Source of the DNA: Candidatus Omnitrophota bacterium
GTDB taxonomy: Bacteria; Omnitrophota; Gorgyraeia; Zapsychrales; Zapsychraceae
Length of the DNA stretch: 56,000 nt
Direction of reading: 5' to 3'
Assembly: GCA_003528115.1 (NCBI GenBank)
Contig: DOGZ01000010.1
Location: forward strand, 1-56,000
How positions within the stretch are numbered: position 1 is the first letter of the stretch; every line of letters begins with the position of its first letter. The notes beneath the pieces are model-generated. The model had not been told where the DNA came from. It ran no database searches and saw only the letters and a list, made by a program, of their open reading frames with translations. The position numbers were made by a program, and so were the translations under genes. Positions 1 through 56,000 of this stretch are shown here, piece by piece.

Positions 1-433
1 CGGAAAATTCAATAATATCTTCAAGGCGCTCATCAATTTCTTTCTTCTTCATTCCCAGGATGGTCCCGTTAAGATAGACATTTTCCCGGCCAGTAAGTTC
101 CGGATGGAATCCGGCCGTGACCTCAATGAGGGCCGAAAGACGGCCATAAATACGCATATCTCCCTTGTTCGGGATATGGATACCGGAAAGTATTTTCAAG
201 ACTGTGCTTTTACCTGCGCCATTGGGACCAATGATTCCGACGACTTCTCCCTTTTTAATATGAAAATTAACATCTTTGACTGCCCAAAACTCCTTGTCTT
301 CCAAAGTTCCAATGCTATTATCGTTCTTCAAAAATAACCCCTTGAAAAAGTTCGGTATCGTGTCTCTCAAGGAATTAAACTTCTCTCCCTTTTTAAACTT
401 TTTCCAGACATTATTAAATTCAATAGTGTTCAT
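1..433 (-). CDS. ABC transporter ATP-binding protein, polysaccharide/O-antigen export type (Wzt/KpsT/TagH-like), C-terminally truncated by window edge
   Basis: Reverse-strand translation from ATG at 433 reads MNTIEFNNVWKKF...GIIGPNGAGKSTVLKILSG (Walker A) and stays open to the window start; sits immediately downstream of the ABC-2 permease. Confidence 0.8.
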   Translation of the reverse strand, partial: MNTIEFNNVWKKFKKGEKFNSLRDTIPNFFKGLFLKNDNSIGTLEDKEFWAVKDVNFHIKKGEVVGIIGPNGAGKSTVLKILSGIHIPNKGDMRIYGRLSALIEVTAGFHPELTGRENVYLNGTILGMKKKEIDERLEDIIEFS

Positions 434-468
434 TTGTTTTCCTCATTTTTAAAGGTGCCTTGGGCTCT

Positions 469-1266
469 TTAAACATTCTCTGCAAACAGCGGTTCCTTTT
501 TGTGAAACACATGGATTCCGGTGAAGAACATCAGCACGGAGCAGATCATGGCGTAACTTAACCATAAAGGATCCGGCATGCGCTGTCTCACCACAACATC
601 GTTGATGGCTTCCAGGATGCTTCCGACGGGATTGAGAAGCAGGATGGTCTGCCAGTCCCCGAACATATCCGCCTGAAAAAGGACTGGGGTAAAAAATATT
701 CCGAACATAAGAATGACTTCCACAATGTAGCGGACATCTCGGTAAAAGAGATTCGCGGCCGATAATAAAAAGCCTAACCCTGCCGTAAACAAGAAAAGGC
801 TTAACAAAATCACGGGAAGCCAGAAGAGATAGATGCTGACGCCGACTTTCGCGAATATAAGAAGAATTGTTAAGACAACCATAGCGATCGCGAAATCAAA
901 CAAACAAGCCACAATTGAGGCCAGCGGCAGGACTTCGCGGGGAAAATAAATCTTGGTTATCAGGCTGCTGTTGCCAACAAGACTGTTGACTGAAAACTTT
1001 AAAGCGCTGACAAAAAACGTCCATGGCAAAACCTTGACAGAAATCGAAACCACCCCCTGCAGATCCATCGGTTTACCGGACACAACGGACATGGCCTTTT
1101 TAATCAAGATACCAGCGGCAACGGCCACGATAGGCATGAACACAGCCCACAAAACCCCCATGGCCGCCTGCTTGTAGCGCACGCGGATATCACGTTGGAC
1201 AAGCATAATCAGCAGGTCACGGTATTTAAAAATATCCCTAAACATATTTCTACTCTTCATGTCCAC
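469..1266 (-). CDS. ABC-2 type polysaccharide export permease (Wzm/KpsM-like)
   Basis: 265-aa ORF, six hydrophobic segments, typical ABC-2 N-terminal YRDLL motif; followed by the ATPase gene. Confidence 0.85.
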   Translation of the reverse strand: MDMKSRNMFRDIFKYRDLLIMLVQRDIRVRYKQAAMGVLWAVFMPIVAVAAGILIKKAMSVVSGKPMDLQGVVSISVKVLPWTFFVSALKFSVNSLVGNSSLITKIYFPREVLPLASIVACLFDFAIAMVVLTILLIFAKVGVSIYLFWLPVILLSLFLFTAGLGFLLSAANLFYRDVRYIVEVILMFGIFFTPVLFQADMFGDWQTILLLNPVGSILEAINDVVVRQRMPDPLWLSYAMICSVLMFFTGIHVFHKKEPLFAENV

Positions 1267-2431
1267 TCCTGTTGTATTTGTTCATCTTTCTTTTTAATTG
1301 TTTTATAAATGATAAAATTCTTCCTTTAAAATTTCCAGGGTAAATGATGATATCCGTCATCAAAGTTATCTCTTCGGACCATCGTTTTTTATAACTCGCG
1401 GTGTACCCTAAATCCAGGCGACGTATTCCATCCTTGTAAAGTTGTTCAATCAACAGATTGTGAAGGATCAACCCCGGAGAATAGGGATGAAACGTCTTGT
1501 CATAGGCTGTATCAAAAGCGAAATAGGTTTCGTGATATTTTAAACCAACCATGTAGGCCGCTGGCCTCTCCCCGGCATAAAGTATTGAAATATCCAGACA
1601 TCCCTTTGCCGACAACTCCCTGACGGCTTCTGTGTAAAATTGCTCTCCTTCCACAGAGGAAATGATGTTCACGTGATCGTTTGCCTGCCAGGAGTTTGTG
1701 GCAACAGTCTTTAACTTGTCGATAATGTTCGCGTCCCCCGGCGCGGAACGCCTAAGCGTCACTTCTCCTTCCTGTGACAATCGTTTTAACTTTCTGCGCG
1801 CGTCCATCCTGAAATTCTTGCTTTGACTATTGAAATAATCTTCCCAGCTTCCGCTCAGAGGAATAAAGGCATGGGGTTTAGGCGTTTCATGAAATGCCAC
1901 GCAGTTCTTTTTTAATAATTCGATAAATTGTGAAAAGTTTTCTCCCAGGGTATCCATCTGCGCTAAAAGAAAAGCCTCCCGCGATTCTTTTATAAGATCG
2001 CACAGCAAACTTAGACACTCCTGACGTTTATCACACAATATAAAATCCATACGTGTCCAGTGATTGGATAAAAAACCAACCGCTTGAATAGAAATTCCCG
2101 TCAATTTTGTCCCATATTTCATCAAAGGCACAAAACCGATGAAACGTTCCCCGTCTTTAAAAGATACGATGAACAGTTCCTTATCATGACCGTACCCCTT
2201 CCACCAGGCGCTCAGCCATTCGTGGGAAAGGAAAGGGTTGTTGATGCCACTTTTGGCCAGCACCGCATTCCATTCGTCACGCATTGCAATAAAGGCATTG
2301 GTGTCGCGAATAATTTCAGTGGTTACGTTGACGTTCTTTTCCGATTGGACTAATTCACTGGGCGGTGGAAGAAAATCACCTACCCGTTTTAATCTTCCAA
2401 CTGGCATATCTTCATTTTTTTTGTTCTTCAT
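1250..2431 (-). CDS. FemAB/CelD-like GNAT acyltransferase (Acetyltransf_6 family; PEP-CTERM-locus FemAB-related type)
   Basis: 393-aa ORF with BioF2/FemAB-like architecture; 17-nt overlap with the downstream permease. Confidence 0.6.
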   Translation of the reverse strand: MKNKKNEDMPVGRLKRVGDFLPPPSELVQSEKNVNVTTEIIRDTNAFIAMRDEWNAVLAKSGINNPFLSHEWLSAWWKGYGHDKELFIVSFKDGERFIGFVPLMKYGTKLTGISIQAVGFLSNHWTRMDFILCDKRQECLSLLCDLIKESREAFLLAQMDTLGENFSQFIELLKKNCVAFHETPKPHAFIPLSGSWEDYFNSQSKNFRMDARRKLKRLSQEGEVTLRRSAPGDANIIDKLKTVATNSWQANDHVNIISSVEGEQFYTEAVRELSAKGCLDISILYAGERPAAYMVGLKYHETYFAFDTAYDKTFHPYSPGLILHNLLIEQLYKDGIRRLDLGYTASYKKRWSEEITLMTDIIIYPGNFKGRILSFIKQLKRKMNKYNRSGHEE

Positions 2432-2515
2432 AATGTCTTATTGCCGTCGAAATTAAAATTCCCGCCCCCGCGTGGGGAACTTCCATCGCTCATCACCCCC
2501 ACCCAACCTCCCCCA

Positions 2516-3751
2516 TCAATGGGGAGGAATATCTATTTTATTCACTACCTTCACCCATATTTTGTGAAGCGGCAAGAACCCAAACTTTATCTCATGGAGA
2601 AACGGCAGGGGATCATCCAGGCTCCAGTTGGCCCAGACACGTGGTCCGGTCAAGACGCTGTTCAGCCATTCCTTCCAGGTGATCTCCCCTGTTCTTAAAT
2701 AGCCGTAAAAGGAGGCCCGGTCTTCCTTAAAGGCGATCCATTTGACGCCTTCCTGGAATTTGGTCTGGGGTTCAACCTTCTCGCCGATGATGTCCAAATA
2801 AGCCGTTAAAGCAAAATTCTGCCCGCAGGCCTCTGGCAGACTGTTCTGCGCCCAAAGCCGGGGATTAAGCTCGATCATTTTCAATTGGTTGTCGCGTTTG
2901 TCTTTTTTAAACTCAATCGACCCCACGCCGCGATAACCGATCCTTTGCATAAACTCCAATCCGAGGCGCGCCACCTCCGGTTCCCAGACACTCATCACCA
3001 TTGACCCGATTCCAAACCGGCAGGGATACTGCCGGATCTTCTGCAAGGTAAACGTCAGGAGAGGTTTGTTCTCGCTATTCATGTACGTGCAAATTTTGTA
3101 ATGACACGTGTCATCCCCCTGGATCACTTCCTGAATCAGCGGGTCGATGTGATCGTTGTCATGGATTTTCTGATAGATCTCAACCAATTCTCTGGAGTTA
3201 TTGATATTAAACGCCTTCTTATCGCCAAAACGTCGACGCCACGCATCGGTTCTGACACCTTTCAAAAGAACGGGATAATTCAATGTCCCGGCAAGCTGTT
3301 GGATGTCCTGAAGATTTTTCGGGAGGTACGTCTTAGGGACAGGAGTTCCGTTCTCTCGGGCCAAATCATACTGCCCGTTTTTATCCAGGATTCGGTCCAT
3401 CAACGATTTGGGGGACATGGCGAACTTAAAGTGTTCGATGAGGAGATCGCGGTTAGTATTGACATAATCGACAAAGACATCACTCGTCGGCATCAGTACC
3501 GCCGGAGCACCTGTCGTTTTCACTAAGTCCAGCAGAAAATCCATAAAGGCCTTCGGGTCTTTTTGCGGGTCCGGACAGACAAAACACTTAGCGTACCGCG
3601 TGCGCAGTCCCGGTTTATCCTTATCCGGATCAAGGGCATAAACTTTAATACCATTACGGCCTAAACTGCGCGCGGCGGCAAGCCCGGTTACGGACATTCC
3701 TAGAATAAAAGTGGGGATGAGATATTTTGATTTAATTAGCTCTTGGCTCAT
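2516..3751 (-). CDS. ATP-grasp domain protein (carboligase-like)
   Basis: 411-aa ORF; C-terminal GVGSIEFKKD...IELNPRLW resembles the ATP-grasp catalytic loop. Confidence 0.55.
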   Translation of the reverse strand: MSQELIKSKYLIPTFILGMSVTGLAAARSLGRNGIKVYALDPDKDKPGLRTRYAKCFVCPDPQKDPKAFMDFLLDLVKTTGAPAVLMPTSDVFVDYVNTNRDLLIEHFKFAMSPKSLMDRILDKNGQYDLARENGTPVPKTYLPKNLQDIQQLAGTLNYPVLLKGVRTDAWRRRFGDKKAFNINNSRELVEIYQKIHDNDHIDPLIQEVIQGDDTCHYKICTYMNSENKPLLTFTLQKIRQYPCRFGIGSMVMSVWEPEVARLGLEFMQRIGYRGVGSIEFKKDKRDNQLKMIELNPRLWAQNSLPEACGQNFALTAYLDIIGEKVEPQTKFQEGVKWIAFKEDRASFYGYLRTGEITWKEWLNSVLTGPRVWANWSLDDPLPFLHEIKFGFLPLHKIWVKVVNKIDIPPH

Positions 3752-3809
3752 AGCTCTTAGCTCATAAATTCATATGCAAACGATTGCGCAAAGATAAATA
3801 ATAGAAACA

Positions 3810-4187
3810 TTAATCAATCGTTTCCTTAATAGAAGAAGCCAGTCCTGAAATCATTTTGCCTATCTCAATACCGCGGGTCTTCAGGGCATTAAACTGGACG
3901 TCATTTATCCACTGCTTTTTATAAAATATCGTCAGAAAAGTAATGGTCTCATATAATGAACCTCTGGCGACGTAAAGTGACCTGACAAATTCTTTCTTTG
4001 AATAACGTCCCTTTCCTTCTGAAATATTAGCCGAAATAGAAGCGGCTGATGATTCTATTTGTTCGACCAAACGATAATGTCTGCGGTCAGTATTAATGAC
4101 TTCTGTAAGATCAATAATATCTGTACAAAAATCCACTGATTTCTTCCACACTTCTAAATCTTCAAAGTTAAACCCGTTCCCCTTCAT
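3810..4187 (-). CDS. Four-helix-bundle protein (23S rRNA intervening-sequence protein / DGR Avd-like family)
   Basis: 125-aa ORF with EDLEVWKKS...ISANISEG pattern typical of the PF05635/TIGR02436 family; flanked by inverted repeats (see findings). Confidence 0.8.
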   Translation of the reverse strand: MKGNGFNFEDLEVWKKSVDFCTDIIDLTEVINTDRRHYRLVEQIESSAASISANISEGKGRYSKKEFVRSLYVARGSLYETITFLTIFYKKQWINDVQFNALKTRGIEIGKMISGLASSIKETID

Positions 4188-4268
4188 GCCAAACTTCTTC
4201 CGTTTAATCCTTCTGACTTGGTCATTAATGCTTTCATTTCCGCTCGGTCAAGAGCCACGAGCTAAGAC

Positions 4269-5285
4269 CTAAGAGCCATCAAACGCCCTTATTAAATTCA
4301 CTGCGAACAGGCTAATGGGCACAGGCGGACCGATGCGTTTTAAAGCAAAAACGTCCCCGGGACGGCTGTTGGCTCCATAGTCACAGGTGCTAACGCTTTC
4401 AAAACCGATTTCCCTGCAGTACGCTCTCAACTCCTCATTAAAATCCTGCGGTCGTCCATTGGGATAGGCAAAATGTTTCACAGGGACACCCAATTTCTCT
4501 TCAATGGTTTTCTTGGAATTAGAGATCTCTTCCTTAGCTAGCCTAACAGGAACACTGGTTAGAATCGGGTGTGAGCACGTATGCGCGCCGAAACTCACAT
4601 GATTATTGAGCATCTCACGTACCTGTTGCCAGTTCAGCATATCAGGTTTGTTAAAAGATACGGGTTTTCCTAACTTCCGCTCAATTTCGGCCAAATAGGC
4701 ATCCCGCGATTCAATAGGCAAATCTTTCAACTGACTCAATGTCATCATGTACGCGCGACGCTTTTCAGCCAGAGTCATTAAGGAAAGTTTACCGGTTATG
4801 ACTTCACCTGTCAGTTCCATAAATTGTTCGCTGGTCGCATAAAAAGTACTGCCCAACCTGTCAACCCAGATTTTATCATTCGTTCCGATATAGTCGGTGG
4901 TAAGAAAGATTGTCACAGGTATCTGAGACTCTTTGATGGCTGGAAAAAGGTAATCGTAATTATTTTTGTATCCATCATCAATCGTGATCGCGACTGTCGG
5001 ACGTTTGAACAATTCTCCGCGCTTAAGGCCCTCAACAAGTCTGTCCAGGGAAGAGATATCAAAATATTTCTTGAGGAACCGCACTTCCTTGCGGAAATCA
5101 TCAATGCGGTGCGTGACGCAGGGATCGAGTTCCATGGCCTTATCCAGACGATCCACAAAACTGTGATAATTAATGATCACCGCCGTGAAGTCTTTTCGTC
5201 TCTGGAGAAGGAAGCGGATATACAAGTCCAGTAACCCGGAGTAAAATAAAACGCGGCAAATCAAAATTTTGATAAAGTATCTCAT
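4269..5285 (-). CDS. Polysaccharide deacetylase (NodB-homology domain; PEP-CTERM-locus type)
   Basis: 338-aa ORF with ITIDDGYKNNYD...PVTIFL NodB motifs. Confidence 0.8.
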   Translation of the reverse strand: MRYFIKILICRVLFYSGLLDLYIRFLLQRRKDFTAVIINYHSFVDRLDKAMELDPCVTHRIDDFRKEVRFLKKYFDISSLDRLVEGLKRGELFKRPTVAITIDDGYKNNYDYLFPAIKESQIPVTIFLTTDYIGTNDKIWVDRLGSTFYATSEQFMELTGEVITGKLSLMTLAEKRRAYMMTLSQLKDLPIESRDAYLAEIERKLGKPVSFNKPDMLNWQQVREMLNNHVSFGAHTCSHPILTSVPVRLAKEEISNSKKTIEEKLGVPVKHFAYPNGRPQDFNEELRAYCREIGFESVSTCDYGANSRPGDVFALKRIGPPVPISLFAVNLIRAFDGS

Positions 5286-5301
5286 TTTGCCTTATGCGGA
5301 T

Positions 5302-6087
5302 TTAAAGATATCTATAAATATATTCCGGCAGGTGATATTCGATATTGGTCAAAACGTGGCCGAGGATCTTGGAATGTGTTTGAAACAGGAGGTCTTCCGC
5401 GCGTCGGATAATACCACGCTGTGTACGGCCCGCCTGCACCACCATCAGAACACCATCGGCTATGGGCCCGACAATCCCGGCATCGGTCACCGGAATAATG
5501 GGCGGGGTGTCTATGAGGATATAGTCGAAGTCACTCTTCATCTCAGCCAAAAATTGTTTCATTTTATCCGAGGCCAACAGCTCCGCCGGGTTCTCCGGAA
5601 TACCGCCAGAACCCACAAAGGCGAGATTATCATATTCCAGATGAAAGAGGACGTCTTCAGCTTTTGCCGCGCCGGTGAGTATTTCCATGAGACCGACTTT
5701 GTGATCAACACCCAAATATTTAACCATTCGCCCTCTTCTCATGTCCGCGTCCACCAAAAGGACCTTGGGTTTTTGAACAGACTGCGCCAGCGCGACCGCC
5801 AAATTGATCACCGTCACCGTTTTACCTTCTGAATGGATGGAGCTGGTGATGACAATGGTTTGCGGCGGTTTCCCCTTGTTCATCGATAGGATATTTGTTC
5901 TTAAAATTTTATACTGCTCGGATATTAATGCCTTGGGGTCAAAATACGTCACGATACTGGGATCAACGTTGGATTCGCCGATTTTCTTGACGATCAAATC
6001 CTCCCGTTCTTTTAAGCGGCTGATTTTTTCTATCCGCTCCAAACGTTCTTCGGCAGCCTTTTTTAACGCGTTTGTAATTTTTCCCAT
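5302..6087 (-). CDS. Tyrosine autokinase-type ATPase of capsule/EPS chain-length control (CpsD/EpsB/Wzc C-terminal domain-like)
   Basis: 261-aa ORF; ITSSIHSEGKTVTVINLA (Walker A-like), VLLVDADMRRG (Walker A' / DxD); ParA/MinD fold. Confidence 0.8.
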   Translation of the reverse strand: MGKITNALKKAAEERLERIEKISRLKEREDLIVKKIGESNVDPSIVTYFDPKALISEQYKILRTNILSMNKGKPPQTIVITSSIHSEGKTVTVINLAVALAQSVQKPKVLLVDADMRRGRMVKYLGVDHKVGLMEILTGAAKAEDVLFHLEYDNLAFVGSGGIPENPAELLASDKMKQFLAEMKSDFDYILIDTPPIIPVTDAGIVGPIADGVLMVVQAGRTQRGIIRRAEDLLFQTHSKILGHVLTNIEYHLPEYIYRYL

Positions 6088-6326
6088 ATTATTTCCTTAG
6101 TGCTGTGTTACCTAAATCTAAAAAATTTAATTTTCTGATTTTTCCCTCTTAACTCTTTAGCTCGCGACTCAGAACCCCGGGCACTTAACAAAGATCATAC
6201 GTGGCGATATCAGGCCTTCAGGAGGGTAACCATATGACCATCCATCTATTTCCCACTTATGATCCATTAGGGGGGCTAATGTGTAAGTGCCCGGAGCCAT
6301 GAGTGCCAAGCTATCAGCCACGAGCT

Positions 6327-7193
6327 TTAGACTAAATGATTCATCCTCACTTCTTCTTCCTTGATTGCCTTGGCGTTTCCCCCAATTTGCGTCATCGGTG
6401 AATCCAGGATCGCTTCATTAATCATCTCTTCATCGATCAATTTGACTTCGGAAATATATCCGGATAACAGAGCGCTGTCACAGATTTGATTAATTAACCT
6501 CGGCACCCCATTAGAAAACGCGTATATCCTCTCCAGGGCGCCTTCCGTGAAAAACTGCCGATCCCCGCCCCCGGCTACTTTTAAACGGTGCAGGATATAC
6601 GCCCACGCGTCTACTTTATCTAAAGGCGTCAACTGAAAATAAACCGCGATCCTCTGACGAAGCTGTTCCAGCCTGGAAAGAGCGAGCTTCTTTTTCAACT
6701 CCGGTTGTCCCAAAAAAATAATCTGTATCAATTTTTCATTCTCCGTCTCTAAATTAGACAGCATCCGCACTTCTTCCAGCAAAGAAGGCGTTAAATTCTG
6801 CGCCTCATCAATGATCAAAACGACGTTATTGTGACCGCGCAACTGGTCTATGAGATACGCGTTAAGTTGAGAGTGCAGTTTTGATTTGGATCCGGGCTGA
6901 TAATCAATTTCCAGGTCTTCAAGAATGGTCATGAGCAAATCTTTTCCGCTCATGTGGGTATTGGTAATAAGCGCGGTATGCGTCTTGCGGTCAAGTTGAT
7001 TGATCAGCGCCCGGCAAACAGTTGTTTTCCCCGATCCGATATCGCCGGTGATCACCACAAAACCTTTCCGCTCATTAATGGCGTAGATCATCGTGCTTAA
7101 CGCCTCGGCGTGCTTCACGCTCGAAAAAAAGAATTTGGAGTTCGGCGTTAAATTAAAAGGCGGTTCTGTGAAACCGTAAAATTTATAGTACAT
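6327..7193 (-). CDS. ExeA/GspA-like AAA ATPase (PEP-CTERM-locus secretion ATPase type)
   Basis: 288-aa ORF; YGFTEPPFNLTPNSKFFFSS...ITGDIGSGKTT matches the ExeA N-terminal AAA_22 pattern. Confidence 0.8.
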   Translation of the reverse strand: MYYKFYGFTEPPFNLTPNSKFFFSSVKHAEALSTMIYAINERKGFVVITGDIGSGKTTVCRALINQLDRKTHTALITNTHMSGKDLLMTILEDLEIDYQPGSKSKLHSQLNAYLIDQLRGHNNVVLIIDEAQNLTPSLLEEVRMLSNLETENEKLIQIIFLGQPELKKKLALSRLEQLRQRIAVYFQLTPLDKVDAWAYILHRLKVAGGGDRQFFTEGALERIYAFSNGVPRLINQICDSALLSGYISEVKLIDEEMINEAILDSPMTQIGGNAKAIKEEEVRMNHLV

Positions 7194-7199
7194 TTGTCC

Positions 7200-8510
7200 T
7201 CACTTCAGAAAACTTCCCACCGCATTGGTCAAGATAATAATGACGACACCGGCGGCAAAGGTGAGAGAATACATCCATACCTGCCTTTCTTTCTGGCGAC
7301 GGACACTCTCTTCGGTCTGTATTTTGGATATCGCCCCCAAAAGCGGCACCCCAAAAAACTGATTGGCTTCTTCCACATCAATAAAAGACTTGTCTAAAAA
7401 CTCTGTGGCAATGACAAACACAAAACCCAATAAGGATCCCACCATCAAGCCCCCGATAGCCACAAGGACTTTATTGGGCCTGACCGGTCTGAGAGGAACT
7501 CTTGGAGGATCCAGAATGGTATACTTCGTTCCCTCTTTGGAACTTTGCAGTCTCTGGGTGATCTTAGCGGTCTCCAGCCTTTGGAGGAGCATGTTATAAA
7601 TAGAATTATTAACACCGACGTCCCGGGCCATGACCTTATCAAGAGTGTCGACAAGTAAAACTTTGTAATAATCTTTTTCCGGATTTTCTAAAGAAATTTT
7701 TCTGGCCCCGGTTCCTTCCACATCATCCAAGGCCGCTCGAATATCATTGATAATGGGATTAACCGTCTGTTCATCCAAAGTCACGTCTTCCGTGTATTCT
7801 AAATTTTCCTTTCGCAATTCATCCTCTTTGGCGATGATCACTTCACGAAGCTCCTTGACTCTGGGATGCTGTTCCGTTGAGTCCAGTAATAGCGTCTTCA
7901 AATTATCCTTAAGCTGGGCAATCTCGGCGGACTTGATTTTTCCCCGATAGAGTTTTAACTGTTCTTCGATAAAGACAATGGCATCCGATGTTTCCTTATT
8001 CTGAATGTCGATGTTGCGTTCGATAAAAATCTCTGTAATATTCTTAACGACATCCCGCGTCCGTTCCGGCTCATCTCCGATGTAAGACAACTCAAGGATA
8101 TTTTGGCCCCTCATTCTAATCATCATATCCTTTCTGATCCCTAAAACAGCGAATTCCAACTCTTGAGGCGTCTTGATATCCTTATCCATATTTAATCTTT
8201 TTGTGAGTTGAACCAGACTATTCCAGCCCAGCATGGACTCCCGAATAGCCGTCATTCTCTGGCCTACGGTGGATGATACCGCCAACTGGTCAAATAGAGG
8301 GTTATCGCTTTTTCCCTCTTCGACCATCAGTATCGTCGAAGAAATGTATTTCTTGGGCAAAACCAGGCCGGTACAGACCCCAAAAATCAAACCGATAAAG
8401 GCTGGAATTATAAATAATTCCTTCCTTCTAAAAAATATTTTTAAATAATTCATCGGCAGCATTTCGCCGTGTTGAATCTCCCCCATATCCATTCCTTTCT
8501 CCGGTTTCAA
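7200..8510 (-). CDS. Polysaccharide chain-length determinant protein (Wzz/GumC-like PCP)
   Basis: 436-aa ORF with N-terminal TM, long coiled-coil periplasmic region and C-terminal TM (LVAIGGLMVGSLLGFVFVIATEFL). Confidence 0.75.
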   Translation of the reverse strand: MKPEKGMDMGEIQHGEMLPMNYLKIFFRRKELFIIPAFIGLIFGVCTGLVLPKKYISSTILMVEEGKSDNPLFDQLAVSSTVGQRMTAIRESMLGWNSLVQLTKRLNMDKDIKTPQELEFAVLGIRKDMMIRMRGQNILELSYIGDEPERTRDVVKNITEIFIERNIDIQNKETSDAIVFIEEQLKLYRGKIKSAEIAQLKDNLKTLLLDSTEQHPRVKELREVIIAKEDELRKENLEYTEDVTLDEQTVNPIINDIRAALDDVEGTGARKISLENPEKDYYKVLLVDTLDKVMARDVGVNNSIYNMLLQRLETAKITQRLQSSKEGTKYTILDPPRVPLRPVRPNKVLVAIGGLMVGSLLGFVFVIATEFLDKSFIDVEEANQFFGVPLLGAISKIQTEESVRRQKERQVWMYSLTFAAGVVIIILTNAVGSFLK

Positions 8511-8539
8511 TCATTATCTCATTTAACTTCTTACTTTTC

Positions 8540-9358
8540 TTAGAACCCCGTCGTGACGGTCCGCCCCAGACCGGACGCTGTCCCTACAGGCGCCGCCACC
8601 GGCTGTATGACGCGCAATGCCTTAGCCATGAGCGTTGGCGGAACGTACAGGGTGTCCCCCGGTGACATAACTAAATTTTCTCTCAAATCCCCTTTATAAA
8701 GAAGCTTGTCCACATTGACGTTCTTTTGTTGGGGATGGCCATCACTGCTGGGGGTAATCAACAAGGTCTTGCCTCCCTTGGCACTCAAAAGAGGTAATCC
8801 CGCCTGAACCAAGGCCTCCCGGATGGTGATCGTGTCTCCCCGCATATAAATCTTCCCTGGTCTTCCCACCTCCCCTATAACATAAACAACCTTGCTATTG
8901 TATCCGGCAATCTTAACGGTCACTTCAGGAGAGATGATATAATTGCTCAATTTCTCAACCAATAATTTTGCTATTTCATCCTTAGTCAAACCGATCACCT
9001 GAACGTCACCAATAAATTCATATTGGATGTTGCCTTCCCCATTAATAACATATTGCCCGCTGACTTCAGGATGACGTAATACGCTTACCTGAATAACATC
9101 CTCAATCCCTAAAGTGTATTTACTACTGCTTTCGCTGTTTAAATCCGCCTGCGGTAGAAGCGGAACACCTTCATTCTCTAATATTTCCTCGACATTCAGC
9201 GGGCTGAGTTCTTCTTCTTTTTCTTCAGGCACCAAATTGGCGAAATTTTGGGCTTCCGCCTTATCGATGTCATCCCAAGCCCCAAGACTTCCGATCAGTA
9301 ATAATACTAATAAACCTCTTAGTACCACATGATTCTTATTCATCTTAAAACTCCCCAT
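8540..9358 (-). CDS. Polysaccharide export outer-membrane/periplasmic protein (Wza/KpsD-like, Poly_export + SLBB)
   Basis: 272-aa ORF, signal peptide, YTLGIEDVIQVSV...GEVGRPGKIYM motifs. Confidence 0.8.
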   Translation of the reverse strand: MGSFKMNKNHVVLRGLLVLLLIGSLGAWDDIDKAEAQNFANLVPEEKEEELSPLNVEEILENEGVPLLPQADLNSESSSKYTLGIEDVIQVSVLRHPEVSGQYVINGEGNIQYEFIGDVQVIGLTKDEIAKLLVEKLSNYIISPEVTVKIAGYNSKVVYVIGEVGRPGKIYMRGDTITIREALVQAGLPLLSAKGGKTLLITPSSDGHPQQKNVNVDKLLYKGDLRENLVMSPGDTLYVPPTLMAKALRVIQPVAAPVGTASGLGRTVTTGF

Positions 9359-9385
9359 TCAGTTGACAATAAATATTTTGCTTTT

Positions 9386-9559
9386 TTAAACTTCAACAAC
9401 AGTTTCGCGAAATTGTTTAATATGATGCAGGTCACGTTCATCATAAATACGCCAGCCCCGCCAATCCCGCTTGGCCCTTCTAACCTTACCTACCTTTTCC
9501 CATCGCACAATCGTTTTGGGGCTTATCCCAACGAGTTCCGCGACTTCTGTAATCGTCAT
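9386..9559 (-). CDS. Small MerR/excisionase-type HTH DNA-binding protein (DNA-binding domain only)
   Basis: MTITEVAELVGISPKTIVRWEKVGKV...WRIYDERDL matches the MerR-family HTH_17 signature; ORF as called extends to 9586 but the first Met fitting the family is at 9559. Confidence 0.5.
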   Translation of the reverse strand: MTITEVAELVGISPKTIVRWEKVGKVRRAKRDWRGWRIYDERDLHHIKQFRETVVEV

Positions 9560-10065
9560 TCGGTTGTTCACGTCCTCTCCTCCCATTTAGTCAAATTGAA
9601 CGGTCATCAATATCTTGTTAAAAAACAATAGAACAAATTCATCAATTTATCGATACCCTCTCCTAAAGCAAATACTATGCCAGTTACCGTAAAAGATTTT
9701 TATTAAAATAACCTCTTCAATTTGTTTAAATTCAAATGGTTATAGAAACCTCATAATTACCTAAATATTAACAGACACTACCTGTCTTAGGCGACGTTTA
9801 AAAGAATGAACATGTCTGTCCAGGACATACCAGGACAATAATATAACCACATTAATAACATCATGTTACATACTTGTTCATGTTTGTCATCACATCAGCG
9901 TTTCAATAATACAATATTCCATTATTACAAAGTAACCGCATTAAACGGATCAGAAATCTTATTTTAGGAAATAATTTTGACAATTTTCAGGTCAATATCC
10001 AAAATCATCCCGTCTGCTTATAAAATATTTGTTGACTCTGAATCGTTATGGTATACTTCTTGCGT

Positions 10066-11448
10066 ATGAAAATTAAAATTACCGCCTCTCAGATCCAAAA
10101 GCAAGTTCTGGCACCCTCCATGCAGCAGTCCATTGAGATCCTTCTGCTTCCTTTGATTGAGTTAAACACAGCCATTGAACTGGAACTGCAAGAAAATCCC
10201 CTGCTTGAAATCGTTGAGGACAGATCCATGACTTCCCAAAACCCCATCGAAGACCTTGTTAATCAAAATCTTAAACGCCTGAAAGATTCCGCTATAGATA
10301 ACAGTCAACCCGCTTATTTTTCCCAGGAGGAAGAAGACTCTGAAGAAAAGGAAATTACGCGCAGCGCGCCCCTTGAAGAATATCTTTTGCAACAACTGCG
10401 TATTGAAATCACAGACCTTCTGGACCTAAAGATTGGAGAATTCATCATCGGGAATCTGGATGAGGATGGTTTTTTCAGGATGAGTTGCGAGGAAACGGCC
10501 TTAATGCTCGGGCTGAAAAGCGCGGAAATTGTTGAACGGATCCTTCATACCATTCAAAACTTTGAGCCATTAGGCGTGGCGGCCAGAGATCTCAAAGAAT
10601 GTCTCACTGTTCAGGCCCATTTCAAATTTAACGACACCACCCGGGATCTCATTTGCAAAGTCATCAACGACCATCTTGAAGAATTGGGCCGCAAGAAATA
10701 CACCGAGATCGCGCGAAAATTAAAATTACCGTTAACTACCGTCAAGAAAATCACGCAAGAGATTGCCAGTCTGGAGCCAAGACCGGCCCGAAAATACAGG
10801 CCAACCGACACGAATATCTATGTCCGGGCCGACGTCACGATAACAAAGAATTCAGAGGGGGAGTACGAGGTCCGCATCAATAATGATTCTATTCCCCATT
10901 TACGCATCAATGCCTTTTATCAAAACATGCTGAAACAGCCCAATCGAACTCCGGAAGAAATAGAATTTATTCGGGAAAAAGTTAAGAACGGCATTCTTTT
11001 TATCAAGAGCATTGAACAACGGCATCAAACTATCCGAGACATCACCCACTATCTTGTGGCATATCAAAAAGATTTCCTGGAGAATGGCCCCCTCCAACTC
11101 AAACCCATGATCCTGAAAGACGTGGCGGATTCGATCGGAAGAAATGAGTCCACGGTCTGCCGGGCGATCAATAATAAATATGTGGAAACGCCTCAAGGAT
11201 TGTTTCCCATGAAATTCTTTTTTTCCCAAGCCTTGTCAGAGAACACGCAAGACGGTAAGTCCATCTCTAGCCGCAGCATTAAAGAGGAAATCAAGACGCT
11301 GATTGAAGAAGAAAATAAAGTCAATCCCTTATCCGACCAGGACATCCAAAACTATTTTAAAGAAAAAGGAATGCCCGTCGCCCGCCGGACCATCAGCAAG
11401 TACCGCCAAGCCATGCGGATCCTGCCTTCGCACTTGAGAAAAACATAA
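10066..11448 (+). CDS. rpoN: RNA polymerase sigma-54 factor
   Basis: N-terminal Gln/Leu-rich region I, core-binding region, C-terminal RpoN box (ARRTISKYRQAM); second in-frame ATG (10066) fits the canonical N-terminus better than 10048. Confidence 0.9.
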   Translation: MKIKITASQIQKQVLAPSMQQSIEILLLPLIELNTAIELELQENPLLEIVEDRSMTSQNPIEDLVNQNLKRLKDSAIDNSQPAYFSQEEEDSEEKEITRSAPLEEYLLQQLRIEITDLLDLKIGEFIIGNLDEDGFFRMSCEETALMLGLKSAEIVERILHTIQNFEPLGVAARDLKECLTVQAHFKFNDTTRDLICKVINDHLEELGRKKYTEIARKLKLPLTTVKKITQEIASLEPRPARKYRPTDTNIYVRADVTITKNSEGEYEVRINNDSIPHLRINAFYQNMLKQPNRTPEEIEFIREKVKNGILFIKSIEQRHQTIRDITHYLVAYQKDFLENGPLQLKPMILKDVADSIGRNESTVCRAINNKYVETPQGLFPMKFFFSQALSENTQDGKSISSRSIKEEIKTLIEEENKVNPLSDQDIQNYFKEKGMPVARRTISKYRQAMRILPSHLRKT

Positions 11449-11531
11449 CTGATTTTAGAAAAAGCCGACTATTTGCACCCTATAACGGTTCGATTGTCAG
11501 GATCGTTTGTAAAAGAATCGTAATTATAAAT

Positions 11532-11556
11532 GCCGAGACAACCAGTTGGACTCGGG
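11532..11556. terminator. Candidate bidirectional hairpin between convergent rpoN and cupin genes
   Basis: GCCGAGACAACCAGTTGGACTCGGGC inverted repeat; weak flanking U-tracts. Confidence 0.3.
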
Positions 11557-11651
11557 CAGTGTTTGTGGAACCGATACGGCGGCGTTTACAATAATGAAGA
11601 GAGAAACAATAGCAACTATCTATGAATTTCTTGTCATGTCAATCTTCCTAC

Positions 11652-12008
11652 TCACTCGGCCCTTTTATAATCATCCTCCAACCGAATAATGTCGTCTTCC
11701 GAAAGATGGTCTCCGCACGCGACTTCTATGAACACAAGATTCTCATGGCCGGTGTTGGCAATTCGATGGATGGCGCCTAGCGGAACATCGATGACCGCCC
11801 CGGGCCCAACACCAACATCCTTTCCATCCAGCGTCACTAAACCTTTGCCTTTAATAATATTCCACTTCTCCGACCGGTGCAGGTGCTTTTGAAGACTAAG
11901 ACGCTTGCCAGGATTAACCTCCACCCTCTTGACCCAAAACCCCGACTCATGAAGGAATTTAATATAATGTCCCCACGGACGTTCTGAAGCATTGATATTG
12001 ATGTCCAT
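11652..12008 (-). CDS. Cupin-domain protein (mannose-6-phosphate isomerase type II C-terminal cupin-like)
   Basis: 118-aa ORF; GxHRIxNxGxExLVFIEV cupin motifs. Confidence 0.7.
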   Translation of the reverse strand: MDININASERPWGHYIKFLHESGFWVKRVEVNPGKRLSLQKHLHRSEKWNIIKGKGLVTLDGKDVGVGPGAVIDVPLGAIHRIANTGHENLVFIEVACGDHLSEDDIIRLEDDYKRAE

Positions 12009-12131
12009 AGTAAAGTTTCCTTATTTTTCGAAATTCCAGCGTAAGTATACCATATAAGTTTTTTCCCTGAGAAGGGCTTAAGAAAATTTCTGGCACATGG
12101 CGCGCACGGCTATAAACCATGGGCAATCTGC

Positions 12132-13235
12132 TCATCCTTGAGGTACCATTGCCCTGTAAATCCGATCATAGTTACGAGCTTCGACGTCTAAACTAAATTT
12201 CTCTTGAAACCGTTTTCTCCCGGAGGTTCCCATCGAAGCGATCAACGCCGGATTAGCGTGGAGTCTTTTGAGCGCGGATTCGATCCTTTCTGGAAATCCG
12301 CAGGGGACAAGATATCCCGTCTGTTCGTCAACCACGACTTCCCGATGCTCCGCGATGTTCGTCGTCACAACAGGTTTTCCTGCCGCCATCGCCTTTAAAA
12401 TCCATACGGAATCCACCGGCCTGAACGCGAGACGCGCGAAAACGTCAAAGACATCCAACAAACGATCCACCTCTTTATGTTCCTGAAACATTTTTACGGA
12501 ATCGGCAAGATGAAGATCCTGAACTAATGCGCGCAGTTCCTGGAACAAAGGCCCTTGGCCGACTATAACCAATTCGGCATTAACTTCCTTTCTGACCAAC
12601 CGATGAAAGGCCTTGAACAAGGTCGCCTGATCGTTTTCTTTAGTCAGGGGATCGATATTACCGATAACAAAACTGTCTTTCTTAAGGCCGAACCCGGCAC
12701 GGAGCATCATGTTCTCTTCTCTATTTAAGGGCATCCCGCTCTTCCCTATTTCAATACCATCATAAATAACTTCTATCTCCTTAAAACGTATACCGGTTCT
12801 CCGAAGAAGATTTCTTTGAATCCCTTCCGAGGCGCAAATCATTCTCTCATTAAGCATCAGCCCCGAAGCCGGTAGACGTTTGTGAGGAATTGAGTGAAGA
12901 GTATGAATCGACTTACAACCGACCCACTTTGCCGCCACGGATCCAAAGACCCAAGACTCAAAACTATGCGTATGAATAACAGCCGCCTTCTCCCGCCGGA
13001 TTAATTGAACCAGATGGATAAACGCTTTTAAATCAAAACCGCATCTTCGATTAACCGTAAAACATTTTCCCCGGGCTTTCTTGAAAAGCTCAGACTCACG
13101 CGTCTTTTCCGATATCAGAAGAACCGCTGATTCTATCCCCAGAGAGGTTAACTTATCCGAAAGGCCGAGAACAAATTCTTCTATCTCCGCTGTCGATGGG
13201 TGAAGGATATGAATAACTTTAAGAGGGTTGTTCAT
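12132..13235 (-). CDS. Glycosyltransferase family 4
   Basis: 367-aa ORF with GT4 C-terminal EX7E-type region (VVTTNIAEHREVVVDEQTGYLV). Confidence 0.8.
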   Translation of the reverse strand: MNNPLKVIHILHPSTAEIEEFVLGLSDKLTSLGIESAVLLISEKTRESELFKKARGKCFTVNRRCGFDLKAFIHLVQLIRREKAAVIHTHSFESWVFGSVAAKWVGCKSIHTLHSIPHKRLPASGLMLNERMICASEGIQRNLLRRTGIRFKEIEVIYDGIEIGKSGMPLNREENMMLRAGFGLKKDSFVIGNIDPLTKENDQATLFKAFHRLVRKEVNAELVIVGQGPLFQELRALVQDLHLADSVKMFQEHKEVDRLLDVFDVFARLAFRPVDSVWILKAMAAGKPVVTTNIAEHREVVVDEQTGYLVPCGFPERIESALKRLHANPALIASMGTSGRKRFQEKFSLDVEARNYDRIYRAMVPQG

Positions 13236-13268
13236 TTCTTAATGGAATGGAGGAGGGTGACACCGCCT

Positions 13269-13367
13269 GCTACTGCGCCGTCATATTAATTGTTAATAGA
13301 TATTCTCAGAAAAGGCGCAGTGCTGTACTGTGTTCCCCTATTAACAATTAAAATGACACAGTACTAC
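13269..13367 (+). repeat. Structured intergenic repeat element, copy A
   Basis: Box1 ACTGCGCC pairs with Box2 GGCGCAGT; hairpin GTACTGTGT...ACACAGTAC with conserved TTAACAATTAA loop. Confidence 0.7.
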
Positions 13368-13762
13368 CCTAATCTCTTCTGAATGGCATTTATAAGCATC
13401 TGGGATTTTGTCTCATCCCCGAAGACACCGATACGAATAGTGATCTTCGAAGAACGTTCCGTCAGGGCGTTGATGTGAATCTTGACTCTCTTTCCATCAT
13501 CGAATTCTGCCTTGATAAAAGTCGAATGAACATCATTTTTCTCTTCCCTGACAAACATCTTTAAGTCTTTCAAACCTTTCAGGGTAGCCCGATGCACCTC
13601 TTTAACAGAATGGTCAAAGTTTTTCTCTAACGCCCCTTTCACGTACGTGACCCCGCCGACACCCGCCGCGGCCCCGACAAGCAGGGGAACACAACCGGCA
13701 CTCGAGAGGATAAAAAAAGTTAATAAAAACGAGAGACCTGTCTTATGGATGTTCGCGGCCAT
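13364..13762 (-). CDS. DUF3568-family lipoprotein
   Basis: 132-aa ORF, lipobox (SSAGC), C-terminal ITIRIGVFGDETKSQMLINAIQKRL matches the DUF3568 pattern. Confidence 0.6.
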   Translation of the reverse strand: MAANIHKTGLSFLLTFFILSSAGCVPLLVGAAAGVGGVTYVKGALEKNFDHSVKEVHRATLKGLKDLKMFVREEKNDVHSTFIKAEFDDGKRVKIHINALTERSSKITIRIGVFGDETKSQMLINAIQKRLG

Positions 13763-13779
13763 GGGTGTATTCCTTTCAA

Positions 13780-15060
13780 TTAAGGTTTAAAAAACTTTTT
13801 AAGTTCATCTAACAACGTTCGTAAATCCGCTTTGGTATGCATGCCTGAAACGAAGAAGGCTTCAAGATCTGCCGGCGGCCAATAAATCCCGGCCTTCAAT
13901 AAATGATGAAATAATCGGCCGTACCGATCTCCGCCGGCGGCCTGAAGAGCGTCCTCATAGTCCAATACTTGCTCGCGTCGAAAACGGATACTCATCATGG
14001 ATTTATACCGGGACAAGTGAACGGCGATGTCATTTTCTTCAAAGTACCTGTTAGCGGACGCGGCAAAGGTTTCACATTTACTATTTAACGTCCGGTAAAA
14101 ATCCTGAGTTAATACTCTGAGCGCGGCCAGCCCGGCCTTCATCACTACGGGACTTCCCGAGAATGTCCCTGCCTGATAAACGCCACCCAGCGGCGCGAGA
14201 TGCCGCATAATATCTTTTCTCCCTCCGTACGCGCCAATCGGGAATCCACCGCCGATGATCTTCCCCAGACACGTCATATCCGGGATGATGTTGACCTCCG
14301 ACTGAAAACAGCCGGCACTGAAACGAAAACCCGTCATGATCTCATCAAAGATCAGGACCATATTATGCTTCTTGGTCAATTCCTTTAAGGCTTTTAAAAA
14401 ATCCACCGTGGCCGGGACGACTCCCATGTTGCCGGCTACAGGTTCAATAATCACACAGGCAATCTTATCCTTATATTGCGTCAGTGTTTTCTCCAGCATA
14501 GCGATATTGTTATAAGGAAGGCTTAACGTATTTTCGATATGGGTCTTGGGTATACCGAGGCTGGAAGATTCTTTTAACTGGGCCACCCCGGATCCGGCCT
14601 TAGTCAGGAGATCATCGAAATGTCCGTGATAACATCCGTCGAATTTGACAAGCATTTCTCTTTTTGTAAAACCGCGCGCCAACCGGATCGCGCTCATCGT
14701 GGCCTCAGTCCCGGAATTCACAAAACGGATCAAATCCATGGACGGGACACATTTGACAATATGCTTAGCGATGTCAATTTCCGCCGCCGTCGTTGTCCCA
14801 AAACTTGCCCCTTTTTCAACCGCCTTCTTGGCGGCCAGGACCACATGACGATGCGCATGGCCTAATATCGAAGCCCCCCAAGACAGGCAATAATCGGTAA
14901 AGGCGTTGTTATCATAATCGAATAACTTGGCGCCACGGCCGTATTTCATCACCAACGGATGGCCGCCGACCCCGTTGAAAGAGCGCACGGGACTGTTGAC
15001 CCCGCCGACCATCACTTCTTGAGCTTGCGTGAAAAATTTATTGGAATGGGTTGTTTGCAT
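13780..15060 (-). CDS. hemL: Glutamate-1-semialdehyde 2,1-aminomutase
   Basis: 426-aa class-III aminotransferase with HemL N-terminus (QEVMVGGVNSPVRSF). Confidence 0.9.
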   Translation of the reverse strand: MQTTHSNKFFTQAQEVMVGGVNSPVRSFNGVGGHPLVMKYGRGAKLFDYDNNAFTDYCLSWGASILGHAHRHVVLAAKKAVEKGASFGTTTAAEIDIAKHIVKCVPSMDLIRFVNSGTEATMSAIRLARGFTKREMLVKFDGCYHGHFDDLLTKAGSGVAQLKESSSLGIPKTHIENTLSLPYNNIAMLEKTLTQYKDKIACVIIEPVAGNMGVVPATVDFLKALKELTKKHNMVLIFDEIMTGFRFSAGCFQSEVNIIPDMTCLGKIIGGGFPIGAYGGRKDIMRHLAPLGGVYQAGTFSGSPVVMKAGLAALRVLTQDFYRTLNSKCETFAASANRYFEENDIAVHLSRYKSMMSIRFRREQVLDYEDALQAAGGDRYGRLFHHLLKAGIYWPPADLEAFFVSGMHTKADLRTLLDELKKFFKP

Positions 15061-15183
15061 GGGATTTCCTTACCTGATTCTTTTTACTGACTTCCGCAAA
15101 AGTAATGAAACACTATGGTAGTCAGTATCTCGACCTCCGTCCGCTCGATGGTTCAATTCTATTACTTGTGCGGAGGTCAATAC

Positions 15184-16143
15184 TCATCCGATCCATTGTA
15201 AAACTTCACGCGCGTAATACGTAATGATGATATCCGCGCCGGCCCTTTTCATAGCCGTGAGACTCTCCAGAACGACATCTTTTTCATTAATCCAGTTCTT
15301 CGCCGCGGCGGCCTTGATCATAGAGTATTCCCCGCTGACACTATAAGCGGCAAGAGGGGTTGTGAGTTCTTTGCGCAGAAGAGCGATAACATCCAAATAG
15401 GCCAGCGCCGGCTTCACCATGATCATATCCGCCCCTTCCATCACATCCTGCCGGGCCTCCTTTAAAGCCTCCCGCTGATTGGCGTAGTCCATTTGATAAG
15501 TTTTACGATCTCCAAACTGAGGTGAGGAGTCTGCGGCCTCCCGAAAGGGGCCGTAAAAAGAGGAACTGTATTTAACCGCATACGATAGAATGCCGACATC
15601 CAAAAATCCGTTCTTATCCAAACCTTCACGGATGTGGCGTACCCTGAAGTCCATCATATCGGACGGGGCCACGATATCACTGCCGGCCTCGGCATGGGAA
15701 ACCGCGATCTTCCCTAATAACGCAAGTGTCTTTTCATTATCGACGACCTGATCTTCGATCACACCGCAATGCCCGTGATCCATGTAACCGCACAAACAGA
15801 TATCCGTGATGACCAAAAATTCCGGAAAGGCTTTCTTGATAGCCTTGACGGCATTTTGAACCACCCCTCTTGAGGCATATGCCTGACTGCCGAGATTGTC
15901 TTTTCTTTCAGGGATGCCGAAAAATAAACCGGCTTTTCCTCCGACGTTGATATATTCTTCAATAGCCTTAAGTAACAAATCTGTTGAATGACGAAAAATT
16001 CCCGGCATGGACGCGATCATCCCTTTTTTGTTCTTGCCTTCAACAACAAAAAAAGGCTGAATCACATCATTCGGCGTGAGAATCGTCTCTCGGACAAGTT
16101 GACGCATGGCGTCAGTTTTTCTTAAGCGACGGAAACGTCCCAT
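15184..16143 (-). CDS. hemB: Porphobilinogen synthase (delta-aminolevulinate dehydratase)
   Basis: 319-aa ORF with ALAD active-site regions. Confidence 0.9.
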   Translation of the reverse strand: MGRFRRLRKTDAMRQLVRETILTPNDVIQPFFVVEGKNKKGMIASMPGIFRHSTDLLLKAIEEYINVGGKAGLFFGIPERKDNLGSQAYASRGVVQNAVKAIKKAFPEFLVITDICLCGYMDHGHCGVIEDQVVDNEKTLALLGKIAVSHAEAGSDIVAPSDMMDFRVRHIREGLDKNGFLDVGILSYAVKYSSSFYGPFREAADSSPQFGDRKTYQMDYANQREALKEARQDVMEGADMIMVKPALAYLDVIALLRKELTTPLAAYSVSGEYSMIKAAAAKNWINEKDVVLESLTAMKRAGADIIITYYAREVLQWIG

Positions 16144-16185
16144 ATAAATATTTCCCTTTCATCGATTTTTTGAAACCTTAACTCC

Positions 16186-18282
16186 CTATCCCTCAATCAG
16201 GCTGAACGATTCATAACCGGCCTCTTGTAAACATCTTCTTGTCACCGGCCCCTTACTCAGGATTTCCCAAATTGGGGGGATTATATCATAGTCCCTGAGA
16301 AAATTCTTTACTGTTGATGGACTTGTAAACAGAATCTTGTCAATACGTCCTTCCGGCATGTTTCTTTTTTCCGGCTTGATATTTTGATACACGGCCAATT
16401 CGTCGACACTGGCCCCCCATTTTGTTAACTCATTTTTTAAATACGGATTCGGCAAAGAGGAGCGCGGGAACAATATCCTTTTTCCTTTCACGTCATATTC
16501 TTGAAGGATTTTCTGAAAAAGCCCCTCGCCGGTCTCGATTTCGGCGAGAATAAGAGGTTCAAAATCGTAAACGGCCAGGGCTTGGGCTGTATCTTTCCCG
16601 ATAACAATAAAATCCGTTGAGCGCAAACTGAAAACGGGCCAATGTTCATGAGTCAGGATTTCAAAAAAATATTTGACCGCAAAACGGCTGGTAAAAATAA
16701 TGGCTTGGTATTCATGCAAGCGCGCGGTCAAGCGATCAACCACACCTTTCTCCAAGTACGCCGGCTTAATCTCAATCATCGGAAAATGAACGATCTCCCC
16801 GAAAGACGTATATTTCTCCGGATTAGTTCCAGTATAAAGAATCCGTTCTTTCTTCAAAGCTTCCTTCTTAAGAAATTGGATCGTTGGACCGGCAACAATT
16901 AAAGCCGGCGGCTTAAGTCCTTTCTCTTCCACTTTCTTTGCAATGTCCCCCAATCGCCCTGAAACGATTTCTTCATCGGCACGCGTCCCTTTGGAAACTA
17001 CCATTATCAGGCTGTCCTGGGACCACCCCGCCTCTCTGAGAGAGTCAACGATACTCGCCAAACGCGTCAACCCCATCAAGAAAACAACGGTATCCGCCTT
17101 CGGGATTTTCATGATTTCCGTGGACATCTTCCCCTCCTGCTCAGCGCTGACATGAGAGCCTTCTTCATCATCAGCGGCCAGGTGACCGCTTAAGAAAGCC
17201 ACGGAAGACGATAGCCCGCGGGCCGTCAGAGGTATGTTTAAAGACGACGGGATGGCTGTGGCCGAACTCAATCCCGGGATCACCTGCACATCGACATGAT
17301 AACTGCGCAGGTAAGTTATTTCATCCGCCCCACGACCAAAGACGAGCGGATCCCCCCCTTTAAGACGGACAACAATCTTTCCGGCCATGGCCTTTTGCCG
17401 TAAGAGCTTGTTCAGCTCTGGTTGCGGCATGACCTGAGAACCTTTTCTTTTACCCACATAAATTTTTTCAGCTTTCCGAGCGTAATCCAATAAATTTTGA
17501 TGCGCCAAGTAATCGTAAAAGACACAATCCGCCTCTTTAAGGATTTTGACTCCTTTAACGGTTATCAATTCAGGATCGCCGGGCCCGGCGCCGACAAGAT
17601 AAACTTTTCCAAAAGATTTTCGGACATCAATCAACGCAAAAAGCTGATGCCATCTAAAATCCTTACGCCTACCGACAACAGCCAATTGCCCCTGCAAGGG
17701 TGCCGCTTCCCAAGGCATGATTTCTCGAATATAACGCGTAAGTCCCAACCGCCTCAAGGCCACGGTAGCCACAATAATTCCATCGACTTTCCCCTGTTCC
17801 ACTAAATCAAGCCGTTCTTGAATGGTCCCCCGGATATCACAGACGTGAACGCGCGGATTAAATTTTTTGATTTCATTTTGACGGATAAGACTGCTTGTCC
17901 CCACCTTGGCCCCAGAGGGCAATTCACTCAATGGCATCTTACCGACAAAGACGTCGGTCTCATCCAGACTTTTCGTTAAGGCCCAGATACACAAATCTTC
18001 CCTTAATATCTGCGGGAGATCTTTAGCGCTGTGGACAGCTATGTCGATTTCTCCTCTGATCAGGGCCGCGTCCAGGGCGTCCGTAAAAAAATCATCCGCC
18101 ACATTTTGTGTCAAAGGTGTTACTTTGTCCCTGTCCCCTCCGGTTTGATAGGTATAACGCTCCTCGGAAATCCGAACCCCTTTCTCGGCTAGTAAGGAAA
18201 GGATCTCATCAATCTGGACCAAAGCCAGAGAACTCCCTCGGGAGCCGATCCTGATCTTTTGTTGAACATTTATCTCTGCCAT
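16186..18282 (-). CDS. Fusion protein: N-terminal HemC-like (domains 1-2 only), uroporphyrinogen-III C-methyltransferase (CobA/SUMT), uroporphyrinogen-III synthase (HemD)
   Basis: aa 1-215 HemC-like (KIRIGSRGSSLALVQ); aa 225-470 SUMT motifs VYLVGAGPGDPELIT, GGDPLVFGRGADE, VIPGLSSA; aa 475-698 HemD-like. Confidence 0.85.
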   Translation of the reverse strand: MAEINVQQKIRIGSRGSSLALVQIDEILSLLAEKGVRISEERYTYQTGGDRDKVTPLTQNVADDFFTDALDAALIRGEIDIAVHSAKDLPQILREDLCIWALTKSLDETDVFVGKMPLSELPSGAKVGTSSLIRQNEIKKFNPRVHVCDIRGTIQERLDLVEQGKVDGIIVATVALRRLGLTRYIREIMPWEAAPLQGQLAVVGRRKDFRWHQLFALIDVRKSFGKVYLVGAGPGDPELITVKGVKILKEADCVFYDYLAHQNLLDYARKAEKIYVGKRKGSQVMPQPELNKLLRQKAMAGKIVVRLKGGDPLVFGRGADEITYLRSYHVDVQVIPGLSSATAIPSSLNIPLTARGLSSSVAFLSGHLAADDEEGSHVSAEQEGKMSTEIMKIPKADTVVFLMGLTRLASIVDSLREAGWSQDSLIMVVSKGTRADEEIVSGRLGDIAKKVEEKGLKPPALIVAGPTIQFLKKEALKKERILYTGTNPEKYTSFGEIVHFPMIEIKPAYLEKGVVDRLTARLHEYQAIIFTSRFAVKYFFEILTHEHWPVFSLRSTDFIVIGKDTAQALAVYDFEPLILAEIETGEGLFQKILQEYDVKGKRILFPRSSLPNPYLKNELTKWGASVDELAVYQNIKPEKRNMPEGRIDKILFTSPSTVKNFLRDYDIIPPIWEILSKGPVTRRCLQEAGYESFSLIEG

Positions 18283-18429
18283 TTTCTAATTTCCTTTTTT
18301 CCAACTTCCTTTGCCGACACCTCAACCCCTTTGTTTCCCCAATTCACGCTCAATCATGTTCACATCTCTTGTGAACACAGACCAAAGAAATAGCGATCTG
18401 TTCGTTACAGGATATTAATAGACGGGGAT

Positions 18430-20517
18430 TTATTCTGCAATCAATTTCTTAATCTGCGGCAGGAGTTTGCGGGTGGCGTCGACACCGCCCTTGATCAGTT
18501 CATCAACCCGGTGGAGTTCAAACCAATTGATCCCAATGAGCTCCGGATGGATAACCACATCCGCTATCTGTGAACTCTGTTCAGCCAGCACATATTCTGA
18601 GGCTTGCAGCGTGCGGACAATGATATCCGGGATATGGGGGCTGAAAAACCGTGATACGGCTCGGGATGTCCGGAAAGAAAGATATTTTAAAGGAGCCTTG
18701 GCATAAGTCAGTTGTTCCTGAGCCATCAGACGCTTTTGATCCAACTCAACCCCCAAAGAGACATCCTGCGGCGACTGGAGAACATTCACGGCTATAATCT
18801 TCTTGACCCCCTGGGCGGCGAGAACATTTGTCGGCAAAGGATTAAGAACCCCGCCGTCAATAATCAACTTGTCTTTTTCTAAGATAGGTTTAATAACACC
18901 GGGAATGGCGATGCTCCGGCGGATCGCTTCAACAAGCGAACCGCTTTCAATCACGATTTCTTCTCTATGGATCAAATCATAGGCGATCACTTTAAAAGGC
19001 ACGCGGGCGCTGTAAAATGTTCTGTCCCCCAGGTGTCTCTTCAACCAGCTTTTGATGGCCAGTCCGCCAATTAATCCCGAGGAAGGCGGCATAGCCAGGT
19101 CAAACAACCGTAACATGTTGGCTTTATTTTCAAATTCACGGGCCGCCTTTTCCAAGGCATTGGCATCCATACCGCTTATCCATAAACCGCCGATCAAGGC
19201 CCCCATACTGCTGCCCACAACCATGTCGACGGGAATGTTTTCTTCCTCTAAAACGCGAATCACACCGATATGCGAAATCCCTAAAGCCGCTCCACCCCCC
19301 AGGACAAGCCCCACCAGGACATTTCCGATTTCTCTGGCCATGCGCGTGACAATCCTGGAGTATTCGCTGCGCTCATTACATTTTATGAAAGATATCTGCC
19401 CGGAATTGACATCCCCCTTCAAATCCGAAGAATGAATGTGGGGCAACATGATATGCACACTGTAATCAATAGCCTTGTCGATTTCTTCAAACGACAGATA
19501 GTTCTTGGCCTGAGTGGGCCGGATAATAACCCGGATTTTATCTTCGCGGAATTTCTCCTGAAGATTTTCTTCCAGACGATCAATGTCTCTGCGGATTAAT
19601 TCCAGATCTTTTCTATGGTCGGTCGTAATGAGATGGACGAGATCCGACTGCGTTAAAGTTTCCAGGATCACATCATCCATCTGATTGGGCAAATCAACGA
19701 CCACATAATGATAATTCCCCACCAAAGAACCGACAAACGGGCTGATCTTCCTCTTGAGCGATGTGTCGTCCGGATCAAAAACGACATTCAACAAATCAAT
19801 CTTCAAATCGCTTTTAATAATACTGCTCATGATCCTGTCATGATCTCCCACAATTTCATTAAGCGCGACCGCGGGGGATTTCCATTGAATGGCGGTTTCA
19901 ATATGCAGGGGCCCATCGTGGGCGTGCTGTGCCTGCCTGGAATAGATATTCACAAAAATAACTTTTTTCTTGGTCTCTTTTTCCAAACTCAGCGCCAAAT
20001 TAATAGCATAGGTCGAACTCCCCGTGCCTTTCACAGGACTGTAAATGGAAACAATGGTGCTTCCGTACAAAGATGGGGCATTTTCCGCCTTACGGCGTAA
20101 ACGATGCGAAAGGCTGTGGCTGAACTCCACACCGAGCTGGGGAATCGATTTTAAAATATCGTGGAAATCGTCTTTAGGAATTTTCAGAACAACCGAATCA
20201 TTGATCGCCTCAAAGGTCGAGGAATGGTTCTCCCCGGTAAAAACAGAAATGATCCCAAAATACATCCCCCGATGGATGAATTCGACGTTTTCCTTCCTTC
20301 CGCCGGAAATAAGACTATGCGCCAACACCCGCCCGGAGATCAGACAATAAAAGAAATCCGGGAGATCCCCCTGACGGCGGATCGTCTCTCCTTTTTTATA
20401 CTCAACGATGATGGATTTGCGAGCGATCCTTTGCAGTTCCAACCAGCCCAGATTGGAAAAGATAGGAATTTGTTTAAGGGTATTGCAGCGGTTAAGAAAA
20501 GTAGAAATGCTGGTCAT
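18430..20517 (-). CDS. Multidomain cNMP-binding / degenerate MinD-ParA-like / patatin-like phospholipase protein
   Basis: aa 15-135 cyclic-nucleotide-binding fold; aa 150-375 ParA/MinD-like with non-canonical P-loop (SPVKGTGSST); aa 395-600 patatin (GGGAALG...GSSMG catalytic Ser, DGG catalytic Asp). Confidence 0.8.
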   Translation of the reverse strand: MTSISTFLNRCNTLKQIPIFSNLGWLELQRIARKSIIVEYKKGETIRRQGDLPDFFYCLISGRVLAHSLISGGRKENVEFIHRGMYFGIISVFTGENHSSTFEAINDSVVLKIPKDDFHDILKSIPQLGVEFSHSLSHRLRRKAENAPSLYGSTIVSIYSPVKGTGSSTYAINLALSLEKETKKKVIFVNIYSRQAQHAHDGPLHIETAIQWKSPAVALNEIVGDHDRIMSSIIKSDLKIDLLNVVFDPDDTSLKRKISPFVGSLVGNYHYVVVDLPNQMDDVILETLTQSDLVHLITTDHRKDLELIRRDIDRLEENLQEKFREDKIRVIIRPTQAKNYLSFEEIDKAIDYSVHIMLPHIHSSDLKGDVNSGQISFIKCNERSEYSRIVTRMAREIGNVLVGLVLGGGAALGISHIGVIRVLEEENIPVDMVVGSSMGALIGGLWISGMDANALEKAAREFENKANMLRLFDLAMPPSSGLIGGLAIKSWLKRHLGDRTFYSARVPFKVIAYDLIHREEIVIESGSLVEAIRRSIAIPGVIKPILEKDKLIIDGGVLNPLPTNVLAAQGVKKIIAVNVLQSPQDVSLGVELDQKRLMAQEQLTYAKAPLKYLSFRTSRAVSRFFSPHIPDIIVRTLQASEYVLAEQSSQIADVVIHPELIGINWFELHRVDELIKGGVDATRKLLPQIKKLIAE

Positions 20518-20553
20518 AATAATTGAACTATTATCCGTAAATTATTCAGTTAT

Positions 20554-22407
20554 CTATTTAATAATATCCCTCTCCATCCACTCAAATTCTGCGGCCAAGA
20601 GCTTCTTGGAAACGGAGATGCTCTGACGATCACAATTCTTTTCACTTTCATTAAAGAAGACTTCAATGCGCTGCTGCGCCGAACAACAGAACAATTCCGC
20701 CAGGTGCAGGGCATTCCCTTTTTCCTTGGAACTCTTCATTAAAGCATCCGCGTACGAACAGGTGGCCGCCATAGCGAAAAGTTCAACACCGATATCCACA
20801 ATGCGGTTTAAAATAGCCTGTTTGGCCTCGAGTTTCTTTTGATAACGCATCATTTGATGAAAAACTTCCCGCCCCAAACGTTTGCTGGTCGATTGAATAT
20901 ACCCCATATAACGGCCAAGATGAGGATCCATACCTTTCACAGAGACGGCCTGAGGCAAAAAAAGCTTGGGATACCACCACCCATAATACCGGATCATCGA
21001 ACCGATGGCCTTGCATTTTCCCAAGACACTCACCCGTGAACTAAAAAGCGGTTTCATCCGGCTTAAATGCGGGTCCAAAGCCTCGCGGGCGATAAACAGA
21101 TGCATGATCTCGGATGTGCCTTCGATAATCAAATTGATGCGGATGTCTCTGAGCACACGCTCTACGGGCCAACTGTCGACGCCCCTGGCGTCTAAAGAAT
21201 CTTTCTTTTCGTAGCCCTTCCCTCCACGGATCTGCAGGGTTTCATCCACAATCTTCCACGTGTGGTACGTGCAGAAATATTTCGCGATCGCGGCCTCGAG
21301 ACGAATATCCCTTCTGTGATCATCCGCCATCGCGGACGTCAGCCATGTCATGGCATCCATCGCGAAGGTGTGGCTCGCGATATAACCCAATTTCAAGGCA
21401 ATGCTTTCATGCTCCCCGATGGCCGCGCCCCACTGCTTTCGTTTTAAGGCGGATTGCCGCGCCACATAAACACACCACTTCCCGACGCCGGTTGAAGCCG
21501 CCGGAAGTGTTAACCTCCCCGTATTCAGTGTCGTTAAGGCCAACTTAAGTCCTTCCCCTTCCGCCAAGATGATATTCTCTTTAGGCACCTTAACATTTTT
21601 AAACCGCATCAATCCGTTGGACATGCCGTTTAATCCCATAAACTTGCAGCGATGAACCACTTCAACCCCGGGTGTATTCGTCTCCACTATAAAAGCCGTG
21701 ATCTGTTTATGTTCCTTCCCATCAATGATCTTGGGAGGCGTGACAGCCATAACCACGATCACGCCCGCGATGGGCCCGTTCGTACACCAAAGTTTTTCTC
21801 CGTTAAGAAGAAAGGACTTCCCGTCTTCCACAGGGGCCGCTGTCGTCGTCATCTTGCGGGGATCCGAACCGGCCTCCGGTTCCGTTAAGGCAAACGCCGA
21901 GACGATCCCTTGAGCAAACATCGGTAAATACTTTTTCTTCTGTTGTTCCGTGCCGAACAGTTTCAGCGGTTGAGGGACTCCAATGCTCTGATGCGCTGAG
22001 AGCATAACGGCCGTGGATCCGCAGTAGCTGGCCACCATATGCATCGCACGATTGTAATTATATTGACTTAATCCAAGCCCGCCGTATTCCTTGGGGACTT
22101 TTATGGCAAAGGCCCCTAAATCCGCCAACCCTTTCATGACCGTCTCGGGAATAATTCCGGTCTTATCCACCTCATTAGGGTCGAGCTTTTCCTTTAAGAA
22201 TTTCTCCAACTTTTCAACAAACGCGTCACCAATTTTTTTATCTTCTTCGGACTGCAACGGGAAAGGATGAACAGCCTTCCAATCAAAGACCCCATGGAAC
22301 AACTGCAAGGCAAAACTCGGAAACTTCCATTCTATCTCACGGGCAGCTTCGGCGAATTCTAAGGATTCTTTTTTGTCTTGACTGATGTTTTTATCAAACA
22401 TGCTCAT
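20554..22407 (-). CDS. Acyl-CoA dehydrogenase, long form with C-terminal extension
   Basis: 617-aa ORF, ACAD N-terminal/middle/C-terminal domains (TEPEAGSDP motif). Confidence 0.85.
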   Translation of the reverse strand: MSMFDKNISQDKKESLEFAEAAREIEWKFPSFALQLFHGVFDWKAVHPFPLQSEEDKKIGDAFVEKLEKFLKEKLDPNEVDKTGIIPETVMKGLADLGAFAIKVPKEYGGLGLSQYNYNRAMHMVASYCGSTAVMLSAHQSIGVPQPLKLFGTEQQKKKYLPMFAQGIVSAFALTEPEAGSDPRKMTTTAAPVEDGKSFLLNGEKLWCTNGPIAGVIVVMAVTPPKIIDGKEHKQITAFIVETNTPGVEVVHRCKFMGLNGMSNGLMRFKNVKVPKENIILAEGEGLKLALTTLNTGRLTLPAASTGVGKWCVYVARQSALKRKQWGAAIGEHESIALKLGYIASHTFAMDAMTWLTSAMADDHRRDIRLEAAIAKYFCTYHTWKIVDETLQIRGGKGYEKKDSLDARGVDSWPVERVLRDIRINLIIEGTSEIMHLFIAREALDPHLSRMKPLFSSRVSVLGKCKAIGSMIRYYGWWYPKLFLPQAVSVKGMDPHLGRYMGYIQSTSKRLGREVFHQMMRYQKKLEAKQAILNRIVDIGVELFAMAATCSYADALMKSSKEKGNALHLAELFCCSAQQRIEVFFNESEKNCDRQSISVSKKLLAAEFEWMERDIIK

Positions 22408-22587
22408 GGGTTTTTCTCCTTTAACGGTTTTCCCAGAATGTCCTTGCGTCTATCCCAATTGTCCTCGAATACAAAACTTTAATATTTCATTGAAATCATT
22501 CAACTTACAACAATCAGCTAGTAAGAGTATAAAAGCTCCCTCTCTAAAAAGCAAAGGATGTATTGATTTTTTCTGGACACGCTGACG

Positions 22588-22611
22588 AATTCGTCCACCG
22601 GTGGACGAATT
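22588..22611. promoter_or_regulatory. 24-bp perfect palindrome AATTCGTCCACCGGTGGACGAATT between rlmD and the acyl-CoA dehydrogenase gene
   Basis: Read directly from the sequence; candidate dimeric regulator operator or stem-loop. Confidence 0.5.
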
Positions 22612-22631
22612 GAGGAAAACAACGATCGGCG

Positions 22632-23678
22632 CTAAAGGACTAATAAGACAAGGGTCTCCAAATGCCGAGTCTTGGGAAAGAAATCAAATGGCATAATCCT
22701 TTTAACCTTCCAGCCCTGGTTGACAAAACACGTGAGATCCCGCGCCAGAGCTTCAGGATTACAGGAAAGATAAAAAAGATAATTCAAATTTTTGGCAGAA
22801 GCCAGCAGACGCAAAGCGCTGGGACTCAATCCGGCCCGCGGCGGATCAATGAATGCCACTTGATGCCCTCCAGGAGATCCTTGAAGCAGGACCGGCAGTT
22901 TATCCTCGACCCTTCCTTCAACGACCTCAAAGTTTTGGAAATGATGAACGCGCACGTTGTATCTCGCCAATCTTAAAGACGCTTGACACTCCTCGATCAA
23001 AAAAACTTTCTTTACTTTGTCGGCCAATCCAATGCCGAATAATCCTACCCCGCCATAAAGATCATAAAAGGAGATCTCTTGCTCACTCCAAAAATCAAAC
23101 GCCTTCAAACGTTCAAAAAGTCTCGGCAAAATCGAAAGGTTCGCCTGAAAGAACGTGTCCAGCGAGTAATAAATCTTTCTGCCGTGAATATCCACCCAGA
23201 AATAATCCTCTTCTTGTAATTGACACGATCCGCGGCCGATGCCGCCCCATAAAACACGACCATTTTCTCCGTTGCGTACAACGATATTGGCCAGGCGATA
23301 TTTTTCAGGGAGTTTTGCCATAACCTGCGTTTTGAGTTCGGGGATAAAGGCGGATATTCTTTCGTCGGCAATCGGACAGGCGTCCACCGGGATCATGCGG
23401 CGCCCTTCCCGGGGGGAGAACCCCATAAATATTTCTTTTTTCCGGGTGCGCAGGAGTTTTAAATCAAGACGGTTGCGGTAGTGATAAGGTTTCGGTGACG
23501 GGACAATCGGCTCAAAAAGGTCATCCCCAAGCGCCAGAGTCTCTTTCAACAGCGACTTGAGTTTGGCCTCCTTACCCTTAAGTTCTTCCTCGTAGGGAAT
23601 ATTCTGGTAAAAACAACCGCCGCATTCACCAAAGACGGGGCATGGAGCAATAATGGATTCTGTTTGAACAGTAAGCAC
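22632..23678 (-). CDS. Class I SAM-dependent RNA (uracil-5)-methyltransferase, RlmD/RumA family
   Basis: N-terminal Cys cluster CPVFGECGGC, SAM-binding DLYGGVGLFG, FIDPPRAGL motif. Confidence 0.75.
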   Translation of the reverse strand: MLTVQTESIIAPCPVFGECGGCFYQNIPYEEELKGKEAKLKSLLKETLALGDDLFEPIVPSPKPYHYRNRLDLKLLRTRKKEIFMGFSPREGRRMIPVDACPIADERISAFIPELKTQVMAKLPEKYRLANIVVRNGENGRVLWGGIGRGSCQLQEEDYFWVDIHGRKIYYSLDTFFQANLSILPRLFERLKAFDFWSEQEISFYDLYGGVGLFGIGLADKVKKVFLIEECQASLRLARYNVRVHHFQNFEVVEGRVEDKLPVLLQGSPGGHQVAFIDPPRAGLSPSALRLLASAKNLNYLFYLSCNPEALARDLTCFVNQGWKVKRIMPFDFFPKTRHLETLVLLVL

Positions 23679-23758
23679 TATGAAAAATTCCGCGCAATGG
23701 ATAACAGCCGGACTTACGCTCTTGCTGAATGGCCAGCCGCGCCTGTTTATTCACCTTC

Positions 23759-24328
23759 TTACAAAATTTTGAAAGACTTCATCATCATCTCCACTTTGGG
23801 AACAAAGTTTTCATAGGTGGAGGACATGGCGGTAAAAGTTACCTGATACGCCTTTGAATCGTCGAGGGCCCATTGAATCTTATATTGAAACTCCACGTCC
23901 GGCCCCTTGCCCAGAAAAACAAAATGATGCCCGGGCCGGCCGGCTAAGGGCGCCGGTTCGGATTTAAGAATCACTAAATTAGATTTAAAAACGACCTGCA
24001 TCTGGTGAATCGCCGTCTTGGTGTACATATCAAGATTGTTCAAATGCTTAGGGACATCCTGGACAATGACGCTGAAATTTTCCTGAAAAAAATCCAAATC
24101 ATTCTCCTTGGGGGACACAAAAACAACTTCAGCGCCTTGCGTCTTATTTTTATCCGCGATCGTCCAGTCAGAGGGATATTCCATTAAAAATCTGCCCTGA
24201 GGATCTTTATATCTGATATATTCGCGTTTTTGTCCGAACATCCAGAGCGTCACCACCGTGCCGATAACCAGAACCCCAACAATCGAAATGATGACGTAAA
24301 ACAATTCTTCGTGTTTGCGTTTATTCAT
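23759..24328 (-). CDS. Membrane-anchored hypothetical protein (possible PsbP/DcrB-like fold)
   Basis: 189-aa ORF with a single N-terminal TM; no confident family assignment. Confidence 0.45.
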   Translation of the reverse strand: MNKRKHEELFYVIISIVGVLVIGTVVTLWMFGQKREYIRYKDPQGRFLMEYPSDWTIADKNKTQGAEVVFVSPKENDLDFFQENFSVIVQDVPKHLNNLDMYTKTAIHQMQVVFKSNLVILKSEPAPLAGRPGHHFVFLGKGPDVEFQYKIQWALDDSKAYQVTFTAMSSTYENFVPKVEMMMKSFKIL

Positions 24329-24438
24329 AAGAAAACAACTCCTGCACCGTTATATTATTTTCTAAACAATTTTTTTTACAAAATCCGAGAGAAGCACTTT
24401 GTTCCACAATTCAGAAATTTAGATTACAAAGCACTCCT

Positions 24439-26577
24439 TTATCCCTTAAAAAATCCTTTCCTTTTTTCCCTCAAATCCAGTATGTACTTGGCGGGTTGAA
24501 AACGGGGAGCGTTGAGCTCAACTCCCAATTTCTCTAACCGGCTCACGAGATGGTCTATCCCAAGCGTGTCCGCGTACCGTAAAAGCCCCCCGCGAAACGG
24601 CGGAAATCCTGTTCCAAAGATCATACCCGTATCGACGGTGTCTGCGCCGTCAATAACCCCTTCTTCCAGGCAACGGGCCGCTTCGTTAATCATAATATAC
24701 AGCAACCGTTCACGGCACACCTCCGGATCAAAACGCCTTCGGGAAGACCCTGTTATGAGTCGGTTGATTTCAGGATTGGGCGTTCTTTCTTTGCCGTGGC
24801 TATAAAACCCTTGGCCTGATTTCTTCCCCAAGTATCCTGCTTTAAAAATGGTCTCAAAGATCTCCACGGGCTTGTAACGTTCGTTGATTCCTTTTTCTAA
24901 AATATGCAGAACCTTGATCCCGACGTCCAACCCGACTTCATCGGATAGAGCAAATGGCCCCATGGGCATACCAAAATCCGTCATTAAACGATCAACCTTT
25001 TCCATCTCGCCGCATTCCTCAAGAATTCGTCCGGCCTCATTCACGTATCCCAGCAAAACGCGATTCACCAGAAACCCACAAGAATCTTTAACCAGAATAG
25101 GAATTTTCCCCAACTGTTTCACGAGCGCGAGCGTTGTGACAATGGTTTCCTTTGACGTCATGGGCGTTGTAATGACCTCGACCAACGGCATACGGTGAAC
25201 CGGATTAAAGAAATGAAAGCCGATCACCTTTTCCGGACGCGAGGTCTCTTTCGCCATTTCCGTCACAGACAAGGCGGAAGTGTTCGTCGCTAAAATAGCG
25301 TGTTCGGAGGCAGCGCCGCTCAAATCCTTGAAAACCTTTTTCTTGATGTCCATGTTCTCGACGACCGCTTCAATGACGTAGTCGGCCGTTTTAAATCCGC
25401 TGTAGTCCAAAGTGCCAGTGATATGCGCCATTTGCGTCATGGCCTGGGCCTTGGTCAACTTTCGTTTCTTGACACCATCTTTGAAAATCTTATTTGCCGC
25501 CTGAAAACCCTTAGCCACCGCGTCATAGTTAATATCTTTGAGCCGCACCCAGATGTCTCTTGAAGCGAGAAGCTGGGCAATGCCTCCGCCCATCACCCCC
25601 GCGCCCAATACAGCGCATTTACGGACCGGCTGAGACTCAATCCCATCGGCCCCCTCCAACTTTAACTTTTTATATTTTTCGGAGAGATAAAAAACAGCCA
25701 CCAAATTCTTGGAAATCCCTGTGACCGCCAACTCCCCAAATGTCCGGGCCTCGACCTCCAATCCTTTAACGCGGTTAAGAAAGAAATTTTTCTCAATCAC
25801 TTCAACCGCTTTTACCGGCGCCGGATAAAATCCCTTTGTCGCTTTCAAAACATTTTTTTTGGTCTGATAAAAAATGAACGATTGTCCGGTTAAAGATCCC
25901 TCGAGTAAACCCGCCCAGCCTTTTTTCTTATTTCTCGCATATTTAGTCTTTCCCAATCTTTTATCTTTGCCACTTTTGATATCCGAAATAAATTTCTTCA
26001 GATGATCTTCCAGACCCGTTTGTGGACAAAGCCGGTCGAAAAGACCTATCTTTAACGCCTTGGAACCGTCTACAGGCTTGCCGGCAAGGATCATCTTTAA
26101 TCCTTCGGCTAAACCAACAATCCGCGGCAAGCGGTACGTGCCGCCAAATCCAGGAACAAAACCGAGGTTAACTTCAGGGAGACCGATCCGCACTTTATCA
26201 TTGAATGTTGCCAGACGGTACTGGCAGGCCAGACTCAACTCACATCCGCCTCCTAAAGCCACCCCGTCAATCACGGCAATGGTAGGGATCGTCAGATCTT
26301 CCAGTTTATTCAAAACCTTTTGACCCGCCCTGGCCTTTTCCATGCCGTCTTGACTTTCTGTAATCTGCTCGATCTCTTTGATGTCCGCGCCGGCAAAAAA
26401 GACATCTTTCTTCTTGCTCCATAACACAATCACTTCAAGATTCTGTTTGGTCTTGATTCCATCCAGCACAGTATCCAGGCGTTTAATCACGTCCGATGTG
26501 AGAAGATTGACCTTTGAACCTTCCTGATCAAATTCAATGGTGCCAATATTATTATTCTCTCTAAAAGTTACTGACAT
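24439..26577 (-). CDS. fadJ: Fatty-acid oxidation complex alpha subunit (enoyl-CoA hydratase / 3-hydroxyacyl-CoA dehydrogenase)
   Basis: 712 aa; crotonase N-domain (FFAGADIKEI) followed by 3HCDH NAD-binding (AVLGAGVMGGGIA). Confidence 0.9.
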   Translation of the reverse strand: MSVTFRENNNIGTIEFDQEGSKVNLLTSDVIKRLDTVLDGIKTKQNLEVIVLWSKKKDVFFAGADIKEIEQITESQDGMEKARAGQKVLNKLEDLTIPTIAVIDGVALGGGCELSLACQYRLATFNDKVRIGLPEVNLGFVPGFGGTYRLPRIVGLAEGLKMILAGKPVDGSKALKIGLFDRLCPQTGLEDHLKKFISDIKSGKDKRLGKTKYARNKKKGWAGLLEGSLTGQSFIFYQTKKNVLKATKGFYPAPVKAVEVIEKNFFLNRVKGLEVEARTFGELAVTGISKNLVAVFYLSEKYKKLKLEGADGIESQPVRKCAVLGAGVMGGGIAQLLASRDIWVRLKDINYDAVAKGFQAANKIFKDGVKKRKLTKAQAMTQMAHITGTLDYSGFKTADYVIEAVVENMDIKKKVFKDLSGAASEHAILATNTSALSVTEMAKETSRPEKVIGFHFFNPVHRMPLVEVITTPMTSKETIVTTLALVKQLGKIPILVKDSCGFLVNRVLLGYVNEAGRILEECGEMEKVDRLMTDFGMPMGPFALSDEVGLDVGIKVLHILEKGINERYKPVEIFETIFKAGYLGKKSGQGFYSHGKERTPNPEINRLITGSSRRRFDPEVCRERLLYIMINEAARCLEEGVIDGADTVDTGMIFGTGFPPFRGGLLRYADTLGIDHLVSRLEKLGVELNAPRFQPAKYILDLREKRKGFFKG

Positions 26578-26640
26578 AGATTCACCTCTCTTGTCTGTTT
26601 CTTGTCTTCTGCCGACTTATAGCCACCACCTACTGACGAT

Positions 26641-27921
26641 TTATCTCTGCAATATAACCGCCGCTCCCTGGCCTCCACCAACGCACAAAGAGATCAAACC
26701 CGTATTCAGATTGTCGCGCTTCATATGTTTGAGCATCGTTAAGATCAATCGTGTCCCTGACGCGCCCACCGGATGCCCCAGAGCTATGGCCCCGCCGTTC
26801 ACATTAAGAATAGACCGGTCAATCGTTCCTGTGTACCCATCGTACCCAAATGTTTTAGCAAATGAGGGAGACTCCAGGGCAGCGAGACAGCTTAAAACCT
26901 GCACGGCAAAAGCCTCATTGATTTCCACTGCCTGGATATCTTTTAACTTCATCTCAGCTTTTTTCAAGACCTTGGGGATCGCGTGCGCCGGCCCAATGCC
27001 CATGCGATGGGGTTCAACCCCGGCAAAAGCATAAGCGTGAACATATCCCAACACGGGAAGATTCAATGCCTTGACCCGGCTTTCACTCATCACAAGTAAA
27101 GCTGCCGCTCCGTCTGTGATCTGACTGGAATTGCCCGCCGTGATCGTGCCCGATCGTTTATCAAAAACCGGCTTTAATTTGGCCAGGGCCTCCATGGTCT
27201 GGTTTTCCCGAGGGCCGTTATCCAGCTCAACCGCGGTCTTGTATTTCGGCGCCGGAATGACAGGGACAATTTCCTCTTTAAGCGCTTCGCGGGCCTTCAC
27301 CGCCTTTTGGTGACTAGCCAAGGCAAACGCGTCCTGCTGTTCCCGGGTAATACCAAATTCTTTCGCGAGAACCTCGGCGGTCTGCCCCATATTCAGTCCA
27401 CAGACAGGATCCGTTAACCCGAGTTGAAGACCAATCTGCGGCGGGAGATATTTGAAACGAAACGTCCCCCACATCTGAAGTTTAGCCATGACCGTCTTGG
27501 CCTTGGCCAACCGGCCCAGGAAATCCTGCATTGATCTGGATAAATAAAATGGGATGCTGGTCATTGACTCGGTACCGCCGGCCAAATAACAATTTCCCTC
27601 GCCGACTTGAATTTTCATAACGGCCTGAATGACCGCCTCTATCCCTGAGGCACAATTGCGCTGGACCGTATAGGCTGGAATAGTCGTCGGAATACCGCTC
27701 ATCAAGGCGATCACGCGCGCAATGTTGGTTGAATCCGCGGGCTGACCGACGTTGCCAAAAATCACTTCCGCGATCTCCCGGGGGTCGATGGCGGTTCGTT
27801 CCAAAAGTTCCCGGGTCACAATGGCTCCGAGTTCCCGCGCCCCTAAATCATTAAAATCCGTCCCCATCCGGCAGAACGGGGTCCTGATGCCATCAATAAT
27901 CGCTATTCGTTCCATAATCAT
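26641..27921 (-). CDS. fadA: Acetyl-CoA C-acyltransferase (3-ketoacyl-CoA thiolase)
   Basis: 426 aa; thiolase C-terminal NVNGGAIALGHPVGASG. Confidence 0.9.
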   Translation of the reverse strand: MIMERIAIIDGIRTPFCRMGTDFNDLGARELGAIVTRELLERTAIDPREIAEVIFGNVGQPADSTNIARVIALMSGIPTTIPAYTVQRNCASGIEAVIQAVMKIQVGEGNCYLAGGTESMTSIPFYLSRSMQDFLGRLAKAKTVMAKLQMWGTFRFKYLPPQIGLQLGLTDPVCGLNMGQTAEVLAKEFGITREQQDAFALASHQKAVKAREALKEEIVPVIPAPKYKTAVELDNGPRENQTMEALAKLKPVFDKRSGTITAGNSSQITDGAAALLVMSESRVKALNLPVLGYVHAYAFAGVEPHRMGIGPAHAIPKVLKKAEMKLKDIQAVEINEAFAVQVLSCLAALESPSFAKTFGYDGYTGTIDRSILNVNGGAIALGHPVGASGTRLILTMLKHMKRDNLNTGLISLCVGGGQGAAVILQR

Positions 27922-27939
27922 TCCTTTGGTTAATGCCCC

Positions 27940-27995
27940 TATCCTTTAACCTTTAACCTTTAACTTTTATCCTTTATCCTTTATCCTTTTTCCTT
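27940..27995. repeat. Tandem heptamer microsatellite (CCTTTAA)x3 then (CCTTTAT)x3
   Basis: Read directly from the sequence between the ligase stop and fadA start. Confidence 0.8.
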
Positions 27996-27996
27996 C

Positions 27997-29481
27997 CTAT
28001 TCCTTCGGCCTGCAATCGACAATTCTTTTCTCCTTATTAGCGGTCTCCACTTCGAGACGTTTCACCATCTCAGACATTGGCAAAAAATGCACCGCGTTAG
28101 GGGTCACCTCTGTCGTTAATAACATCTGCTTCTTGATATCGTCTTCTATTTTCCCGAGATTGCTCCCGTCCTTGGCCGCGACATAGACATTCAGTTCATC
28201 CACCTCAAAGGGGTCATTATTTTTCTTTCCGATCTCAATCTGCCATTCATCCACGGACGGCATCTCGGAGAGGACAGTATAAAAATGATTCAAATTAACT
28301 AAAGAGCCTTTGATTTTTGATAAATTTAAATCCTTCACGTTCGACAACCGCGTGATATCACTGCTGAGGCGCGGGACCGTCCGTTGGCAATACGGACAGG
28401 GTTCATACGTCAAACCGCCTTTGACAAAATCGCCTGTGCGATAACGGATCACAGCGCTGGCCCTGGCATCAAGGGCCGTATACACCAGTTCTCCATCCTC
28501 TCCTTCGCCCTTCACCTCTCCCGTCTGAGGATCAACCACTTCAAATATCTCTTTATCCGGATAAAGATGGTAGCCGCTGGAGACATCCAATCCCGTCGGG
28601 CACTCAGCCCAGGCCGCCCTGGCCTCGGTAAAACCATAGGTCCCGAAAATAGAAACATCCTTAGCCCCCATGGATGCCAACATCTCAGCGAGCCTGAGTT
28701 TAAAGGCCTGGGGAATTTTAGACGCGCCCAAAACCACTTTCTTAAGAAAATCCATCCGGCATCCCTTTTCTTTGGCCACGCGCATCACATGATAGACATA
28801 ACTGGGGACGCCTAAGAGCACAGAAGGCTTCATCTTCAGCAGCGTCGCGATATTCCCTTCCGTTCCCATGACCTTTCCCCCGCCGGTACTCAAGATCAAC
28901 GTGCACGAAGCAAAACCGCCAAAGACGACCTGCCAAAAGGCCAGATGAGGGGCGTAAGGAAACATATTCACGACCCGTTCAGAATTTTTTATGTCAAACA
29001 GCTTCAGCATCCGGTCGCCGGAGATATGTAAATTGCGGATATCATAATTGCTATAAACAAACGGCACCGGGGTATGCGTGGTGCCCGTCGTAAAGGTCAT
29101 AAAGACAGGCCGGAATTCTTGATTGAAACGATCCTCCACATAAGAAGCGCCGCGCAACGCCCTGGAGAAAACCAAGGCCAACAGTTTAGTCGCGGGCCAA
29201 CAAGAACGAATTCTGTCCTTATCCGGCTGAAAAATGAAATCTCTGAAAGAGTCCGGTTTCTGGTCCGAGGAAAGAAAGTCCGTCTTGGAAGTGAAGGGGA
29301 TATATTTTAAATCTTCCACTGTTCTGATGGTTTTAGGATCAATTTTATGCTGATCAAATACGCGGCGGTAATGAGGACTGAAAGGGTAAAGGCAGGTATT
29401 AATAAAAGAATGTAGTTTGTTATCTTGCAGACGGCGTATATCTTCCCGTGAAGCGCCGGCCAACTTCCTCCATGGATCCAT
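27997..29481 (-). CDS. Phenylacetate-CoA ligase family adenylate-forming enzyme (PaaK/CapK-like)
   Basis: 494 aa; adenylate-forming core (YRTGDFVKG), PaaK-like length and N-terminus. Confidence 0.7.
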   Translation of the reverse strand: MDPWRKLAGASREDIRRLQDNKLHSFINTCLYPFSPHYRRVFDQHKIDPKTIRTVEDLKYIPFTSKTDFLSSDQKPDSFRDFIFQPDKDRIRSCWPATKLLALVFSRALRGASYVEDRFNQEFRPVFMTFTTGTTHTPVPFVYSNYDIRNLHISGDRMLKLFDIKNSERVVNMFPYAPHLAFWQVVFGGFASCTLILSTGGGKVMGTEGNIATLLKMKPSVLLGVPSYVYHVMRVAKEKGCRMDFLKKVVLGASKIPQAFKLRLAEMLASMGAKDVSIFGTYGFTEARAAWAECPTGLDVSSGYHLYPDKEIFEVVDPQTGEVKGEGEDGELVYTALDARASAVIRYRTGDFVKGGLTYEPCPYCQRTVPRLSSDITRLSNVKDLNLSKIKGSLVNLNHFYTVLSEMPSVDEWQIEIGKKNNDPFEVDELNVYVAAKDGSNLGKIEDDIKKQMLLTTEVTPNAVHFLPMSEMVKRLEVETANKEKRIVDCRPKE

Positions 29482-29538
29482 AAAATATCATTCCCCCCCT
29501 TCTGTCGTCCATCGAGCTCGCGGGCTCGTTACAAGTAT

Positions 29539-29730
29539 ACTACTGCACTGTCAAATAAATTTTTTAGCTAACTTCAAGAAAAAGTGCAGTGTTGTACTGT
29601 GTTCCATGATATAAAAATTTAGCTGACGCAGTACTACGGCGCCGTCAAATTAACTGTGAAAGATATTTCTCAAAAAAGGCGCAGTGTTGTACCGTGCCCA
29701 ACTATTAAGTTCAGAAACAACGGTGCACCA
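29539..29730 (+). repeat. Structured intergenic repeat element, tandem dimer (copies B and C)
   Basis: Unit 1 Box1 ACTGCACT / Box2 AGTGCAGT plus hairpin GTACTGTGT...ACGCAGTAC; unit 2 begins CTACGGCGCCGTCAAATTAACT directly after unit 1. Confidence 0.7.
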
Positions 29731-30897
29731 TTATGACTTAACGGTGCTGAGCTGGGCCGCCTTCTTTTCAATAGAAGCCAAGAGGGCATCAAAGGCATCC
29801 TCAAAGGCCACGACCCCGTCTCTGAGCAAATCCTCACAGACATGACGGACATCGATGCCCAAATCCTTCAAGTCCTGGATGACCGCATGCGCCTCTCGAA
29901 CATCGTACGTGAAGGCATCTTTCACATGACCATGATCAAGAAAGGCGTTCAATGTCTTCTCGGGAATCGTATTGACGGTTGGTTGGGCGATTAACTCCGT
30001 TACATATTTGATATCACTATAGGCTGGATTTTTGGTGCTTGTGGATCCCCAGAGGACGCGCTGGACATTGGCCTTTTTGGCTTCCAGGGATTTAAAGGCG
30101 TTACCGGCAAAAAGCTCTTTAAATTTCTCGAAAATGATCCTCGAATTGGCTACAGCCGCCCTCCCCTTAAGAGACTGCACATTGGACTTCTTCGCCGAAT
30201 CGGTCATATCCGCTAATATCTCTTCAAGCTGTTCATCGACGGCGGTATCCATTCGGCTGATAAAGACACTGGCGACGGATCGCACGTGATTTAAATTGGA
30301 GTTTTCTCCGGCGAGACGTTTGAGGCCCCGCAGGTAAGACTGCGCCGTCTCGACATATTGTTCCAGAGAGAAAATTAATGTCGCGTTGACATTAATCCCG
30401 CGCGCGGTTAATTCTTCAACGACTTGAAGACCGGCCTTGGTCGCCGGGACTTTGATCATGAGGTTGGGACGGTTCACTTTCTTAAAAAGCCGAATCCCCT
30501 CATTGACCTGTGGCTCTACCTGGTTCGCTAATTTCGGATTAATCTCCAGACTCACGTACCCGTCGAGCCCATCGGTCTTTTCATAAACAGGGGTAAAGAT
30601 ATCCGCGGCGTCGCGGATGTCCGCCACGGTCAATTCATCATAAATCTCAAATGTGGAACGTCCGCCTTTCTTGAGCTGGAGGATCCTCGCGTCATAATCC
30701 GGGCTGGAACTGATCACCTGATTGAATATCGACGGATTCGAGGTCAACCCCCTTAATCCCTTCGCCACGAGATCTTTCAACTTTCCATTTTCCAGCATCG
30801 CGCGGTTGATATAATCCAGCCAGGCGCTTTGACCAAACTCGGCTAATTCTTGAATGGTTGTATGCGACATCCCTCTCCACCCTTCTCCTGAATTCAA
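29731..30897 (-). CDS. tal: Transaldolase
   Basis: 388 aa; GLRGLTSNPSIF signature. Confidence 0.85.
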   Translation of the reverse strand: MNSGEGWRGMSHTTIQELAEFGQSAWLDYINRAMLENGKLKDLVAKGLRGLTSNPSIFNQVISSSPDYDARILQLKKGGRSTFEIYDELTVADIRDAADIFTPVYEKTDGLDGYVSLEINPKLANQVEPQVNEGIRLFKKVNRPNLMIKVPATKAGLQVVEELTARGINVNATLIFSLEQYVETAQSYLRGLKRLAGENSNLNHVRSVASVFISRMDTAVDEQLEEILADMTDSAKKSNVQSLKGRAAVANSRIIFEKFKELFAGNAFKSLEAKKANVQRVLWGSTSTKNPAYSDIKYVTELIAQPTVNTIPEKTLNAFLDHGHVKDAFTYDVREAHAVIQDLKDLGIDVRHVCEDLLRDGVVAFEDAFDALLASIEKKAAQLSTVKS

Positions 30898-31847
30898 GGA
30901 CGATTCCCGGTTTTTCTTAGAATGACTTTTCTAACCGCCTCGACAATGTCCGCGCTCTTCAAATGATACGCCTCCAAAAGTTCCTGCGGGCTTCCCGTCT
31001 CGCCGAAGCTGTCTTGCACCGCGATCATCTCCATCGGGACAGGACACGTGGTCACCACCACTTCGGCCACCGCACTGCCTAATCCGCCGTTGGCCTGGTG
31101 CTCTTCGGCCGTGACAATGGCCCCGGTCTCCTGGATTGAATCGGCAATCATCTGTGCATCGATGGGTTTGATGGTATGCATATTAACCACTTTCGCGTCG
31201 ATGTTTTCCTTCATTAAAATCTCGGCCGCCTGAAGGGCTTCATACACCATCAGACCGCAAGCGATGATGGTCACATCTTTTCCCGGCCGCATCACATTCG
31301 CCCGGCCGATCACAAAAGGATCCGACGCTTTGGTCAACAGGGGAAACGGCGCCCGGCTCGTCCGTAAATACATAGGCCCCTCTTCCTGAATAATCGCCCG
31401 CGTGGCCTTCTGCGCCTCTAGGGAATCGACGGGGCAGATCACCTTCATGTTTGGTAAGACTCTCATGATCGCGAAATCTTCCAGACATTGGGCCGAGGCC
31501 CCGTCCTCTCCCACCGTCACACCCGTGTGGGAGCAGACAATCTTGACATTGCAATTGTTATAACAAACATCCATGCGGATCATGTCATACGCGCGGTTCG
31601 TCATAAAAACGGCGAAGGAGGTGGCCACGGGAATAAATCCGTGAAAGGTCAGCCCCGCGGCGGTCCCGATGACATCCTGTTCGGCGATCCCCAGATTAAA
31701 AAAACGCTCAGGAAAGGCATCCCTGAAATATTCCGCGCGCGTGGCATCTTCCAGATCCGCTGAAAGCACCACCACTTTTTCGTTTGTCTTGCCGATTTCA
31801 ACAATCTCTTTCCCAAAACCATCCCTCGTGGGTATCATCTCAGCCAT
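30894..31847 (-). CDS. Transketolase, C-terminal subunit
   Basis: 317 aa; pyrimidine-binding and C-terminal transketolase domains; 4-nt overlap with tal. Confidence 0.9.
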   Translation of the reverse strand: MAEMIPTRDGFGKEIVEIGKTNEKVVVLSADLEDATRAEYFRDAFPERFFNLGIAEQDVIGTAAGLTFHGFIPVATSFAVFMTNRAYDMIRMDVCYNNCNVKIVCSHTGVTVGEDGASAQCLEDFAIMRVLPNMKVICPVDSLEAQKATRAIIQEEGPMYLRTSRAPFPLLTKASDPFVIGRANVMRPGKDVTIIACGLMVYEALQAAEILMKENIDAKVVNMHTIKPIDAQMIADSIQETGAIVTAEEHQANGGLGSAVAEVVVTTCPVPMEMIAVQDSFGETGSPQELLEAYHLKSADIVEAVRKVILRKTGNRP

Positions 31848-31861
31848 GCTATTTTTCTCCT

Positions 31862-32698
31862 TTAAACTGATGACTCTTGTTCTAATTCCGCCAGGGCTTC
31901 TTTTAATTTCTCGTCATTGGGCGCCTTGCCGTGCCACTTGCTTTCGCCCTCCATAAAGGAGACGCCTTTGCCTTTGATCGTATGCGCGATGATGACGGAC
32001 GGTTTATCTTTGACCTTTTCGCACGCGTTCAAAGCCTCAATCAAATTTCTAAAATTATGCCCGATGGCCTCCACCACATTCCAGCCGAAGGTTTTCCACT
32101 TCTGGGCGAGCGGCTCCAGATTTTTAATTTCATTCACCGGCCCATTCTCCTGGACTTTATTGTAGTCAACAATCGCGCAGATATTATCCAATTTATGATG
32201 CGCCGCGGTCATGGCCGCTTCCCAAACAGACCCTTCCTGGAGCTCCCCATCTCCGAGCAAACAATACACCCGTTGATCTTTCTTCAGCATTTTAGCACCG
32301 AGAGCGATCCCATTGGCTACCGACAACCCATGGCCTAAGGAACCTGTATTAAACTCAACGCCGGGGACATTGGTGTGCACATGCCCCTGCAACCGGCTTC
32401 CGAATTTTCTGAAGGTCTTTAATTCATCCTTGGGAAAATAACCATAATTGGCCAGGACCGTGTAAATAGCGGGCGTGATATGTCCTTTGGAGATAATAAG
32501 GATATCCCGTCCCTCCCATTGGGGATCTTGAGGATTATGCCGCAATTTACAGGAATAAAGGGAAACTAAAATTTCCACCGCCGAGAGTGATCCGCCGGGG
32601 TGCCCGGAACCGGCGAGATTCAGATGAATGAGAATCTCTTTTCTAATCTGCAAAGCCCTTGCCTTTAATTCCTCGATGTTGATTTCTTTGACTGACAC
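31862..32698 (-). CDS. Transketolase, N-terminal (TPP-binding) subunit
   Basis: 278 aa; GSGHPGGSLS and GDGELQEG TPP-binding motifs. Confidence 0.9.
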   Translation of the reverse strand: MSVKEINIEELKARALQIRKEILIHLNLAGSGHPGGSLSAVEILVSLYSCKLRHNPQDPQWEGRDILIISKGHITPAIYTVLANYGYFPKDELKTFRKFGSRLQGHVHTNVPGVEFNTGSLGHGLSVANGIALGAKMLKKDQRVYCLLGDGELQEGSVWEAAMTAAHHKLDNICAIVDYNKVQENGPVNEIKNLEPLAQKWKTFGWNVVEAIGHNFRNLIEALNACEKVKDKPSVIIAHTIKGKGVSFMEGESKWHGKAPNDEKLKEALAELEQESSV

Positions 32699-32804
32699 GT
32701 GAAAGCTCCTTTTCCGTATTTGATCCCGCGGTTATAACGCGCGAACTCGTGTGGGTTAGAAAATGTTCGCGGTGATTTCATAAAAATTTATAAAATGCGG
32801 TCCA

Positions 32805-34082
32805 TTAAACCTGTTTTTTATCTTTCTTGATACTGCCCATCAATGCCGTCAGTTTTTCCAGGTCCAGTCCGCTCTCCTGAATAAACTGTTGTAAATTCGC
32901 CCCGCCCTCGGCGTCAAGATTCAGGCCGAAAAATTTCTGGGCGTTGGCCCCGCTCATGATCCACTTGACGTCCGCCTGCTGGATCGCCTGGGCAAGGGCG
33001 TTAAATTTCGCGATCATGATCTCCTTCTGGATGTCCAGGATCTTGACATTGATCGCCACATCGTTAAATTCCTTCAAGGCCTCGGCCAATTTCAACGTCC
33101 CCGCGGCGTCCGCCTCTTTCTTGATACGAATAATATCCGCGTCCGCTTTACCGACGCTCATAATCTGGTTGGCCTGACCTTCCGCCTCAAGCGTGTATTT
33201 TAATTTTTGCCCCTGGGCCAACTGCTCCATCTTCTGTTTTTCAATCTCCGCGTGCCCGACATCCAGTCGCCTGATCGCCTCAATCCGGATAGCGTTAGCC
33301 TCTTTCTCTTTACTGGCGATCTCCTGATTCTTAAACTGTTCCGCCATGCCGATCTGTTGATCCTTCTCTATTTGACGTTTGCGGTAGATTTCTTCCGCTT
33401 CCGCCTTAGCCAACTCGGCTTCTTTTGTCGTCGTTGCGACTCTAATCTCCGCGTCCCGCCTGATCTCAGCGGCAATCTTTCTCTCGATATCCGCAATAAT
33501 CGTGCTCTCATGCGCGTCCTTGATATCTTTCAGCTCCAAGTCAACCAATTCAATCCCCCATTTGGGAAACACCTGCTCCACCTCCTTCGTAATCGCCTGA
33601 TCCAGCATTTGCCGGTTCATGTAGATGTCCAAGATCGTTTGTTTCGTCGTGACCGTCCGCCCCACGCTTTCCATAATGGCCCGCAAATCTTCAGAAAGTT
33701 TCATAAAATCAAACCCCAATTCCGCCGACGTATCCGTGAGGATCAACCGTTCAACGGCCAGGTTAATATCATGGATATTAATAAAGCACATGATATCACA
33801 GACGAATTTTGCCATATTTTTATCATTCAGTTTGATGTCGTTCACCGGAATAGCCAGATTGCACAGCGGCAATTTATGCAATTTCGTGATAAACGGCACG
33901 ACCCAATAGGCACTGCGGCCATCGCGAGCGGAAAAAATATTTTTTGAGTTTTGCAAAATCCGAATGTGCGCTTCGTTCACAGGAACCACACGATACAGGC
34001 CTAAGGCCCCTCCTAAAATATGTCTTAGAAAATATCCAATAACGACAGCGCAAACAATCCCGGCGATCATCAAATAATTCAT
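32805..34082 (-). CDS. Flotillin / SPFH (band 7) family protein
   Basis: 425 aa; N-terminal TM, SPFH domain then long Ala/Glu-rich coiled coil. Confidence 0.8.
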   Translation of the reverse strand: MNYLMIAGIVCAVVIGYFLRHILGGALGLYRVVPVNEAHIRILQNSKNIFSARDGRSAYWVVPFITKLHKLPLCNLAIPVNDIKLNDKNMAKFVCDIMCFINIHDINLAVERLILTDTSAELGFDFMKLSEDLRAIMESVGRTVTTKQTILDIYMNRQMLDQAITKEVEQVFPKWGIELVDLELKDIKDAHESTIIADIERKIAAEIRRDAEIRVATTTKEAELAKAEAEEIYRKRQIEKDQQIGMAEQFKNQEIASKEKEANAIRIEAIRRLDVGHAEIEKQKMEQLAQGQKLKYTLEAEGQANQIMSVGKADADIIRIKKEADAAGTLKLAEALKEFNDVAINVKILDIQKEIMIAKFNALAQAIQQADVKWIMSGANAQKFFGLNLDAEGGANLQQFIQESGLDLEKLTALMGSIKKDKKQV

Positions 34083-34174
34083 AAAAATTCCCTTTCCTTG
34101 ATTAAATCTTTTCTTGAAATCCTTTATCCATCATGAGGAGAAACATCTGAATTTATTGGAACCGAATTGTATCA

Positions 34175-34217
34175 TAAAAAAAACGCCCGGTGTTACAGAA
34201 TTTACTGAAAAATACCG
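34175..34217 (-). terminator. Candidate intrinsic terminator downstream of the glycosyltransferase operon
   Basis: Minus-strand CGGTATTTTTCAG...CACCGGGCG hairpin followed by a U8 run. Confidence 0.35.
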
Positions 34218-34242
34218 TCCATTCGACTGCTATCTTACCCGT

Positions 34243-35289
34243 TCATTTTTGCACAAATTCCAACAAGGTTTTCTCAAATTGAACGCGGCTTTTATCAATG
34301 CTGTAATTTTTTGCTAACTTCAGACCATTTTGACGAAGCCGTTCAAACAATCCTGAGTCGCTTAATACCCGATTCAATGCGCGCGCCAAAGATTGCCAGT
34401 CTTCTATGGGGCACACCAAGCCGTTTAATTCATTTTCCACCAACGAAAACGCCTTAGTTGTTATCATGACACAGCCGCACGCCATGGCTTCCAACTGCAT
34501 TAAACCAAAACCTTCATGCCGGGAGGGAGACAAATAAATATCCGCCGCGCTTAAAACACCTCGCAAGGCCTCGCTCTTTAATAAACCCCACTTTTTAATT
34601 TTAAGCCCTTCCACGTTGATATTAGCATTCTCATCTCCGATCACCCACAATTCCCAATCTTTGACGCCCCTCAAACGGGCCAATTCTTCAACAGCCTTTA
34701 TCCCGACATCTAAACCTTTATGAAAATCCGACCGCGCAAACAACACAATCGCAATTGACGCCTTCTTTTCTGTTGCATAACGTGATTTATCTTCGTGATA
34801 AAATATACGATGATCAATGCCATTGGAGACCGACTTGACTCTTCCCTTAGCCAACCGCTCCAACTTTTCTTTCAAATAATCGGAAACAGCAATGGCTCTA
34901 ACCCGAAACAACCAAAAGGCAATGCGATAAATGATCTCCATCATGAAGCGCAAAAGCGGCGAAGAATAATACGTCCTGTCATCATCCTGAGCAAGATAGA
35001 CAATCTTCTTCCCATTGGGAATCGACGCGAATACAGACATAGCAACCAAATCAACCAAAACAATATCGGCATCAAACTTCGTTGATAAAGCAAAACGAAT
35101 CGTCCCCCTCTTTTGTGGATATGGGATCTGTTTTATTTGAATACGCGGATCAATGGGAAAATGTGTATTAACTTCATTCGTCCAATAGACAATTCCGTGG
35201 CCTTTCTGGACAAGATAAGAACAATAATCGAGAACCAGACGATCCCCCCCCCGATTACGAATAGAATGGCGGATGACGACAATTCTCAT
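34243..35289 (-). CDS. Glycosyltransferase family 4
   Basis: 348 aa; GT4 C-terminal domain (SPSRHEGFGLMQLEAMACGCVMITT). Confidence 0.8.
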   Translation of the reverse strand: MRIVVIRHSIRNRGGDRLVLDYCSYLVQKGHGIVYWTNEVNTHFPIDPRIQIKQIPYPQKRGTIRFALSTKFDADIVLVDLVAMSVFASIPNGKKIVYLAQDDDRTYYSSPLLRFMMEIIYRIAFWLFRVRAIAVSDYLKEKLERLAKGRVKSVSNGIDHRIFYHEDKSRYATEKKASIAIVLFARSDFHKGLDVGIKAVEELARLRGVKDWELWVIGDENANINVEGLKIKKWGLLKSEALRGVLSAADIYLSPSRHEGFGLMQLEAMACGCVMITTKAFSLVENELNGLVCPIEDWQSLARALNRVLSDSGLFERLRQNGLKLAKNYSIDKSRVQFEKTLLEFVQK

Positions 35290-35304
35290 AAGCAGCTTCG
35301 ATTT

Positions 35305-36093
35305 TTATTGACGTTTTAAAAAGACAAAACCCATAGCCCATAATTTATCCCAGGCATAAACAATAAAGTCCCATAACGAATTCTTTAAAATAACTTCCAA
35401 TTTCTCATGGAGCGCTGCCATACCCTCGGCATGACTTTTCCCTAGAATGTTATAAAACGCGACATCCCTTTCAAGATATTTGATAGGAATGGATTGCTGA
35501 TAAACTGCCTTTAAGAACCAATCGTAGTCCGCAAGAATTCTATACCTCAAATTAAAAAACCCCACCTTATCAAAAAGTATTTTTCTGCAAAACATCCGTT
35601 GATGACAAATCTGAAATAAGATGACATCTCGTTTTCGGCTAAAAATCGTTCTCCAAGAATTTTTTTGCGGCATTACGAATCCTTCGGGGGCATTAACCAA
35701 TTGAACTTTCCCGAGTATCAACCCTAAAGCATTATTCCCTCTAAACTCACGCGCGACGTCCTCAACAACTCGATCATCACAAAATCGATCATCCGCGTTG
35801 AGAAAGTAAATAATATCCCCCGTCGCTTTAATGACACCTTTATTCATCGCGTCGTAAAGGCCATGATCCTTCTCTGCAATAACCCTGTTAATCCTGTTCT
35901 TATACTTGTTAATAATCTCCGGCGTCCGATCCGTTGATTTGCCATCGACAATGATATATTCAATGTTTTCATAAGTCTGCCCCAATACCGACAGAATGGC
36001 CTGCTCAATATACTTGTCGGCATTCAAGCAAACCGTGATAATAGAAGCCTTCAGGCTATGATTTTCCATTTGCCAATCGCTCGTCAAGCGCAC
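35305..36093 (-). CDS. Glycosyltransferase family 2
   Basis: 262 aa; ASIITVCLNADKYIEQAILSVLGQTY...IIVDGKSTD. Confidence 0.85.
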   Translation of the reverse strand: MRLTSDWQMENHSLKASIITVCLNADKYIEQAILSVLGQTYENIEYIIVDGKSTDRTPEIINKYKNRINRVIAEKDHGLYDAMNKGVIKATGDIIYFLNADDRFCDDRVVEDVAREFRGNNALGLILGKVQLVNAPEGFVMPQKNSWRTIFSRKRDVILFQICHQRMFCRKILFDKVGFFNLRYRILADYDWFLKAVYQQSIPIKYLERDVAFYNILGKSHAEGMAALHEKLEVILKNSLWDFIVYAWDKLWAMGFVFLKRQ

Positions 36094-37207
36094 GGATCAC
36101 GCGCTCCAACGGAATATCTTTGATATCCAGATCCGACGCATATCCCAGCCTATTGCTAAGTCTTCGGTAGTTTTCTAAATTCTTTTCTATCTCCGGATGA
36201 TAGACGGCAATGTATTTATTGGTCATTTCTTCAGGGTAAGGCGTGAATCGCCCAAAATAGTTACCATTGTATATGACTACCACCGGCACATCCATCGCTG
36301 CGGCAAGGTGAGGGGCGCTTGTTTCGTTGGAGAACAGGATCGTTGCATTCCTAATTACCCAACACAACTCGACAAGTGTGGTCTTTCCGATTAAATTGTG
36401 AACCTTCTTTCCAAATTTCATTCTTATTTCTTCTGGATGACCGTCATCCAGGCCACCGCAGATCACTATTTCCAAATGGTATCGATCCCTCAGATACTCA
36501 CCGGCTTTGGCAAAATATTCCATAGGCCATTTTCTACCCTCCGCGCTTGCGCCTATAAAAAGCACGGCATATTTTTTCGGTAATTGTAACTCGCAAGGCA
36601 CAGGCGCGAGCGTCGGTTTTCGGATATCAATCGTCTGTCCAAGGAAATTTTCAAGAAACTCTTTGTTCCTGTAGAATTCAAATAATATTTCTTCTTTGGC
36701 AGGTATTAACTTTGTGTAATATGTATCACTGATCCTTTTTTGCCATTTCGCGATATTACTCCAATCCCCAATGCTCCCGATTTTCTCTTTAGCAGTGACG
36801 AGATTAATAATAGTGTCGCCATAATAAAATTCCCTTGAATAGGTAGGGTGTATTGCAACTTCATATCCTGTGTTTGTGATCTCTCTAAGTTTCTTATATC
36901 TGCATATAAGATCTCTTTCAAATTTTCTCCTGTCTATCCAAATAAACTCATCTATATATTCTTTATCAAAGGCCTCAGCTATTTCCTTCCATGCGATGTT
37001 CCCACACAAAGTTATTTTATAATCTTTGAATTTATCGCTCTCCTTAAGTGCTTTAATAAAATTTCTGAAAAGAATGTAATCGCCAATGGCATCAAGACGG
37101 ATAATTAATAATGAATTTTGAATGACATTCTTTGATTTTGCAAAAGTTGATAACCAGTTAATTGTTTTATATAAAAAATATCTTATGCGCTCTTTTGCAA
37201 ATATCAT
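36056..37207 (-). CDS. Glycosyltransferase family 9 (heptosyltransferase-like)
   Basis: 383 aa; IIRLDAIGDYILF N-terminus and NETSAPHLAAAMDVPVVVIY C-terminus; 38-nt overlap with the downstream GT2. Confidence 0.8.
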   Translation of the reverse strand: MIFAKERIRYFLYKTINWLSTFAKSKNVIQNSLLIIRLDAIGDYILFRNFIKALKESDKFKDYKITLCGNIAWKEIAEAFDKEYIDEFIWIDRRKFERDLICRYKKLREITNTGYEVAIHPTYSREFYYGDTIINLVTAKEKIGSIGDWSNIAKWQKRISDTYYTKLIPAKEEILFEFYRNKEFLENFLGQTIDIRKPTLAPVPCELQLPKKYAVLFIGASAEGRKWPMEYFAKAGEYLRDRYHLEIVICGGLDDGHPEEIRMKFGKKVHNLIGKTTLVELCWVIRNATILFSNETSAPHLAAAMDVPVVVIYNGNYFGRFTPYPEEMTNKYIAVYHPEIEKNLENYRRLSNRLGYASDLDIKDIPLERVIRALDERLANGKS

Positions 37208-38346
37208 AATACAGACAGGGCGGTCATATAATTGTTATATGCCTTCTTCTTAATCTCGGTAAATCTTTCTCCAAAGTTACCTATTACATCTTTAATATCT
37301 TCATATTGGGACATCAAATAATGAGAGTTCGCATCATTCACAAAAACATTTTTAAGACCTATTTCATTTGCCATCTTTGCCCTGGAGTCGTTACCAATGA
37401 CAATTGACGGTTTTCCGTAACTTGCCATCAAAAAGGCGGCATGTACACGGTTCACGATCCCCAGCTTGGCCTTTGCGTAAAATTTCATGTATGCTAAATA
37501 GTCATTGGGCCTATAAAATATTTCCGCGTCCTGATTGATGGACTTTGCCTCATCTACCTCCTTTTGATTATGGCAGGAAAAGATTACCCTTTCAGTCTTT
37601 TTGATTTCATAATAAAATTTTTTAAAATCCTTATGCCATTTTTCAAAGTCGATTTCCTGGCCAAAGGTATAATGGCCCCCTTCTCTCATATAATTAACAA
37701 CGACATACTCGGGATGTTCATCTTTCCACCCATATTCATCAATAGCGAAGATGGAACTGCAGGGAATAAGAGGGGCATCAAGTCCTATACTGTTAAAAAC
37801 TTTTTTAGCCAACGCATCCCTGACCGTCGTTACCTTACATAAGTTAAAAAACTCTTGAATATATTTTGAACATACAGGACATTTACGAAACTCTAAACCG
37901 TCAGAATCATACCGCTGGCATGTTCCCGCCGCTAGATTCAAAAGAATCGTCTTTTCGTTCTTGAGGCATCTCCTATTTATTAATGGAGTGTACCATTCAT
38001 TCTGGGCACAGTGGCCTCCGCCTATTTTGTGGCACCAATAGACTGGGGCACCACTCTGAACGATAATATCAGCATCGAGTACTCGATCTTTTGTCAGCCC
38101 CAAAGGCAGTATTTTATCTATCACCTTACCAAATATGTCAGAACGCAACCATTCAAAACCGTGTCGTACAGTTATGGGTGAATGTTTATGAATATTTTCA
38201 AATATCAGTTCCTGACCAGAAAAATATCTCCTTAGTAGGTATTTTATGCCTTCCCTAACAAAATCATCACCGATATTGTGGTCTACAGTAGTTATAAACG
38301 ATATTCTTTTCATGGTTTTTTTCTTATCCGAGCCTTGGCCATCCAA
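37204..38346 (-). CDS. Polysaccharide pyruvyl transferase family protein (CsaB/WcaK-like)
   Basis: 380 aa; C-terminal RVHAAFLMASYGKPSIVIGNDSRAKMANEIGL matches the PS_pyruv_trans signature; true start may be the internal MKRISFIT. Confidence 0.65.
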   Translation of the reverse strand: MDGQGSDKKKTMKRISFITTVDHNIGDDFVREGIKYLLRRYFSGQELIFENIHKHSPITVRHGFEWLRSDIFGKVIDKILPLGLTKDRVLDADIIVQSGAPVYWCHKIGGGHCAQNEWYTPLINRRCLKNEKTILLNLAAGTCQRYDSDGLEFRKCPVCSKYIQEFFNLCKVTTVRDALAKKVFNSIGLDAPLIPCSSIFAIDEYGWKDEHPEYVVVNYMREGGHYTFGQEIDFEKWHKDFKKFYYEIKKTERVIFSCHNQKEVDEAKSINQDAEIFYRPNDYLAYMKFYAKAKLGIVNRVHAAFLMASYGKPSIVIGNDSRAKMANEIGLKNVFVNDANSHYLMSQYEDIKDVIGNFGERFTEIKKKAYNNYMTALSVL

Positions 38347-39664
38347 AATTCAATAAAAATAACGACCTTGTCTGCATAAAAAACAATTCCCTTGTCCGCT
38401 TATTCAACACATTGAAAAGATAGCAAGCCAGCCCCTGCGATATCACCGTCGCCAAAGCCGCTCCATTCACACCATAAACAGGAATCAAGTGTAGGTTAAG
38501 ACCAATATTCATCACACCACCCGCAGCCGTTCTATAAAATGTATACTTCTGTAAATTTTCGGTCGTAAACCAATTTCCGCTCGCGACCCCCAGGCAAACG
38601 AAAATTCCTCCCCAGATATGAAGCACGAGCACACCCGCCGATGCGACGTAATCCGCGCCATAGAGAAACTGAACAAATTTTTCACTCACAATCGTTGCAA
38701 CAACCGCAACAATTATCCCTAACAATGCCATCGCATCAAAGAGTTTCTGGAGGCGCCGACGATAAAGCGTCTCATCAACGGATTTTGTTTGAATTATAAC
38801 CGGAAAGACGGAATTAACTATAGCCACCGGGATAAAATACCACGCCTCGCTGATACGCACTGCTGCCGAGTAAATCCCAACGGCCTCATCTCCCATCATC
38901 TGCCCCAGCATGATCTGATCTATACGCATATAAATCATTACAGCAATACTTGACAAAAGCAATGGCCAGCTATCCCTGAGAAGTGCCCGGGCCTTGTCCA
39001 TTCTAAATCTCCAAGAAAATATGGAGTGTTTAGTATACTTATAAACAATAGCAAGAAGCAATGCCCCCATCGCCGTCTCGACAAACCCCGCAATGGCAAA
39101 GGCTATGAGAGTGACATGAGCAAGCAGAAGACTAATTTTGACAAAAATGAATAATAAAAAAGAACCATTCTGGGCATACACGGCATATTTCGACTTCAAT
39201 TGCGATTGAAAATAAAATTCAATAACATTGAAAGACTGAAAGACAAACCCTGCCGCACTTAGTCCCACCAACCACATCGTCTGTATATCGCCATCTCTAA
39301 GAAAATAGATAATAGTTACTGTCAGTATAAGAGTTAATAGCCCCCCCAAGAATTTAAGAATAAAAGCACTGCCGAGAATTTCATCTTTTTGGTCTGGACG
39401 CTTAACAATCTCCCGAACAACGATGTTGTTAAGCCCTAATGTTGCGAACGCCGTAAAAAGAACAGTAAAGGCAATGGCATAATTCCAGAGGCCGTACTGT
39501 TCCGGGCCTAAATAGCGGGCTATCCATGCTACGATAAACAGCCCCACCCCCATGCGGAAAATATTATCAACAAACAGCCAGCTAATATTTTTTAAAATCC
39601 TTAGGGGATTCGGACTATTTTTAATCTTGACGCCATCGAAAAGAATATCTAGTAATCGTCTCAT
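38324..39664 (-). CDS. Wzx-type polysaccharide flippase (Polysacc_synt/MOP family)
   Basis: 446 aa, about 12 TM helices, MOP flippase-like N-terminus. Confidence 0.8.
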   Translation of the reverse strand: MRRLLDILFDGVKIKNSPNPLRILKNISWLFVDNIFRMGVGLFIVAWIARYLGPEQYGLWNYAIAFTVLFTAFATLGLNNIVVREIVKRPDQKDEILGSAFILKFLGGLLTLILTVTIIYFLRDGDIQTMWLVGLSAAGFVFQSFNVIEFYFQSQLKSKYAVYAQNGSFLLFIFVKISLLLAHVTLIAFAIAGFVETAMGALLLAIVYKYTKHSIFSWRFRMDKARALLRDSWPLLLSSIAVMIYMRIDQIMLGQMMGDEAVGIYSAAVRISEAWYFIPVAIVNSVFPVIIQTKSVDETLYRRRLQKLFDAMALLGIIVAVVATIVSEKFVQFLYGADYVASAGVLVLHIWGGIFVCLGVASGNWFTTENLQKYTFYRTAAGGVMNIGLNLHLIPVYGVNGAALATVISQGLACYLFNVLNKRTRELFFMQTRSLFLLNFGWPRLG

Positions 39665-40806
39665 AATTTATCCATTAGTTTGTCGATAATCCTTTCCATC
39701 TTCAACCCCCGCATACAAGGAAACCTCCCCTTGCACGTCGGCACGGTGTAGCCGAAACGCGTGCACGGCGAACAGGATACGTATTCACTCACAATCGTAT
39801 GTTCTTTTCCTTGTGGCCGCCATTTCTCAAGGTTCCCGGGCCCAAAAGCGGCAATGACAGGTGCCCCCACGGCACAGGCCAAATGCATGATCCCGGAATC
39901 TGTCCCGATAAACAGTCGGCTACGATTGATCAACGCCGCTGTTTGCTCAAGAGTCGTTTTTCCCACATAGTTGCGCACCAGCGGATGGGCGACTTCTTTC
40001 ATCAATAGGCCAACGTCTCGCAGAATATCATGCCCCCCCAATAAAACAACTGGAAATTGTTTATAAATAAGACGGCGGATGATTTTAATGCTTTGCTCTC
40101 TGGTAAAACGCCGTAAGGGAATGCTTGCGCCTAAGAATAACGTCACGCTGTTGGCGGGGATTTGCTCGGAGGCCCAATGCCGCAATTCTTGATTTAAGTG
40201 AAAACTATTATTGATGTCCTCCAAGTGGGGTAACTTAAAAACTTTGGAAAACAAATTTTGAAAATTAATGAGTTCATAGCCATCAAGACGGTAAGGAACC
40301 GGTTGATTAAAAAGTTTTTCCCTCCGATGGGACGTCCCAAAACCCACCCGGCATTTCGCCTTGCCCCGGTAGGAAACGATGGCGCTTAAGAAATGCCACT
40401 GCTCGGTATCCACGACCACATCGTATTGATGCTTAAAAACTGACTTAAACTCTTCGCGATTATCATAACAAAAAGCCTGATGATAAATGTCTTTCTGCGA
40501 TAAAAACCCGTGAATATTGCGCCGCTCCCCGAGGATATCGATTTGACATTGCGGGTACGTTTGTTTAATGGCCCGTAATACCGGCAAAAGAAAAATCGCG
40601 TCCCCCAGCCCTCCCGGACGGATCACAAGCATACTTCGGACATCACGGCCATCTAGGGAAACCCGCTTCTGTGCAGGCAAAACAAATGCCAACACATTTC
40701 CGGCAAAAAAATCCAAGAACTTTAAAAACTTCATCCTCCAGCTTCCGATGGAAAAGAGGATGTCCCCTAAACCGATTTTCTGGATTGTATTCTTTCTTCC
40801 CTCCAC
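39661..40806 (-). CDS. Glycosyltransferase family 9 (heptosyltransferase-like)
   Basis: 381 aa; IRPGGLGDAIFLLP and GTDSGIMHLACAVGAPVIAAFGP motifs. Confidence 0.8.
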   Translation of the reverse strand: MEGRKNTIQKIGLGDILFSIGSWRMKFLKFLDFFAGNVLAFVLPAQKRVSLDGRDVRSMLVIRPGGLGDAIFLLPVLRAIKQTYPQCQIDILGERRNIHGFLSQKDIYHQAFCYDNREEFKSVFKHQYDVVVDTEQWHFLSAIVSYRGKAKCRVGFGTSHRREKLFNQPVPYRLDGYELINFQNLFSKVFKLPHLEDINNSFHLNQELRHWASEQIPANSVTLFLGASIPLRRFTREQSIKIIRRLIYKQFPVVLLGGHDILRDVGLLMKEVAHPLVRNYVGKTTLEQTAALINRSRLFIGTDSGIMHLACAVGAPVIAAFGPGNLEKWRPQGKEHTIVSEYVSCSPCTRFGYTVPTCKGRFPCMRGLKMERIIDKLMDKL

Positions 40807-40816
40807 GATATATCCC

Positions 40817-42721
40817 CTACGGAATTTTTAATTTTCCTACTGACACAGCATTGGAAATCCGGGGATCCTCCACGGATCTCAATGACGCGAATGTGCCTTT
40901 TGTCATATTAAAGAAAAGCAATTCAACATTGTATTCACCAGCCCCTAATCCAGGAAGCCAATAGGCATAATATTCTTTAACCATATCGTCTTTTTTCCAC
41001 ACACTGGTCGGAAAAAGAAGATAGCCGATATCGCGGTCTTTCTTGTAGTAAATCCGGTTTTCTTTTGTAAGAACCAATCTCATCCTATACCGATTCCCCA
41101 CATCAACTTTTGCCTTCAAATAAAAAGTTACTGGTAAAACTTCTTTTTGAGAAAGCATTTCTTGACTAATTTTCAATGATAAAAGCTCAATGCGGTCATC
41201 GACGGTTAAATGAATCCCTCTCTCCTGAGGAACAGAGTTTGCATTGACTTCAACCAATTGGAGTCCGCCCGGAACACCTTTGCGAAAAAGAACAACATCT
41301 TCGATGGCATTGTGCACAGACCAGGCGGGATCTAAAAGAAATTTACGGAGTCTTTCTGATGTAAGTGACGGGTTAGTTAAAACCGCGGAATGAAGCCAAG
41401 GGTCATTAAAATCAATCAACGCATACGCCACTTCCTCCGGCACTTGAAACGGCGACCGGCCTGTAAAAAGATTAGCGTCCAGCCACACATTATACAGGGC
41501 GTAAAGATTTTCTCTTTGCGATAACGGATCCAGCAGGTTAAACGTTGAAACAACCCCCGCGTCTTTGGGAATATGGTTAATCATCTGCCATCGGATAGGA
41601 TTAAGACGATCTCCTAAAAGAAAACTCAAACGCCTGGTGAGTTGGTTTTGAAAGTGAAACGTGTGAAAGACCGATGTTAAAACAATAACCGCTATAACTA
41701 AAATAACGATTTTCAAACGAAACCGGCTTTTGACAATCGTCCATGTATTGACCGCGGCCATAAATATAAACACAACTAATGGAGCCGCGTAGTGAAAATA
41801 AATCGTGTGCTGAGACGCGGAACCGGACAGTAAATTCTGCATGAATACCGGAAAGCCGAGAAATAAAATGTGGGGACTAAAGAACGCCAAAGCAATCAAC
41901 GGCCCAAAAAGATCACGTACATAATAAAGATTCATCTCATTGGCTGCCATTTTGACCACTTGCCACGGATGAAAGAAAAAAAATTGAATAATCGACACCG
42001 GGGAACCGCCCAATTGACTATACGCTCCCCAGTAAATATTATTTTGACCGCTAAACTCTCTTCGAAAATAAGGCGTCAATACAAACATTTCGAGGGTGAA
42101 TAGAACCACCCCTAACAAAAAGGGCGTCAAGCTCCAAAGCATCATTTTATCTTTTTTGCCAAAGAGCGCGTGAATCCCAAACATCGCCACAAGCGGCGGC
42201 ATATTCTCTTTTAATAAGCTCATCAAAACAGCAACAATCATAAACGATCTAAACTTCTCTTCCCGGTAAAAATAAAAAAGCAAAAATAAAAATCCAATCG
42301 CGAGGCTTTCAAAATGAAATTCATAAAGAAGCATAAAAATATTAGCTGGATGAATAATGAATAACGTCATAAAACAAATGGCCATCCAGGAGCCGATATT
42401 TTTTTGTGCTATCCGGTAAAAGACAAACGCTCCCCCAAAAAAGGACAAGAGATTAAGATGGATTAACGTTAATGGGTGCTGAAAAAATGAATAGACGGGG
42501 ACTAAAAGAAAGGCAAAATATTCGGAATGGTTGGCAAGAAAGTTGGTTCCATAGAGTGAAACTCGTGTAGATCCGTGGCAAAGATTCCACATGGTCTGCG
42601 CCGCTAAATCGAAATCCCAGTCATAATAACCCAAGGAATAAAACTTATTTGTCAATAGATCAGCCCAAAAAAAATAGGCGAGAACGCAAACCCCCAAGGC
42701 TACGGCATCAGATTTTGTCAA
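40817..42721 (-). CDS. DUF2079-like polytopic membrane protein (GT-C-like candidate glycosyltransferase/polymerase) with C-terminal soluble domain
   Basis: 634 aa; about 12 N-terminal TM helices, YYDWDFDLAAQTMWN motif, 230-aa C-terminal beta-rich domain. Confidence 0.5.
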   Translation of the reverse strand: MTKSDAVALGVCVLAYFFWADLLTNKFYSLGYYDWDFDLAAQTMWNLCHGSTRVSLYGTNFLANHSEYFAFLLVPVYSFFQHPLTLIHLNLLSFFGGAFVFYRIAQKNIGSWMAICFMTLFIIHPANIFMLLYEFHFESLAIGFLFLLFYFYREEKFRSFMIVAVLMSLLKENMPPLVAMFGIHALFGKKDKMMLWSLTPFLLGVVLFTLEMFVLTPYFRREFSGQNNIYWGAYSQLGGSPVSIIQFFFFHPWQVVKMAANEMNLYYVRDLFGPLIALAFFSPHILFLGFPVFMQNLLSGSASQHTIYFHYAAPLVVFIFMAAVNTWTIVKSRFRLKIVILVIAVIVLTSVFHTFHFQNQLTRRLSFLLGDRLNPIRWQMINHIPKDAGVVSTFNLLDPLSQRENLYALYNVWLDANLFTGRSPFQVPEEVAYALIDFNDPWLHSAVLTNPSLTSERLRKFLLDPAWSVHNAIEDVVLFRKGVPGGLQLVEVNANSVPQERGIHLTVDDRIELLSLKISQEMLSQKEVLPVTFYLKAKVDVGNRYRMRLVLTKENRIYYKKDRDIGYLLFPTSVWKKDDMVKEYYAYWLPGLGAGEYNVELLFFNMTKGTFASLRSVEDPRISNAVSVGKLKIP

Positions 42722-42836
42722 ACGAAAATACCTTAGAATAAAGCCCTCTCCCTTCTCTATAATACTGGTCGGAAATAGGACATTCTCATCAAAGCGGTTT
42801 TTTATAGAAGAGTTTTTGCCTGAGCGTCAAGCAGAA

Positions 42837-42909
42837 TGGGCCATGCAGGACTTGAACCTGCCACCCCCTGATTAAGAGTCAGATGCTCTACCAGATGAGC
42901 TAATGGCCC
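42837..42909 (-). tRNA. tRNA-Lys (anticodon CTT)
   Basis: Reverse complement GGGCCATTAGCTCATCTGGTAGAGCATCTGACTCTTAATCAGGGGGTGGCAGGTTCAAGTCCTGCATGGCCCA folds as a cloverleaf with anticodon loop CTCTTAA; no encoded CCA. Confidence 0.85.
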
Positions 42910-43113
42910 AACATATCAAATTATTAATTGCTGGTGATTATAGGCAGGTCAGGATGTTTTTTCTTTAGAGAACACACCCCAGCACATAACTTAGGCTGTT
43001 TTCAAAAATTCGCTGGTGTATTATATCCAAGATTATTCGAATGTAAACCGATTTCTTTCCATGCTCGCCATGCCTGGCCGTGCTGGCCCGTTGCCATCCA
43101 AGCAAATTTTTAT

Positions 43114-44277
43114 TTAATCCTTTATCAACTTCTCAGAAGTACCGATCGGCGTTGGGTAATTGAACACAACCCAGTAACTGGAAACAATAAATGTAATAAT
43201 GGTCACAAATTGGATGAATTGGGAAGCGCGTTCTGAGATGTGGCCTAAGTCAAAGGCCAGAATAGCAATCAGCAAAGAAAACTCGCTCAACTGCCCGAGA
43301 CGAACACCAGCTTCTTTGGCAAAAGAGGCCTCTTCACCGGACAACATAAACAACTTCTTAAATATCCATGGCTTACCCCAGATAAGTATGCCGGCCAACA
43401 AAAGCGCCGGGATAAGAATTCCCTTCATAATAAAGAAATTCAGTTTGGCTCCTAAGGTAAAAAAGAATAAAACCAAGAAAAAGTCCCTCAAAGGCTTTAA
43501 TTTCTCAGAAATAAAAAGAGCGATCGGATGGCTGGCCAGGACAACACCGGCAAAAAAAGCGCCGGTTTCAAAAAAAAGCCCCATACTGTTAGAAATACTG
43601 GCTATCCCAAAACACCAAGCCAATCCCAGGACAAACAATGCCTCATGCAAACGGTCAACATACGTCATAATTTTTCTAATGACAAAATATTCAACCAGAA
43701 ACAGCGCACCAATAAAAACAACCAACTTAAAACTTAAAATAAAAAAATTAAATGTCGCGCCATCTGGAGAATTAAAACACCGGATAAACGCCAATACTGA
43801 GACGGCTAATAAATCCTGCATGATCAATACCCCGATACAGCTGGCCCCCATCTTTCCATGATGCAATTTCGTTGTCGGTAAAAGTTTAACGGCCAAAATT
43901 GTACTGGAAAACATGAGCGTAAAGCCGATGCACACACTCTCAATCATTGAAAAACGCCATACTAAAGCAAAAGAAAAACCGATGAGAAATGACGCTAAGG
44001 AACTTCCTAAGGTGACAATTGTCGTCTTTTTAAACAGACTGAGAAGTTTCTGCGGATGAAGACACAGTCCTACTAAGAATAAAAGCAAAGTAATCCCAAG
44101 ATGAGAAACCATTTCAATGAATTCAACATTCTTGATAAACCCCCAACCCCACGGGCCGATCAATATGCCGGAAATAATGTAGGCTATGATAATAGGCTGA
44201 CGAAGCATAACAGCAAAATAAGAAAGGATGGCCGCAAAGACGAGTAAGACGCTCAGATCAAGCAGAAATTTTTCCAT
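43114..44277 (-). CDS. Cation:proton antiporter (CPA2 / Na_H_Exchanger family)
   Basis: 387 aa, polytopic, KefB/NapA-like N-terminus. Confidence 0.8.
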   Translation of the reverse strand: MEKFLLDLSVLLVFAAILSYFAVMLRQPIIIAYIISGILIGPWGWGFIKNVEFIEMVSHLGITLLLFLVGLCLHPQKLLSLFKKTTIVTLGSSLASFLIGFSFALVWRFSMIESVCIGFTLMFSSTILAVKLLPTTKLHHGKMGASCIGVLIMQDLLAVSVLAFIRCFNSPDGATFNFFILSFKLVVFIGALFLVEYFVIRKIMTYVDRLHEALFVLGLAWCFGIASISNSMGLFFETGAFFAGVVLASHPIALFISEKLKPLRDFFLVLFFFTLGAKLNFFIMKGILIPALLLAGILIWGKPWIFKKLFMLSGEEASFAKEAGVRLGQLSEFSLLIAILAFDLGHISERASQFIQFVTIITFIVSSYWVVFNYPTPIGTSEKLIKD

Positions 44278-44458
44278 GAAGACGTTCCTAAATTTGCCAA
44301 TTTTTGTTCGAACAGGTTCATCCGAAAACTCTGATCCACCACCTGGAGTGATTTTAACAGCCGGTCTATAGAAGTCAAATATCTTCCGGAGAATAAAGGA
44401 AAATAAACAAGGAATAGATATCCATTCCCCATACGCAGGTTAATGATTCGAAGAGATT

Positions 44459-45496
44459 TTACGGATGCCGGATTTTTAAATATTCTTTAAAAAGTTTCTC
44501 GGCTTGAGGCCCGCCTAAGGGAGTCATATATTCAGGAATACTAAAGGCAACCAAGTCGGATCCGTACGCAGCATCTATCATGATCTGTTTCTGTACGCGT
44601 TCCAACTCAGCCGCTTCTGCGGCAAACTGGGTGCTCAGGGTGTCATTTCCCGTCACTTGTTTAAAAAGTTCAACAACGACTTGAAGCTGCCGGGAATTAA
44701 TTTGTGTGGCTCTGTGCAGGGACGCGAGATATTCAGGCAGTTGAGCAAACGTTAATTTGTCGGCCCCAATCCCGTCCTGAAAAAGTACGATATCAATAGG
44801 AGTGGCTTTTAAAAGGCTATCCCAAAATAATTCAAATACCCCAGGGGTCATCTCGGCATTGCAAAATCCTGACAGGGCCACGCGTTTGTCAGGAAATAGC
44901 TTGTGTAAATGCGCGCCCAAATCATTTAAATGGTCAAACAGGATCTGTTGGGACTCGAAAGTTCTCCAATTAGAATCATCAATCTCTTGTGTGATATACC
45001 AACCTTGAAATGAGTCGTATTTCTTTACTAAGGGGGCCAACCGGTCGGCCAACTCCTTGGAGGCATGGGACATATCGGCTAAATAATTTTTGACAAACGA
45101 AGTGTCCCGGGCGATTTCATTCCAATAATCCGGATCCAGCTCCAGCCCCACAAATACGTTCATTCCCGCTTTCTCAGCTTCATTAAGAATAAAATTTAAT
45201 GGGGCATCCACGCGTGATTGGTTATTCCCATCATTGAAGAATTCCAATTTGTCAAAGACAGACCACTGCACGATCAAATAGGACACCTTAAGCTGACGCA
45301 AATAAGCAAACAATCCTTCCCAATCCTCTTTTGTCCACCCTTGATGCGCAGATAACAATTGTATAAATGTCCCCTTCAAAAAAGTTTGGGAGGATTTCGT
45401 AACCGACGGATTCAAGGCACAACTCTGCGTAGAAAGCAAAAACGTGAATAACAGAAAAAACCGCAGGAACTTCTCAGACTTGACTCGATCAATCAT
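44459..45496 (-). CDS. DUF4434-like putative glycoside-hydrolase-fold lipoprotein
   Basis: 345 aa, signal peptide plus Cys (STQSCA), LKGTFIQL...QW motif; last gene of the NfrAB-like operon. Confidence 0.5.
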   Translation of the reverse strand: MIDRVKSEKFLRFFLLFTFLLSTQSCALNPSVTKSSQTFLKGTFIQLLSAHQGWTKEDWEGLFAYLRQLKVSYLIVQWSVFDKLEFFNDGNNQSRVDAPLNFILNEAEKAGMNVFVGLELDPDYWNEIARDTSFVKNYLADMSHASKELADRLAPLVKKYDSFQGWYITQEIDDSNWRTFESQQILFDHLNDLGAHLHKLFPDKRVALSGFCNAEMTPGVFELFWDSLLKATPIDIVLFQDGIGADKLTFAQLPEYLASLHRATQINSRQLQVVVELFKQVTGNDTLSTQFAAEAAELERVQKQIMIDAAYGSDLVAFSIPEYMTPLGGPQAEKLFKEYLKIRHP

Positions 45497-45533
45497 GATT
45501 CTCTTCCTAAATTTTACGCCGTTCAGAAATAAC

Positions 45534-48500
45534 TCAATATCTGAAAGTCATGGACAGAACAAAGCCGGAGGAAGAGCCGTCAAACGGAATTTTATACTGC
45601 AGGAGTAATTCAAGATTCGTCTGCTTGCCCTCTTCCTTATCGGCATTGAACGTATGCGTAAATAGGATCCCCGGTCCTCCCTCGGAGTAGGACACACTGG
45701 AGGGATCCGGATTTTCCCATCGTCCGTTGACAATTAATTGAGGTGTAATAACCAAAAAATTTTTATAATTAACGCTTACCCCCTGCCGGACCTCCGCTGA
45801 ATAAGCCCATGAGGGATTCTCCAGAAAATAACCCGCGTCCATGTAGAACGAACTATAATTCCAGCACTTCTTGCCGCGTTTCAATTCCATCCCGTTATCC
45901 CATGAATACGCCTGCCTGAAAAGCCAGTTATCCTGAGCCTGATCTCCGATTTTTATAAGCCTTTCCGCGCCCATAAAAAAATTATACAGCCTGAATGGCT
46001 TATAACGAACCCCCACGCCTCCCTGATAGGAGTCTTCTTCAATGGCCAATGAGTTCGGCGGGGTACTCCATAAGATTCTTGAGGTAATTTGAAAAATCCG
46101 TTCATCCCGAAAACCGATGACCGGCGGTTGATAGGTCATATCGATGCCGCCTTGCGATAAGATGCTTCCCCCCGTGCCTACCCCTGACGGAGCGTTGGTT
46201 TTGTTATGAGTGTTCGGGCGATACATTTGGTAAAGAGTAAAATTAAAACGGTTTTCCAATTTATGGATCTCTTTGCGCAGATGCTCCACTTCCTCATCAG
46301 ATTCCGGATTCTTCGGATCCGCGTCATTATGTCCCTCAAGACGGTGATTAATCGCACGATTAAACCATGATATAGCTTTATCATTTGCCGCGATTTTCAT
46401 GTTCAGGTATCCCAGTTCTTTGTAAAGGTCATGGGCGCGCGGATCCTGGGCCACGATCTTCTCAAAAACAGAGATGGCTTCATCATACTTGCGGATATTC
46501 ACATAAACGTAACCTAAATGTTTGGCATAAGAAACATTTTGTGGATCTTCCGAGAGGGCCGTTTCAAAACTAATGATGGCATCGTTCCATAATCCTAATT
46601 TTTGATAAAACAAACCTGATTCAAAATGATGTTCGGGTAATGTCCGCAAAGAGTTGGCTTTAGTTTTCAAAATCTCCGCGTCTTTAAATTTATGCTGTCC
46701 CTCATAGATCTCCGCCAACGTGTTTAACCACCGGACTTCCAAATCCACGGGTAATTCTTCTTCGGTTATATTTTCAAGGATGCGCTGGGCATGATCGGCG
46801 TCCCCGGCCAGTTGATACATTTTTCCTAAGGATAATGCAACATGGGGGTCTCGCTTTAAATCCAGACACTGCTGAAGAACTTGAGCGGCAAGCTTGTAAT
46901 TTCCTTCCTGGGCATGCACATAGGCCAATTCCTGATAAGCCTCGACTTCTTCCGGCGCTCTCGAAAGAATATTTTCAAAAGTCCGGCGTGCTTGAGCGAT
47001 ATTCCCCAAATACCTTTGAACTTTCCCCAAACTCAAAGCGACGCGGGCGTCGTATTCTTTATTTAAATAATTTGTCCATGTTTTCTCAGCGAGAATGTAA
47101 TTATTTCTTTGAGAATCAATGTTTCCGAGCTCGAAGTCAATATTCAATTGCTCGGATTCATCCAACATATAAGATTTGCCATGAGCGGCTTTTAAATAGT
47201 AGGTCGCGACATCGGGTTTATTCAGCTTTGTGTAACAGCGGCTTAAATAAAGTAAAAACGCTGGATCCGGATGAAGATCATTCGCCAAACGGAACTCTTC
47301 AGCCGCCTCTTGCCAACGTCCCAACTTATAAAGAGACATCCCAAGACCCCGGCGCGCTTCCCAATCATCTTCTCTTTCTTTAAGCACATTTTGAAAACTT
47401 TGGACGGCCCGAGCATCGTCTCCCAGTTGACTGTAAAGATTCGCTTGCACTTTAAGAACTTCTTTCCTCTTCGATGAAATCAAACCGGTTTTTTTTAACA
47501 ATTGTTCATTGGTCTTAACCGCTCCTTTTAAGTCCCCCTGTTTAATCCGTGTAAAGGCCAATTGTTGCAAAACCTCAGGGGTTTCCTCGATGGATACGCT
47601 TTTCTCGAAATGTTTGATAGCCTCAGAATATGACTTCGATCTCAAAAAAACATCCCCCAACTGGGCGTAGATTTCTGGATTCAACGGTTTGTCACTCTGG
47701 TTTTGTTCAAAAATATTCCTGGCCGCTGTCAAATGCTTCAAGGCCTTTTCATTATTTTGTATTCTGGAATAAAGCAGGCCTAACCTCAGATGCAGATCGT
47801 AAGAAGGACCCTTCTCCAGCCCTTCTTCCGTTACTTTAATGGCCTCAGGTAAATTCCCCATGTCCTCGAGAATCTGGCTGTAGGCCAGCAATGCTTTTAT
47901 ATCCCCGGTCATTGTAGCGGCCGCCTTAAAATCCTCCGCTGAAAGCTTGTACTCTTTCAACTGCTGATAGATATATCCCCGGGTCATTAAAATCAGTGCG
48001 ACATCTTCTTTTTCAATAAGGGAAGCAAGTATATGGGTGTATTCCGTCACAGCCTCTGTTAATCGCCCGGAAGAATACAAAATATTGGCAAGGCGTTTTT
48101 GGTTATCAACAGTTTTGTTGATTGAGAAAAGATGTTGCATCCACTGGAGGCTTTGACCGTATTTTTCCTGTTGATAGGCTAGTTGGGTCAAATTGTCTAA
48201 AATTTCAGGATTATCAGGATCCTGATTGAGCGCGGACTCAAACATAGCCTGCGCTTTTTCCCATTGAGCCTCTTTTTTGTAAAATTCCCCCAGGCCTAAA
48301 AAAACATTTCTTTGTTCTCCGGGGTCCTGGGTGAGCTCCAATGCCTTATGATAATTATGCTCGGTCTCGTCATGATGTCCTAATTTTTCTTCCACCATGC
48401 CTAAACGGTAATAAAGGTTGAATCCCTCCTGGATTGTTTTTATTTCCTGCAAGGCGTTTAATGCCTCCTGATAGGACTGCTCTTTGATGGCCAGATCCGC

Positions 48501-49037
48501 CACCATATTTAAGGCAAACACGCGATCGTCCCGGCTGATATCCTTAAGACCCGCGGCCCCGCGAAAACTCTTGATAGCCTCCATCGATTGATCAAGATTC
48601 TGATGAGCCAATCCTTTATAGAGAAAGGCGGTTGATGATTCAGGCTGAATCTTTAAGATATCTTCCGCCTCCTGGATAACGCGCACATATTCTTTAAGTT
48701 GATATAAAAGCACGACATAAGTCGCGCGTACCGCCTGATCCCGAGGAGAAATATGAATATATTTTTCCAGTTCTTCTTTTGCTTCTTGAAGGCGATTATC
48801 CTCCATCAAACGGTAAGCCTTATCAAGATGGGGATATGTCCTGAATAAACGGATTTCTCGCTTAAGCCAATTCGTTGGAGAAGGAGTGTTCGGTTGAGAG
48901 GTCATGGGGGCCTCTGGAGTTGGCCTAGCCTCATCTGCCGGAACCGGCAGACTTAAAGTCATCAATACCAGGACCAAAGAAAAACATCTAAGGCCGACGC
49001 ATATTAAGGCAAGTCGATTCTTAACGTTAATCTTCAT
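45534..49037 (-). CDS. Outer-membrane TPR-repeat / C-terminal beta-barrel polysaccharide secretion protein (NfrA/PgaA/BcsC-like)
   Basis: 1167 aa; signal peptide, over 20 TPR units, C-terminal 300 aa alternating beta-strand pattern ending in aromatic ...SMTFRY; 11-nt overlap with the upstream synthase gene. Confidence 0.7.
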   Translation of the reverse strand: MKINVKNRLALICVGLRCFSLVLVLMTLSLPVPADEARPTPEAPMTSQPNTPSPTNWLKREIRLFRTYPHLDKAYRLMEDNRLQEAKEELEKYIHISPRDQAVRATYVVLLYQLKEYVRVIQEAEDILKIQPESSTAFLYKGLAHQNLDQSMEAIKSFRGAAGLKDISRDDRVFALNMVADLAIKEQSYQEALNALQEIKTIQEGFNLYYRLGMVEEKLGHHDETEHNYHKALELTQDPGEQRNVFLGLGEFYKKEAQWEKAQAMFESALNQDPDNPEILDNLTQLAYQQEKYGQSLQWMQHLFSINKTVDNQKRLANILYSSGRLTEAVTEYTHILASLIEKEDVALILMTRGYIYQQLKEYKLSAEDFKAAATMTGDIKALLAYSQILEDMGNLPEAIKVTEEGLEKGPSYDLHLRLGLLYSRIQNNEKALKHLTAARNIFEQNQSDKPLNPEIYAQLGDVFLRSKSYSEAIKHFEKSVSIEETPEVLQQLAFTRIKQGDLKGAVKTNEQLLKKTGLISSKRKEVLKVQANLYSQLGDDARAVQSFQNVLKEREDDWEARRGLGMSLYKLGRWQEAAEEFRLANDLHPDPAFLLYLSRCYTKLNKPDVATYYLKAAHGKSYMLDESEQLNIDFELGNIDSQRNNYILAEKTWTNYLNKEYDARVALSLGKVQRYLGNIAQARRTFENILSRAPEEVEAYQELAYVHAQEGNYKLAAQVLQQCLDLKRDPHVALSLGKMYQLAGDADHAQRILENITEEELPVDLEVRWLNTLAEIYEGQHKFKDAEILKTKANSLRTLPEHHFESGLFYQKLGLWNDAIISFETALSEDPQNVSYAKHLGYVYVNIRKYDEAISVFEKIVAQDPRAHDLYKELGYLNMKIAANDKAISWFNRAINHRLEGHNDADPKNPESDEEVEHLRKEIHKLENRFNFTLYQMYRPNTHNKTNAPSGVGTGGSILSQGGIDMTYQPPVIGFRDERIFQITSRILWSTPPNSLAIEEDSYQGGVGVRYKPFRLYNFFMGAERLIKIGDQAQDNWLFRQAYSWDNGMELKRGKKCWNYSSFYMDAGYFLENPSWAYSAEVRQGVSVNYKNFLVITPQLIVNGRWENPDPSSVSYSEGGPGILFTHTFNADKEEGKQTNLELLLQYKIPFDGSSSGFVLSMTFRY

Positions 49038-50688
49038 ATTTTTGCTTTTCTAATGCAAACATTAAATCTTTTTCCTTAATATATCCCATATCCATGAGGA
49101 TGTTGCCGAGGAATTGATGCTGTTCACTTTTTTTCCGGCAAACTTCTTGATGCAGGAGCGCTTCTTCGAGATATTGAAGTGTTATCAATTTGCTGCCTAA
49201 AAGAAGGTCCCCCAACCGGCACCGACAGGACCCCAGTTCTTCTTCGGAAGGATAGTGGTGAGATGTCTTGTCCCACGCGATCGCTTTCCCTGTCGCTAAA
49301 TGGCGGACATAAATCCGTACCGCACGAAAAGTCGCCACACAATTGATCAGGTTTCCCCATATCATCCGCGGGAATGAGAGCAAGGCCTGTCGGTACCCGT
49401 AGAGCCTCTGGACGCAATAAGCCCGTTGCACAATCCGTAATCCAAAAAACGCCGCGTTAATTAAAGTCACATTCCACAACCAAGTCCCTCGTTCCAGAAG
49501 CGGCGGATAGCGGTAGGTGTCCGGATTAATCCAGAGCATAAACCAGACCGATAACACACTTAATACGACCACATAGCCCAATATATTTATAAAATTCGTA
49601 ACGAGCGCCTTGCGGTCACGGAAAAGCATATATTTTGTCGCGAGGTCCCCTTTCCAGCCTAATTGGGCCCAGCCTTGAAAAGCAATGCCGATGATCCAGC
49701 GTGATTTTTGACGGACTGCGGCAGTAAAACTTTTGGGGAAATATTCACGGACGCAAACATATTCTTTAACTCTATTTTGAATGATCTTCTTGCTCCAAAA
49801 AGATTTCCGGGTTTGGGTCCTGGTAATCGCGAATTTTACAAAAATCTGCTTTAATCCATGCTTCTTTAATTGAAAGCCGAAATCATAATCTTCTGTTAAC
49901 GAGTCAAGACTGAACAATTGGCCGTTCTTCTCCTTCGATAATAAATCGAACGATCGGCGGCTGAACGCGCAGCCCACCCCTGCGGCCGGTATACTTTTAT
50001 TGATATCTTCCCGGACAATGATGTCCTTGTAATGCCCTTGCGCGAACTCATCGATATAATGTCCGGCGGTAAACTGGGACCACTTCACGGGCAGGGAAAA
50101 GACCGGTAGTTGCACCATGTCGTTACGCGGAATTAAATAGTTAAAAAGTTTATAGCAAAGGGGATGGATCACGTCCTCACAGTCCTGCATGACAAAAATG
50201 GAAAATTTGAGTTCTCTCTTTTTCTCAAAAAGTTTGATCCCCAGAAAAATGTTATTCAAACAATCCGCTTTATTGGTCGGCCCGTCCTGAGGACAAACAC
50301 ACAGTTGGATATTGGGATGCGCCTCTCTGACTTTTTCAACCTCGATTTGCGTCTTGAGGTCATTGGGATAAACACCCACAAAAATATGAAAATTTTTATA
50401 ATTTAAATTCTTCAGGGTGTTCATCAACATGGGACGAATGACGGAGGACTCGTCCCAGGCAGGGATCATGACGGCGATCGTTTGTTCAGGGCATTCGAGA
50501 AGCTGACGTTCCTGTAATGGGGCATACCGGCTATAAATAAATATTTTCCGGTAAAAGCTTCTTCCCATAAACCACAAATCTATAAAAAGGTCATCCGCCC
50601 CGCTTATGAGGAATATAACACTGGTCAGAATCAGGAGGAATTTCATCAGAACTAAAACGTACGGCAAAATATCCAACAATTCCATCAT
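49027..50688 (-). CDS. NfrB-like GT2 exopolysaccharide synthase with C-terminal MshEN (c-di-GMP-binding) domain
   Basis: 553 aa; N-terminal TM, GT2 catalytic core, 3 more TMs, then tandem MshEN motifs RLGDLLLGSKLITLQYLEEALLHQ and LGNILMDMGYIKEKDLMFALEKQ. Confidence 0.8.
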   Translation of the reverse strand: MMELLDILPYVLVLMKFLLILTSVIFLISGADDLFIDLWFMGRSFYRKIFIYSRYAPLQERQLLECPEQTIAVMIPAWDESSVIRPMLMNTLKNLNYKNFHIFVGVYPNDLKTQIEVEKVREAHPNIQLCVCPQDGPTNKADCLNNIFLGIKLFEKKRELKFSIFVMQDCEDVIHPLCYKLFNYLIPRNDMVQLPVFSLPVKWSQFTAGHYIDEFAQGHYKDIIVREDINKSIPAAGVGCAFSRRSFDLLSKEKNGQLFSLDSLTEDYDFGFQLKKHGLKQIFVKFAITRTQTRKSFWSKKIIQNRVKEYVCVREYFPKSFTAAVRQKSRWIIGIAFQGWAQLGWKGDLATKYMLFRDRKALVTNFINILGYVVVLSVLSVWFMLWINPDTYRYPPLLERGTWLWNVTLINAAFFGLRIVQRAYCVQRLYGYRQALLSFPRMIWGNLINCVATFRAVRIYVRHLATGKAIAWDKTSHHYPSEEELGSCRCRLGDLLLGSKLITLQYLEEALLHQEVCRKKSEQHQFLGNILMDMGYIKEKDLMFALEKQKYED

Positions 50689-50713
50689 TGCCCTCGGTTA
50701 TCAAAATTGATTA

Positions 50714-50812
50714 TTAGTGCACTGTCAAATTAATTTTTAAGTGCTGATTTTAAGAAAAAGTGCGCTGGTATACTGTGTTCCACTTTTAACAATTAAGATA
50801 ACACAGTATTAG
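50714..50812 (+). repeat. Structured intergenic repeat element, copy D
   Basis: Box1 AGTGCACT / Box2 AGTGCGCT; hairpin ATACTGTGTT...AACACAGTAT with the same TTAACAATTAAG loop as copy A. Confidence 0.7.
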
Positions 50813-50835
50813 GAACAAAGAATTTATCAACCGTA

Positions 50836-52065
50836 TTACAAAGAGTAGGCATGAGGAACCGGAGAAAAAGGGATATTTCGTGTTGATTGGGATGATGCAT
50901 GTTCTTGGCAGGTCATATTTAACAAATATTGGACGATGCGTTCTCCCGCGTGGCCGTCACCAAAAGGATTTTCCCCACGAATCATTGATGCATAAGCGAC
51001 AGGGTCATTTAATAAATGGGCGGCTTCCTGCACAATCAATTCCGGCCTGGCCCCGACCACTTTGGCCATTCCAGCTTGCATAGCCTCGGGCCGTTCGGTG
51101 AGTTTGCGTAAAACCAGCAAAGGTTTTCTCAAAGTGGGGGCTTCTTCCTGGACCCCTCCGGAATCCGTCAGAATAAGATAAGAACGTTTCATCAAATGAA
51201 TAAATGTATGGTAATCAAGAGGTCCTGTAAGAAATATTCTTTCCGTATTACCCAGAACTTCATGAGCTGTCTTTTGGACCACGGGGTTCATGTGCACCGG
51301 ATAAACCACAATGAGATCCGAAAATCGTTCAACCAAAAGTTTTATAGCCAGACAGATGTTCTGAAGATCGTTCCCCCAGGACTCCCGGCGATGCGAAGTG
51401 ACCAAGAGGATCCGGCGATTCGTCATCGGTATATGTTCGAGCGGCGTTTTTTCCAAACGGAAAGGCCTATCGAGCTGATAGTGGAGCGCGTCAACAACCG
51501 TATTACCCGTGATAAGGATATTGTCGGCACAAACGCCCTCTTGCAATAGTTGGTCACGGGATAAAGCGGTTGGAGCGAAATGCATTTTTGCTAAAACAGT
51601 CGTTAAACGGCGGTTGATTTCTTCAGGGAAGGGATTATGGATATCATAACTGCGCAACCCCGCTTCGATATGGCCGACTGGAATACGATTATAGAACGCG
51701 GCCATGGCGCTGCCAAAGACCGTGGTCGTATCCCCCTGGACTAAAAGCATATCAGGGCTGAGTTCACGCAACGTATCATTCATCAGGGACATGACGCGGC
51801 ACGTGAGATCACTCAACGTCTGCTGAGGCTGCATGACATTTAAATCGATGTCGGGAGTAATTTCAAAAAGTTCAAGGACCTGATCAAGCATTTGTCGATG
51901 CTGGGCGGTGGCAATCACAATGGTCTCTAACTCCTGAGACCTCCGTCGCAATGCCCGAACAACGGGAGCCATTTTGATAGCTTCCGGCCGTGTCCCGATA
52001 GTCAAGGCAATTCTAGGGCGATTAAAATCTTTCTTATATTGAGACTTATCAATCTTTAGGATCAT
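50836..52065 (-). CDS. wecB: UDP-N-acetylglucosamine 2-epimerase (non-hydrolysing)
   Basis: RIALTIGTRPEAIKMAPV N-terminus and full epimerase_2 length; start set at MILKID (52065, GGAGA Shine-Dalgarno 10 nt upstream); the longer frame to 52185 overlaps a degenerate repeat element. Confidence 0.9.
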   Translation of the reverse strand: MILKIDKSQYKKDFNRPRIALTIGTRPEAIKMAPVVRALRRRSQELETIVIATAQHRQMLDQVLELFEITPDIDLNVMQPQQTLSDLTCRVMSLMNDTLRELSPDMLLVQGDTTTVFGSAMAAFYNRIPVGHIEAGLRSYDIHNPFPEEINRRLTTVLAKMHFAPTALSRDQLLQEGVCADNILITGNTVVDALHYQLDRPFRLEKTPLEHIPMTNRRILLVTSHRRESWGNDLQNICLAIKLLVERFSDLIVVYPVHMNPVVQKTAHEVLGNTERIFLTGPLDYHTFIHLMKRSYLILTDSGGVQEEAPTLRKPLLVLRKLTERPEAMQAGMAKVVGARPELIVQEAAHLLNDPVAYASMIRGENPFGDGHAGERIVQYLLNMTCQEHASSQSTRNIPFSPVPHAYSL

Positions 52066-52077
52066 TGTTGAATTTCT

Positions 52078-52160
52078 CCATACTGCGCACATCTTCAAAT
52101 TGAAATATTTGAAATTTAAGTAACGCGGTACTGCAGGACAAATTTTTAAGAACGACCGTT
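52078..52160 (+). repeat. Degenerate copy F of the structured intergenic repeat element
   Basis: TACTGCGCAC...TCAAATTGAAAT...AATTTTTAAGAA shares Box1 and spacer motifs with copies A-D. Confidence 0.4.
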
Positions 52161-52335
52161 TATGAAGCGGAGGATAGATTAACAAAAGAGTCCAATATAA
52201 TCAATGGGACAATGTAGGACATATTGGTACAGGCAAATGGCGCGTCCCATGAACTCCCACCTCTTCCTGACTTAGAGAAATCATTTTCCGACGGAAATGA
52301 CTTTGTCCGTGGATCTACTATCAACAAAAAAGGCA

Positions 52336-52383
52336 CTAAATATATTTAGCATTGTTGCATTATCGAATGGACATAGGTATAAT
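52336..52383 (+). promoter_or_regulatory. Sigma-70-type promoter (TTGCAT-17bp-TATAAT) with upstream 14-bp palindrome CTAAATATATTTAG
   Basis: -35 at 52355-52360, -10 at 52378-52383, perfect palindrome at 52336-52349; 80 nt upstream of the 52463 gene. Confidence 0.6.
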
Positions 52384-52462
52384 CGTGCCAATCACAGAAC
52401 ACCTCAAGCTCAAATTCTCTAACCCAAATCAATACCGAAAATATTGATATGACACAGGGCGT

Positions 52463-53380
52463 ATGACCAATTCACTACCGGAACAAGACGGCAAGGACGA
52501 TCCTTTATTTAACCTCGACAGAAGAATTAAAAGTTTTGCCCGTGATTTACTAAACGAATTTAACGCAAATAAAATAAAACTGACCGCTATCCCCAGCCAC
52601 AAGCGTATCTTCGTGTTTTTCCTGACTCGAGCCATCAAGACATATTCGGCCATCAGTCACCTCAGCAAAGACGGTTATGGCCAGGACACCGCGACGCTTT
52701 TAAGAAGCCTTCTCGAGAACTTAATTTCCGCTAAATATATCCTTTCCGACTTTCTTTCCGCCGATGAGAAAGCTGTTCGCTTTGTTGCCTATAAGTGGAT
52801 CATATTTAAAAGGTATGTCGCCCATTTCGGCAATGAATCTCATCCAATCAAAGATTCGTTGTTAAACGAGCTTTCCTCCAATATGCCCATGATCCAAAAA
52901 AAAGTTGAAGAATTCAAATCTAAATACCGTATCCAATCCGACAAAGCCCTTATTACCTGGTCCGGGCGCTCCATACGCGATATGGCAAAGATGGCCAAAC
53001 CATCGCTTGAGGAAGAATACGACTTGACCTTTCGCACCTCCTCCCGTTTTTCTCATCCCAGCATCATCGGCGACCATGAATATCTTGATTGCAAAGATGA
53101 CCAGCTTATTTTCTCCCCTTTCCCCTCAGACATCGGAGTTCAGACAAACCTAAAACTTGCCCTGCGCTATCTGTTGGATTTCTTTGATCTTTTTGTCGCC
53201 TTATTTGACCTCAAAGCCAAGACTGAATTAAACAATCTGCGCGAAGTCTTCAAGATTGTCGAGCATGATGACGCATCGCAGGCTGAGCCTTCCTCCGGAA
53301 AATCCAACTTGAAATTAACATCGACACAAAAAGAAAATATTATTATTAAATTTCAAACCCCATCGCCAGATCAATATTAA
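52463..53380 (+). CDS. Hypothetical cytoplasmic protein of unknown function
   Basis: 305-aa ORF with a near-consensus promoter; no TM and no recognisable catalytic motif. Confidence 0.5.
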   Translation: MTNSLPEQDGKDDPLFNLDRRIKSFARDLLNEFNANKIKLTAIPSHKRIFVFFLTRAIKTYSAISHLSKDGYGQDTATLLRSLLENLISAKYILSDFLSADEKAVRFVAYKWIIFKRYVAHFGNESHPIKDSLLNELSSNMPMIQKKVEEFKSKYRIQSDKALITWSGRSIRDMAKMAKPSLEEEYDLTFRTSSRFSHPSIIGDHEYLDCKDDQLIFSPFPSDIGVQTNLKLALRYLLDFFDLFVALFDLKAKTELNNLREVFKIVEHDDASQAEPSSGKSNLKLTSTQKENIIIKFQTPSPDQY

Positions 53381-53490
53381 CCACCCCACAAAAAGCTCTT
53401 TCCTTTCTCCTCGTCATAAAAACTACATTTTTATTTCCTTTTCTGCCCCATGTGTCCGCGTGTGACCTGGTTTGTCCCCCACCTCCCAAT

Positions 53491-53546
53491 TGTCACAGAT
53501 TGTCATACTATGTCTTATTGACAATTTCAGCATAAGTCGTTATATA
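53491..53546 (+). promoter_or_regulatory. Sigma-70-type promoter (TTGACA-17bp-TATATA) with upstream ATTGTCA direct/inverted repeats
   Basis: -35 at 53518-53523, -10 at 53541-53546; AATTGTCA (53488-53495), ATTGTCA (53499-53505) and the inverted TGACAATT overlapping the -35. Confidence 0.55.
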
Positions 53547-53619
53547 GATTGCACACTTTTAACAGGACTCATTTGGTCATAATAAAAAGATCGCGCATTA
53601 CTGGCAAAGGAGCTTTCTG

Positions 53620-54465
53620 ATGAATGATTTAATGCTACAGCAGATCGAAAGGATCCCTATTTACCAGCATAACAAAGAAATTTTTCGGCTCTTATGCGGA
53701 TTAGATCTGGAAATTTGCAGACCCGACGGGAGCCCTCTTTATACTGCCACCAGCAGGAAAGATAAAATCAATACAAACGGCCTCATACAATGCCCTCTTA
53801 AGAAAAATTGCAAACAAAAGACTTTAGAAAACAGTCACTGCACAATTATAAACCCTCAAACTCTCACCCTCATTTGCCATAATCAAAGGCCGGAAATTTA
53901 TACCTGTCCCGATGGATTTAAAATGATTATCATCCCCATCGTTTTTAAAGAAGAGGTCGTGGGCCTCGTTTTCACCAAAGAAAAAGAACCCTTCCGCTTT
54001 CATGGCGAACAATGTCGAACCACGACAGATCTTCTCTATAAATTCATCAACGACACCGTCAAGAATGAATTCATGCAATTCGGTTTAACTTTGTATCAAG
54101 GGAATTCCGTGACACGCCAAAAAGAGCTCTTAAATAGGGCCGTTGATTATATTAAGAGAAATTATCAATCGAACGATTTAACTTTGCAAGAAGTCGCCCA
54201 AAATAACGGGATAAGCTATCACTATCTCAGCCGTCTTTTTAAAAAAGAATTAGACACGACTTTTGCCCAATTTAGGAATAAAGTACGTATGGAAGCGGCA
54301 AAAAAATTGCTTAAAAAGCAGCGTTTATCCGTATCCCAAATCTCCTTCGCCTGCGGATTTGATGATCCCGGCTATTTCTGCAAGGTATTCAAAAGCTCTT
54401 TCGGGGCATCTCCAGTGAACTTTCGCACCAAGAAACAGTCTAAGTCCCGACTCGATTCAAAATAA
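53620..54465 (+). CDS. AraC-family transcriptional regulator
   Basis: 281 aa; C-terminal double HTH (LQEVAQNNGISYHYLSRLFKK...VSQISFACGFDDPGYFCKVFK); Cys-rich N-terminal sensor domain; AGGAG Shine-Dalgarno. Confidence 0.85.
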   Translation: MNDLMLQQIERIPIYQHNKEIFRLLCGLDLEICRPDGSPLYTATSRKDKINTNGLIQCPLKKNCKQKTLENSHCTIINPQTLTLICHNQRPEIYTCPDGFKMIIIPIVFKEEVVGLVFTKEKEPFRFHGEQCRTTTDLLYKFINDTVKNEFMQFGLTLYQGNSVTRQKELLNRAVDYIKRNYQSNDLTLQEVAQNNGISYHYLSRLFKKELDTTFAQFRNKVRMEAAKKLLKKQRLSVSQISFACGFDDPGYFCKVFKSSFGASPVNFRTKKQSKSRLDSK

Positions 54466-54854
54466 AATCCCACCTTTTTCTTAAAATACTCTCTAAGCAA
54501 AATATTCTTTATTTTGAACAAATTCCTCCATGGTTTCTTTCTGAGATCAGATTATAATTTTTTTTAAATTAACGTTCCACACCCTCTATCGTTTTAACGG
54601 ACCGAACTCCGCTTAAAATAATTTATGTTTCTAAAAATGTAACAAACAATAAAAACTCATTGTGCTGACGCATATTCTCGCAATCCTTTTAAAAAACAAT
54701 TTTTTCCAATAATGCGGCAAATACCTCCATGGATTATTAAAAAAAAATTGATAAGATGTTGTTGTTCAAAAATATTTTTAGAATAGATCTCCTCTCTCTC
54801 AAAGAATAAAACAAGGCTCAACAATGAGTTTTTATCCGACGAGAAAATACAAAG

Positions 54855-54897
54855 AACCAAGTTTATCACACACCATGATTAAACTTGGTTTTTTTAT
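54855..54897 (+). terminator. Intrinsic terminator-like hairpin with no upstream CDS
   Basis: AACCAAGTTT-16nt loop-AAACTTGGTT followed by TTTTTTT. Confidence 0.55.
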
Positions 54898-55073
54898 TAC
54901 AGGAACAGTACAGATAACGAAAGGAGGGAAAAATCGCGGCACAGGGTTCACGATCTCTACCTTAATATAAAGGGATCGGTCAAACGGGTTACTGTTGAAA
55001 GGATTTCACTCTTTTCAACGCCCAAAGTTTATCAAATTAATGTAACTAAATGCAAAACGTGAGGATTTCACAC

Positions 55074-56000
55074 ATGAAAAAAATATTTTCTTTATTGTTA
55101 ACCCTCACCTTCGCAGCTTATCCCGTATCCGGCATGGCCGCCCAAGCGGTAAATCTTTCGGATACAGAAATGGATGAAATCGCTGCTGGAGAATGGGCAC
55201 TAGAACCAGAAGTCGCTTTTTACCAAAACCAAAGCAATTCAACCAAGAAAAATGTCTTAAAGGTTGAAGACAATTCACAATCTGAAATTACAGGCGTCAG
55301 CAATGCCAACGCAGTTGACAGCGCCGTTGCCGTTCAGTCAAACATATCAAACCAGACTGAAGGCCTTTTGGACGTTAACCAATCCAATGGCGCAACCGTC
55401 GAGAATCATTCTCAAACAGAAACAACGACCATCAAAGAGTACATCAAAGCTGATCTCACAACCAGCAAAGAATACAAAGAAGAGAATTTAAACACCACAA
55501 CCCACGAGACATCATCAACGACTGCCAACAAAGACACATATAAGGATGTCTCATTCACTGACAAAGACTCTTCTACAGCAAGCAGCAACTCATCATCACA
55601 GAGTTCTGCAAGCTCAGACAAAAATACTTATAAGAAAAACACATCAGATTCTTCCGGTTCCTCATCAAGCACCAGTGATGAAACAGCGAAGAATTACGAT
55701 TTGGACAAATCAAAAGCCAAATCAAGCAGTGATGCCTCCGCGTCTAGCAGTTCTGATTCAACCTCTTCTGCTCAAAACTCCAGCGATAAATTCAGCCTGG
55801 ACAAGAGCAAGGCGAAATCAAGCGCGGATGCGTCAAGCGATGAAAGTTCTTCATCAGCCAAATCCGCTGATGCCCAGAGCGACTCTTCTTCTTCTGCCGC
55901 TTCTTCTGATCAGTCAGCTAACAGCTCAGACAGCTTCGGCTTAGATAAAAAATCAGCCAACGCTGACAGTGCCGCAGCTAACAGCAGCGACTCTTCTTCT
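55074..56000 (+). CDS. Secreted Ser-rich low-complexity repeat protein, N-terminal part (continues beyond the window)
   Basis: ATG at 55074 preceded by GAGGA; signal peptide MKKIFSLLLTLTFAAYPVSGMAAQA; frame open to the window end; repeated DKSKAKSS(S/A)DAS units. Confidence 0.6.
   Translation, partial: MKKIFSLLLTLTFAAYPVSGMAAQAVNLSDTEMDEIAAGEWALEPEVAFYQNQSNSTKKNVLKVEDNSQSEITGVSNANAVDSAVAVQSNISNQTEGLLDVNQSNGATVENHSQTETTTIKEYIKADLTTSKEYKEENLNTTTHETSSTTANKDTYKDVSFTDKDSSTASSNSSSQSSASSDKNTYKKNTSDSSGSSSSTSDETAKNYDLDKSKAKSSSDASASSSSDSTSSAQNSSDKFSLDKSKAKSSADASSDESSSSAKSADAQSDSSSSAASSDQSANSSDSFGLDKKSANADSAAANSSDSSS

What the first reader, a model, noticed from the sequence alone, without database searches (positions are those of the whole stretch)
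3738..4280. Four-helix-bundle (Avd-like) gene as a discrete cassette bounded by inverted GCTCTTAG-type termini, with a 14-nt duplication of the neighbouring start codon
Seen directly in the sequence. At the left end, the ATP-grasp gene begins ATGAGCCAAGAGCT (minus strand, 3738-3751). It is immediately preceded by a near-identical copy ATGAGCTAAGAGCT (3752-3765) that carries an in-frame TAA. At the right end, the deacetylase stop codon runs into GGCTCTTAG|GTCTTAGCTCGTGGCTCTTGACC (4246-4280, minus sense). The two ends are inverted copies of the same CTCTTRGCTC unit, with a shared 9-mer TCTTAGCTC. The four-helix-bundle gene with its own leader lies between them. This looks like insertion of a small cassette with terminal inverted repeats and a target-site-like duplication of the host start region. 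Four-helix-bundle proteins of this family are known as rRNA intervening-sequence ORFs and as DGR Avd proteins. No reverse transcriptase, template repeat or variable repeat is present here, so the gene appears to move as a minimal selfish or cargo cassette.
Basis: seen in the sequence. Interest (0 to 1): 0.55.

Follow-up and report, generated by a model that had tools for sequence, protein, structure and literature searches.

The report
Heptamer-flanked four-helix-bundle gene cassette
A small gene of unknown function, bracketed by mirror-image runs of a 7-base repeat, sits between two sugar-coat genes that directly abut in related bacteria; the same unit lies inside operons of many bacterial phyla, which links rRNA intervening sequences, Avd-like proteins and the unexplained excess of 7-base repeats.

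Summary
Window 3738-3765 and 4250-4277 are the only two RGCTCWT heptamer arrays in 56 kb. They are inverted and bracket a PF05635/TIGR02436 four-helix-bundle (4HB) gene. The "cassette" reading holds and generalises. In 77 relatives of this gene from about ten phyla, 65 have significant inverted flanks. Period-7 arrays are 20 times denser beside the gene than elsewhere in the same loci, and cassette-only homology occurs in unrelated contexts. Orthologous EPS operons lack the gene, and their deacetylase and ATP-grasp genes overlap stop-to-start. The "duplication of the host start codon" reading is wrong. The 14-mer is the cassette's own 3' array, and it donates the ATP-grasp start codon and the residues MSQEL. 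The identical 14-mer starts an unrelated Ham1 gene in another genome. The 5' array supplies the deacetylase stop codon. The architecture matches the 23S rRNA intervening sequence of Coxiella and Leptospira (stem plus S23p ORF, cut by RNase III), but here it lies in an mRNA operon. The likely mechanism is a promoterless passenger looped out by an array stem. The mode of mobility is unknown, and no wobble-pair signature supports RNA-level selection. I found no paper linking heptamer repeats to these genes. Verdict: new variant of a known kind, interest about 0.7.

The parts
4250..4277 (-). 5' terminal array: four heptamers GGCTCTT AGGTCTT AGCTCGT GGCTCTT. It contains the deacetylase stop codon TAG (4269-4271) and a second TAG in another frame.
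   Evidence: ORF end
4188..4249 (-). 62-nt leader between the 5' array and the 4HB start codon. No promoter-like site on this strand beyond chance.
3810..4187 (-). Four-helix-bundle protein gene, 125 aa (23S rRNA intervening-sequence protein family).
   Evidence: TIGR02436 E=1.2e-29, PF05635 E=5.7e-30; model pLDDT 91.6, TM about 0.85 to 2GSC/2RLD
3766..3809 (-). 44-nt spacer between the 4HB stop codon and the 3' array.
3738..3765 (-). 3' terminal array: ATGAGCT AAGAGCT ATGAGCC AAGAGCT. It holds a mini-ORF ATG AGC TAA (3757-3765), the ATP-grasp start codon (3749-3751) and most of codons 2-5, which run on to 3737.
   Evidence: N-terminal extension shown; same 14-mer starts a Ham1 gene in L018
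4269..5285 (-). Upstream host gene: polysaccharide deacetylase. Its last two codons and stop codon lie in the 5' array.
2516..3751 (-). Downstream host gene: ATP-grasp ligase. Its first five codons (MSQEL) are array-encoded.

Best explanation
The segment from about 3738 to 4277 is one copy of a widespread, promoterless "intervening-sequence-type" cassette. It consists of a PF05635 four-helix-bundle ORF bracketed by inverted arrays of a heptanucleotide repeat (unit AGCT plus 3 nt; here RGCTCWT, four units per side).

It lies exactly at a junction where, in orthologous XrtA-type EPS operons, the deacetylase stop codon and the ATP-grasp start codon overlap. The insertion is tolerated because the arrays carry the needed translation signals. 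The 5' array supplies the TAG that ends the deacetylase. The 3' array supplies the ATG, and five extra codons, that start the ATP-grasp gene.

The cassette is co-transcribed with the operon. In that transcript the two arrays can pair into a stem of about 20-28 bp that loops out the 4HB ORF. This is the same anatomy as the 23S rRNA intervening sequences that encode the same protein family, where RNase III cuts within the stem.

Shown: the anatomy, family membership, the empty site, the array-donated stop and start codons, and the generality of the architecture. Inferred: co-transcription, RNase III processing of the stem, and an Avd-like nucleic-acid-binding role for the pentameric protein. Unknown: how the cassette moves.
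For: - Arrays are unique in the window and significantly inverted.
- Both the MFE and the centroid RNA folds pair the two arms. Duplex energy of the flanks has z=-2.9.
- Empty sites: L098/L099 and L100 have deacetylase and ATP-grasp overlapping by 4 nt and 1 nt, with no 4HB gene, in otherwise collinear operons.
- MSQEL is absent from 12 orthologs.
- Array-encoded N-termini recur on unrelated genes: L018 MSQEL-Ham1, L028 MSNEL-epimerase, L096 MSYEL-glycosyltransferase, L071, L049, L054.
- Survey of 77 related 4HB loci from many phyla: 65 have inverted flanks above all shuffles (median score 16 against 7.4; direct-orientation control 7.5).
- Period-7 arrays occur at 3.17/kb within 150 nt of the ORF and at 0.16/kb elsewhere in the same loci. 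Periods 5, 6, 8, 9 and 10 are essentially absent beside the ORF.
- The upstream neighbour is co-directional in 67/71 loci and the downstream neighbour in 64/74. The upstream stop codon lies inside the 5' arm in 25/59.
- Homology is limited to array+ORF+array in unrelated contexts: L037/L045, L067/L085, L084/L086.
- Cultured cyanobacteria show the same pattern on annotated plasmids.
- No own promoter or terminator signal.
- Coxiella IVS: S23p ORF, 28-bp terminal stem, tandem heptamers upstream of the ORF, RNase III cleavage mapped in the stem (PMC4990558).
- The fold matches 2GSC/2RLD first, then the RNA-binding Avd pentamer of the DGR ribonucleoprotein.
Against: - No RNA data exist for this organism.
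- The whole-cassette fold is only weakly better than shuffles (z=-1.66).
- Across 67 loci and 2058 arm positions, mismatches show no wobble bias (75 G:U against 79 A:C, p=0.81). So there is no signature of selection on sense-strand RNA pairing, and the inverted symmetry could serve at DNA level.
- The reverse association is weak. Of 100 informative (TAGCTCA)n arrays in metagenomes, 92 are solo, 7 are ORF-less hairpins and only 1 adjoins a 4HB gene. The arrays are therefore a broader repeat class, not exclusive cassette ends.
- Donation of start codons is not universal. It is seen in 11/55 loci, and Bacteroidota units contain no ATG.
- The window's cassette is invariant in the 8 contigs that span all 621 nt; a ninth differs by one substitution and a tenth, which does not span it fully, by six. 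Recent mobility is therefore not demonstrated here.
- The nearest orthologous operons are only about 60% identical, so the exact ancestral junction is inferred.
Confidence: 0.62

Rival explanations
1. DNA-level mobile element. The inverted heptamer arrays act as terminal repeats, or as a single-strand DNA hairpin, recognised by a recombinase acting in trans or by the 4HB protein itself. This would resemble RAYT genes, which sit between inverted REP sequences while many solo REPs populate the genome. Any RNA stem would be incidental. This rival concerns how the cassette spreads and is not exclusive of the main explanation.
For: - Cassette-limited homology in unrelated contexts.
- No G:U over A:C bias in the arms.
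- Many solo arrays and ORF-less hairpins of the same unit.
- Solo arrays near a cassette share its unit in 60% of cases, against 17% for other loci.
- Different 4HB paralogs within one locus carry different units (L025, L092, L093).
- Array copy number differs between near-orthologous loci (L023 against L025), as it does among Coxiella strains.
Against: - No target-site duplication is present.
- The 125-aa helical bundle has no recognisable nuclease or recombinase motif, and it has no PADLOC or PHROG match.
- No transposase lies within 10 kb either side.
- No presence/absence polymorphism was seen among the contigs carrying this cassette.
- The solo heptamer array in this window (27943-27995) has a different unit.
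Confidence: 0.3
2. Domesticated or functional operon component. The 4HB protein and its arrays serve the host, for example in transcript stabilisation, translational coupling or insulation between cistrons, or phase-variable expression through 7-nt slippage. On this view they persist in polysaccharide operons because they are useful, not selfish.
For: - There is a strong bias to co-directional, tightly packed positions inside operons, many of them polysaccharide loci.
- The inward-reading strand of the arms is enriched in stop codons (2.10 frames closed against 1.72 for its reverse complement, p=0.005; all three frames closed in 29/67 5' arms).
- Authors of work on cyanobacterial STRR and Beggiatoaceae TAACTGA repeats proposed roles in transcript stability or translational control (PMC2670836; PMC4679880).
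- The ORF is well conserved.
Against: - Orthologous EPS operons function without the cassette.
- Host operons are functionally unrelated: priA-fmt, rlmN-yacP, rml genes, cas6-cas4, and a site directly downstream of a tRNA gene.
- Homology is limited to the cassette across unrelated contexts.
- The Coxiella study concluded that S23p is probably not made and is decaying there.
Confidence: 0.15
3. Remnant of a diversity-generating retroelement (DGR): an orphan Avd gene left behind after loss of the reverse transcriptase and the template/variable repeats.
For: The fold resembles Avd (4DWL, 8UB7; TM about 0.75). Pfam PF05635 also matches DGR Avd proteins (PMC10053308).
Against: - No reverse-transcriptase domain within 10 kb either side.
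- No direct repeats of 35 nt or more in 12 kb.
- The protein is much closer to the non-DGR members 2GSC/2RLD (25-30% identity) than to Avd (11-15% identity).
- On pANA02 a genuine avd-RT pair and a heptamer-flanked stand-alone 4HB gene coexist as separate entities.
Confidence: 0.03
4. Chance similarity, or a purely local slippage duplication of the ATP-grasp start region, with no cassette.
For: The arms are short and degenerate (about 80-90% complementary over 20-25 nt).
Against: - 0 of 1462 random placements reach the observed score.
- The same unit, polarity and geometry recur around dozens of homologous genes.
- The identical 14-mer occurs next to another cassette in another genome.
Confidence: 0.01

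Closest known systems
23S rRNA intervening sequences that encode an S23p / PF05635 ORF (Leptospira, Ralph and McClelland 1993, as cited in PMC4990558; Coxiella burnetii, PMC4990558; also reported in 16S/23S inserts of CPR bacteria, bioRxiv 10.1101/2024.02.27.582315)
   Same: - Same protein family.
- An element of about 0.45-0.55 kb.
- Terminal inverted repeats forming a stem of about 28 bp around the ORF.
- Tandem heptamers next to the ORF, with copy number varying between strains.
- Sporadic distribution suggesting horizontal spread.
- Transcription depends on the host gene.
   Different: - The host is a protein-coding operon, not an rRNA helix.
- The ends overlap and supply the stop and start codons of the neighbouring genes.
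- RNase III excision is shown for the rRNA elements but only inferred here.
- The heptamer unit differs (RGCTCWT here, GACAGAT in Coxiella).
Heptanucleotide simple-sequence repeats: cyanobacterial STRR, Xanthomonas GGGAATC, Nostoc GGGGAYT, Beggiatoaceae TAACTGA (PMC2670836, PMC4692102, PMC4679880)
   Same: - Tandem 7-nt units in intergenic spacers of operons.
- Often able to form hairpins.
- The stop-rich strand faces the downstream start codon.
- Lengths vary between strains.
- Function is unexplained.
- Heptamer arrays flank 4HB genes in Anabaena, Calothrix and Nostoc plasmids.
   Different: - Those papers treat the repeats as stand-alone SSRs and do not mention PF05635 genes.
- Here two arrays in inverted orientation bracket a gene.
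- The window's arrays are short (4 units) and degenerate.
DGR accessory protein Avd
   Same: Four-helix-bundle fold (TM about 0.75). The solved relatives 2GSC and 2RLD were each deposited with five chains, and the Xanthomonas protein is described as a homopentamer. Avd is part of an RNA-protein complex.
   Different: - No RT and no TR/VR repeats nearby.
- Only 11-15% sequence identity.
- A genuine avd on pANA02 lacks the long inverted arrays.
REP sequences and RAYT genes (REPtrons); MITEs (from my own knowledge, not tested)
   Same: A small gene sits between inverted copies of a short repeat that is far more numerous as solo or paired copies in intergenic regions.
   Different: - The 4HB protein has no HUH/Y1 transposase motifs.
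- The repeats are tandem heptamer arrays, not single palindromes.
- No target-site duplication is present.
Integron gene cassettes, and engineered non-polar cassettes such as aphA-3 (from my own knowledge)
   Same: A promoterless ORF inserted co-directionally and expressed from host transcription. Stop codons lie at the entry side, and a start codon is offered to the downstream gene.
   Different: No attC site and no integrase. This element is natural, and its translation signals are by-products or properties of the repeat unit.

Membership tests
PF05635 / TIGR02436 four-helix-bundle protein (23S rRNA IVS protein) | Profile score above the curated cut-off over the full length | tested here: met
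   TIGR02436 102.8 bits (cut-off 24), profile positions 1-109 of 109. PF05635 104.1 bits (cut-off 33.8).
PF05635 / TIGR02436 four-helix-bundle protein (23S rRNA IVS protein) | Four-helix up-down bundle like 2GSC / 2RLD | tested here: met
   Model pLDDT 91.6 with four long helices. Foldseek TM 0.84-0.87 to 2GSC and 0.78 to 2RLD. Profile E=2e-15 and 6e-14.
23S rRNA intervening sequence (IVS) element | ORF of the S23p family enclosed by terminal inverted repeats that can form a long stem | tested here: met
   Arms of 20-28 nt. Both the MFE and the centroid folds pair them.
23S rRNA intervening sequence (IVS) element | Inserted in a helix of an rRNA gene | tested here: not met
   There is no rRNA in the window. 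The element lies between two protein-coding genes.
23S rRNA intervening sequence (IVS) element | Excised from the precursor RNA by RNase III | not testable with these tools
   Known only by analogy with Coxiella.
DGR (Avd component) | Adjacent reverse transcriptase | tested here: not met
   No RVT domain among the genes called within 10 kb either side.
DGR (Avd component) | Template and variable repeat pair | tested here: not met
   No direct repeat of 35 nt or more in window 1-12000.
Heptanucleotide SSR / STRR | Tandem 7-nt units in an intergenic spacer | tested here: met
   TRF finds period 7, 4.3 copies, at 3737-3766. A regex finds both arrays. Both are degenerate and only four units long.
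Heptanucleotide SSR / STRR | Cyanobacterial host (for STRR in the strict sense) | tested here: not met
   The host is a Candidatus Omnitrophica MAG from groundwater.
TIR transposon / MITE | Target-site duplication flanking the inverted repeats | tested here: not met
   No direct repeat lies outside the arms. The 14-nt repeat is tandem and lies inside the 3' array.
TIR transposon / MITE | Multiple near-identical copies in the genome | tested here: inconclusive
   Only one copy in the 56-kb window. The rest of the genome is not available.
Integron cassette | attC site and a nearby integron integrase | tested here: not met
   No integrase among neighbours within 10 kb either side. Repeats are present at both ends, not as a single 3' attC.

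The most novel reading that the evidence does not exclude
PF05635 four-helix-bundle genes and heptanucleotide arrays form one propagating system. The pentameric Avd-like protein would be the trans-acting factor that recognises, spreads or expands its cognate 7-nt arrays, at RNA or single-strand DNA level. Gene-containing cassettes would be the autonomous copies, and the far more numerous solo arrays and hairpins (STRR, GGGAATC, TAACTGA and similar) the non-autonomous ones. That would explain at once the rRNA intervening sequences, the reported but puzzling "CRISPR association" of this family, and the long-noted excess of heptamer repeats in bacterial genomes.
Probability: 0.2. Interest if true: 0.9.

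Novelty: new variant of a known kind. Interest (0 to 1): 0.72.

Why it matters
PF05635 is a very large family of unknown function: 20,771 clusters at 50% identity match at E<=1e-3. It has been noticed repeatedly in rRNA intervening sequences, in DGRs and inside cas operons, without a unifying explanation.

Heptanucleotide repeats are reported as the most over-represented long simple repeats in many bacteria (PMC4679880, PMC4692102), and they are equally unexplained.

The window shows a clean case of an IVS-type element in a protein-coding operon. It has an empty-site comparison, and the repeat arrays now provide a neighbour's stop codon and another neighbour's start codon. The survey shows this is the rule for the subfamily.

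If the link holds genome-wide, three consequences follow:
- It gives a concrete, testable handle on both puzzles: RNase III assays, and 4HB binding to array RNA or DNA.
- It warns that the "association" of this family with CRISPR or polysaccharide loci may be hitch-hiking.
- It flags array-encoded N-terminal extensions (MSQEL, MSYEL and similar) as an annotation artefact or feature in many genomes.

Tried and rejected
1. Target-site duplication: rejected. The 14-mer pair is part of the 3' array, and the identical 14-mer occurs beside another cassette.
2. "ATG in all three frames" as a general design of the 3' array: rejected as general. Mean frames with a start codon are 1.18 against 0.96 in shuffles, and Bacteroidota units lack ATG. 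Stop-codon enrichment of the 5' arm is modest but significant.
3. Wobble-pair test for RNA-level selection: no bias.
4. Looking for orthologous loci with the ATP-grasp protein in genome contigs found nothing. This was solved through protein homologs and their contigs.
5. tblastn against plasmids at E<=1e-8 found nothing. At E<=1 it gave 13 hits, which were then used.
6. Rfam found no family in 3500-4500 at E<=1, and only one tRNA in the whole window.
7. PADLOC and PHROGs gave no match.
8. The promoter/terminator scan found nothing beyond chance, and no minus-strand promoter inside the cassette.
9. Population variation in array copy number among contigs carrying this cassette: none found.
10. 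DGR remnant: rejected.
11. Literature searches for PF05635, TIGR02436, S23 ribosomal protein or four helix bundle protein together with heptamer terms found no paper making the link. The library does not hold most subscription-journal papers, so prior description cannot be excluded.
Full report
**1. The observation**

Read on the minus (coding) strand, window 4277-4250 is GGCTCTT AGGTCTT AGCTCGT GGCTCTT. Window 3765-3738 is ATGAGCT AAGAGCT ATGAGCC AAGAGCT. These are four heptamers on each side, and one set is the reverse complement of the other.
- The repeat finder reports arms 3744-3763 / 4259-4278 (20 nt, 90% complementary), and longer registers of 23-25 nt at 80-83%.
- TRF calls period 7 and period 14 at 3737-3766.
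- The 9-mer TCTTAGCTC occurs only at these two sites.
- The 14-mer with up to 2 mismatches gives 5 hits against 0.37 expected, 4 of them in the arrays.
- A degenerate heptamer regex finds only these two arrays in the 56 kb.
- With the same geometry placed at 1462 random positions in the window, the inverted-repeat score averages 8.1 (maximum 13), against 16 observed.

**2. The gene and its setting**

The ORF 3810-4187(-) is a full-length member of TIGR02436 / PF05635, the four-helix-bundle or "23S rRNA intervening sequence" protein family.
- Its AlphaFold model (pLDDT 91.6) is a four-helix bundle. It matches 2GSC and 2RLD best, then the DGR protein Avd.
- The surrounding minus-strand genes form an XrtA/PEP-CTERM-type exopolysaccharide operon: export protein, chain-length determinant, ATPase, tyrosine kinase, deacetylase, ATP-grasp, GNAT, ABC permease.
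- The source is a Candidatus Omnitrophica MAG from Rifle groundwater.
- No reverse transcriptase lies within 10 kb either side, and there are no long direct repeats.
- There is no rRNA in the window.
- No Rfam family and no promoter or terminator signal beyond chance were found in the cassette.

**3. Empty site and donated codons**

The closest orthologous operons (ATP-grasp about 59% identical; L098/L099 and L100) are collinear but have no 4HB gene. Their deacetylase and ATP-grasp genes overlap stop-to-start by 4 nt and 1 nt.

In the window, the deacetylase ends at a TAG inside the 5' array. The ATP-grasp ORF begins at the first start codon after an in-frame stop, which is an ATG inside the 3' array. 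Aligned with 12 orthologs, the window protein has five extra N-terminal residues, MSQEL, encoded by ATGAGCC AAGAGCT A.

A hypothetical precise excision (after GATGGC, before AATTAAATC) would restore an overlapping junction. It would read ...GAT GGC AAT TAA for the deacetylase and ATG GCA ATT AAA TCA AAA TAT for the ATP-grasp gene, resembling L100. This is inference only, given the divergence.

The clearest proof is L018, from another Omnitrophica genome. There the identical 14-mer ATGAGCCAAGAGCT follows a 66%-identical 4HB gene and starts an unrelated Ham1-family gene. That protein begins MSQEL-LIATRNKGK, and its Pfam domain starts at residue 5. Comparable array-encoded N-termini occur on an epimerase (MSNEL), a glycosyltransferase (MSYEL), a dehydratase, a radical-SAM protein and a Wzt ATPase.

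**4. The architecture is general**

Three homologs looked up individually sit in other operons: rmlD|4HB|rmlB, rlmN|4HB|yacP, and priA|4HB|fmt. All three are flanked by the same kind of arrays in inverted orientation.

A scan of one genome per species returned 80 loci from Omnitrophota, Planctomycetota, Nitrospirota, Desulfobacterota, Bacteroidota, Chloroflexota, Ignavibacteria, Dadabacteria and others. Of 77 loci with complete flanks:
- 65 have an upstream/downstream inverted repeat above every shuffle (median score 16, against 7.4 for shuffles and 7.5 for the direct-orientation control).
- Strict tandem arrays of period 7 occur at 3.17/kb within 150 nt of the ORF and at 0.16/kb in the rest of the same loci. 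Periods 5, 6, 8, 9 and 10 are essentially absent next to the ORF.
- Units share an AGCT core plus 3 nt. They vary by lineage and by paralog: AGCTCAT/AGCTGAT, AGCTCAA/AGCTGAA, AGCTCGA/AGCTGGA, AGCTGGT, GGTGAAA and others. The upstream unit matches the reverse complement of the downstream unit.
- The upstream neighbour is co-directional in 67/71 loci and the downstream neighbour in 64/74.
- The upstream gene's stop codon lies inside the 5' arm in 25/59 and just before it in many more.

**5. A discrete unit**

For L037 against L045, and for L084 against L086, nucleotide similarity is confined to array+ORF+array (or to the ORF plus arrays). Even tblastx finds nothing in 2.4 kb on either side. L067 and L085 are two such cassettes 6 kb apart on one contig. 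Near-orthologous loci (L023/L025) differ in the number and spelling of units while their flanks are about 90% identical. This parallels the heptamer copy-number variation among Coxiella strains.

**6. Cultured, annotated examples**

On cyanobacterial plasmids the gene is again flanked by inverted heptamers:
- Anabaena sp. 90 pANA02: CAGGTGA/CAGGGAA upstream and CTGTCAC downstream.
- Calothrix NIES-22: GGGTGTA upstream and CTACACC downstream.
- Nostoc ATCC 53789: GGGAAAA upstream and CCCTTTT downstream.

On the complete 56-kb pANA02, period-7 arrays occur at only three places: around this gene (one array is 260 nt long), in the next spacer, and as a short run beside a genuine avd-RT pair. There the gene lies between cas6 and cas4 of a type I-D operon. 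This offers a mundane explanation for the reported association of 23S_rRNA_IVP with cas loci (PMC3936711; PMC10910872).

**7. The reverse test**

Exact (TAGCTCA)3 arrays occur on at least 120 metagenome contigs. Of 100 informative arrays, 92 are solo, 7 are ORF-less hairpins, and 1 adjoins a 4HB gene. The arrays therefore belong to a broader and more numerous class of intergenic heptamer repeats, and the 4HB gene sits between inverted pairs of them. Solo arrays near a cassette share its unit in 60% of cases, against 17% for arrays compared across loci.

**8. RNA or DNA?**
- Both the MFE and the centroid folds of the cassette RNA pair the two arms.
- Duplex energies of the flanks are better than shuffles: window z=-2.9, median z=-3.4 across loci.
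- Mismatches in the arms show no G:U excess over A:C (75 against 79). The commonest mismatches come from C/G alternation at one unit position. There is thus no positive evidence for selection on sense-RNA pairing, and a DNA-level role remains open.
- The inward-reading strand is richer in stop codons than its complement (frames closed 2.10 against 1.72, p=0.005; all three frames closed in 29/67 5' arms). This fits tolerated insertion into translated regions, but the loci are not phylogenetically independent.

**9. What is known**
- The Coxiella 23S IVS is an S23p ORF with a 28-bp terminal stem and 2-3 tandem heptamers upstream of the ORF. RNase III cuts in the stem (PMC4990558).
- That paper also cites the Leptospira IVS and the old proposal that the ORF might serve mobility.
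- Heptanucleotide repeats are reported as the most abundant long SSRs in many bacteria. They have been described as stand-alone elements in Calothrix/Nostoc (STRR), Xanthomonas and Beggiatoaceae, with unknown function.
- None of the papers retrievable with the family's names or with heptamer terms links the two.

**10. Interpretation**

The best-supported account is an IVS-type, promoterless passenger cassette. It lies at a stop/start junction, it is made harmless by array-borne stop and start codons, and it is probably looped out, and perhaps cut by RNase III, in the operon transcript. How it spreads, and what the Avd-like pentamer does, are not known. A REP/RAYT-like relationship between the protein and the arrays is the most interesting reading that the evidence does not exclude.

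**11. Caveats**
- The survey covers only one subfamily (48% identity or more to the query).
- Some loci are orthologous to one another.
- Most genomes are MAGs. One apparent cross-domain case (L086) could be contamination.
- No experiment bears on this organism.

Noticed in passing
window 27943-27995 (minus-strand sense): A solo heptamer array (AAAGGAT/AAAGGTT, 8 units, with TAA in all three frames). It fills the spacer between an AMP-binding acyl-CoA synthetase gene (27997-29481) and a thiolase gene (26641-27921) in a beta-oxidation operon. It starts at the upstream stop codon and ends about 20 nt before the next ATG. Its unit differs from that of the 4HB cassette, and it has no inverted partner.
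   Followed up: partly
L101 / L226 (Anabaena sp. 90 plasmid pANA02, record 43498-44983): A 4HB gene sits between cas6 and cas4 of a type I-D operon. It has a 260-nt heptamer array upstream and a 30-nt inverted array downstream. The published "association" of 23S_rRNA_IVP with cas loci may be cassette hitch-hiking. The same plasmid carries a separate genuine avd-RT DGR.
   Followed up: partly
L105-L224 (metagenome contigs): Perfect (TAGCTCA)n arrays are common as stand-alone intergenic repeats on at least 120 contigs. Some exceed 200 nt (L144, L155, L176). Many abut a start codon (L115, L149). Why the same heptamer recurs across unrelated contigs is unexplained.
   Followed up: partly
L098 5274-6513; L001 15123-16573: The orthologous EPS operon in L098 has a two-gene insert (a DUF6036 protein plus an unknown protein) between the ATP-grasp and GNAT genes. 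The window's source contig carries an AbiEi/AbiEii pair after the ABC transporter. These operons seem to collect small selfish modules.
   Followed up: no
L050 1615-2455 (Nonlabens MAG): About eight tandem copies of a 105-113-bp unit, each containing heptamer arrays, lie upstream of the 4HB gene. Orthologous Lutibacter loci have one copy.
   Followed up: no
L086 (Candidatus Syntrophoarchaeum MAG) 2498-2857 and 4332-4634: Two 4HB cassettes lie on one contig of an archaeal MAG. One is 80% identical in protein to that of a Nitrospinae MAG (L084), with no flank similarity. This is either cross-domain transfer or bin contamination.
   Followed up: no
L032 2326-2433: A 4HB cassette and an extra ORF-less array hairpin lie immediately downstream of a tRNA-Arg gene. 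The cassette is therefore not restricted to protein-coding junctions.
   Followed up: partly
L025 709-1062; L092 547-936; L093 1264-1614: Second, distant 4HB paralogs (28-33% identity) in the same loci are flanked by repeats of different unit and apparently different period (8-9 nt; for example GGAACGTTA and CCAGCTTA). This hints that each protein lineage has its own cognate repeat.
   Followed up: no

What the first reader, a model, noticed from the sequence alone, without database searches (positions are those of the whole stretch)
13269..13367. Family of about 100-bp structured intergenic elements with compensatory base changes; defining copy A
Read from the sequence. Copies at 13269-13367, 29539-29633, 29634-29730, 50714-50812 and a degenerate one at 52078-52160 share the same architecture. 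Box1 (CTACTGCRCYGTCAAATWAATT) is followed by an AU-rich spacer ending AGAAAAAG, then Box2, then a 9-10-bp hairpin with a roughly 25-nt loop, ending ACACAGTACTA. Box1 and Box2 are complementary, and the pairing is maintained by double compensatory changes: copy A has ACTGCGCC with GGCGCAGT, and copy B has ACTGCACT with AGTGCAGT. The hairpin loop sequence TTAACAATTAA is itself conserved between copies A and D. The two imperfect positions are T-G in copy D Box1/Box2 and T-G in the copy B hairpin. These form G-U wobbles only if the plus strand is the RNA, that is, antisense to all flanking genes. All copies lie between co-directional minus-strand genes and all are in the same orientation. This is the signature of a structured RNA family (small RNA, REP-like element or riboregulator) rather than random intergenic similarity. 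Three of the five copies sit immediately next to glycosyltransferase or wecB genes.
Basis: seen in the sequence. Interest (0 to 1): 0.7.

Follow-up and report, generated by a model that had tools for sequence, protein, structure and literature searches.

The report
Small mobile repeat in Omnitrophota operons
The 100-base "structured RNA" copies are real, but they are best read as a previously unannotated miniature transposable element of an Omnitrophota bacterium. Each copy is bracketed by a duplicated 4-base target, and the element has landed in the short gaps between genes.

Summary
Copies A-D are real. Copy E is not statistically supported. I found a sixth, degenerate copy (F, 24339-24437).

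The genome is Omnitrophica WOR_2 bacterium GWA2_45_18. Two more copies lie on another contig of that genome. Five near-identical copies (95-96%) lie at unrelated loci in a second Omnitrophota genome. Three other Omnitrophota showed none.

Every copy has a 90-91-nt body flanked by a 4-nt direct repeat. The repeat differs between copies but matches at both ends of a copy: CTAC, TTAG, CTCC, CTAT or CTAG. This is the mark of a target-site duplication. The ends are about 28-nt imperfect inverted repeats. Neighbouring genes are functionally unrelated, so the glycosyltransferase link is an accident of this window.

The Box1:Box2 and hairpin pairings with double compensatory changes are confirmed. So is a third, long-range pairing between the two "loops". 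The element is two inverted copies of one hairpin module.

No Rfam family, sigma-70 promoter or terminator matches.

Best reading: a MITE (Correia/RUP class), transcribed passively within operons.

Three things remain unexplained:
- Orientation is strongly biased (11/12 antisense to flanking genes).
- Wobble pairs fall on one strand only.
- One duplicated base may covary with an internal base.

These keep a single-strand (IS200/REP-like) mechanism alive as a rival.

The parts
13270..13367 (+). Copy A. 4-nt direct repeat CTAC (13270-13273), 90-nt body (13274-13363), direct repeat CTAC (13364-13367). The minus-strand TAG inside the right repeat is the stop codon of the DUF3568 gene.
   Evidence: (110 bits)
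13271..13322 (+). Copy A hairpin 1. Box1 13271-13279 pairs with Box2 13314-13322. The outer three pairs use bases of the direct repeat. The loop holds the conserved GTCAWATTAATTGTTAATAG (13280-13299) and AGAAAAG.
13325..13364 (+). Copy A hairpin 2. GTACTGTGTT (13325-13334) pairs with GACACAGTAC (13355-13364). The loop segment 13338-13357 is the reverse complement of 13280-13299, giving the long-range, inverted-repeat pairing.
29540..29637 (+). Copy B. CTAC (29540-29543), 90-nt body (29544-29633), CTAC (29634-29637). The right repeat is shared with copy C.
   Evidence: (100 bits)
29634..29731 (+). Copy C, in tandem with B and diverged. CTAC (29634-29637), 90-nt body (29638-29727), decayed right repeat CCAT (29728-29731). 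It abuts the transaldolase stop codon (29731-29733).
   Evidence: (50 bits)
50714..50812 (+). Copy D. TTAG (50714-50717), 91-nt body (50718-50808), TTAG (50809-50812). It lies between wecB and a GT2 (pgaC-like) gene.
   Evidence: (113 bits)
24339..24437 (+). Copy F, new and degenerate; hairpin 1 is lost. CTCC (24339-24342), 91-nt body, CTCC (24434-24437). On the gene strand the repeat reads GGAG, 10 nt upstream of the ATG of the PsbP-like gene. Without the insert the gap between the two genes would be about 15 nt.
   Evidence: (34.5 bits, E 5e-5)
52080..52134 (+). Possibly a left end joined to a right end (ATAC|TGCGCA...GCGGTA|CTGC, about 47-nt body). Not statistically supported.

Best explanation
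It is a family of non-autonomous miniature transposable elements (MITEs) of Omnitrophota.

Shown:
- Each copy has a 90-91-bp body that begins TGCRCY and ends ACAGTA (GTGCA in copy C, AAGCA in copy F).
- The ends are about 28-bp imperfect inverted repeats. They contain the conserved GTCAAATTAATTGTTAA motif.
- Each copy is bracketed by a duplicated 4-bp target, CTAN on the element strand and NTAG on the gene strand.
- Copies sit in very short gaps between co-directional genes. The target is often the TAG stop codon of the upstream gene, which the duplication preserves. In copy F the repeat reads GGAG just upstream of the downstream gene's start codon, and both copies of it are present.

Inferred:
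- A transposase encoded elsewhere, not identified here, recognises the two ends, makes a 4-bp staggered cut and inserts the element.
- Because copies lie within apparent gene strings, they are probably transcribed passively as part of the mRNAs. There the RNA can fold into two hairpins or one long hairpin. It may alter mRNA stability or processing, as described for Correia, ERIC and REP elements.
- The compensatory changes reflect divergence of element subfamilies under a requirement that the ends and internal repeats remain complementary.
- The one-sided orientation reflects selection against the other orientation inside operons.
For: 1. Dispersal. A pattern scan of 185,579 species genomes gave 17 stretches, about the chance number. 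The only cluster was five hits in one MAG, Candidatus Omnitrophota VAR_69_metabat_93. All five match the model at 82-124 bits; the 12 other loci do not. The metagenome hit L024, and a further copy H, lie on another contig of the window's own genome, GCA_001804395.1 / GWA2_45_18.
2. Neighbouring genes are unrelated in function.
3. Copy identity is 95-96% within VAR_69, 58-85% within the window genome and 63-81% between genomes. None was found in about 43, 16 and 22 kb of three other Omnitrophota around the PEPCK gene.
4. Direct repeats are concordant at both ends and differ between copies: A CTAC/CTAC, B CTAC/CTAC, D TTAG/TTAG, F CTCC/CTCC, G CTAT/CTAT, H CTAT/CTAT, V008 and V016 CTAG/CTAG. V014 and V018 have one mismatch each. 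Body length is 90-91 nt in 10 of 11 copies.
5. Inverted-repeat ends are present in every copy. The long-range pairing is 74.9% paired against 33-43% when slid, with 8 pairs changed on both sides.
6. Removing a copy and one repeat restores tight gene junctions with the same stop codon (sequence; coordinates).
7. The copies are A+T-rich, 29-43% G+C against 45% for the window. This matches the published description of bacterial MITEs: under 200 bp, inverted-repeat ends, TA at the termini, A+T-rich, target duplications, and transcripts forming long stem-loops (PMC2229807).
8. IS5 duplicates a 4-bp YTAR target (PMC5009759).
Against: - No transposase with matching ends was found. The only transposase-like gene seen (IS30-type, L047 12447-13547) has unrelated ends.
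- No empty site could be obtained, so the duplication is inferred from concordance, not from a filled/empty comparison.
- A double-strand cut-and-paste enzyme does not obviously need the two local hairpins, yet these keep pairing through double changes.
- Orientation is 11/12 antisense to flanking genes, and 12/12 have the same strand on the C-rich side. That is unusual for such elements.
- The target is asymmetric: position 1 is C in 10/11 copies, position 4 is free.
- The fourth duplicated base tends to pair with an internal base.
Confidence: 0.6

Rival explanations
1. It is a single-strand DNA element of the REP/REPIN or IS200/IS605-derived (PATE) kind. A Y1/HUH transposase would recognise the two same-strand hairpins and insert the element next to a CTAN tetranucleotide. 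That tetranucleotide would be read by base pairing with an internal guide. The identical 4-mers at the two ends would then be the target (left) and the element's own cleavage site (right), both matched to one guide.
For: - Two hairpins lie on one strand, one at each end, with compensatory changes.
- The element is two inverted copies of one hairpin module, as in REP doublets (PMC3116915, PMC3333891).
- Wobble pairs in intact copies fall on one strand only.
- All 12 copies have the same relation to GC skew. This is the kind of bias reported for elements that use the lagging-strand template (PMC3201880, PMC3333891).
- On the minus strand an NTAG (GTAG in A and B) sits 5' of the hairpin foot, as GTAG does in E. 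coli REPs (PMC3333891).
- The fourth base of the 4-mer is complementary to the base 3' of Box2 in A, B, D, F and all four VAR_69 copies.
- In IS608 the target is read by an internal guide sequence (PMC3201880).
Against: - This family makes no target duplication. Its left-flank target and right-end cleavage site are different sequences in IS608: TTAC against TCAA (PMC3201880). Here the two 4-mers agree at variable positions in 8 of 11 copies.
- Loops of 20-35 nt and about 28-nt inverted-repeat ends are not REP- or IS200-like.
- The guide-like covariation is weak (my enumeration, p about 0.06-0.13), and copy G breaks it.
- If the plus strand is the folding strand, as the wobbles suggest, it is the C-rich strand. 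That is the opposite of the lagging-strand-template rule.
- No Y1 transposase was seen in the sequence held.
Confidence: 0.2
2. It is a host-selected structured RNA element. Either it is a cis-acting mRNA feature in operon spacers (a stabiliser or processing site), or it is a plus-strand antisense small RNA. In both cases base pairing would be maintained by selection in the host after an ancient spread.
For: - Intact copies in the window genome are only 74-85% alike, yet have 0-1 broken pairs in 19.
- The plus strand folds better than shuffles: z -4.2, -2.7, -3.0 for A, B and D.
- Wobbles favour the plus strand.
- Placement and orientation in operon spacers are consistent.
- There are precedents for orientation-dependent effects of such repeats on mRNA (PMC3049150, PMC2649163).
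Against: - No promoter or terminator for a separate transcript, and no Rfam match.
- Three of seven copies in this genome (C, F, H) have lost a helix or been rearranged.
- Neighbouring genes share no function.
- 95-96% identity including the loops at unrelated loci in VAR_69 indicates recent copying, not convergent selection.
- The family is absent from three other Omnitrophota at syntenic loci.
- The direct repeats show that insertion created each copy.
Confidence: 0.12
3. It is a double-strand DNA binding-site array for a regulator or nucleoid protein. The four ACTG[CT]G[CT]-type boxes would be half-sites, or the element would carry an outward promoter.
For: - Four related boxes occur in alternating orientation.
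- The A+T-rich TTAACAATTAA motif is conserved.
- TTGACA lies at the gene-proximal end of B, D and three of the four aligned VAR_69 copies (V016 has TTGACC).
Against: - Box sequences vary between copies while staying complementary. That points to structure, not a fixed recognition sequence.
- No -10 element lies at the right spacing in any flank (my reading; scans).
- There is no sigma-54 GG-N10-GC spacing.
- The neighbouring genes are unrelated.
Confidence: 0.03

Closest known systems
Correia/NEMIS elements of Neisseria and RUP of Streptococcus pneumoniae (bacterial MITEs)
   Same: - About 100-155 bp, non-coding and A+T-rich.
- Inverted-repeat ends with TA at the termini.
- Short target duplication.
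- Many dispersed copies in intergenic regions and within operons.
- Transcripts fold into long stem-loops (PMC2229807, PMC2649163).
- The size (about 99 bp with repeats) is close to RUP (107 bp) and the short Correia form (about 107 bp).
   Different: - There is no sequence similarity to these elements.
- The duplication is 4 bp (CTAN), not the insertion at a TA dinucleotide reported for RUP and the TA termini listed for both families (PMC2229807).
- Besides the inverted-repeat ends, each end forms its own hairpin with an internal repeat.
- Orientation is strongly biased.
- The host phylum is Omnitrophota.
- No IHF site or RNase III cleavage has been shown.
IS5-type insertion (4-bp duplication of YTAR)
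   Same: A 4-bp duplication centred on TA. CTAG and TTAG, found in 5 of 11 copies, fit YTAR (PMC5009759).
   Different: - Position 4 is not restricted to purine (CTAC, CTAT, CTCC).
- The ends (TGCRCY.../...ACAGTA) do not, as far as I recall, resemble IS5 ends. This was not tested.
- No IS5-family transposase was found in the sequence held.
REPINs / BIMEs (REP doublets mobilised by RAYT Y1 transposases)
   Same: - About 100-nt units made of two inverted copies of a palindromic module.
- Compensatory changes across the hairpin.
- Intergenic location.
- A conserved tetranucleotide (GTAG in E. coli; NTAG here on the minus strand) at the hairpin foot (PMC3116915, PMC3333891).
   Different: - REPs are G+C-rich, 30-40 nt, with short loops. 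Here the stems are 6-10 bp with 20-35-nt A+T-rich loops.
- REPINs are not flanked by copy-specific direct repeats.
- No RAYT gene was seen.
IS200/IS605 ends and their miniature derivatives
   Same: - Same-strand subterminal hairpins at both ends.
- A tetranucleotide next to the element.
- Possible pairing of that tetranucleotide with an internal base.
- Orientation linked to strand asymmetry (PMC3201880).
   Different: - That family has no inverted-repeat ends and no duplication.
- Its left target and right cleavage site differ.
- Its guide lies 5' of each hairpin foot, for which there is no room at the left end here.

Membership tests
Bacterial MITE (Correia/RUP class, as defined in PMC2229807 and PMC11602168) | Short (50-800 bp), non-coding, in several dispersed copies | tested here: met
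   The body is 90-91 bp. There are 7 copies in about 100 kb of one genome and 5 in a second genome, all at unrelated loci.
Bacterial MITE (Correia/RUP class, as defined in PMC2229807 and PMC11602168) | Terminal inverted repeats of at least 10-15 bp | tested here: met
   The left end aligns to the reverse complement of the right end over about 28-30 nt in every copy. 74.9% of cells are paired against 33-43% when slid. The outermost 6 nt are imperfect.
Bacterial MITE (Correia/RUP class, as defined in PMC2229807 and PMC11602168) | Target-site duplication of 2-10 bp flanking each copy | tested here: met
   The 4-nt direct repeats are concordant in 8 of 11 copies, with five different sequences. This is inferred from concordance, not from an empty site.
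Bacterial MITE (Correia/RUP class, as defined in PMC2229807 and PMC11602168) | Filled and empty sites in related genomes | tested here: inconclusive
   The nearest relative of the flanking GT4 protein is 38% identical. A PEPCK relative at 80% lacks the element but has a different upstream gene. All strains of the window species carry copy A.
Bacterial MITE (Correia/RUP class, as defined in PMC2229807 and PMC11602168) | A full-length insertion sequence with the same ends in the same or related genomes | not testable with these tools
There is no transposase in the window. The IS30-type gene in L047 has unrelated ends.
REP / BIME / REPIN | A 30-40-nt G+C-rich imperfect palindrome with a conserved tetranucleotide 5' of its foot | tested here: not met
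   Stems are 6-10 bp with 20-35-nt A+T-rich loops, and G+C is 29-43%. A tetranucleotide NTAG does sit 5' of the minus-strand hairpin.
REP / BIME / REPIN | Two modules in inverted orientation forming one long hairpin, with compensatory changes | tested here: met
   The reverse strand of each copy matches the model at 18-30 bits. The long-range pairing shows double changes.
REP / BIME / REPIN | A single-copy RAYT (Y1 transposase) gene flanked by the repeats | not testable with these tools
None was seen in the loci held.
IS200/IS605-derived miniature elements | No inverted-repeat ends and no target duplication; left-flank target and right-end cleavage site recognised separately | tested here: not met
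   Inverted-repeat ends are present. The left and right 4-mers are identical and vary together. In IS608 they are TTAC and TCAA (PMC3201880).
IS200/IS605-derived miniature elements | Orientation tied to the direction of replication | tested here: inconclusive
   In 12/12 copies the Box1-first strand is on the C-rich strand. Gene direction is confounded with this (11/12). The one exception, L018, has weak skew.
Curated structured RNA families (Rfam 15) | A match to a covariance model at or near the gathering score | tested here: not met
   In the window only a tRNA reaches threshold. The best hits to copies A and D at E<=10 are eukaryotic miRNA/snoRNA models at 9-18 bits.
Independent small RNA gene | Its own promoter and terminator | tested here: not met
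   No sigma-70-type promoter was found, and no intrinsic terminator lies wholly within a copy. The single terminator-like site (29725-29747, minus strand) spans the end of copy C and the transaldolase stop and is at the shuffle expectation. Other promoter types are not covered by the scan.

The most novel reading that the evidence does not exclude
The element may choose its own target by base pairing. The 4-nt sequence found at both ends may not be a passive duplication. It could be read by an internal guide, the bases between the two hairpins, on single-stranded DNA. That would make this a roughly 91-nt, hairpin-ended, orientation-specific element that combines REP/IS200-like strand-specific chemistry with a duplication-like footprint. 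The combination would explain together the local hairpins with compensatory changes, the one-strand wobbles, the 12/12 strand bias, the asymmetric CTAN target and the covariation of its fourth base with an internal base.
Probability: 0.12. Interest if true: 0.75.

Novelty: new member of a known kind. Interest (0 to 1): 0.4.

Why it matters
Omnitrophota is a large, mostly uncultured phylum, and I found no description of its small mobile repeats. A literature search returned nothing and Rfam has no match.

Recognising this family has practical value:
- It prevents mis-annotation of the copies as small RNAs or riboswitches.
- It may explain some contig breaks: one VAR_69 copy lies about 120 nt from a contig end.
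- It marks insertion events that preserve stop codons, and in copy F a GGAG just upstream of the downstream start.

The combination of duplication-like 4-mers, hairpins at each end and near-absolute orientation bias is unusual for a MITE. A whole-genome census could show whether a strand-specific or guide-directed insertion mechanism is at work. That would be of wider interest for transposon biology.

Tried and rejected
- Sigma-54 promoter. An rpoN gene is in the window, and TGGAAC...GCA occurs on the minus strand. The GG-to-GC spacing is 11 or more, not 10, and is not conserved (my reading).
- Outward -35 box. TTGACA lies at the gene-proximal end, but no -10 sits at 16-18 nt in any flank (and my reading).
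- Intrinsic terminator on either strand. No terminator-like site lies wholly within a copy; the one site found (minus strand, 29725-29747) spans the end of copy C and the transaldolase stop and is at chance level.
- LexA-box or IHF-site resemblance. The consensus is not met on reading the sequence.
- Integron attC. There are no RYYYAAC/GTTRRRY cores, the neighbours are housekeeping genes, and the spacing is irregular.
- TA (2-bp) or CTA (3-bp) duplication. Superseded by the 4-nt concordance.
- Glycosyltransferase association. Rejected.
- Orthologous-site comparison through GT4 homologues. No close relatives exist.
- PEPCK loci of four other Omnitrophota lineages. One proved to be the window genome itself and yielded copy H. 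The other three have no copies.
- Walking 18 kb and 9 kb further along two contigs. No new copies.
- Viral contigs. One chance hit.
- Plasmid and phage collections. Nothing relevant.
- IS30-type gene in L047 as the parent element. Its ends do not match.

Full report
**What is there**

Reading the five claimed sites and aligning them shows four clear copies, A to D, all on the + strand. The fifth site, E, is barely alignable.
- A direct-repeat search recovered A-D and pointed to a further weak copy near 24339.
- The conserved central 18-mer occurs three times against 0.02 expected.
- Rfam at gathering thresholds finds only a tRNA in the window.
- Searches of copies A and D at E<=10 give only meaningless miRNA/snoRNA hits of 9-18 bits.

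**Source and neighbours**

An exact protein look-up places the window on a 131-kb groundwater contig. It belongs to assembly GCA_001804395.1. The proteins are named Omnitrophica WOR_2 bacterium GWA2_45_18.

The copies sit in spacers between minus-strand genes:
- A lies between a DUF3568 gene and a GT4 gene.
- B and C lie between a transaldolase gene and an AMP-binding enzyme gene.
- D lies between wecB and a GT2 gene.
- F lies between a fadB-like gene and a PsbP-like gene.

**Copies elsewhere**

One pattern scan of 185,579 species genomes returned 17 stretches, about the number expected by chance. The only cluster was five hits in a single MAG, Candidatus Omnitrophota VAR_69_metabat_93.
- Those five are full or nearly full copies.
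- A covariance model built from eight copies scores them 82-124 bits and rejects the 12 other loci.
- The metagenome scan gave one real hit, L024. Exact protein look-ups show that L024 lies on another contig of the window's own genome.
- The model found one more copy, H, on that contig. H is a rearranged 186-nt-body form.
- With filters off, the model scores the window copies D 113, A 110, B 100, C 50 and F 34.5 bits (E 5e-5). It does not recover E.
- Local alignment with shuffles agrees: F 0/300, E 7/300 at best.
- No copies were found in 18 kb and 9 kb of further sequence from the same genome. None was found in about 43, 16 and 22 kb around the PEPCK genes of three other Omnitrophota.
- This gives about 7 copies per 100 kb scanned. 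The sample is small and partly selected for containing copies.

**Mobile-element signatures**

- Neighbouring genes are unrelated: PEPCK, TatC, an alginate-export porin, a phosphoribosyltransferase, DUF2064, LpoB, a DCC1-like protein, an AAA_14 ATPase and a tRNA-Arg. The glycosyltransferase link is therefore an accident of this window, which is rich in polysaccharide genes.
- Copies are 95-96% identical within VAR_69, 58-85% within the window genome and 63-81% between the two genomes.
- Most telling, every copy is flanked by a 4-nt direct repeat that differs between copies and agrees at both ends of a copy:

| Copy | Left / right repeat |
|---|---|
| A | CTAC / CTAC |
| B | CTAC / CTAC (right one shared with C) |
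| D | TTAG / TTAG |
| F | CTCC / CTCC |
| G | CTAT / CTAT |
| H | CTAT / CTAT |
| V008, V016 | CTAG / CTAG |
| V014 | CTGG / CTAG |
| V018 | CTAG / CTAT |
| C | CTAC / CCAT |

- The body between the repeats is 90-91 nt in ten of eleven copies.
- Concordance at variable positions is what a target-site duplication produces: T at position 1 in D, C at position 3 in F, and C, G or T at position 4.
- Removing a copy plus one repeat restores tight junctions. In A, G, H and V008 the minus-strand TAG of the right repeat is the stop codon of the upstream gene. In F the repeat reads GGAG, 10 nt before the downstream ATG, and the gap without the insert is about 15 nt.
- IS5 duplicates a 4-bp YTAR target (PMC5009759). 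The general description of bacterial MITEs fits well: under 200 bp, inverted-repeat ends, TA at the termini, A+T-rich, target duplication, and stem-loop transcripts (PMC2229807).

**Structure**

On a MAFFT alignment of ten copies, 89.9% of cells are paired. Five pairs changed on both sides, and no shuffle of 500 reaches the covariation score. Slid controls give 11-63% paired.
- RNAalifold predicts the same two hairpins without guidance.
- The two "loops" are also complementary to each other. The left about 30 nt aligns with the reverse complement of the right about 30 nt in every copy, with copy-specific shared variants. This long-range pairing is 74.9% paired, with eight pairs changed on both sides, against 33-43% when slid.
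- The element is therefore two inverted copies of one hairpin module, with a roughly 14-nt extra segment (...AGAAAAAG) in the left module. This explains why each copy also matches the model on the reverse strand.
- The outer three pairs of helix 1 and the outermost pair of helix 2 use bases of the flanking repeat.

**Strand**

- As RNA, the + strand folds somewhat better than the - strand. Single-sequence z-scores are -4.2, -2.7, -1.5 and -3.0 against -2.8, -1.2, -1.1 and -1.4. Consensus energies are -24.5 against -21.8 kcal/mol.
- In intact copies the non-Watson-Crick cells are G-U on the + strand: V014, D, B, C in its correct register, and a shared closing pair. There are no A-C cells in these copies. 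Degenerate F has four A-C cells.
- This is suggestive, not decisive.
- No sigma-70-type promoter was found, and no terminator-like site lies wholly within a copy; the one site found spans the end of copy C and is at chance level.

**Orientation**

- Eleven of twelve copies are antisense to their flanking genes. The exception is L018.
- In all twelve the Box1-first strand is the C-rich strand.
- The two variables are confounded, and the one exception has weak skew.
- Orientation-dependent effects of such repeats on mRNA are known for ERIC and BOX elements (PMC3049150). Selection inside operons is therefore a sufficient, if unproven, explanation.

**Interpretation**

The best-supported reading is a MITE family that inserts at CTAN with a 4-bp duplication. 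It would be mobilised in trans by an unidentified transposase and carried passively in operon transcripts.

The main rival is a single-strand, Y1-transposase-dependent element of REPIN or IS200-derived type. It accounts better for the same-strand hairpins, the wobble asymmetry, the strand bias and a possible pairing between the fourth repeat base and an internal base. It does not predict concordant variable 4-mers or inverted-repeat ends (PMC3201880, PMC3333891). The guide-like covariation is statistically weak: by my enumeration, p is about 0.06-0.13.

A host-selected RNA function cannot be excluded for individual copies, but nothing requires it. Three of the seven copies in this genome are decaying.

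**Limits**

- No empty site was obtained.
- No cognate transposase was found.
- Only twelve copies were available.
- There are no expression data.

Noticed in passing
L047 9890-9910 and 12152-12172 (same genome, contig MHFX01000007.1; also L024 3718-3738 and 1456-1476): A short palindrome, GGACGTTGC-N3-GCAACGTCC, occurs twice. The two copies bracket a roughly 2.2-kb AAA_14/DUF4143 plus DUF6036/AbiEii-like module, and one abuts element copy G. It is absent from the window. It could be a second, REP-like repeat family, or the ends of an inserted cassette.
   Followed up: partly
L047 12447-13547: An HTH_38 (IS30-type) transposase-like gene lies near a contig end. It has about 19-bp imperfect inverted repeats, GTAAyyCAnAGTGCGACAA, on either side. 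Its ends do not resemble the 91-nt element.
   Followed up: partly
window 50836-52185 (wecB ORF) and 52065-52079: The wecB ORF is probably over-extended at its 5' end. The Epimerase_2 domain starts at residue 82. An ATG at 52065 is preceded by GGAG (52076-52079). The doubtful copy E (52080-52134) would then lie just upstream of that ribosome-binding site.
   Followed up: partly
L047 846-1041 (minus strand): Copy H has a 186-nt body. Its left end (CTAT|TGCGTCGTCAAATCATTGACG) is separated from the rest by about 95 extra nt that contain their own inverted repeat (GACGTCC...GGACGTC). The flanking CTAT repeats are intact.
   Followed up: partly
L020 7188-7291: This VAR_69 copy lacks its last 16 nt. 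The loss looks like a deletion between two TAG repeats. The copy lies about 100 nt upstream of a tRNA-Arg gene and about 120 nt from the contig end.
   Followed up: partly
L018 5798-5896: This is the only copy in the same direction as its flanking genes. It sits inside the 3' end of a 567-aa ORF. It appears to replace about the last eight codons with five element-encoded codons and a TAA.
   Followed up: partly
window 10048-11448: rpoN (sigma-54) is the only long plus-strand gene within a roughly 52-kb run of minus-strand genes. GC skew is negative on the + strand for nearly the whole window.
   Followed up: no
window 45534-52185: This is a PNAG-like (pga-like) gene set: a TPR/NfrA_C outer-membrane protein, a GT2 synthase and wecB, with copy D inserted between the last two. 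A tRNA-Lys(ctt) gene lies at 42836-42910 (-).
   Followed up: no

Follow-up and report, generated by a model that had tools for sequence, protein, structure and literature searches.

What is a cell of the Omnitrophota doing with a 695-aa protein that places a cyclic-nucleotide-binding (CNB) fold and a ParA/MinD-like fold in front of a patatin lipase, and what would decide when such a lipase acts? Patatin lipases are dangerous to the membranes of their own cells and, to our knowledge, are always held in check, although we know of few mechanisms by which this is done. Known controls include ubiquitin for ExoU, Rab5 for VipD, and cyclic oligonucleotides for CapV and CapE. The gene considered here lies in a 56-kb stretch of Omnitrophota DNA (the window), and its features and those of its neighbors are collected in Table 1.

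The open reading frame begins with ATG and occupies 18430-20517 on the minus strand, where all of the motifs quoted in the first-pass annotation are found (PIFSNL, RRQGD, FGIIS, SPVKGTGSSTYAINLA, VVVDLP, GGGAALG, GSSMG and DGG). The plus-strand reading of the same interval was rejected, as it contains stop codons throughout. A 100%-identical protein in a Candidatus Omnitrophica metagenome-assembled genome is annotated only as 'hypothetical protein'; protein searches recovered more than 270 full-length homologues of the three-domain protein, and the reading frame is therefore well beyond chance. Conservation is given below as counts among 276 relatives. The three-part anatomy first proposed (cNMP-binding, ParA/MinD-like and patatin) was borne out by a Pfam scan together with fold evidence. 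The outer domains match cNMP_binding (PF00027, aa 38-123, E 5e-20) and Patatin (PF01734, aa 404-566, 101 bits against a cut-off of 27.7, E 1e-28), while the middle domain reaches only 21 bits with AAA_31 (aa 155-297), under the cut-off of 27.

Table 1. Features of the 695-aa gene and its 5' neighbors, in window coordinates
Feature	Position	Strand	Remarks
Whole ORF, 695 aa	18430..20517	-	CNB fold, ParA/MinD-like fold and patatin/RssA-like lipase
CNB-fold sensor domain, aa ~12-145	20083..20484	-	
Non-canonical phosphate-binding cassette, aa 84-101, GMYFGIISVFTGENHSST	20215..20268	-	Ile89 for Glu, His98 for Arg
ParA/MinD-fold domain, aa ~152-398	19324..20064	-	Closest structure 3ea0; kin to ~400-aa CpaE/TadZ-like proteins
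Eroded P-loop, aa 159-170, YSPVKGTGSSTY	20008..20043	-	Ser167 at Walker-A Lys, Val162 at signature Lys
Walker-B-like strand YVVVDLPN, aa 271-278	19684..19707	-	Asp275 kept in 239/276 relatives
TQSD motif, aa 289-292	19642..19653	-	Gln290 and Asp292 at least 95% conserved
Patatin/RssA-like lipase domain, aa 400-693	18439..19320	-	
GxSxG nucleophile elbow GSSMG (Ser437)	19201..19215	-	Invariant in 276/276 relatives
DGG motif, catalytic Asp554	18850..18858	-	Invariant in 276/276 relatives
VLCAD-type acyl-CoA dehydrogenase (ACAD), 617 aa	20554..22407	-	ACAD9/ACADV C-terminal domain; 36 bp 5' of the 695-aa gene
FadJ-like	24439-26577	-	Further 5'
FadI-like thiolase	26641-27921	-	Further 5'
PaaK/FlxY-like acyl-CoA ligase	27997-29481	-	Further 5'

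The taxonomic range was judged by the source names of matches in two protein searches, together with a scan of GTDB genomes, and almost all of the named matches were from Omnitrophota. Other names occur as well: 'uncultured Planctomycetales' on many of the 80 genome loci, and 'Lysobacterales' or 'Eisenbacteria' on single records. These labels are taken as labelling or binning artefacts, and the architecture appears to be confined to Omnitrophota. Literature searches found no description of the three-domain architecture or of Omnitrophota patatin proteins.

The enzymatic end of the protein is the most readily interpreted. A Ser-Asp dyad (Ser437/Asp554) is present along with the glycine-rich oxyanion motif GGGAALG, and every one of the 276 relatives keeps the dyad; judged by these residues, the lipase domain is intact and under strong constraint. 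The RssA/YchK equivalog model NF007623 is covered end to end, but its score of 112 bits is under the cut-off of 272, and RssA is a single-domain protein while the protein studied here has three domains. PlpD also differs, as its patatin domain is the passenger of a secreted type Vd autotransporter.

The proposed sensor is a genuine CNB beta-barrel whose last element is a long C-helix (aa 126-144); the linker after it (aa 146-151) is of low confidence. In classical CNB domains, the glutamate of the phosphate-binding cassette (FGE) contacts the ribose 2'-OH and its arginine (PR[ST]A) neutralises the cyclic phosphate. Alignment to the CNB domains of PKG and PKA places Ile89 at the glutamate and His98 at the arginine. 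The arginine position is His in 271 of the 276 relatives and Arg in none, while 118 of 120 close homologues have Ile, Val or Met at the glutamate position, and FGE is retained only in a sister clade (115/276). Ser91 and His98 of the cassette both reach at least 95% conservation in the family as a whole, so the pocket is under constraint and has not decayed. As read from the alignment, it is a conserved yet non-canonical pocket, with an almost invariant His for Arg and, in the clade of the window, Ile for Glu. It is possible that His98 could still contact a phosphate.

The first-pass annotation had compared the protein to NTE-type lysophospholipases gated by a second messenger, and this reading, in which cAMP or cGMP acts at a classical CNB domain, is the most direct alternative. 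The pairing itself stands: the NTE family (PNPLA6/NTE, PNPLA7 and Drosophila SWS) likewise carries CNB folds N-terminal to a patatin (lyso)phospholipase (PMC9025805). Membership in that family does not, as NTE is anchored in the membrane at its N-terminus, contains three CNB domains and lacks a ParA/MinD domain (PMC9025805), whereas the protein studied here has a single CNB domain with an Arg-to-His pocket and a ParA-like insert of 250 aa, and inspection of its translation revealed no evident N-terminal hydrophobic segment. The genuine fold, the FGE glutamate of the sister clade and the ability of histidine to donate a hydrogen bond to phosphate all speak for gating by cAMP or cGMP. However, canonical gating is unsupported because the arginine is replaced by His in nearly all relatives and the glutamate by Ile in this protein; in addition, no nucleotide cyclase is encoded within the 56-kb window. 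Gating of this kind is thus considered quite unlikely. A precedent for an arginine-less CNB pocket with a changed ligand is the trypanosome PKA regulatory subunit, which binds nucleosides (PMC10959531). That cAMP-independent subunit has a polar residue and Glu where the Omnitrophota protein has His and Ile, and its effector domain is unrelated to the lipase. From the pocket residues, we infer that the ligand is probably new, the fold sensing a small molecule other than classically bound cAMP or cGMP. Candidate ligands include lipid-derived compounds such as acyl-CoA or a lysolipid, a nucleoside, and c-di-GMP.

A nucleotide sensor joined to a membrane-destroying patatin lipase also recalls anti-phage abortive infection of the Pycsar or CBASS type, and the CBASS effectors CapV and CapE and the Pycsar CNB effectors are indeed patatin or CNB-fused proteins activated by nucleotides and oligomerisation. 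The likeness is structural. Those effectors are encoded in defence islands beside a partner cyclase and have a canonical ligand pocket, whereas the gene studied here has no cyclase nearby, lacks the cassette arginine, and sits within metabolic operons. It has been inherited vertically within one phylum, as indicated by uniform GC content, phylum-wide synteny, and PADLOC matches that are only weak. These matches were between the CNB domain and Pycsar effectors, and the defence reading, which is extremely improbable, was rejected.

The middle domain is harder to place. Searched alone against PDB sequences, it gave only a marginal match (3ea0, E 0.003), and a family profile was needed to match it to that structure; the predicted model shows the strand-loop-helix geometry of a P-loop. 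The ParA fold proposed for this segment is thereby borne out, and the domain is a true ParA/MinD homologue. Among solved structures, the ParA-family ATPase 3ea0 is nearest to it, and its relatives by sequence, of ~400 aa, look CpaE/TadZ-like. The protein is not, however, a CpaE/TadZ protein (PDB 3ea0, 3fkq). TadZ serves to localise pilus machinery, its gene lies in tad pilus loci and its N-domain is receiver-like; the Omnitrophota protein instead has a CNB fold at the N-terminus and a lipase fused at the C-terminus, and the neighbors of its gene are ACAD, fad and haem genes in a lipid-catabolism context, with no pilus locus.

The nucleotide-binding motifs depart from the canonical ones as the first-pass annotation had noted, with the VVVDLP strand and its Asp275 retained. 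The deviant Walker A motif KGGxGK[ST], with its two lysines, is absent; the corresponding residues read SPVKGTGSST, in which Gly164, Gly166 and Ser168/Thr169 are kept. Among the 276 relatives, the Walker-A lysine position is S in 125, R in 67 and K in 39, the signature-lysine position is variable, and G-K-[ST] is kept in only 35. No P-loop residue reaches 95% conservation, and some members have fully scrambled loops (e.g., YYKEDHTEF and SHPHNIFQF). The switch-I (Walker A') aspartate is also absent, with VNIYS in place of VDxD; this position (190) is Asn in the protein itself, and D in 124 and N in 93 of the relatives. Only five positions in the domain are at least 95% conserved, Gln290 and Asp292 of the TQSD motif among them, and it is the fastest-evolving of the three domains (mean pairwise identity of 0.31, compared to 0.44 for the CNB and 0.47 for the patatin domain). 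A BY-kinase-like AAA_31 protein of the same genome retains both GK[ST] and DxD. These patterns suggest motifs that are eroded in the clade of the window and unconserved across the family, and the proposal of a repurposed ATPase, now serving as a scaffold, is plausible.

It is also important to consider that the domain may still be a nucleotide-dependent dimerisation switch of the TadZ/CpaE kind, so that ATP too controls the assembly of the lipase or its positioning at the membrane or pole. Structure 3ea0 itself has GDGGS for GK[ST] and is also without the Walker-A lysine. Moreover, E. rectale TadZ is reported (Xu 2012, as cited in PMC10482377) to have ATPase activity though both P-loop lysines are lost, so that loss of the lysines is not proof of lost nucleotide binding. 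The retained glycines, Ser168/Thr169 and Asp275 fit such a switch, as does G-[KR]-[ST] in the sister clade (86/276 relatives). Weighed against the unconserved and in places scrambled P-loop, the Asn at the switch-I aspartate and the fast evolution of the domain, an ATP switch is somewhat unlikely, and a mainly non-catalytic module is preferred.

The gene neighborhood bears on what the lipase is for. The gene was described as lying directly upstream of ACAD, but this orientation is wrong: it lies 3' of ACAD on the same strand, across a 36-bp gap, and the two are probably in the same operon. Of the beta-oxidation cluster that was claimed, ACAD does adjoin the gene, but the FadJ-like, thiolase and CoA ligase genes, a block that is syntenic in related loci, are further 5', beyond two unrelated genes, one PsbP-like and the other encoding an RlmD-like methyltransferase. 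The 3' neighbors are haem-biosynthesis genes. A scan for promoters and terminators near the gene gave site numbers no higher than those in shuffled sequence and is therefore silent on operon boundaries. Of the 60 related loci, termed clade A, 39 have ACAD immediately 5' on the same strand, with an estimated gap of at most 30 bp in 30 of the 39 and frequent overlap of the ACAD stop and the following start codon. In another 20 of the 60, no ACAD was found within up to 10 kb 5' (only 4-7 kb being available in a few); most of these also have neither thiolase nor fadJ, and the lipase gene is retained. Either the coupling can be dispensed with, therefore, or those genomes carry the partner genes at other sites. 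Adjacency in clade A is by itself weak evidence because synteny there extends over the whole block, down to transketolase, an rRNA methyltransferase and the haem genes.

A second context comes from clade B, the deeply diverged sister clade, in which the operon runs glycerol kinase, GDPD, the lipase gene, thiolase, 3HCDH, ECH, ETF, a FadD-like gene and a hydrolase. One or more of thiolase/3HCDH/ECH, ETF, FadD-like CoA ligase and Hydrolase_4 are found directly 3' on the same strand in all seven contexts, with the CoA ligase and hydrolase in every one. Directly 5' is an FGGY kinase (4/7) or GDPD (3/7), and the glycerophosphodiester product of NTE fits the GDPD gene. PilZ and YajQ genes recur beside these operons, which is what brings c-di-GMP in as a candidate ligand of the CNB fold. 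No FGGY, GDPD, ETF, FadD or Hydrolase_4 gene was found within 10 kb in clade A loci, and the two associations are therefore independent. Two clades that are deeply diverged and differ in gene order thus both have the lipase gene in operons for fatty-acid or phospholipid catabolism, and the lipid-catabolism link first proposed from the window is supported by both contexts (ACAD in 39/60; clade B in 7/7).

These contexts also weigh on a further explanation, namely that the protein is an RssA/YchK-like housekeeping lipase for membrane-lipid remodelling or quality control, with fatty-acid neighbors that reflect only inherited gene order. Although the clade A block is syntenic down to its unrelated genes and the lipase gene persists without nearby ACAD or fad genes, the independent and differently ordered phospholipid-to-acetyl-CoA gene set of clade B (7/7 contexts) and the overlap of ACAD stop and lipase start codons in many clade A loci make this explanation improbable. 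The repeated fatty-acid-breakdown setting indicates instead that the protein probably controls when phospholipids enter beta-oxidation. The reading that is favored, if only slightly, is of an Omnitrophota-specific, regulated patatin-type (lyso)phospholipase, probably cytoplasmic, that frees fatty acids from (phospho)lipids so that they can be activated and beta-oxidised.

In the mechanism proposed for this enzyme, the CNB fold would sense a small ligand other than classically bound cAMP or cGMP, and the signal would pass through the C-helix and the short flexible linker to a unit formed by the ParA-like and patatin domains, in which the last ParA-like helix leads without a break into the first patatin strand. 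Within this unit, the ParA-like module would act mainly as a non-catalytic dimerisation or scaffold element, perhaps also positioning the protein at the membrane, that sets lipase activity; such control would have a parallel in other patatin enzymes, whose activation depends on oligomerisation. A more specific version, in which the histidine pocket senses a ligand other than cAMP or cGMP and the eroded module turns binding into dimers or filaments that switch the lipase on, is unlikely as it stands. If true, it would give patatin enzymes an allosteric design that has not been described before.

The protein is not a new kind of system, as it combines three known folds with an ordinary enzymatic output. 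What the family adds is a candidate design for patatin control that spans a phylum, in which a sensor with a rewired pocket and a ParA/MinD pseudo-ATPase are held in one chain with the lipase, encoded at the head or tail of lipid-catabolism operons. With P-loops that range from G-K-[ST] through G-R-[ST] and G-S-S to scrambled within a single orthologous family, it also offers a clean natural case in which a ParA/MinD fold drifts away from ATPase activity toward a scaffold role. For the organisms themselves, these findings mark phospholipid catabolism as a conserved trait of uncultured Omnitrophota, and, if the more specific version of the mechanism holds true, host-dependent Omnitrophota nanobacteria would have in this protein the entry valve of a pathway for scavenging phospholipids.

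The target gene is a single ORF with an ATG start; the plus-strand reading of the same positions contains many stop codons, and all motifs quoted in the first-pass annotation were found in the minus-strand translation. The three-domain anatomy proposed there, a cyclic-nucleotide-binding (CNB) fold, a ParA/MinD fold and a patatin lipase, was confirmed by Pfam scan, a profile search and a confident AlphaFold2 model built with 27 homologues (mean pLDDT 82.5, pTM 0.72). The best structural matches of the CNB domain are CRP (18.9), the PycTIR CNB domain (18.8) and PKG (18.5). A middle-domain profile made from 26 family members matched 3ea0 over its whole length (E 1.5e-17) and, less strongly, Soj, MinD and ParA (E 1e-8 to 1e-10); structure prediction and profile agree on a ParA fold, with 3ea0 closest. 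In the model, the final helix of this domain (aa 385-398) is continuous with the first patatin strand, and the predicted junctions are rigid towards the lipase and flexible towards the sensor.

Features of the target protein (aa) and of genes in the window (nucleotide positions)
Feature	Position	Strand	Remark
cNMP_binding	aa 38-123		Pfam, E 5e-20
CNB barrel and long C-helix	C-helix aa 126-144		AlphaFold2 model
Linker	aa 146-151		AlphaFold2 model, low confidence
Seven-stranded alpha/beta domain	aa 154-398		AlphaFold2 model; strand-loop-helix aa 154-182
AAA_31	aa 155-297		Pfam, 21 bits, under cut-off 27
Patatin domain, first strand	aa 402-406		AlphaFold2 model
Patatin	aa 404-566		Pfam, E 1e-28
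PaaK/FlxY-like CoA ligase	27997-29481	-	first in transcription order
FadI-like thiolase	26641-27921	-	second
FadJ	24439-26577	-	third
PsbP-like protein	23759-24328	-	fourth; 189 aa
RlmD-like methyltransferase	22632-23678	-	fifth
VLCAD-type acyl-CoA dehydrogenase (ACAD)	20554-22407	-	sixth
Target	18430-20517	-	seventh; 695 aa
HemC-CobA-HemD fusion	16186-18282	-	698 aa; 3' of target; then HemB, HemL, DUF3568 protein, GT4 glycosyltransferase
PEP-CTERM/XrtA-style exopolysaccharide gene set	5302-13235
AAA_31 protein	5302-6087		in exopolysaccharide set
GNVR/Wzz protein	7200-8510		in exopolysaccharide set
rpoN	10048-11448		within exopolysaccharide set, on opposite strand
Epimerase to DUF4434 gene set	44459-52185	-

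Conservation was counted over 276 full-length members aligned to the family HMM. Ser437 (GSSMG) and Asp554 (DGG) are kept in 276/276, and conservation reaches 95% or more at about 40 positions of the patatin domain; judged from sequence, the lipase is intact and strongly constrained, and it is very probably active. It is similar to RssA/PlpD, and the NCBIfam RssA model spans aa 400-693 end to end (E 3e-32), yet it falls under the RssA equivalog cut-off. In one homologous protein, P0080, the patatin-domain loop between 'LFDP' and 'PxxGL' is extended by a hydrophobic, Gly/Ala/Phe-rich insertion of ~48 residues (alignment A1 columns ~534-582), and this loop may face the membrane.

The first-pass annotation had proposed gating by cyclic nucleotides. 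In classical CNB domains, an Arg neutralises the cyclic phosphate. Pairwise alignments place Ile89 and His98 of the target at the FGE Glu and PR[ST]A Arg of PKG/PKA CNB domains, respectively, and the loss of both residues, named in the first-pass annotation as an outcome that would refute such gating, tells against it. Across the family, the Arg position of the phosphate-binding cassette is His in 271/276 members and Arg in 0/276, while the Glu position holds Glu in 115/276 (clade B, a deeply diverged sister clade with the same three domains) and Ile, Val or Met in 147/276 (clade A, which includes the target). Because Ser91 and His98 are each at least 95% conserved, the pocket is constrained but rewired, not decayed. 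In trypanosome PKA-R, where the Arg is replaced, the ligands are nucleosides (PMC10959531), and we lean towards a ligand other than cAMP or cGMP in the target.

The P-loop was also said to be non-canonical, and it is: it reads YSPVKGTGSSTY, with Ser167 and Val162 at the Walker-A and signature Lys positions; the switch-I Asp is replaced by Asn190, and Walker-B Asp275 is present. The domain is a true homologue of the ParA/MinD family but lacks its defining Walker-A and switch-I motifs. Among the 276 members, the Walker-A Lys position is Ser in 125, Arg in 67 and Lys in 39, with neither Lys nor Arg in 170; G-K-[ST] occurs in only 35 and G-R-[ST] in 51, and the P-loop is scrambled in some. No P-loop residue is at least 95% conserved, a level reached in this domain only by Gln290, Asp292, Pro359, Tyr386 and Arg395, and mean pairwise identity is 0.31, versus 0.44 for the CNB and 0.47 for the patatin domain. 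In contrast, the canonical AAA_31 protein of the window, our in-genome comparison, retains GK[ST], DxD and DTPP. This pattern of erosion speaks against nucleotide chemistry as the domain's conserved role. The domain could still bind nucleotide, since 3ea0 has GDGGS where GK[ST] is expected and E. rectale TadZ is reported, in a passage of PMC10482377 citing Xu 2012, to be ATPase-active without either lysine; the sequences nevertheless incline us to regard the module as non-catalytic. Pocket and Walker-A states co-vary (pocket Glu with Walker-A Lys or Arg, 78/115; pocket Ile or Val with Ser, 114/141), which points either to joint degeneration of the two sites in clade A or to a functional coupling between them.

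A Candidatus Omnitrophica MAG encodes a protein 100% identical to the target that bears no annotation beyond 'hypothetical protein', and at least 120 full-length homologues share 54-65% identity, nearly all named ones being Omnitrophota. Scanning GTDB at one genome per species gave 331 matching coding stretches, of which the best 80 come from MAG records labelled Omnitrophota or 'uncultured Planctomycetales', plus one 'Lysobacterales'; we read these 80 as one phylum despite the differing deposit labels. With only the middle domain as query, an exhaustive HMMER search recovered the same 650-710-aa architecture (identity down to ~22%), fragments of it, and many ~400-aa proteins that carry the domain at residues ~130-380, bear canonical KGGVGKTT and VDLDLQFGD and have the CpaE/TadZ layout. 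All ten clade B proteins scanned had cNMP_binding and Patatin, with AAA_31 detected in 8/10 and over its cut-off in 6/10; named clade B members are mostly Omnitrophota, with one 'Eisenbacteria' label. A literature search for the CNB, ParA-like and patatin architecture found no describing paper, and the combination appears undescribed and restricted to Omnitrophota. One MAG (CAYNSM01) has two full-length clade A copies on separate contigs (loci L070 and L071), each 51% identical to the query; they are either paralogues or a sign of mixed strains in the bin.

Every gene from 12132 to 42721 lies on the minus strand. The target was first placed directly upstream of ACAD; it is instead 36 bp 3' of it, and while ACAD does adjoin the target, two unrelated genes split it from the fad genes. 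The whole block is syntenic in related loci (best 80 of 331). Among 60 loci whose 5' flank extends for 2.5 kb or more, ACAD lies directly 5' on the same strand in 39 (estimated gap at most 30 bp in 30/39, stop/start overlap in 11), the methyltransferase or PsbP-like gene takes its place in 13, and ACAD was not found anywhere in the available flank in 20. The target gene is retained also in loci without ACAD and fad genes nearby, and clade A synteny alone is weak evidence because unrelated genes are syntenic too. The PsbP-like gene, in a presumably non-photosynthetic bacterium, is always paired with the RlmD-like gene, and the pair sits between fadJ and ACAD, syntenic across the phylum. The triple fusion (HemC dipyrromethane-cofactor domain, CobA/uroporphyrinogen-III methyltransferase, HemD), apparently without the usual C-terminal HemC domain and followed by hemB and hemL, is kept 3' of the target in many Omnitrophota loci. 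The region is uniform in GC content, and PADLOC gave only weak CNB-domain matches, which makes an origin in a defence island unlikely. Elsewhere in the window, the exopolysaccharide set includes a split BY-kinase (the GNVR/Wzz and AAA_31 proteins), an AAA_22 ATPase, a Poly_export/SLBB protein and an stp2-like GT4; a WecB-type UDP-GlcNAc 2-epimerase, a GT2 synthase, a 1167-aa TPR protein with an NfrA_C domain and a DUF4434 protein resemble an NfrC/NfrB/NfrA-type exopolysaccharide secretion module.

The decisive evidence for a lipid-catabolic link is the clade B context. In 7/7 contexts, a ~600-aa FadD-like CoA ligase and a Hydrolase_4 alpha/beta hydrolase follow 3' on the same strand with short gaps, and in all except locus L081, whose 3' genes are only these two, a thiolase, 3HCDH, ECH or FadJ-type fusion also follows on that strand; ETF-beta and ETF-alpha are 3' in some. 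An FGGY (glycerol-kinase-type) gene lies 5' in 4/7 and a GDPD glycerophosphodiesterase gene in 3/7. No FGGY, GDPD, ETF, FadD or Hydrolase_4 gene was found within 10 kb of clade A loci; the clades are therefore tied to fatty-acid degradation through different partners and gene orders. Taken together, the clade B genes would make up a complete phospholipid-degradation route, in which patatin and Hydrolase_4 would release fatty acids and glycerophosphodiester from phospholipid, GDPD and FGGY would convert the latter to glycerol-3-phosphate and glycerol, and the FadD-like ligase would form acyl-CoA for beta-oxidation, with ETF, to acetyl-CoA. This route supports the initial idea of a lipase feeding beta-oxidation, and a lipid-catabolic role for the family is likely. 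Immediately 5' of the operon, 6/7 contexts (L081, L083, L084, L085, L087, L088) have between one and three small PilZ-domain genes, alongside YajQ in L083, L084, L085 and L088, and L086 has a single PilZ gene 3' instead; these neighbours hint at c-di-GMP signalling nearby and could bear on the CNB ligand or be mere synteny.

Of the suggested NTE-type identity, the CNB-patatin pairing stands, but a single CNB domain, an extra domain and the lack of an evident N-terminal hydrophobic segment place the target outside the NTE family (PMC9025805). Unlike TadZ, it has no receiver domain and does not sit in a pilus locus. A ligand other than classically bound cAMP or cGMP may act on the CNB fold, whose C-helix or lid movement would be transmitted to the ParA-like and patatin unit, with the ParA-like module setting lipase activity by way of dimerisation, scaffolding or positioning. 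Oligomerisation sets lipase activity in CapV, CapE and iPLA2-beta, all three of which came up as structural neighbours. We consider this composite of active lipase, lipid-catabolic role, non-cNMP ligand and non-catalytic ParA-like module slightly better than an even bet. The folds, enzymology and pathway are already familiar; drift from ParA to scaffold within one orthologous family, together with a rewired CNB pocket, is what makes the system attractive and testable.

What the first reader, a model, noticed from the sequence alone, without database searches (positions are those of the whole stretch)
44459..52065. Complete NfrB/NfrA-type c-di-GMP-gated secreted-polysaccharide module with wecB and a DUF4434 hydrolase-like gene
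The 553-aa GT2 synthase has the NfrB architecture: an N-terminal TM, a cytoplasmic GT2 domain, further TMs and a C-terminal domain. That C-terminal domain carries two tandem MshEN c-di-GMP-binding motifs, RLGDLLLGSKLITLQYLEEALLHQ and LGNILMDMGYIKEKDLMFALEKQ, which match the RLGxxLLxxGLIxxxxLxxALxxQ consensus. Its gene overlaps by 11 nt a 1167-aa signal-peptide, TPR and C-terminal beta-barrel protein (NfrA/PgaA/BcsC-like). wecB, which makes UDP-ManNAc, sits directly upstream, and a DUF4434 TIM-barrel-like lipoprotein sits downstream. In E. coli the NfrAB system needs WecB-derived UDP-ManNAc and local c-di-GMP, and is known mainly as the phage N4 receptor pathway. Here the precursor gene, synthase, secretin and a putative product-trimming hydrolase are all in one operon. 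This predicts a c-di-GMP-activated ManNAc-containing exopolysaccharide in this organism, with the DUF4434 protein as a new accessory component.
Basis: partly seen in the sequence, partly recalled or inferred. Interest (0 to 1): 0.75.

Follow-up and report, generated by a model that had tools for sequence, protein, structure and literature searches.

The report
Nfr-type polysaccharide secretion operon
This is a compact four-gene copy of the already-described Nfr (phage N4 receptor) sugar-polymer secretion system in an uncultured Omnitrophota bacterium; it is a real but ordinary member of a widespread family, and the supposedly new fourth gene is the counterpart of E. coli ybcH.

Summary
All four ORFs exist as described, on the minus strand: wecB, a 553-aa NfrB-like GT2 synthase, an 1167-aa TPR + NfrA_C protein overlapping it by 11 nt, and a 345-aa DUF4434 protein. 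The source is Omnitrophica WOR_2 bacterium GWA2_45_18. The synthase is 41% identical to E. coli NfrB and keeps the DxD/TED/QxxRW signatures. Its last ~60 residues are a genuine MshEN-type c-di-GMP module (NCBIfam above cutoff; tail profile hits MshE 5HTL at 7e-15).

The novelty claim fails. E. coli's published operon is nfrB-nfrA-ybcH, and YbcH is a DUF4434 protein. The wecB-nfrB-nfrA-DUF4434 cassette recurs in 14 of 60 fully flanked reference loci from many phyla, and wecB lies upstream on the same strand in 58 of 70.

Real differences are modest:
- It is a short NfrB form that ends right after motif II.
- The inter-motif spacer is 11 residues instead of 5.
- Close relatives lack the tail entirely.
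- No GGDEF/EAL gene lies within ~76 kb.

One useful by-product: the DUF4434 model (pLDDT 92) is a clan GH-A-like TIM barrel with invariant Glu at β4 and β7. This supports a hydrolase role rather than the published "scaffold" label.

Verdict: new member of a known kind, with low to moderate interest.

The parts
50836..52065 (-). wecB: non-hydrolysing UDP-GlcNAc 2-epimerase, which supplies UDP-ManNAc. It is 409 aa from the ATG at 52065. The maximal ORF extends to a TTG at 52185.
   Evidence: Pfam Epimerase_2 at 1.4e-112. The TIGR00236 wecB equivalog scores 469 bits against a cutoff of 210. The source contig has a 409-aa gene call. wecB lies upstream of nfrB on the same strand in 58 of 70 reference loci.
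50689..50835 (-). The 147-nt wecB-nfrB spacer. It holds a 10-bp perfect inverted repeat (50800-50809 and 50770-50779), a perfect -35-like TTGACA (50723-50728) and a GAGGG ribosome-binding site just before the nfrB ATG. It may be an internal promoter or operator for nfrB-nfrA-DUF4434.
   Evidence: Read directly from the sequence. This is not a tested function, and the promoter scan did not list it.
49027..50688 (-). Short-form NfrB-like processive GT2 synthase, 553 aa. It has an N-terminal TM (aa ~8-38), a GT2 domain (aa ~71-384) with DxD (D169/E171/D172), TED (265-267) and QxxRW (327-331), and a TM at 360-389 followed by a less hydrophobic helix region.
   Evidence: 41% identity to E. coli NfrB over aa 4-550. 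NF012033 scores 636 bits against a cutoff of 537. The NfrB equivalog NF008411 scores 585 bits, below its cutoff of 1170. The catalytic columns are invariant in 20 homologues.
49039..49218 (-). MshEN_N-type c-di-GMP-binding tail of the synthase (aa 491-549). Motif I is aa 491-514, the spacer is the 11 residues EVCRKKSEQHQ, and motif II is aa 526-549. The protein ends 4 residues later.
   Evidence: NF053729 scores 39.5 bits against a cutoff of 38. phmmer against the PDB hits only the MshEN regions of PilF, PilB and MshE. The tail profile A6 hits MshE 5HTL residues 4-61 at 7e-15, PilF at 3.9e-25 and PilB at 6.6e-13. 11 of the 12 key residues defined by Wang et al. 2016 are present.
45534..49037 (-). 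NfrA-like export protein, 1167 aa. It has a signal peptide (aa ~1-34, ...PVPA/DE), a long TPR region (aa ~60-900), and a C-terminal NfrA_C beta-barrel region (aa ~930-1167) ending in the aromatic ...TFRY. Its start overlaps the nfrB stop by 11 nt.
   Evidence: Many TPR families plus NfrA_C at 87 bits, E 1.1e-24, over aa 1001-1155. The AF2 model of aa 900-1167 shows a helix plus 12 long beta-strands at pLDDT 58. All top Foldseek hits are outer-membrane barrels: OmpG 9.4e-4, KdgM-type porins, FapF and BcsC.
44459..45496 (-). DUF4434 protein, the YbcH counterpart, 345 aa. It has a signal peptide, possibly a lipoprotein signal with the loose lipobox TQSC, and a clan GH-A-like (beta/alpha)8 barrel. 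The candidate catalytic residues are E171 (end of beta4) and E276 (end of beta7).
   Evidence: DUF4434 at 8e-50. NF007404 at 2.9e-35. E. coli ybcH is annotated as DUF4434. The AF2 model has pLDDT 91.9. Foldseek gives 4h41 at 5.5e-17 with TM 0.71, then Cwp19, GH10/53/5 enzymes and PslG. E171 is present in 59 of 59 homologues and E276 in 58 of 59. Both are kept in E. coli YbcH.
44407..44432 (-). Terminator-like hairpin with an 11-pair stem and a T-rich tail, 27 nt after the DUF4434 stop codon. It is the likely 3' end of the operon.
   Evidence: A promoter-like TTGACT-16-TAAAAT at 44378-44351 follows it, upstream of the unrelated CPA2 antiporter gene. These are consensus matches only, and the counts in the region do not exceed shuffles.

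Best explanation
The region encodes a complete Nfr-type, synthase-dependent exopolysaccharide pathway in an Omnitrophota bacterium. The steps below are inferred from homology unless marked otherwise.

1. WecB epimerises UDP-GlcNAc to UDP-ManNAc in the cytoplasm.
2. The inner-membrane GT2 enzyme, a short-form NfrB, polymerises a ManNAc-containing glycan and passes it across the inner membrane in the manner of BcsA.
3. The synthase is switched on when c-di-GMP binds its C-terminal roughly 59-residue MshEN_N four-helix module.
4. The NfrA-like protein receives the chain with its periplasmic TPR array and exports it through its C-terminal outer-membrane beta-barrel.
5. The periplasmic DUF4434/YbcH protein is a clan GH-A-like glycoside hydrolase. 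It trims or clears the polymer, the role that BcsZ, PslG and the hydrolase domains of PgaB and PelA play in other synthase-dependent systems.

Shown here by computation: family membership of all four proteins, intact catalytic and ligand-binding motifs, the TIM-barrel fold, and the conserved gene linkage. Inferred from E. coli genetics and biochemistry: c-di-GMP activation and the use of UDP-ManNAc. Inferred from fold and residue conservation only: hydrolase activity of DUF4434.
For: Family membership:
- The synthase is 41% identical to E. coli NfrB over aa 4-550. It scores above the cutoff of NF012033, and DxD, TED and QxxRW are invariant.
- The tail is MshEN-type: NF053729 is above cutoff, the tail profile hits MshE 5HTL at 7e-15 with only MshEN/GSPII domains among significant hits, and 11 of 12 key ligand-contact residues are present.
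- E. coli NfrB has the same family-wide deviations from the canonical motif and binds c-di-GMP with a Kd of about 1 uM. It needs both its GT and MshEN residues for function (PMC8669469; PMC8669472).
- NfrA_C at 87 bits plus TPRs and a signal peptide. The C-terminus is predicted all-beta with outer-membrane-barrel neighbours.
- DUF4434 corresponds to YbcH, the third gene of the E. coli operon.

DUF4434 as a hydrolase:
- The model is confident (pLDDT 91.9) and GH-A-like, and its matches include the EPS hydrolase PslG.
- E171 is invariant and E276 is near-invariant (58/59); they sit at the ends of beta4 and beta7.

Gene context:
- Of 70 reference loci with upstream flank, wecB is directly upstream in 26 and further upstream on the same strand in 32.
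- 14 of 60 fully flanked loci show the same four-gene, same-strand cassette, in Nitrosomonas, Methylobacter, Desulfovibrionaceae, Halopseudomonas and others.
- Two further cassettes come from Omnitrophota or close relatives.
- The 11-nt overlap mirrors the 14-nt overlap of E. coli nfrB and nfrA.
- A terminator-like hairpin follows the DUF4434 gene.
Against: - No diguanylate cyclase, phosphodiesterase or PilZ gene occurs in the window or within 10 kb either side. Whether this organism makes c-di-GMP was not established.
- The spacer between the two motifs is 11 residues instead of 5. Motif II starts with Phe instead of the guanine-stacking Arg, and motif I lacks the turn Gly. Neither motif passes the literal relaxed regex of Wang et al..
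- The protein scores only half the cutoff of the NfrB equivalog model, because it lacks the C-terminal roughly 200 residues of E. coli NfrB.
- Close relatives carry the same cassette with no c-di-GMP tail at all, so the synthase can evidently work without this control.
- The barrel model has low confidence (pLDDT 58) and shows 12 strands. A barrel profile found no solved homologue.
- The Nfr polymer has never been chemically defined, even in E. coli. I found no later structural work on it.
- YbcH is dispensable for N4 infection and only partly needed for the motility phenotype. Its authors call it a putative scaffold.
Confidence: 0.8

Rival explanations
1. The secretion machine is the same, but in this organism it is not controlled by c-di-GMP. 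The C-terminal tail would be a degenerate or repurposed helical appendage, for example a protein-interaction or autoinhibitory element. The polymer would be made constitutively or under transcriptional control.
For: - The spacer is 11 residues and F526 replaces the stacking Arg. The literal motif regex fails.
- No c-di-GMP enzymes are found in about 76 kb.
- Tail-less synthases at 57-73% identity sit in otherwise identical cassettes, so the tail is dispensable in evolution.
- A possible regulatory inverted repeat and a -35 box lie in front of nfrB.
Against: - 11 of 12 ligand-contact residues are retained, including both LG pairs, both LxxxL pairs and both terminal Gln.
- The HMM score is above the curated cutoff.
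- The family profile hits MshE at 7e-15.
- The closest relative, P0002, conserves both motifs through the same insertion. That argues for selection on the module rather than decay.
- PilB MshEN domains with spacers longer than 5 residues also align.
Confidence: 0.15
2. The DUF4434/YbcH protein is a non-catalytic periplasmic scaffold or carbohydrate-binding adaptor that links NfrB to NfrA, as proposed for E. coli. It would not be a hydrolase.
For: - Junkermeier and Hengge describe YbcH as a putative scaffold. Deleting it has only a partial effect on motility and no effect on N4 plating.
- No member of DUF4434 has a demonstrated activity. The best structural match, 4h41, is only a 'putative' fucosidase.
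- The residue before the candidate acid/base is Q or E, not the usual Asn of GH-A 'NE' motifs.
Against: - Two glutamates sit exactly at the ends of beta4 and beta7, in 59/59 and 58/59 homologues. An invariant set of Trp, Tyr, Gln and Asp residues around them is typical of a sugar-binding active site, not of a scaffold.
- The other characterised synthase-dependent EPS systems carry a periplasmic glycosidase or lyase that is often non-essential for secretion (established knowledge; not tested here).
- PslG is among the structural neighbours.
Confidence: 0.35
3. The polymer is not ManNAc-based. WecB here would serve another glycan, for example one made by the neighbouring LPS or EPS gene sets, and NfrB would use a different UDP-sugar.
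For: - The window is packed with other glycan genes: GT4, GT2, GT9, a Wzx flippase, a pyruvyl transferase, and Wza/Wzc-like proteins.
- A 147-nt gap with a promoter-like element separates wecB from nfrB.
- The polymer's chemistry is unknown even in E. coli.
Against: - wecB is linked to nfrB on the same strand in 58 of 70 loci across unrelated phyla, and is directly adjacent in 26.
- In L009 wecB even overlaps nfrB.
- In E. coli, wecB is the only wec gene needed for Nfr function.
Confidence: 0.15

Closest known systems
E. coli K-12 Nfr system: the nfrB-nfrA-ybcH operon plus the unlinked wecB (nfrC) and DgcJ (Junkermeier & Hengge 2021, PMC8669469; Sellner et al. 2021, PMC8669472)
   Same: - The three core proteins occur in the same order with an overlapping nfrB/nfrA junction, 11 nt here and 14 nt in E. 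coli.
- The GT2 domain has identical catalytic signatures.
- The dual-motif MshEN module sits at the same position, right after the WDKTxHxYP segment.
- NfrA has a signal peptide, TPRs and NfrA_C.
- YbcH is a DUF4434 protein with the same invariant residues.
   Different: - wecB is part of the cluster here, whereas in E. coli it lies in the distant wec operon.
- NfrB is 553 aa against 745 aa. It lacks the roughly 200-aa C-terminal region that carries the rest of the T2SSE_N-like domain and further motif repeats, and so fails the NfrB equivalog cutoff (585 against 1170 bits).
- The spacer is 11 residues against about 5.
- NfrA is 1167 aa against 990 aa, with more TPRs.
- No partner diguanylate cyclase is nearby.
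- The host is an uncultured Omnitrophota bacterium, not an enterobacterium.
wecB-nfrB-nfrA-DUF4434 cassettes in other bacteria: Nitrosomonas L003/L029, Methylobacter L006, Fundidesulfovibrio L014, Halodesulfovibrio L022, Halopseudomonas L036/L059, Omnitrophota L009, L086, and the Comamonadaceae plasmid CP099603
   Same: The same four genes occur in the same order on the same strand. The synthases are 44-73% identical to the window protein.
   Different: - The tail class varies. Among 80 loci, 36 are short like this one, 34 are long and 10 have no tail.
- Some clusters insert extra genes, for example a DUF2334 deacetylase-like gene in Comamonadaceae, and BcsB-like and O-acetyltransferase genes in Achromobacter according to PMC8669472.
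- Of the 20 synthases aligned, only the window protein and P0002 have the 6-residue spacer insertion.
MshEN c-di-GMP receptor domain of V. cholerae MshE and of the PilB/PilF ATPases (Wang et al. 2016, PMC5013675; PDB 5HTL)
   Same: There are two tandem 24-residue motifs. The tail has RLG...L...L..Q and then xLG...G...L...L..Q, and the family profile aligns to MshE residues 4-61 at 7e-15.
   Different: - The module is fused to the C-terminus of a glycosyltransferase instead of the N-terminus of an ATPase.
- Only the 4-helix MshEN_N part is present. There is no alpha/beta subdomain and no Pfam T2SSE_N hit.
- The spacer is 11 residues instead of 5.
- Phe replaces Arg at motif II position 1, and Lys replaces the turn Gly in motif I.
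Other synthase-dependent EPS systems: cellulose (BcsA/B/C/Z), PNAG (PgaABCD), Pel, Psl and alginate
   Same: The overall logic is shared: a c-di-GMP-activated inner-membrane synthase, a TPR plus beta-barrel exporter like BcsC and PgaA, and a periplasmic glycoside hydrolase like BcsZ and PslG. PslG and BcsC appear among the structural neighbours.
   Different: - The c-di-GMP sensor is MshEN rather than PilZ (BcsA, Alg44), the PgaCD interface or the PelD I-site.
- No BcsB-like or PgaD-like co-subunit is encoded here.
- The hydrolase candidate belongs to DUF4434, not to GH8, GH39 or GH153.
- The NfrA barrel shows no detectable sequence similarity to solved barrels.

Membership tests
Nfr system (NfrB synthase) | Processive GT2 domain with DxD, TED and QxxRW signatures, and full-length homology to E. 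coli NfrB | tested here: met
   41% identity over aa 4-550. D169/E171/D172, T265-E266-D267 and Q327..R330-W331 are invariant in 20 homologues. NF012033 scores 636 bits against a cutoff of 537.
Nfr system (NfrB synthase) | Scores as an equivalog of E. coli NfrB (NCBIfam NF008411, cutoff 1170 bits), including the C-terminal roughly 200-aa region after the c-di-GMP motifs | tested here: not met
   The score is 585 bits, and only profile positions 3-535 of 723 are matched. The protein ends 4 residues after motif II, so E. coli residues ~545-745 have no counterpart. It is a short-form paralogue or orthologue class, not a strict equivalog.
Nfr system (NfrB synthase) | C-terminal MshEN-type c-di-GMP-binding module | tested here: met
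   NF053729 scores 39.5 bits against a cutoff of 38, E 3.5e-10, at aa 491-549. The tail profile hits 5HTL at 7e-15.
Nfr system (NfrB synthase) | Actual c-di-GMP binding and c-di-GMP-dependent activity | not testable with these tools
   This needs DRaCALA, ITC or MST assays and in vivo work. It is known only for E. coli NfrB, with a Kd of about 1 uM.
Nfr system (NfrA exporter) | Signal peptide, periplasmic TPR array and C-terminal NfrA_C domain, encoded immediately after nfrB and overlapping it | tested here: met
   NfrA_C scores 87.3 bits against a cutoff of 25, with many TPR families. The N-terminus has a hydrophobic segment at aa 7-34. The overlap is 11 nt.
Nfr system (NfrA exporter) | The C-terminal domain forms a transmembrane beta-barrel | tested here: inconclusive
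   The AF2 model from a 4-sequence alignment shows a helix plus 12 long strands, but pLDDT is only 58. All top Foldseek hits are outer-membrane barrels but weak, the best being OmpG at 9.4e-4 with TM 0.47. The protein ends in the aromatic ...TFRY, and aromatic and Gly content are enriched. A profile search found no solved homologue.
Nfr system (YbcH) | A DUF4434 protein encoded directly downstream of nfrA | tested here: met
   PF14488 scores 170 bits. E. coli ybcH is annotated as DUF4434. The alignment shares 31 invariant columns, including E171 and E276. The gap after nfrA is 37 nt.
Nfr system (accessory factors) | Dedicated diguanylate cyclase partner (DgcJ-like) providing local c-di-GMP | tested here: not met
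   No GGDEF, EAL, HD-GYP or PilZ domain occurs in any ORF of 150 aa or more in the window, or in the gene kb either side. In E. coli dgcJ is also unlinked. The rest of the genome was not searched, so this does not exclude a partner elsewhere.
Nfr system (product) | WecB-dependent, presumably ManNAc-containing, polymer | not testable with these tools
   Only the genetic linkage could be tested. wecB is upstream on the same strand in 58 of 70 loci.
MshEN domain (Wang et al. 2016) | Two 24-residue motifs, each with six key residues (R1, L2, G3, L17, L21, Q24) | tested here: met
   Motif I has 6 of 6: R491, L492, G493, L507, L511 and Q514. Motif II has 5 of 6: F526 in place of Arg, then L527, G528, L542, L546 and Q549.
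MshEN domain (Wang et al. 2016) | Literal relaxed search pattern [RKPN]hGxxhhxx[GAS]hhxxxxhxxxhxx[QNKRYWST] | tested here: not met
   There is no regex hit. K500 occupies the [GAS] turn position of motif I, and F526 occupies position 1 of motif II. Motif I of E. coli NfrB and most family members also fail at position 10, yet E. coli NfrB binds c-di-GMP.
MshEN domain (Wang et al. 2016) | 5-residue spacer giving a 53-residue module | tested here: not met
   The spacer is the 11 residues EVCRKKSEQHQ, giving a 59-residue module. The 6-residue insertion is shared only with P0002. The PilB hits aligned need an insertion at the same place, so their spacers are also longer than 5.
MshEN domain (Wang et al. 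2016) | Full T2SSE_N/GSPII domain, meaning the four-helix bundle plus the alpha/beta subdomain | tested here: not met
   There is no PF05157 hit at E <= 0.01, and the protein ends after the bundle. Long-form relatives do carry PF05157. Only the minimal MshEN_N module is present.
Clan GH-A glycoside hydrolases (for the DUF4434 protein) | (beta/alpha)8 barrel with an acid/base Glu at the end of beta4 and a nucleophile Glu at the end of beta7 | tested here: met
   In the pLDDT 91.9 model, strand 163-172 carries E171 and strand 270-276 carries E276. These residues are present in 59/59 and 58/59 homologues. Foldseek matches GH10, GH53, GH5, PslG and 4h41. Residue-level superposition on a solved active site was not available.
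Clan GH-A glycoside hydrolases (for the DUF4434 protein) | Demonstrated glycosidase activity | not testable with these tools
   I found no characterised DUF4434 member. One unrelated paper mentions the family.
   Only TPR-type families and NfrA_C appear among the 25 best Pfam hits shown (31 hit in all), none of them a secretin family. The protein is a PgaA/BcsC-style TPR-porin, not a secretin.

The most novel reading that the evidence does not exclude
DUF4434/YbcH is the missing periplasmic glycoside hydrolase of Nfr-type systems. It would be a new clan GH-A-like family acting on the ManNAc-based N4 glycan receptor polymer, not a scaffold. In addition, the MshEN tail of NfrB would be a freely gained and lost plug-in switch, with none, 59-residue and roughly 250-residue forms within one cassette type. 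This 59-residue version with an 11-residue spacer and Phe-for-Arg stacking would then be a minimal natural c-di-GMP sensor on a synthase.
Probability: 0.45. Interest if true: 0.45.

Novelty: new member of a known kind. Interest (0 to 1): 0.3.

Why it matters
As a discovery it matters little. The Nfr pathway, its c-di-GMP control through MshEN, its dependence on WecB and its third gene ybcH were all published in 2021. Cassettes like this one are common in reference genomes.

Three by-products are useful to people working on Nfr and c-di-GMP:

- The physical linkage of wecB to nfrB in 58 of 70 loci across many phyla is independent comparative support for the E. coli genetic inference that NfrB uses the WecB product. 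It also shows the system is far from 'sporadic' outside enterobacteria.
- The fold and the invariant Glu pair of DUF4434 give a concrete, testable enzymatic hypothesis for YbcH, which the literature treats as a scaffold.
- The natural series of no-tail, short-tail and long-tail synthases in otherwise identical cassettes offers ready-made material for dissecting how MshEN gates a glycosyltransferase.

The finding also upgrades four 'hypothetical protein' annotations in an Omnitrophota genome.

Tried and rejected
- **Split MshEN protein in tail-less clusters.** The 100-aa ORF after the Comamonadaceae synthase is a low-complexity Ala/Pro-rich signal-bearing peptide, not an MshEN motif. Rejected.
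- **Tail-less class as an artefact of frameshifts or contig ends.** In L009 and L086, nfrA starts within 4 to 64 nt of a 488-500-aa nfrB. Rejected.
- **Deep alignment for the NfrA barrel.** The word-indexed homologue search returned only 4 proteins, so the AF2 model is poor. An 18-sequence barrel profile built from the fetched loci found no solved relative. The loci-derived sequences could not be used for structure prediction.
- **Promoter and terminator scan.** Counts do not exceed shuffled controls. Only the hairpin after the DUF4434 gene is used, and only as weak support.
- **Nearby diguanylate cyclases.** None found in the window or 10 kb either side.
- **Later work defining the Nfr polymer or YbcH/DUF4434 function.** Nothing relevant found.
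- **Neighbouring genes as part of the module.** The CPA2 antiporter, DUF2079, DUF5677 and AraC genes were considered and rejected. They are separated by terminator-like and promoter-like signals or are divergently oriented, and none of the gene tables examined for other cassettes shows a CPA2, DUF2079, DUF5677 or AraC-family neighbour (E. coli has envY, whose family I did not check); the tblastn survey did not query these genes.
- **Pfam T2SSE_N on the synthase.** No hit. Only the shorter NCBIfam motif model detects the tail.

Full report
**1. What is in the sequence**

- wecB at 50836-52065 (409 aa from the ATG; the maximal ORF begins at a TTG at 52185);
- a 553-aa GT2 protein at 49027-50688;
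- an 1167-aa protein at 45534-49037, whose start overlaps the GT2 stop by 11 nt;
- a 345-aa protein at 44459-45496.

Gene calls on the public contig that contains the window give 409, 552, 1167 and 345 aa. The contig is 162 kb. The proteins are 100% identical to 'hypothetical proteins' of Omnitrophica WOR_2 bacterium GWA2_45_18.

A 147-nt spacer separates wecB from the synthase gene, and 37 nt separate the TPR gene from the DUF4434 gene. A terminator-like hairpin (11-pair stem, T-rich tail) sits 27 nt after the DUF4434 stop. It is followed by a promoter-like element for the next, unrelated gene, a CPA2 antiporter. I treat these signals as weak support only, because the scan's counts do not exceed shuffled controls.

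**2. Identity of the four proteins**

*WecB.* It passes the wecB equivalog model (TIGR00236, 469 bits against a cutoff of 210).

*The synthase.* It hits Glyco_tranf_2_3 (3.6e-34). It scores 636 bits on NF012033 (cutoff 537) and 585 bits on the E. coli NfrB equivalog NF008411 (cutoff 1170). BLASTP against E. coli NfrB gives 41% identity over residues 4-550. In an alignment of 20 homologues the DxD (D169/E171/D172), TED (265-267) and QxxRW (327-331) signatures are invariant. These are the same residues whose mutation abolishes E. coli NfrB function (PMC8669469). Hydropathy shows an N-terminal TM and a TM at 360-389, followed by less hydrophobic helices. This agrees with the published NfrB topology.

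*The 1167-aa protein.* It has an N-terminal signal-like segment, about 840 residues of TPR repeats, and the Pfam NfrA_C domain (87 bits, E 1.1e-24, aa 1001-1155).

*The fourth protein.* It is a DUF4434 member (170 bits).

**3. The c-di-GMP module**

Wang et al. [quoted passage not shown] The motifs are joined by a 5-residue spacer, and each has six key residues.

The window protein has motif I at 491-514 with 6 of 6 key residues. Motif II is at 526-549 with 5 of 6, F526 replacing the stacking Arg.

Three sequence-model tests agree:
- NCBIfam's 53-position MshE-related motif model scores 39.5 bits (cutoff 38, E 3.5e-10).
- The tail alone finds only the MshEN regions of PilF, PilB and MshE in the PDB.
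- A 16-sequence profile of NfrB tails hits V. cholerae MshE 5HTL residues 4-61 at 7e-15, PilF at 3.9e-25 and PilB at 6.6e-13. No unrelated protein scores below E = 0.29.

The deviations are real:
- The spacer is 11 residues. The 6-residue insertion is shared only with the 80%-identical P0002.
- K500 replaces the turn Gly.
- Neither motif passes the literal relaxed regex of Wang et al..
- Pfam T2SSE_N does not hit, because only the four-helix MshEN_N part is present and the protein ends four residues after motif II.

[quoted passage not shown] I therefore rate binding as likely, at about 0.7, but unproven.

**4.

The MshEN test is passed (section 3).

For the barrel, only four homologues could be recruited for the alignment. 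The AF2 model of aa 900-1167 is therefore weak, with pLDDT 58 and pTM 0.46. Its topology is still unambiguous: one helix followed by 12 long antiparallel strands. Every one of the top Foldseek hits is an outer-membrane beta-barrel, including OmpG at 9.4e-4, KdgM-type porins, FapF and BcsC. The region is enriched in aromatic residues and Gly, and the protein ends in ...TFRY. A barrel profile found no solved homologue by sequence.

I score this test as supportive but formally inconclusive. The Pfam NfrA_C hit is the strongest evidence. 'Secretin' is a misnomer, because only TPR-type families and NfrA_C appear among the Pfam hits listed.

**5. The DUF4434 protein is not new to the system**

The E. 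coli operon is nfrB-nfrA-ybcH (PMC8669469). In an annotated E. coli record, ybcH directly follows nfrA and is labelled 'DUF4434 family protein'. The window protein hits the corresponding NCBIfam model NF007404. It aligns with YbcH with 31 invariant columns. This removes the main novelty claim.

- A 59-sequence alignment gave a confident model (pLDDT 91.9, pTM 0.86) with eight beta/alpha units.
- Foldseek finds 4h41 (BT_0435, E 5.5e-17, TM 0.71). It then finds Cwp19, GH10 xylanases, GH53 galactanases, GH5 mannanases and 4zn2 (P. aeruginosa glycosyl hydrolase; PslG, from my own knowledge).
- E171 lies at the C-terminal end of strand 4 (59/59 homologues) and E276 at the end of strand 7 (58/59). 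This is the clan GH-A catalytic arrangement.
- D174, Q240-D241-G242, W78, W177 and Y323 are also invariant. All are kept in E. coli YbcH.

'DUF4434' occurs in a single unrelated paper in the searchable library.

The 'lipoprotein' label is weak. The Cys context is TQSC, and only 5 of 59 homologues have any lipobox-like Cys.

**6. How common is the arrangement?**

I examined the 80 best loci by tblastn with the four window proteins:
- wecB is directly upstream on the same strand in 26 of 70 loci with enough upstream flank. It is further upstream on the same strand in 32, elsewhere in the locus in 5, and absent within 10 kb in 7.
- NfrA_C is detectable downstream in 37 of 63 loci. This is an underestimate at E <= 1e-8, given how fast the barrel diverges.
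- NfrA_C is followed by DUF4434 in 21 of those loci.
- The full four-gene, same-strand cassette occurs in 14 of 60 fully flanked loci. Examples are Nitrosomonas, Methylobacter, Fundidesulfovibrio, Halodesulfovibrio, Lawsonia and Halopseudomonas.
- The cassette also occurs on a Comamonadaceae plasmid with two inserted genes, in another Omnitrophota MAG (L009), and in L086.

Sellner et al. had noted wecB-nfrA-nfrB clustering in Achromobacter but called homologues elsewhere 'sporadic'. The arrangement here is therefore a typical, already-sequenced architecture.

**7. What differs from E. coli**

- *Short form.* The synthase has no counterpart of E. coli residues ~545-745, which in long forms carry PF05157/PF14332 hits. 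Among the 80 loci the tail classes are 36 short, 34 long and 10 with no tail.
- *Tail-less relatives.* These are genuine. A 73%-identical relative (P0004/L086) and Omnitrophota L009 have nfrA starting immediately after a 488-500-aa nfrB. The small ORF after the Comamonadaceae synthase is not a split MshEN. The c-di-GMP switch is thus an evolutionarily labile add-on.
- *Spacer.* 11 residues, as described in section 3.
- *No nearby c-di-GMP enzymes.* No GGDEF, EAL or PilZ gene occurs in the 56-kb window or 10 kb either side. E. coli dgcJ is also unlinked, so this is weak negative evidence.
- *Spacer elements.* The wecB-nfrB spacer contains a 10-bp perfect inverted repeat and a perfect TTGACA. 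This hints at a separate promoter or operator for nfrB-nfrA-DUF4434.

**8. Mechanism and verdict**

The best explanation (confidence about 0.8 for the system as a whole) has five steps:
1. WecB makes UDP-ManNAc.
2. Short-form NfrB polymerises and translocates a ManNAc-containing glycan.
3. NfrB is active when c-di-GMP occupies its C-terminal MshEN_N bundle.
4. NfrA guides and exports the chain.
5. The DUF4434/YbcH protein hydrolyses or trims it in the periplasm.

Step 1 and the family membership in steps 2 and 4 are shown by computation. c-di-GMP activation and the sugar identity are inferred from E. coli work. The hydrolase role is inferred from fold and residue conservation.

The rivals are an unregulated tail (about 0.15), DUF4434 as a scaffold (about 0.35 for that one component) and a non-ManNAc product (about 0.15).

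This is a new member of a known kind. Interest is about 0.3, carried mainly by the hydrolase hypothesis for YbcH/DUF4434 and by the natural series of tail variants.

Noticed in passing
window 50723-50809 (minus strand), in the wecB-nfrB spacer: There is a 10-bp perfect inverted repeat, ATACTGTGTT ... AACACAGTAT (50800-50809 and 50770-50779), with a 20-nt loop. A perfect -35-like TTGACA follows at 50723-50728, about 35 nt before the nfrB ATG. This may be an operator plus internal promoter, or an RNA hairpin.
   Followed up: no
A3 alignment; loci L009 (5872-7374) and L086 (7006-8472); 80-locus survey: NfrB homologues come in three tail classes within otherwise identical cassettes: no MshEN tail (~490 aa), a minimal tail (~542-553 aa) and a long tail (~750 aa, with PF05157 and PF14332). 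A 73%-identical relative of the window protein has no tail at all. The c-di-GMP switch therefore seems to be gained and lost readily.
   Followed up: partly
window 469-9358 and 10048-11448: This is a second, separate polysaccharide export cluster. It encodes an ABC-2 permease, a FemAB-like GNAT, an ATP-grasp-like protein, a polysaccharide deacetylase, an AAA_31 tyrosine-kinase-like ATPase, an AAA_22 ATPase, a GNVR/Wzz protein and a Wza-like Poly_export protein. It sits next to a sigma-54 gene. The arrangement resembles EpsI/PEP-CTERM-type EPS loci.
   Followed up: no
window 34243-42721: This is a third glycan gene set directly downstream of the Nfr operon's neighbourhood. It encodes GT4, GT2, two GT9 (heptosyltransferase-like) enzymes, a polysaccharide pyruvyl transferase, a Wzx-type flippase and a 634-aa DUF2079 membrane protein. 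The 56-kb window is unusually dense in envelope-glycan functions.
   Followed up: no
window 18430-20517 (minus strand): A 695-aa protein combines a cyclic-nucleotide-binding domain (cNMP_binding), an AAA_31-like segment and a patatin-like phospholipase domain. It looks like a cNMP-regulated lipase.
   Followed up: no
window 16186-18282 (minus strand): A single 698-aa ORF fuses porphobilinogen deaminase (HemC), a tetrapyrrole methylase (CobA/SirA-like) and uroporphyrinogen-III synthase (HemD). It lies next to hemB and a class-III aminotransferase (hemL-like). This is a three-domain haem/sirohaem fusion.
   Followed up: no
L083 11455-19905, which is window ~55074 onward and beyond the window end: Just past the AraC-family gene lie a 757-aa protein with no Pfam hit, a C39 peptidase, a Phenol_MetA_deg outer-membrane channel and an 882-aa STT3-type oligosaccharyltransferase homologue. 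The STT3 gene is an interesting find in a bacterial candidate phylum.
   Followed up: no
window 52463-54465 (plus strand): Divergent from wecB are a DUF5677 protein (305 aa) and an AraC-family regulator with a weak PocR-like sensory N-terminus (281 aa). Whether the regulator controls the Nfr operon is unknown.
   Followed up: no
L085 13367-14817, about 2 kb left of the window start: An AbiEi/AbiEii toxin-antitoxin (abortive-infection) pair sits next to the ABC-transporter/Wzt glycan export genes.
   Followed up: no
L001 7600-8229 (E. coli NfrB C-terminal region): The roughly 200-aa C-terminal extension of E. coli NfrB contains a further MshEN-like motif, LGKFLVTEGVISQETLDRVLTIQR. Long-form homologues show two to three such extra repeats (A3 columns 660-760). 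The published mutational work targeted only the first pair.
   Followed up: no
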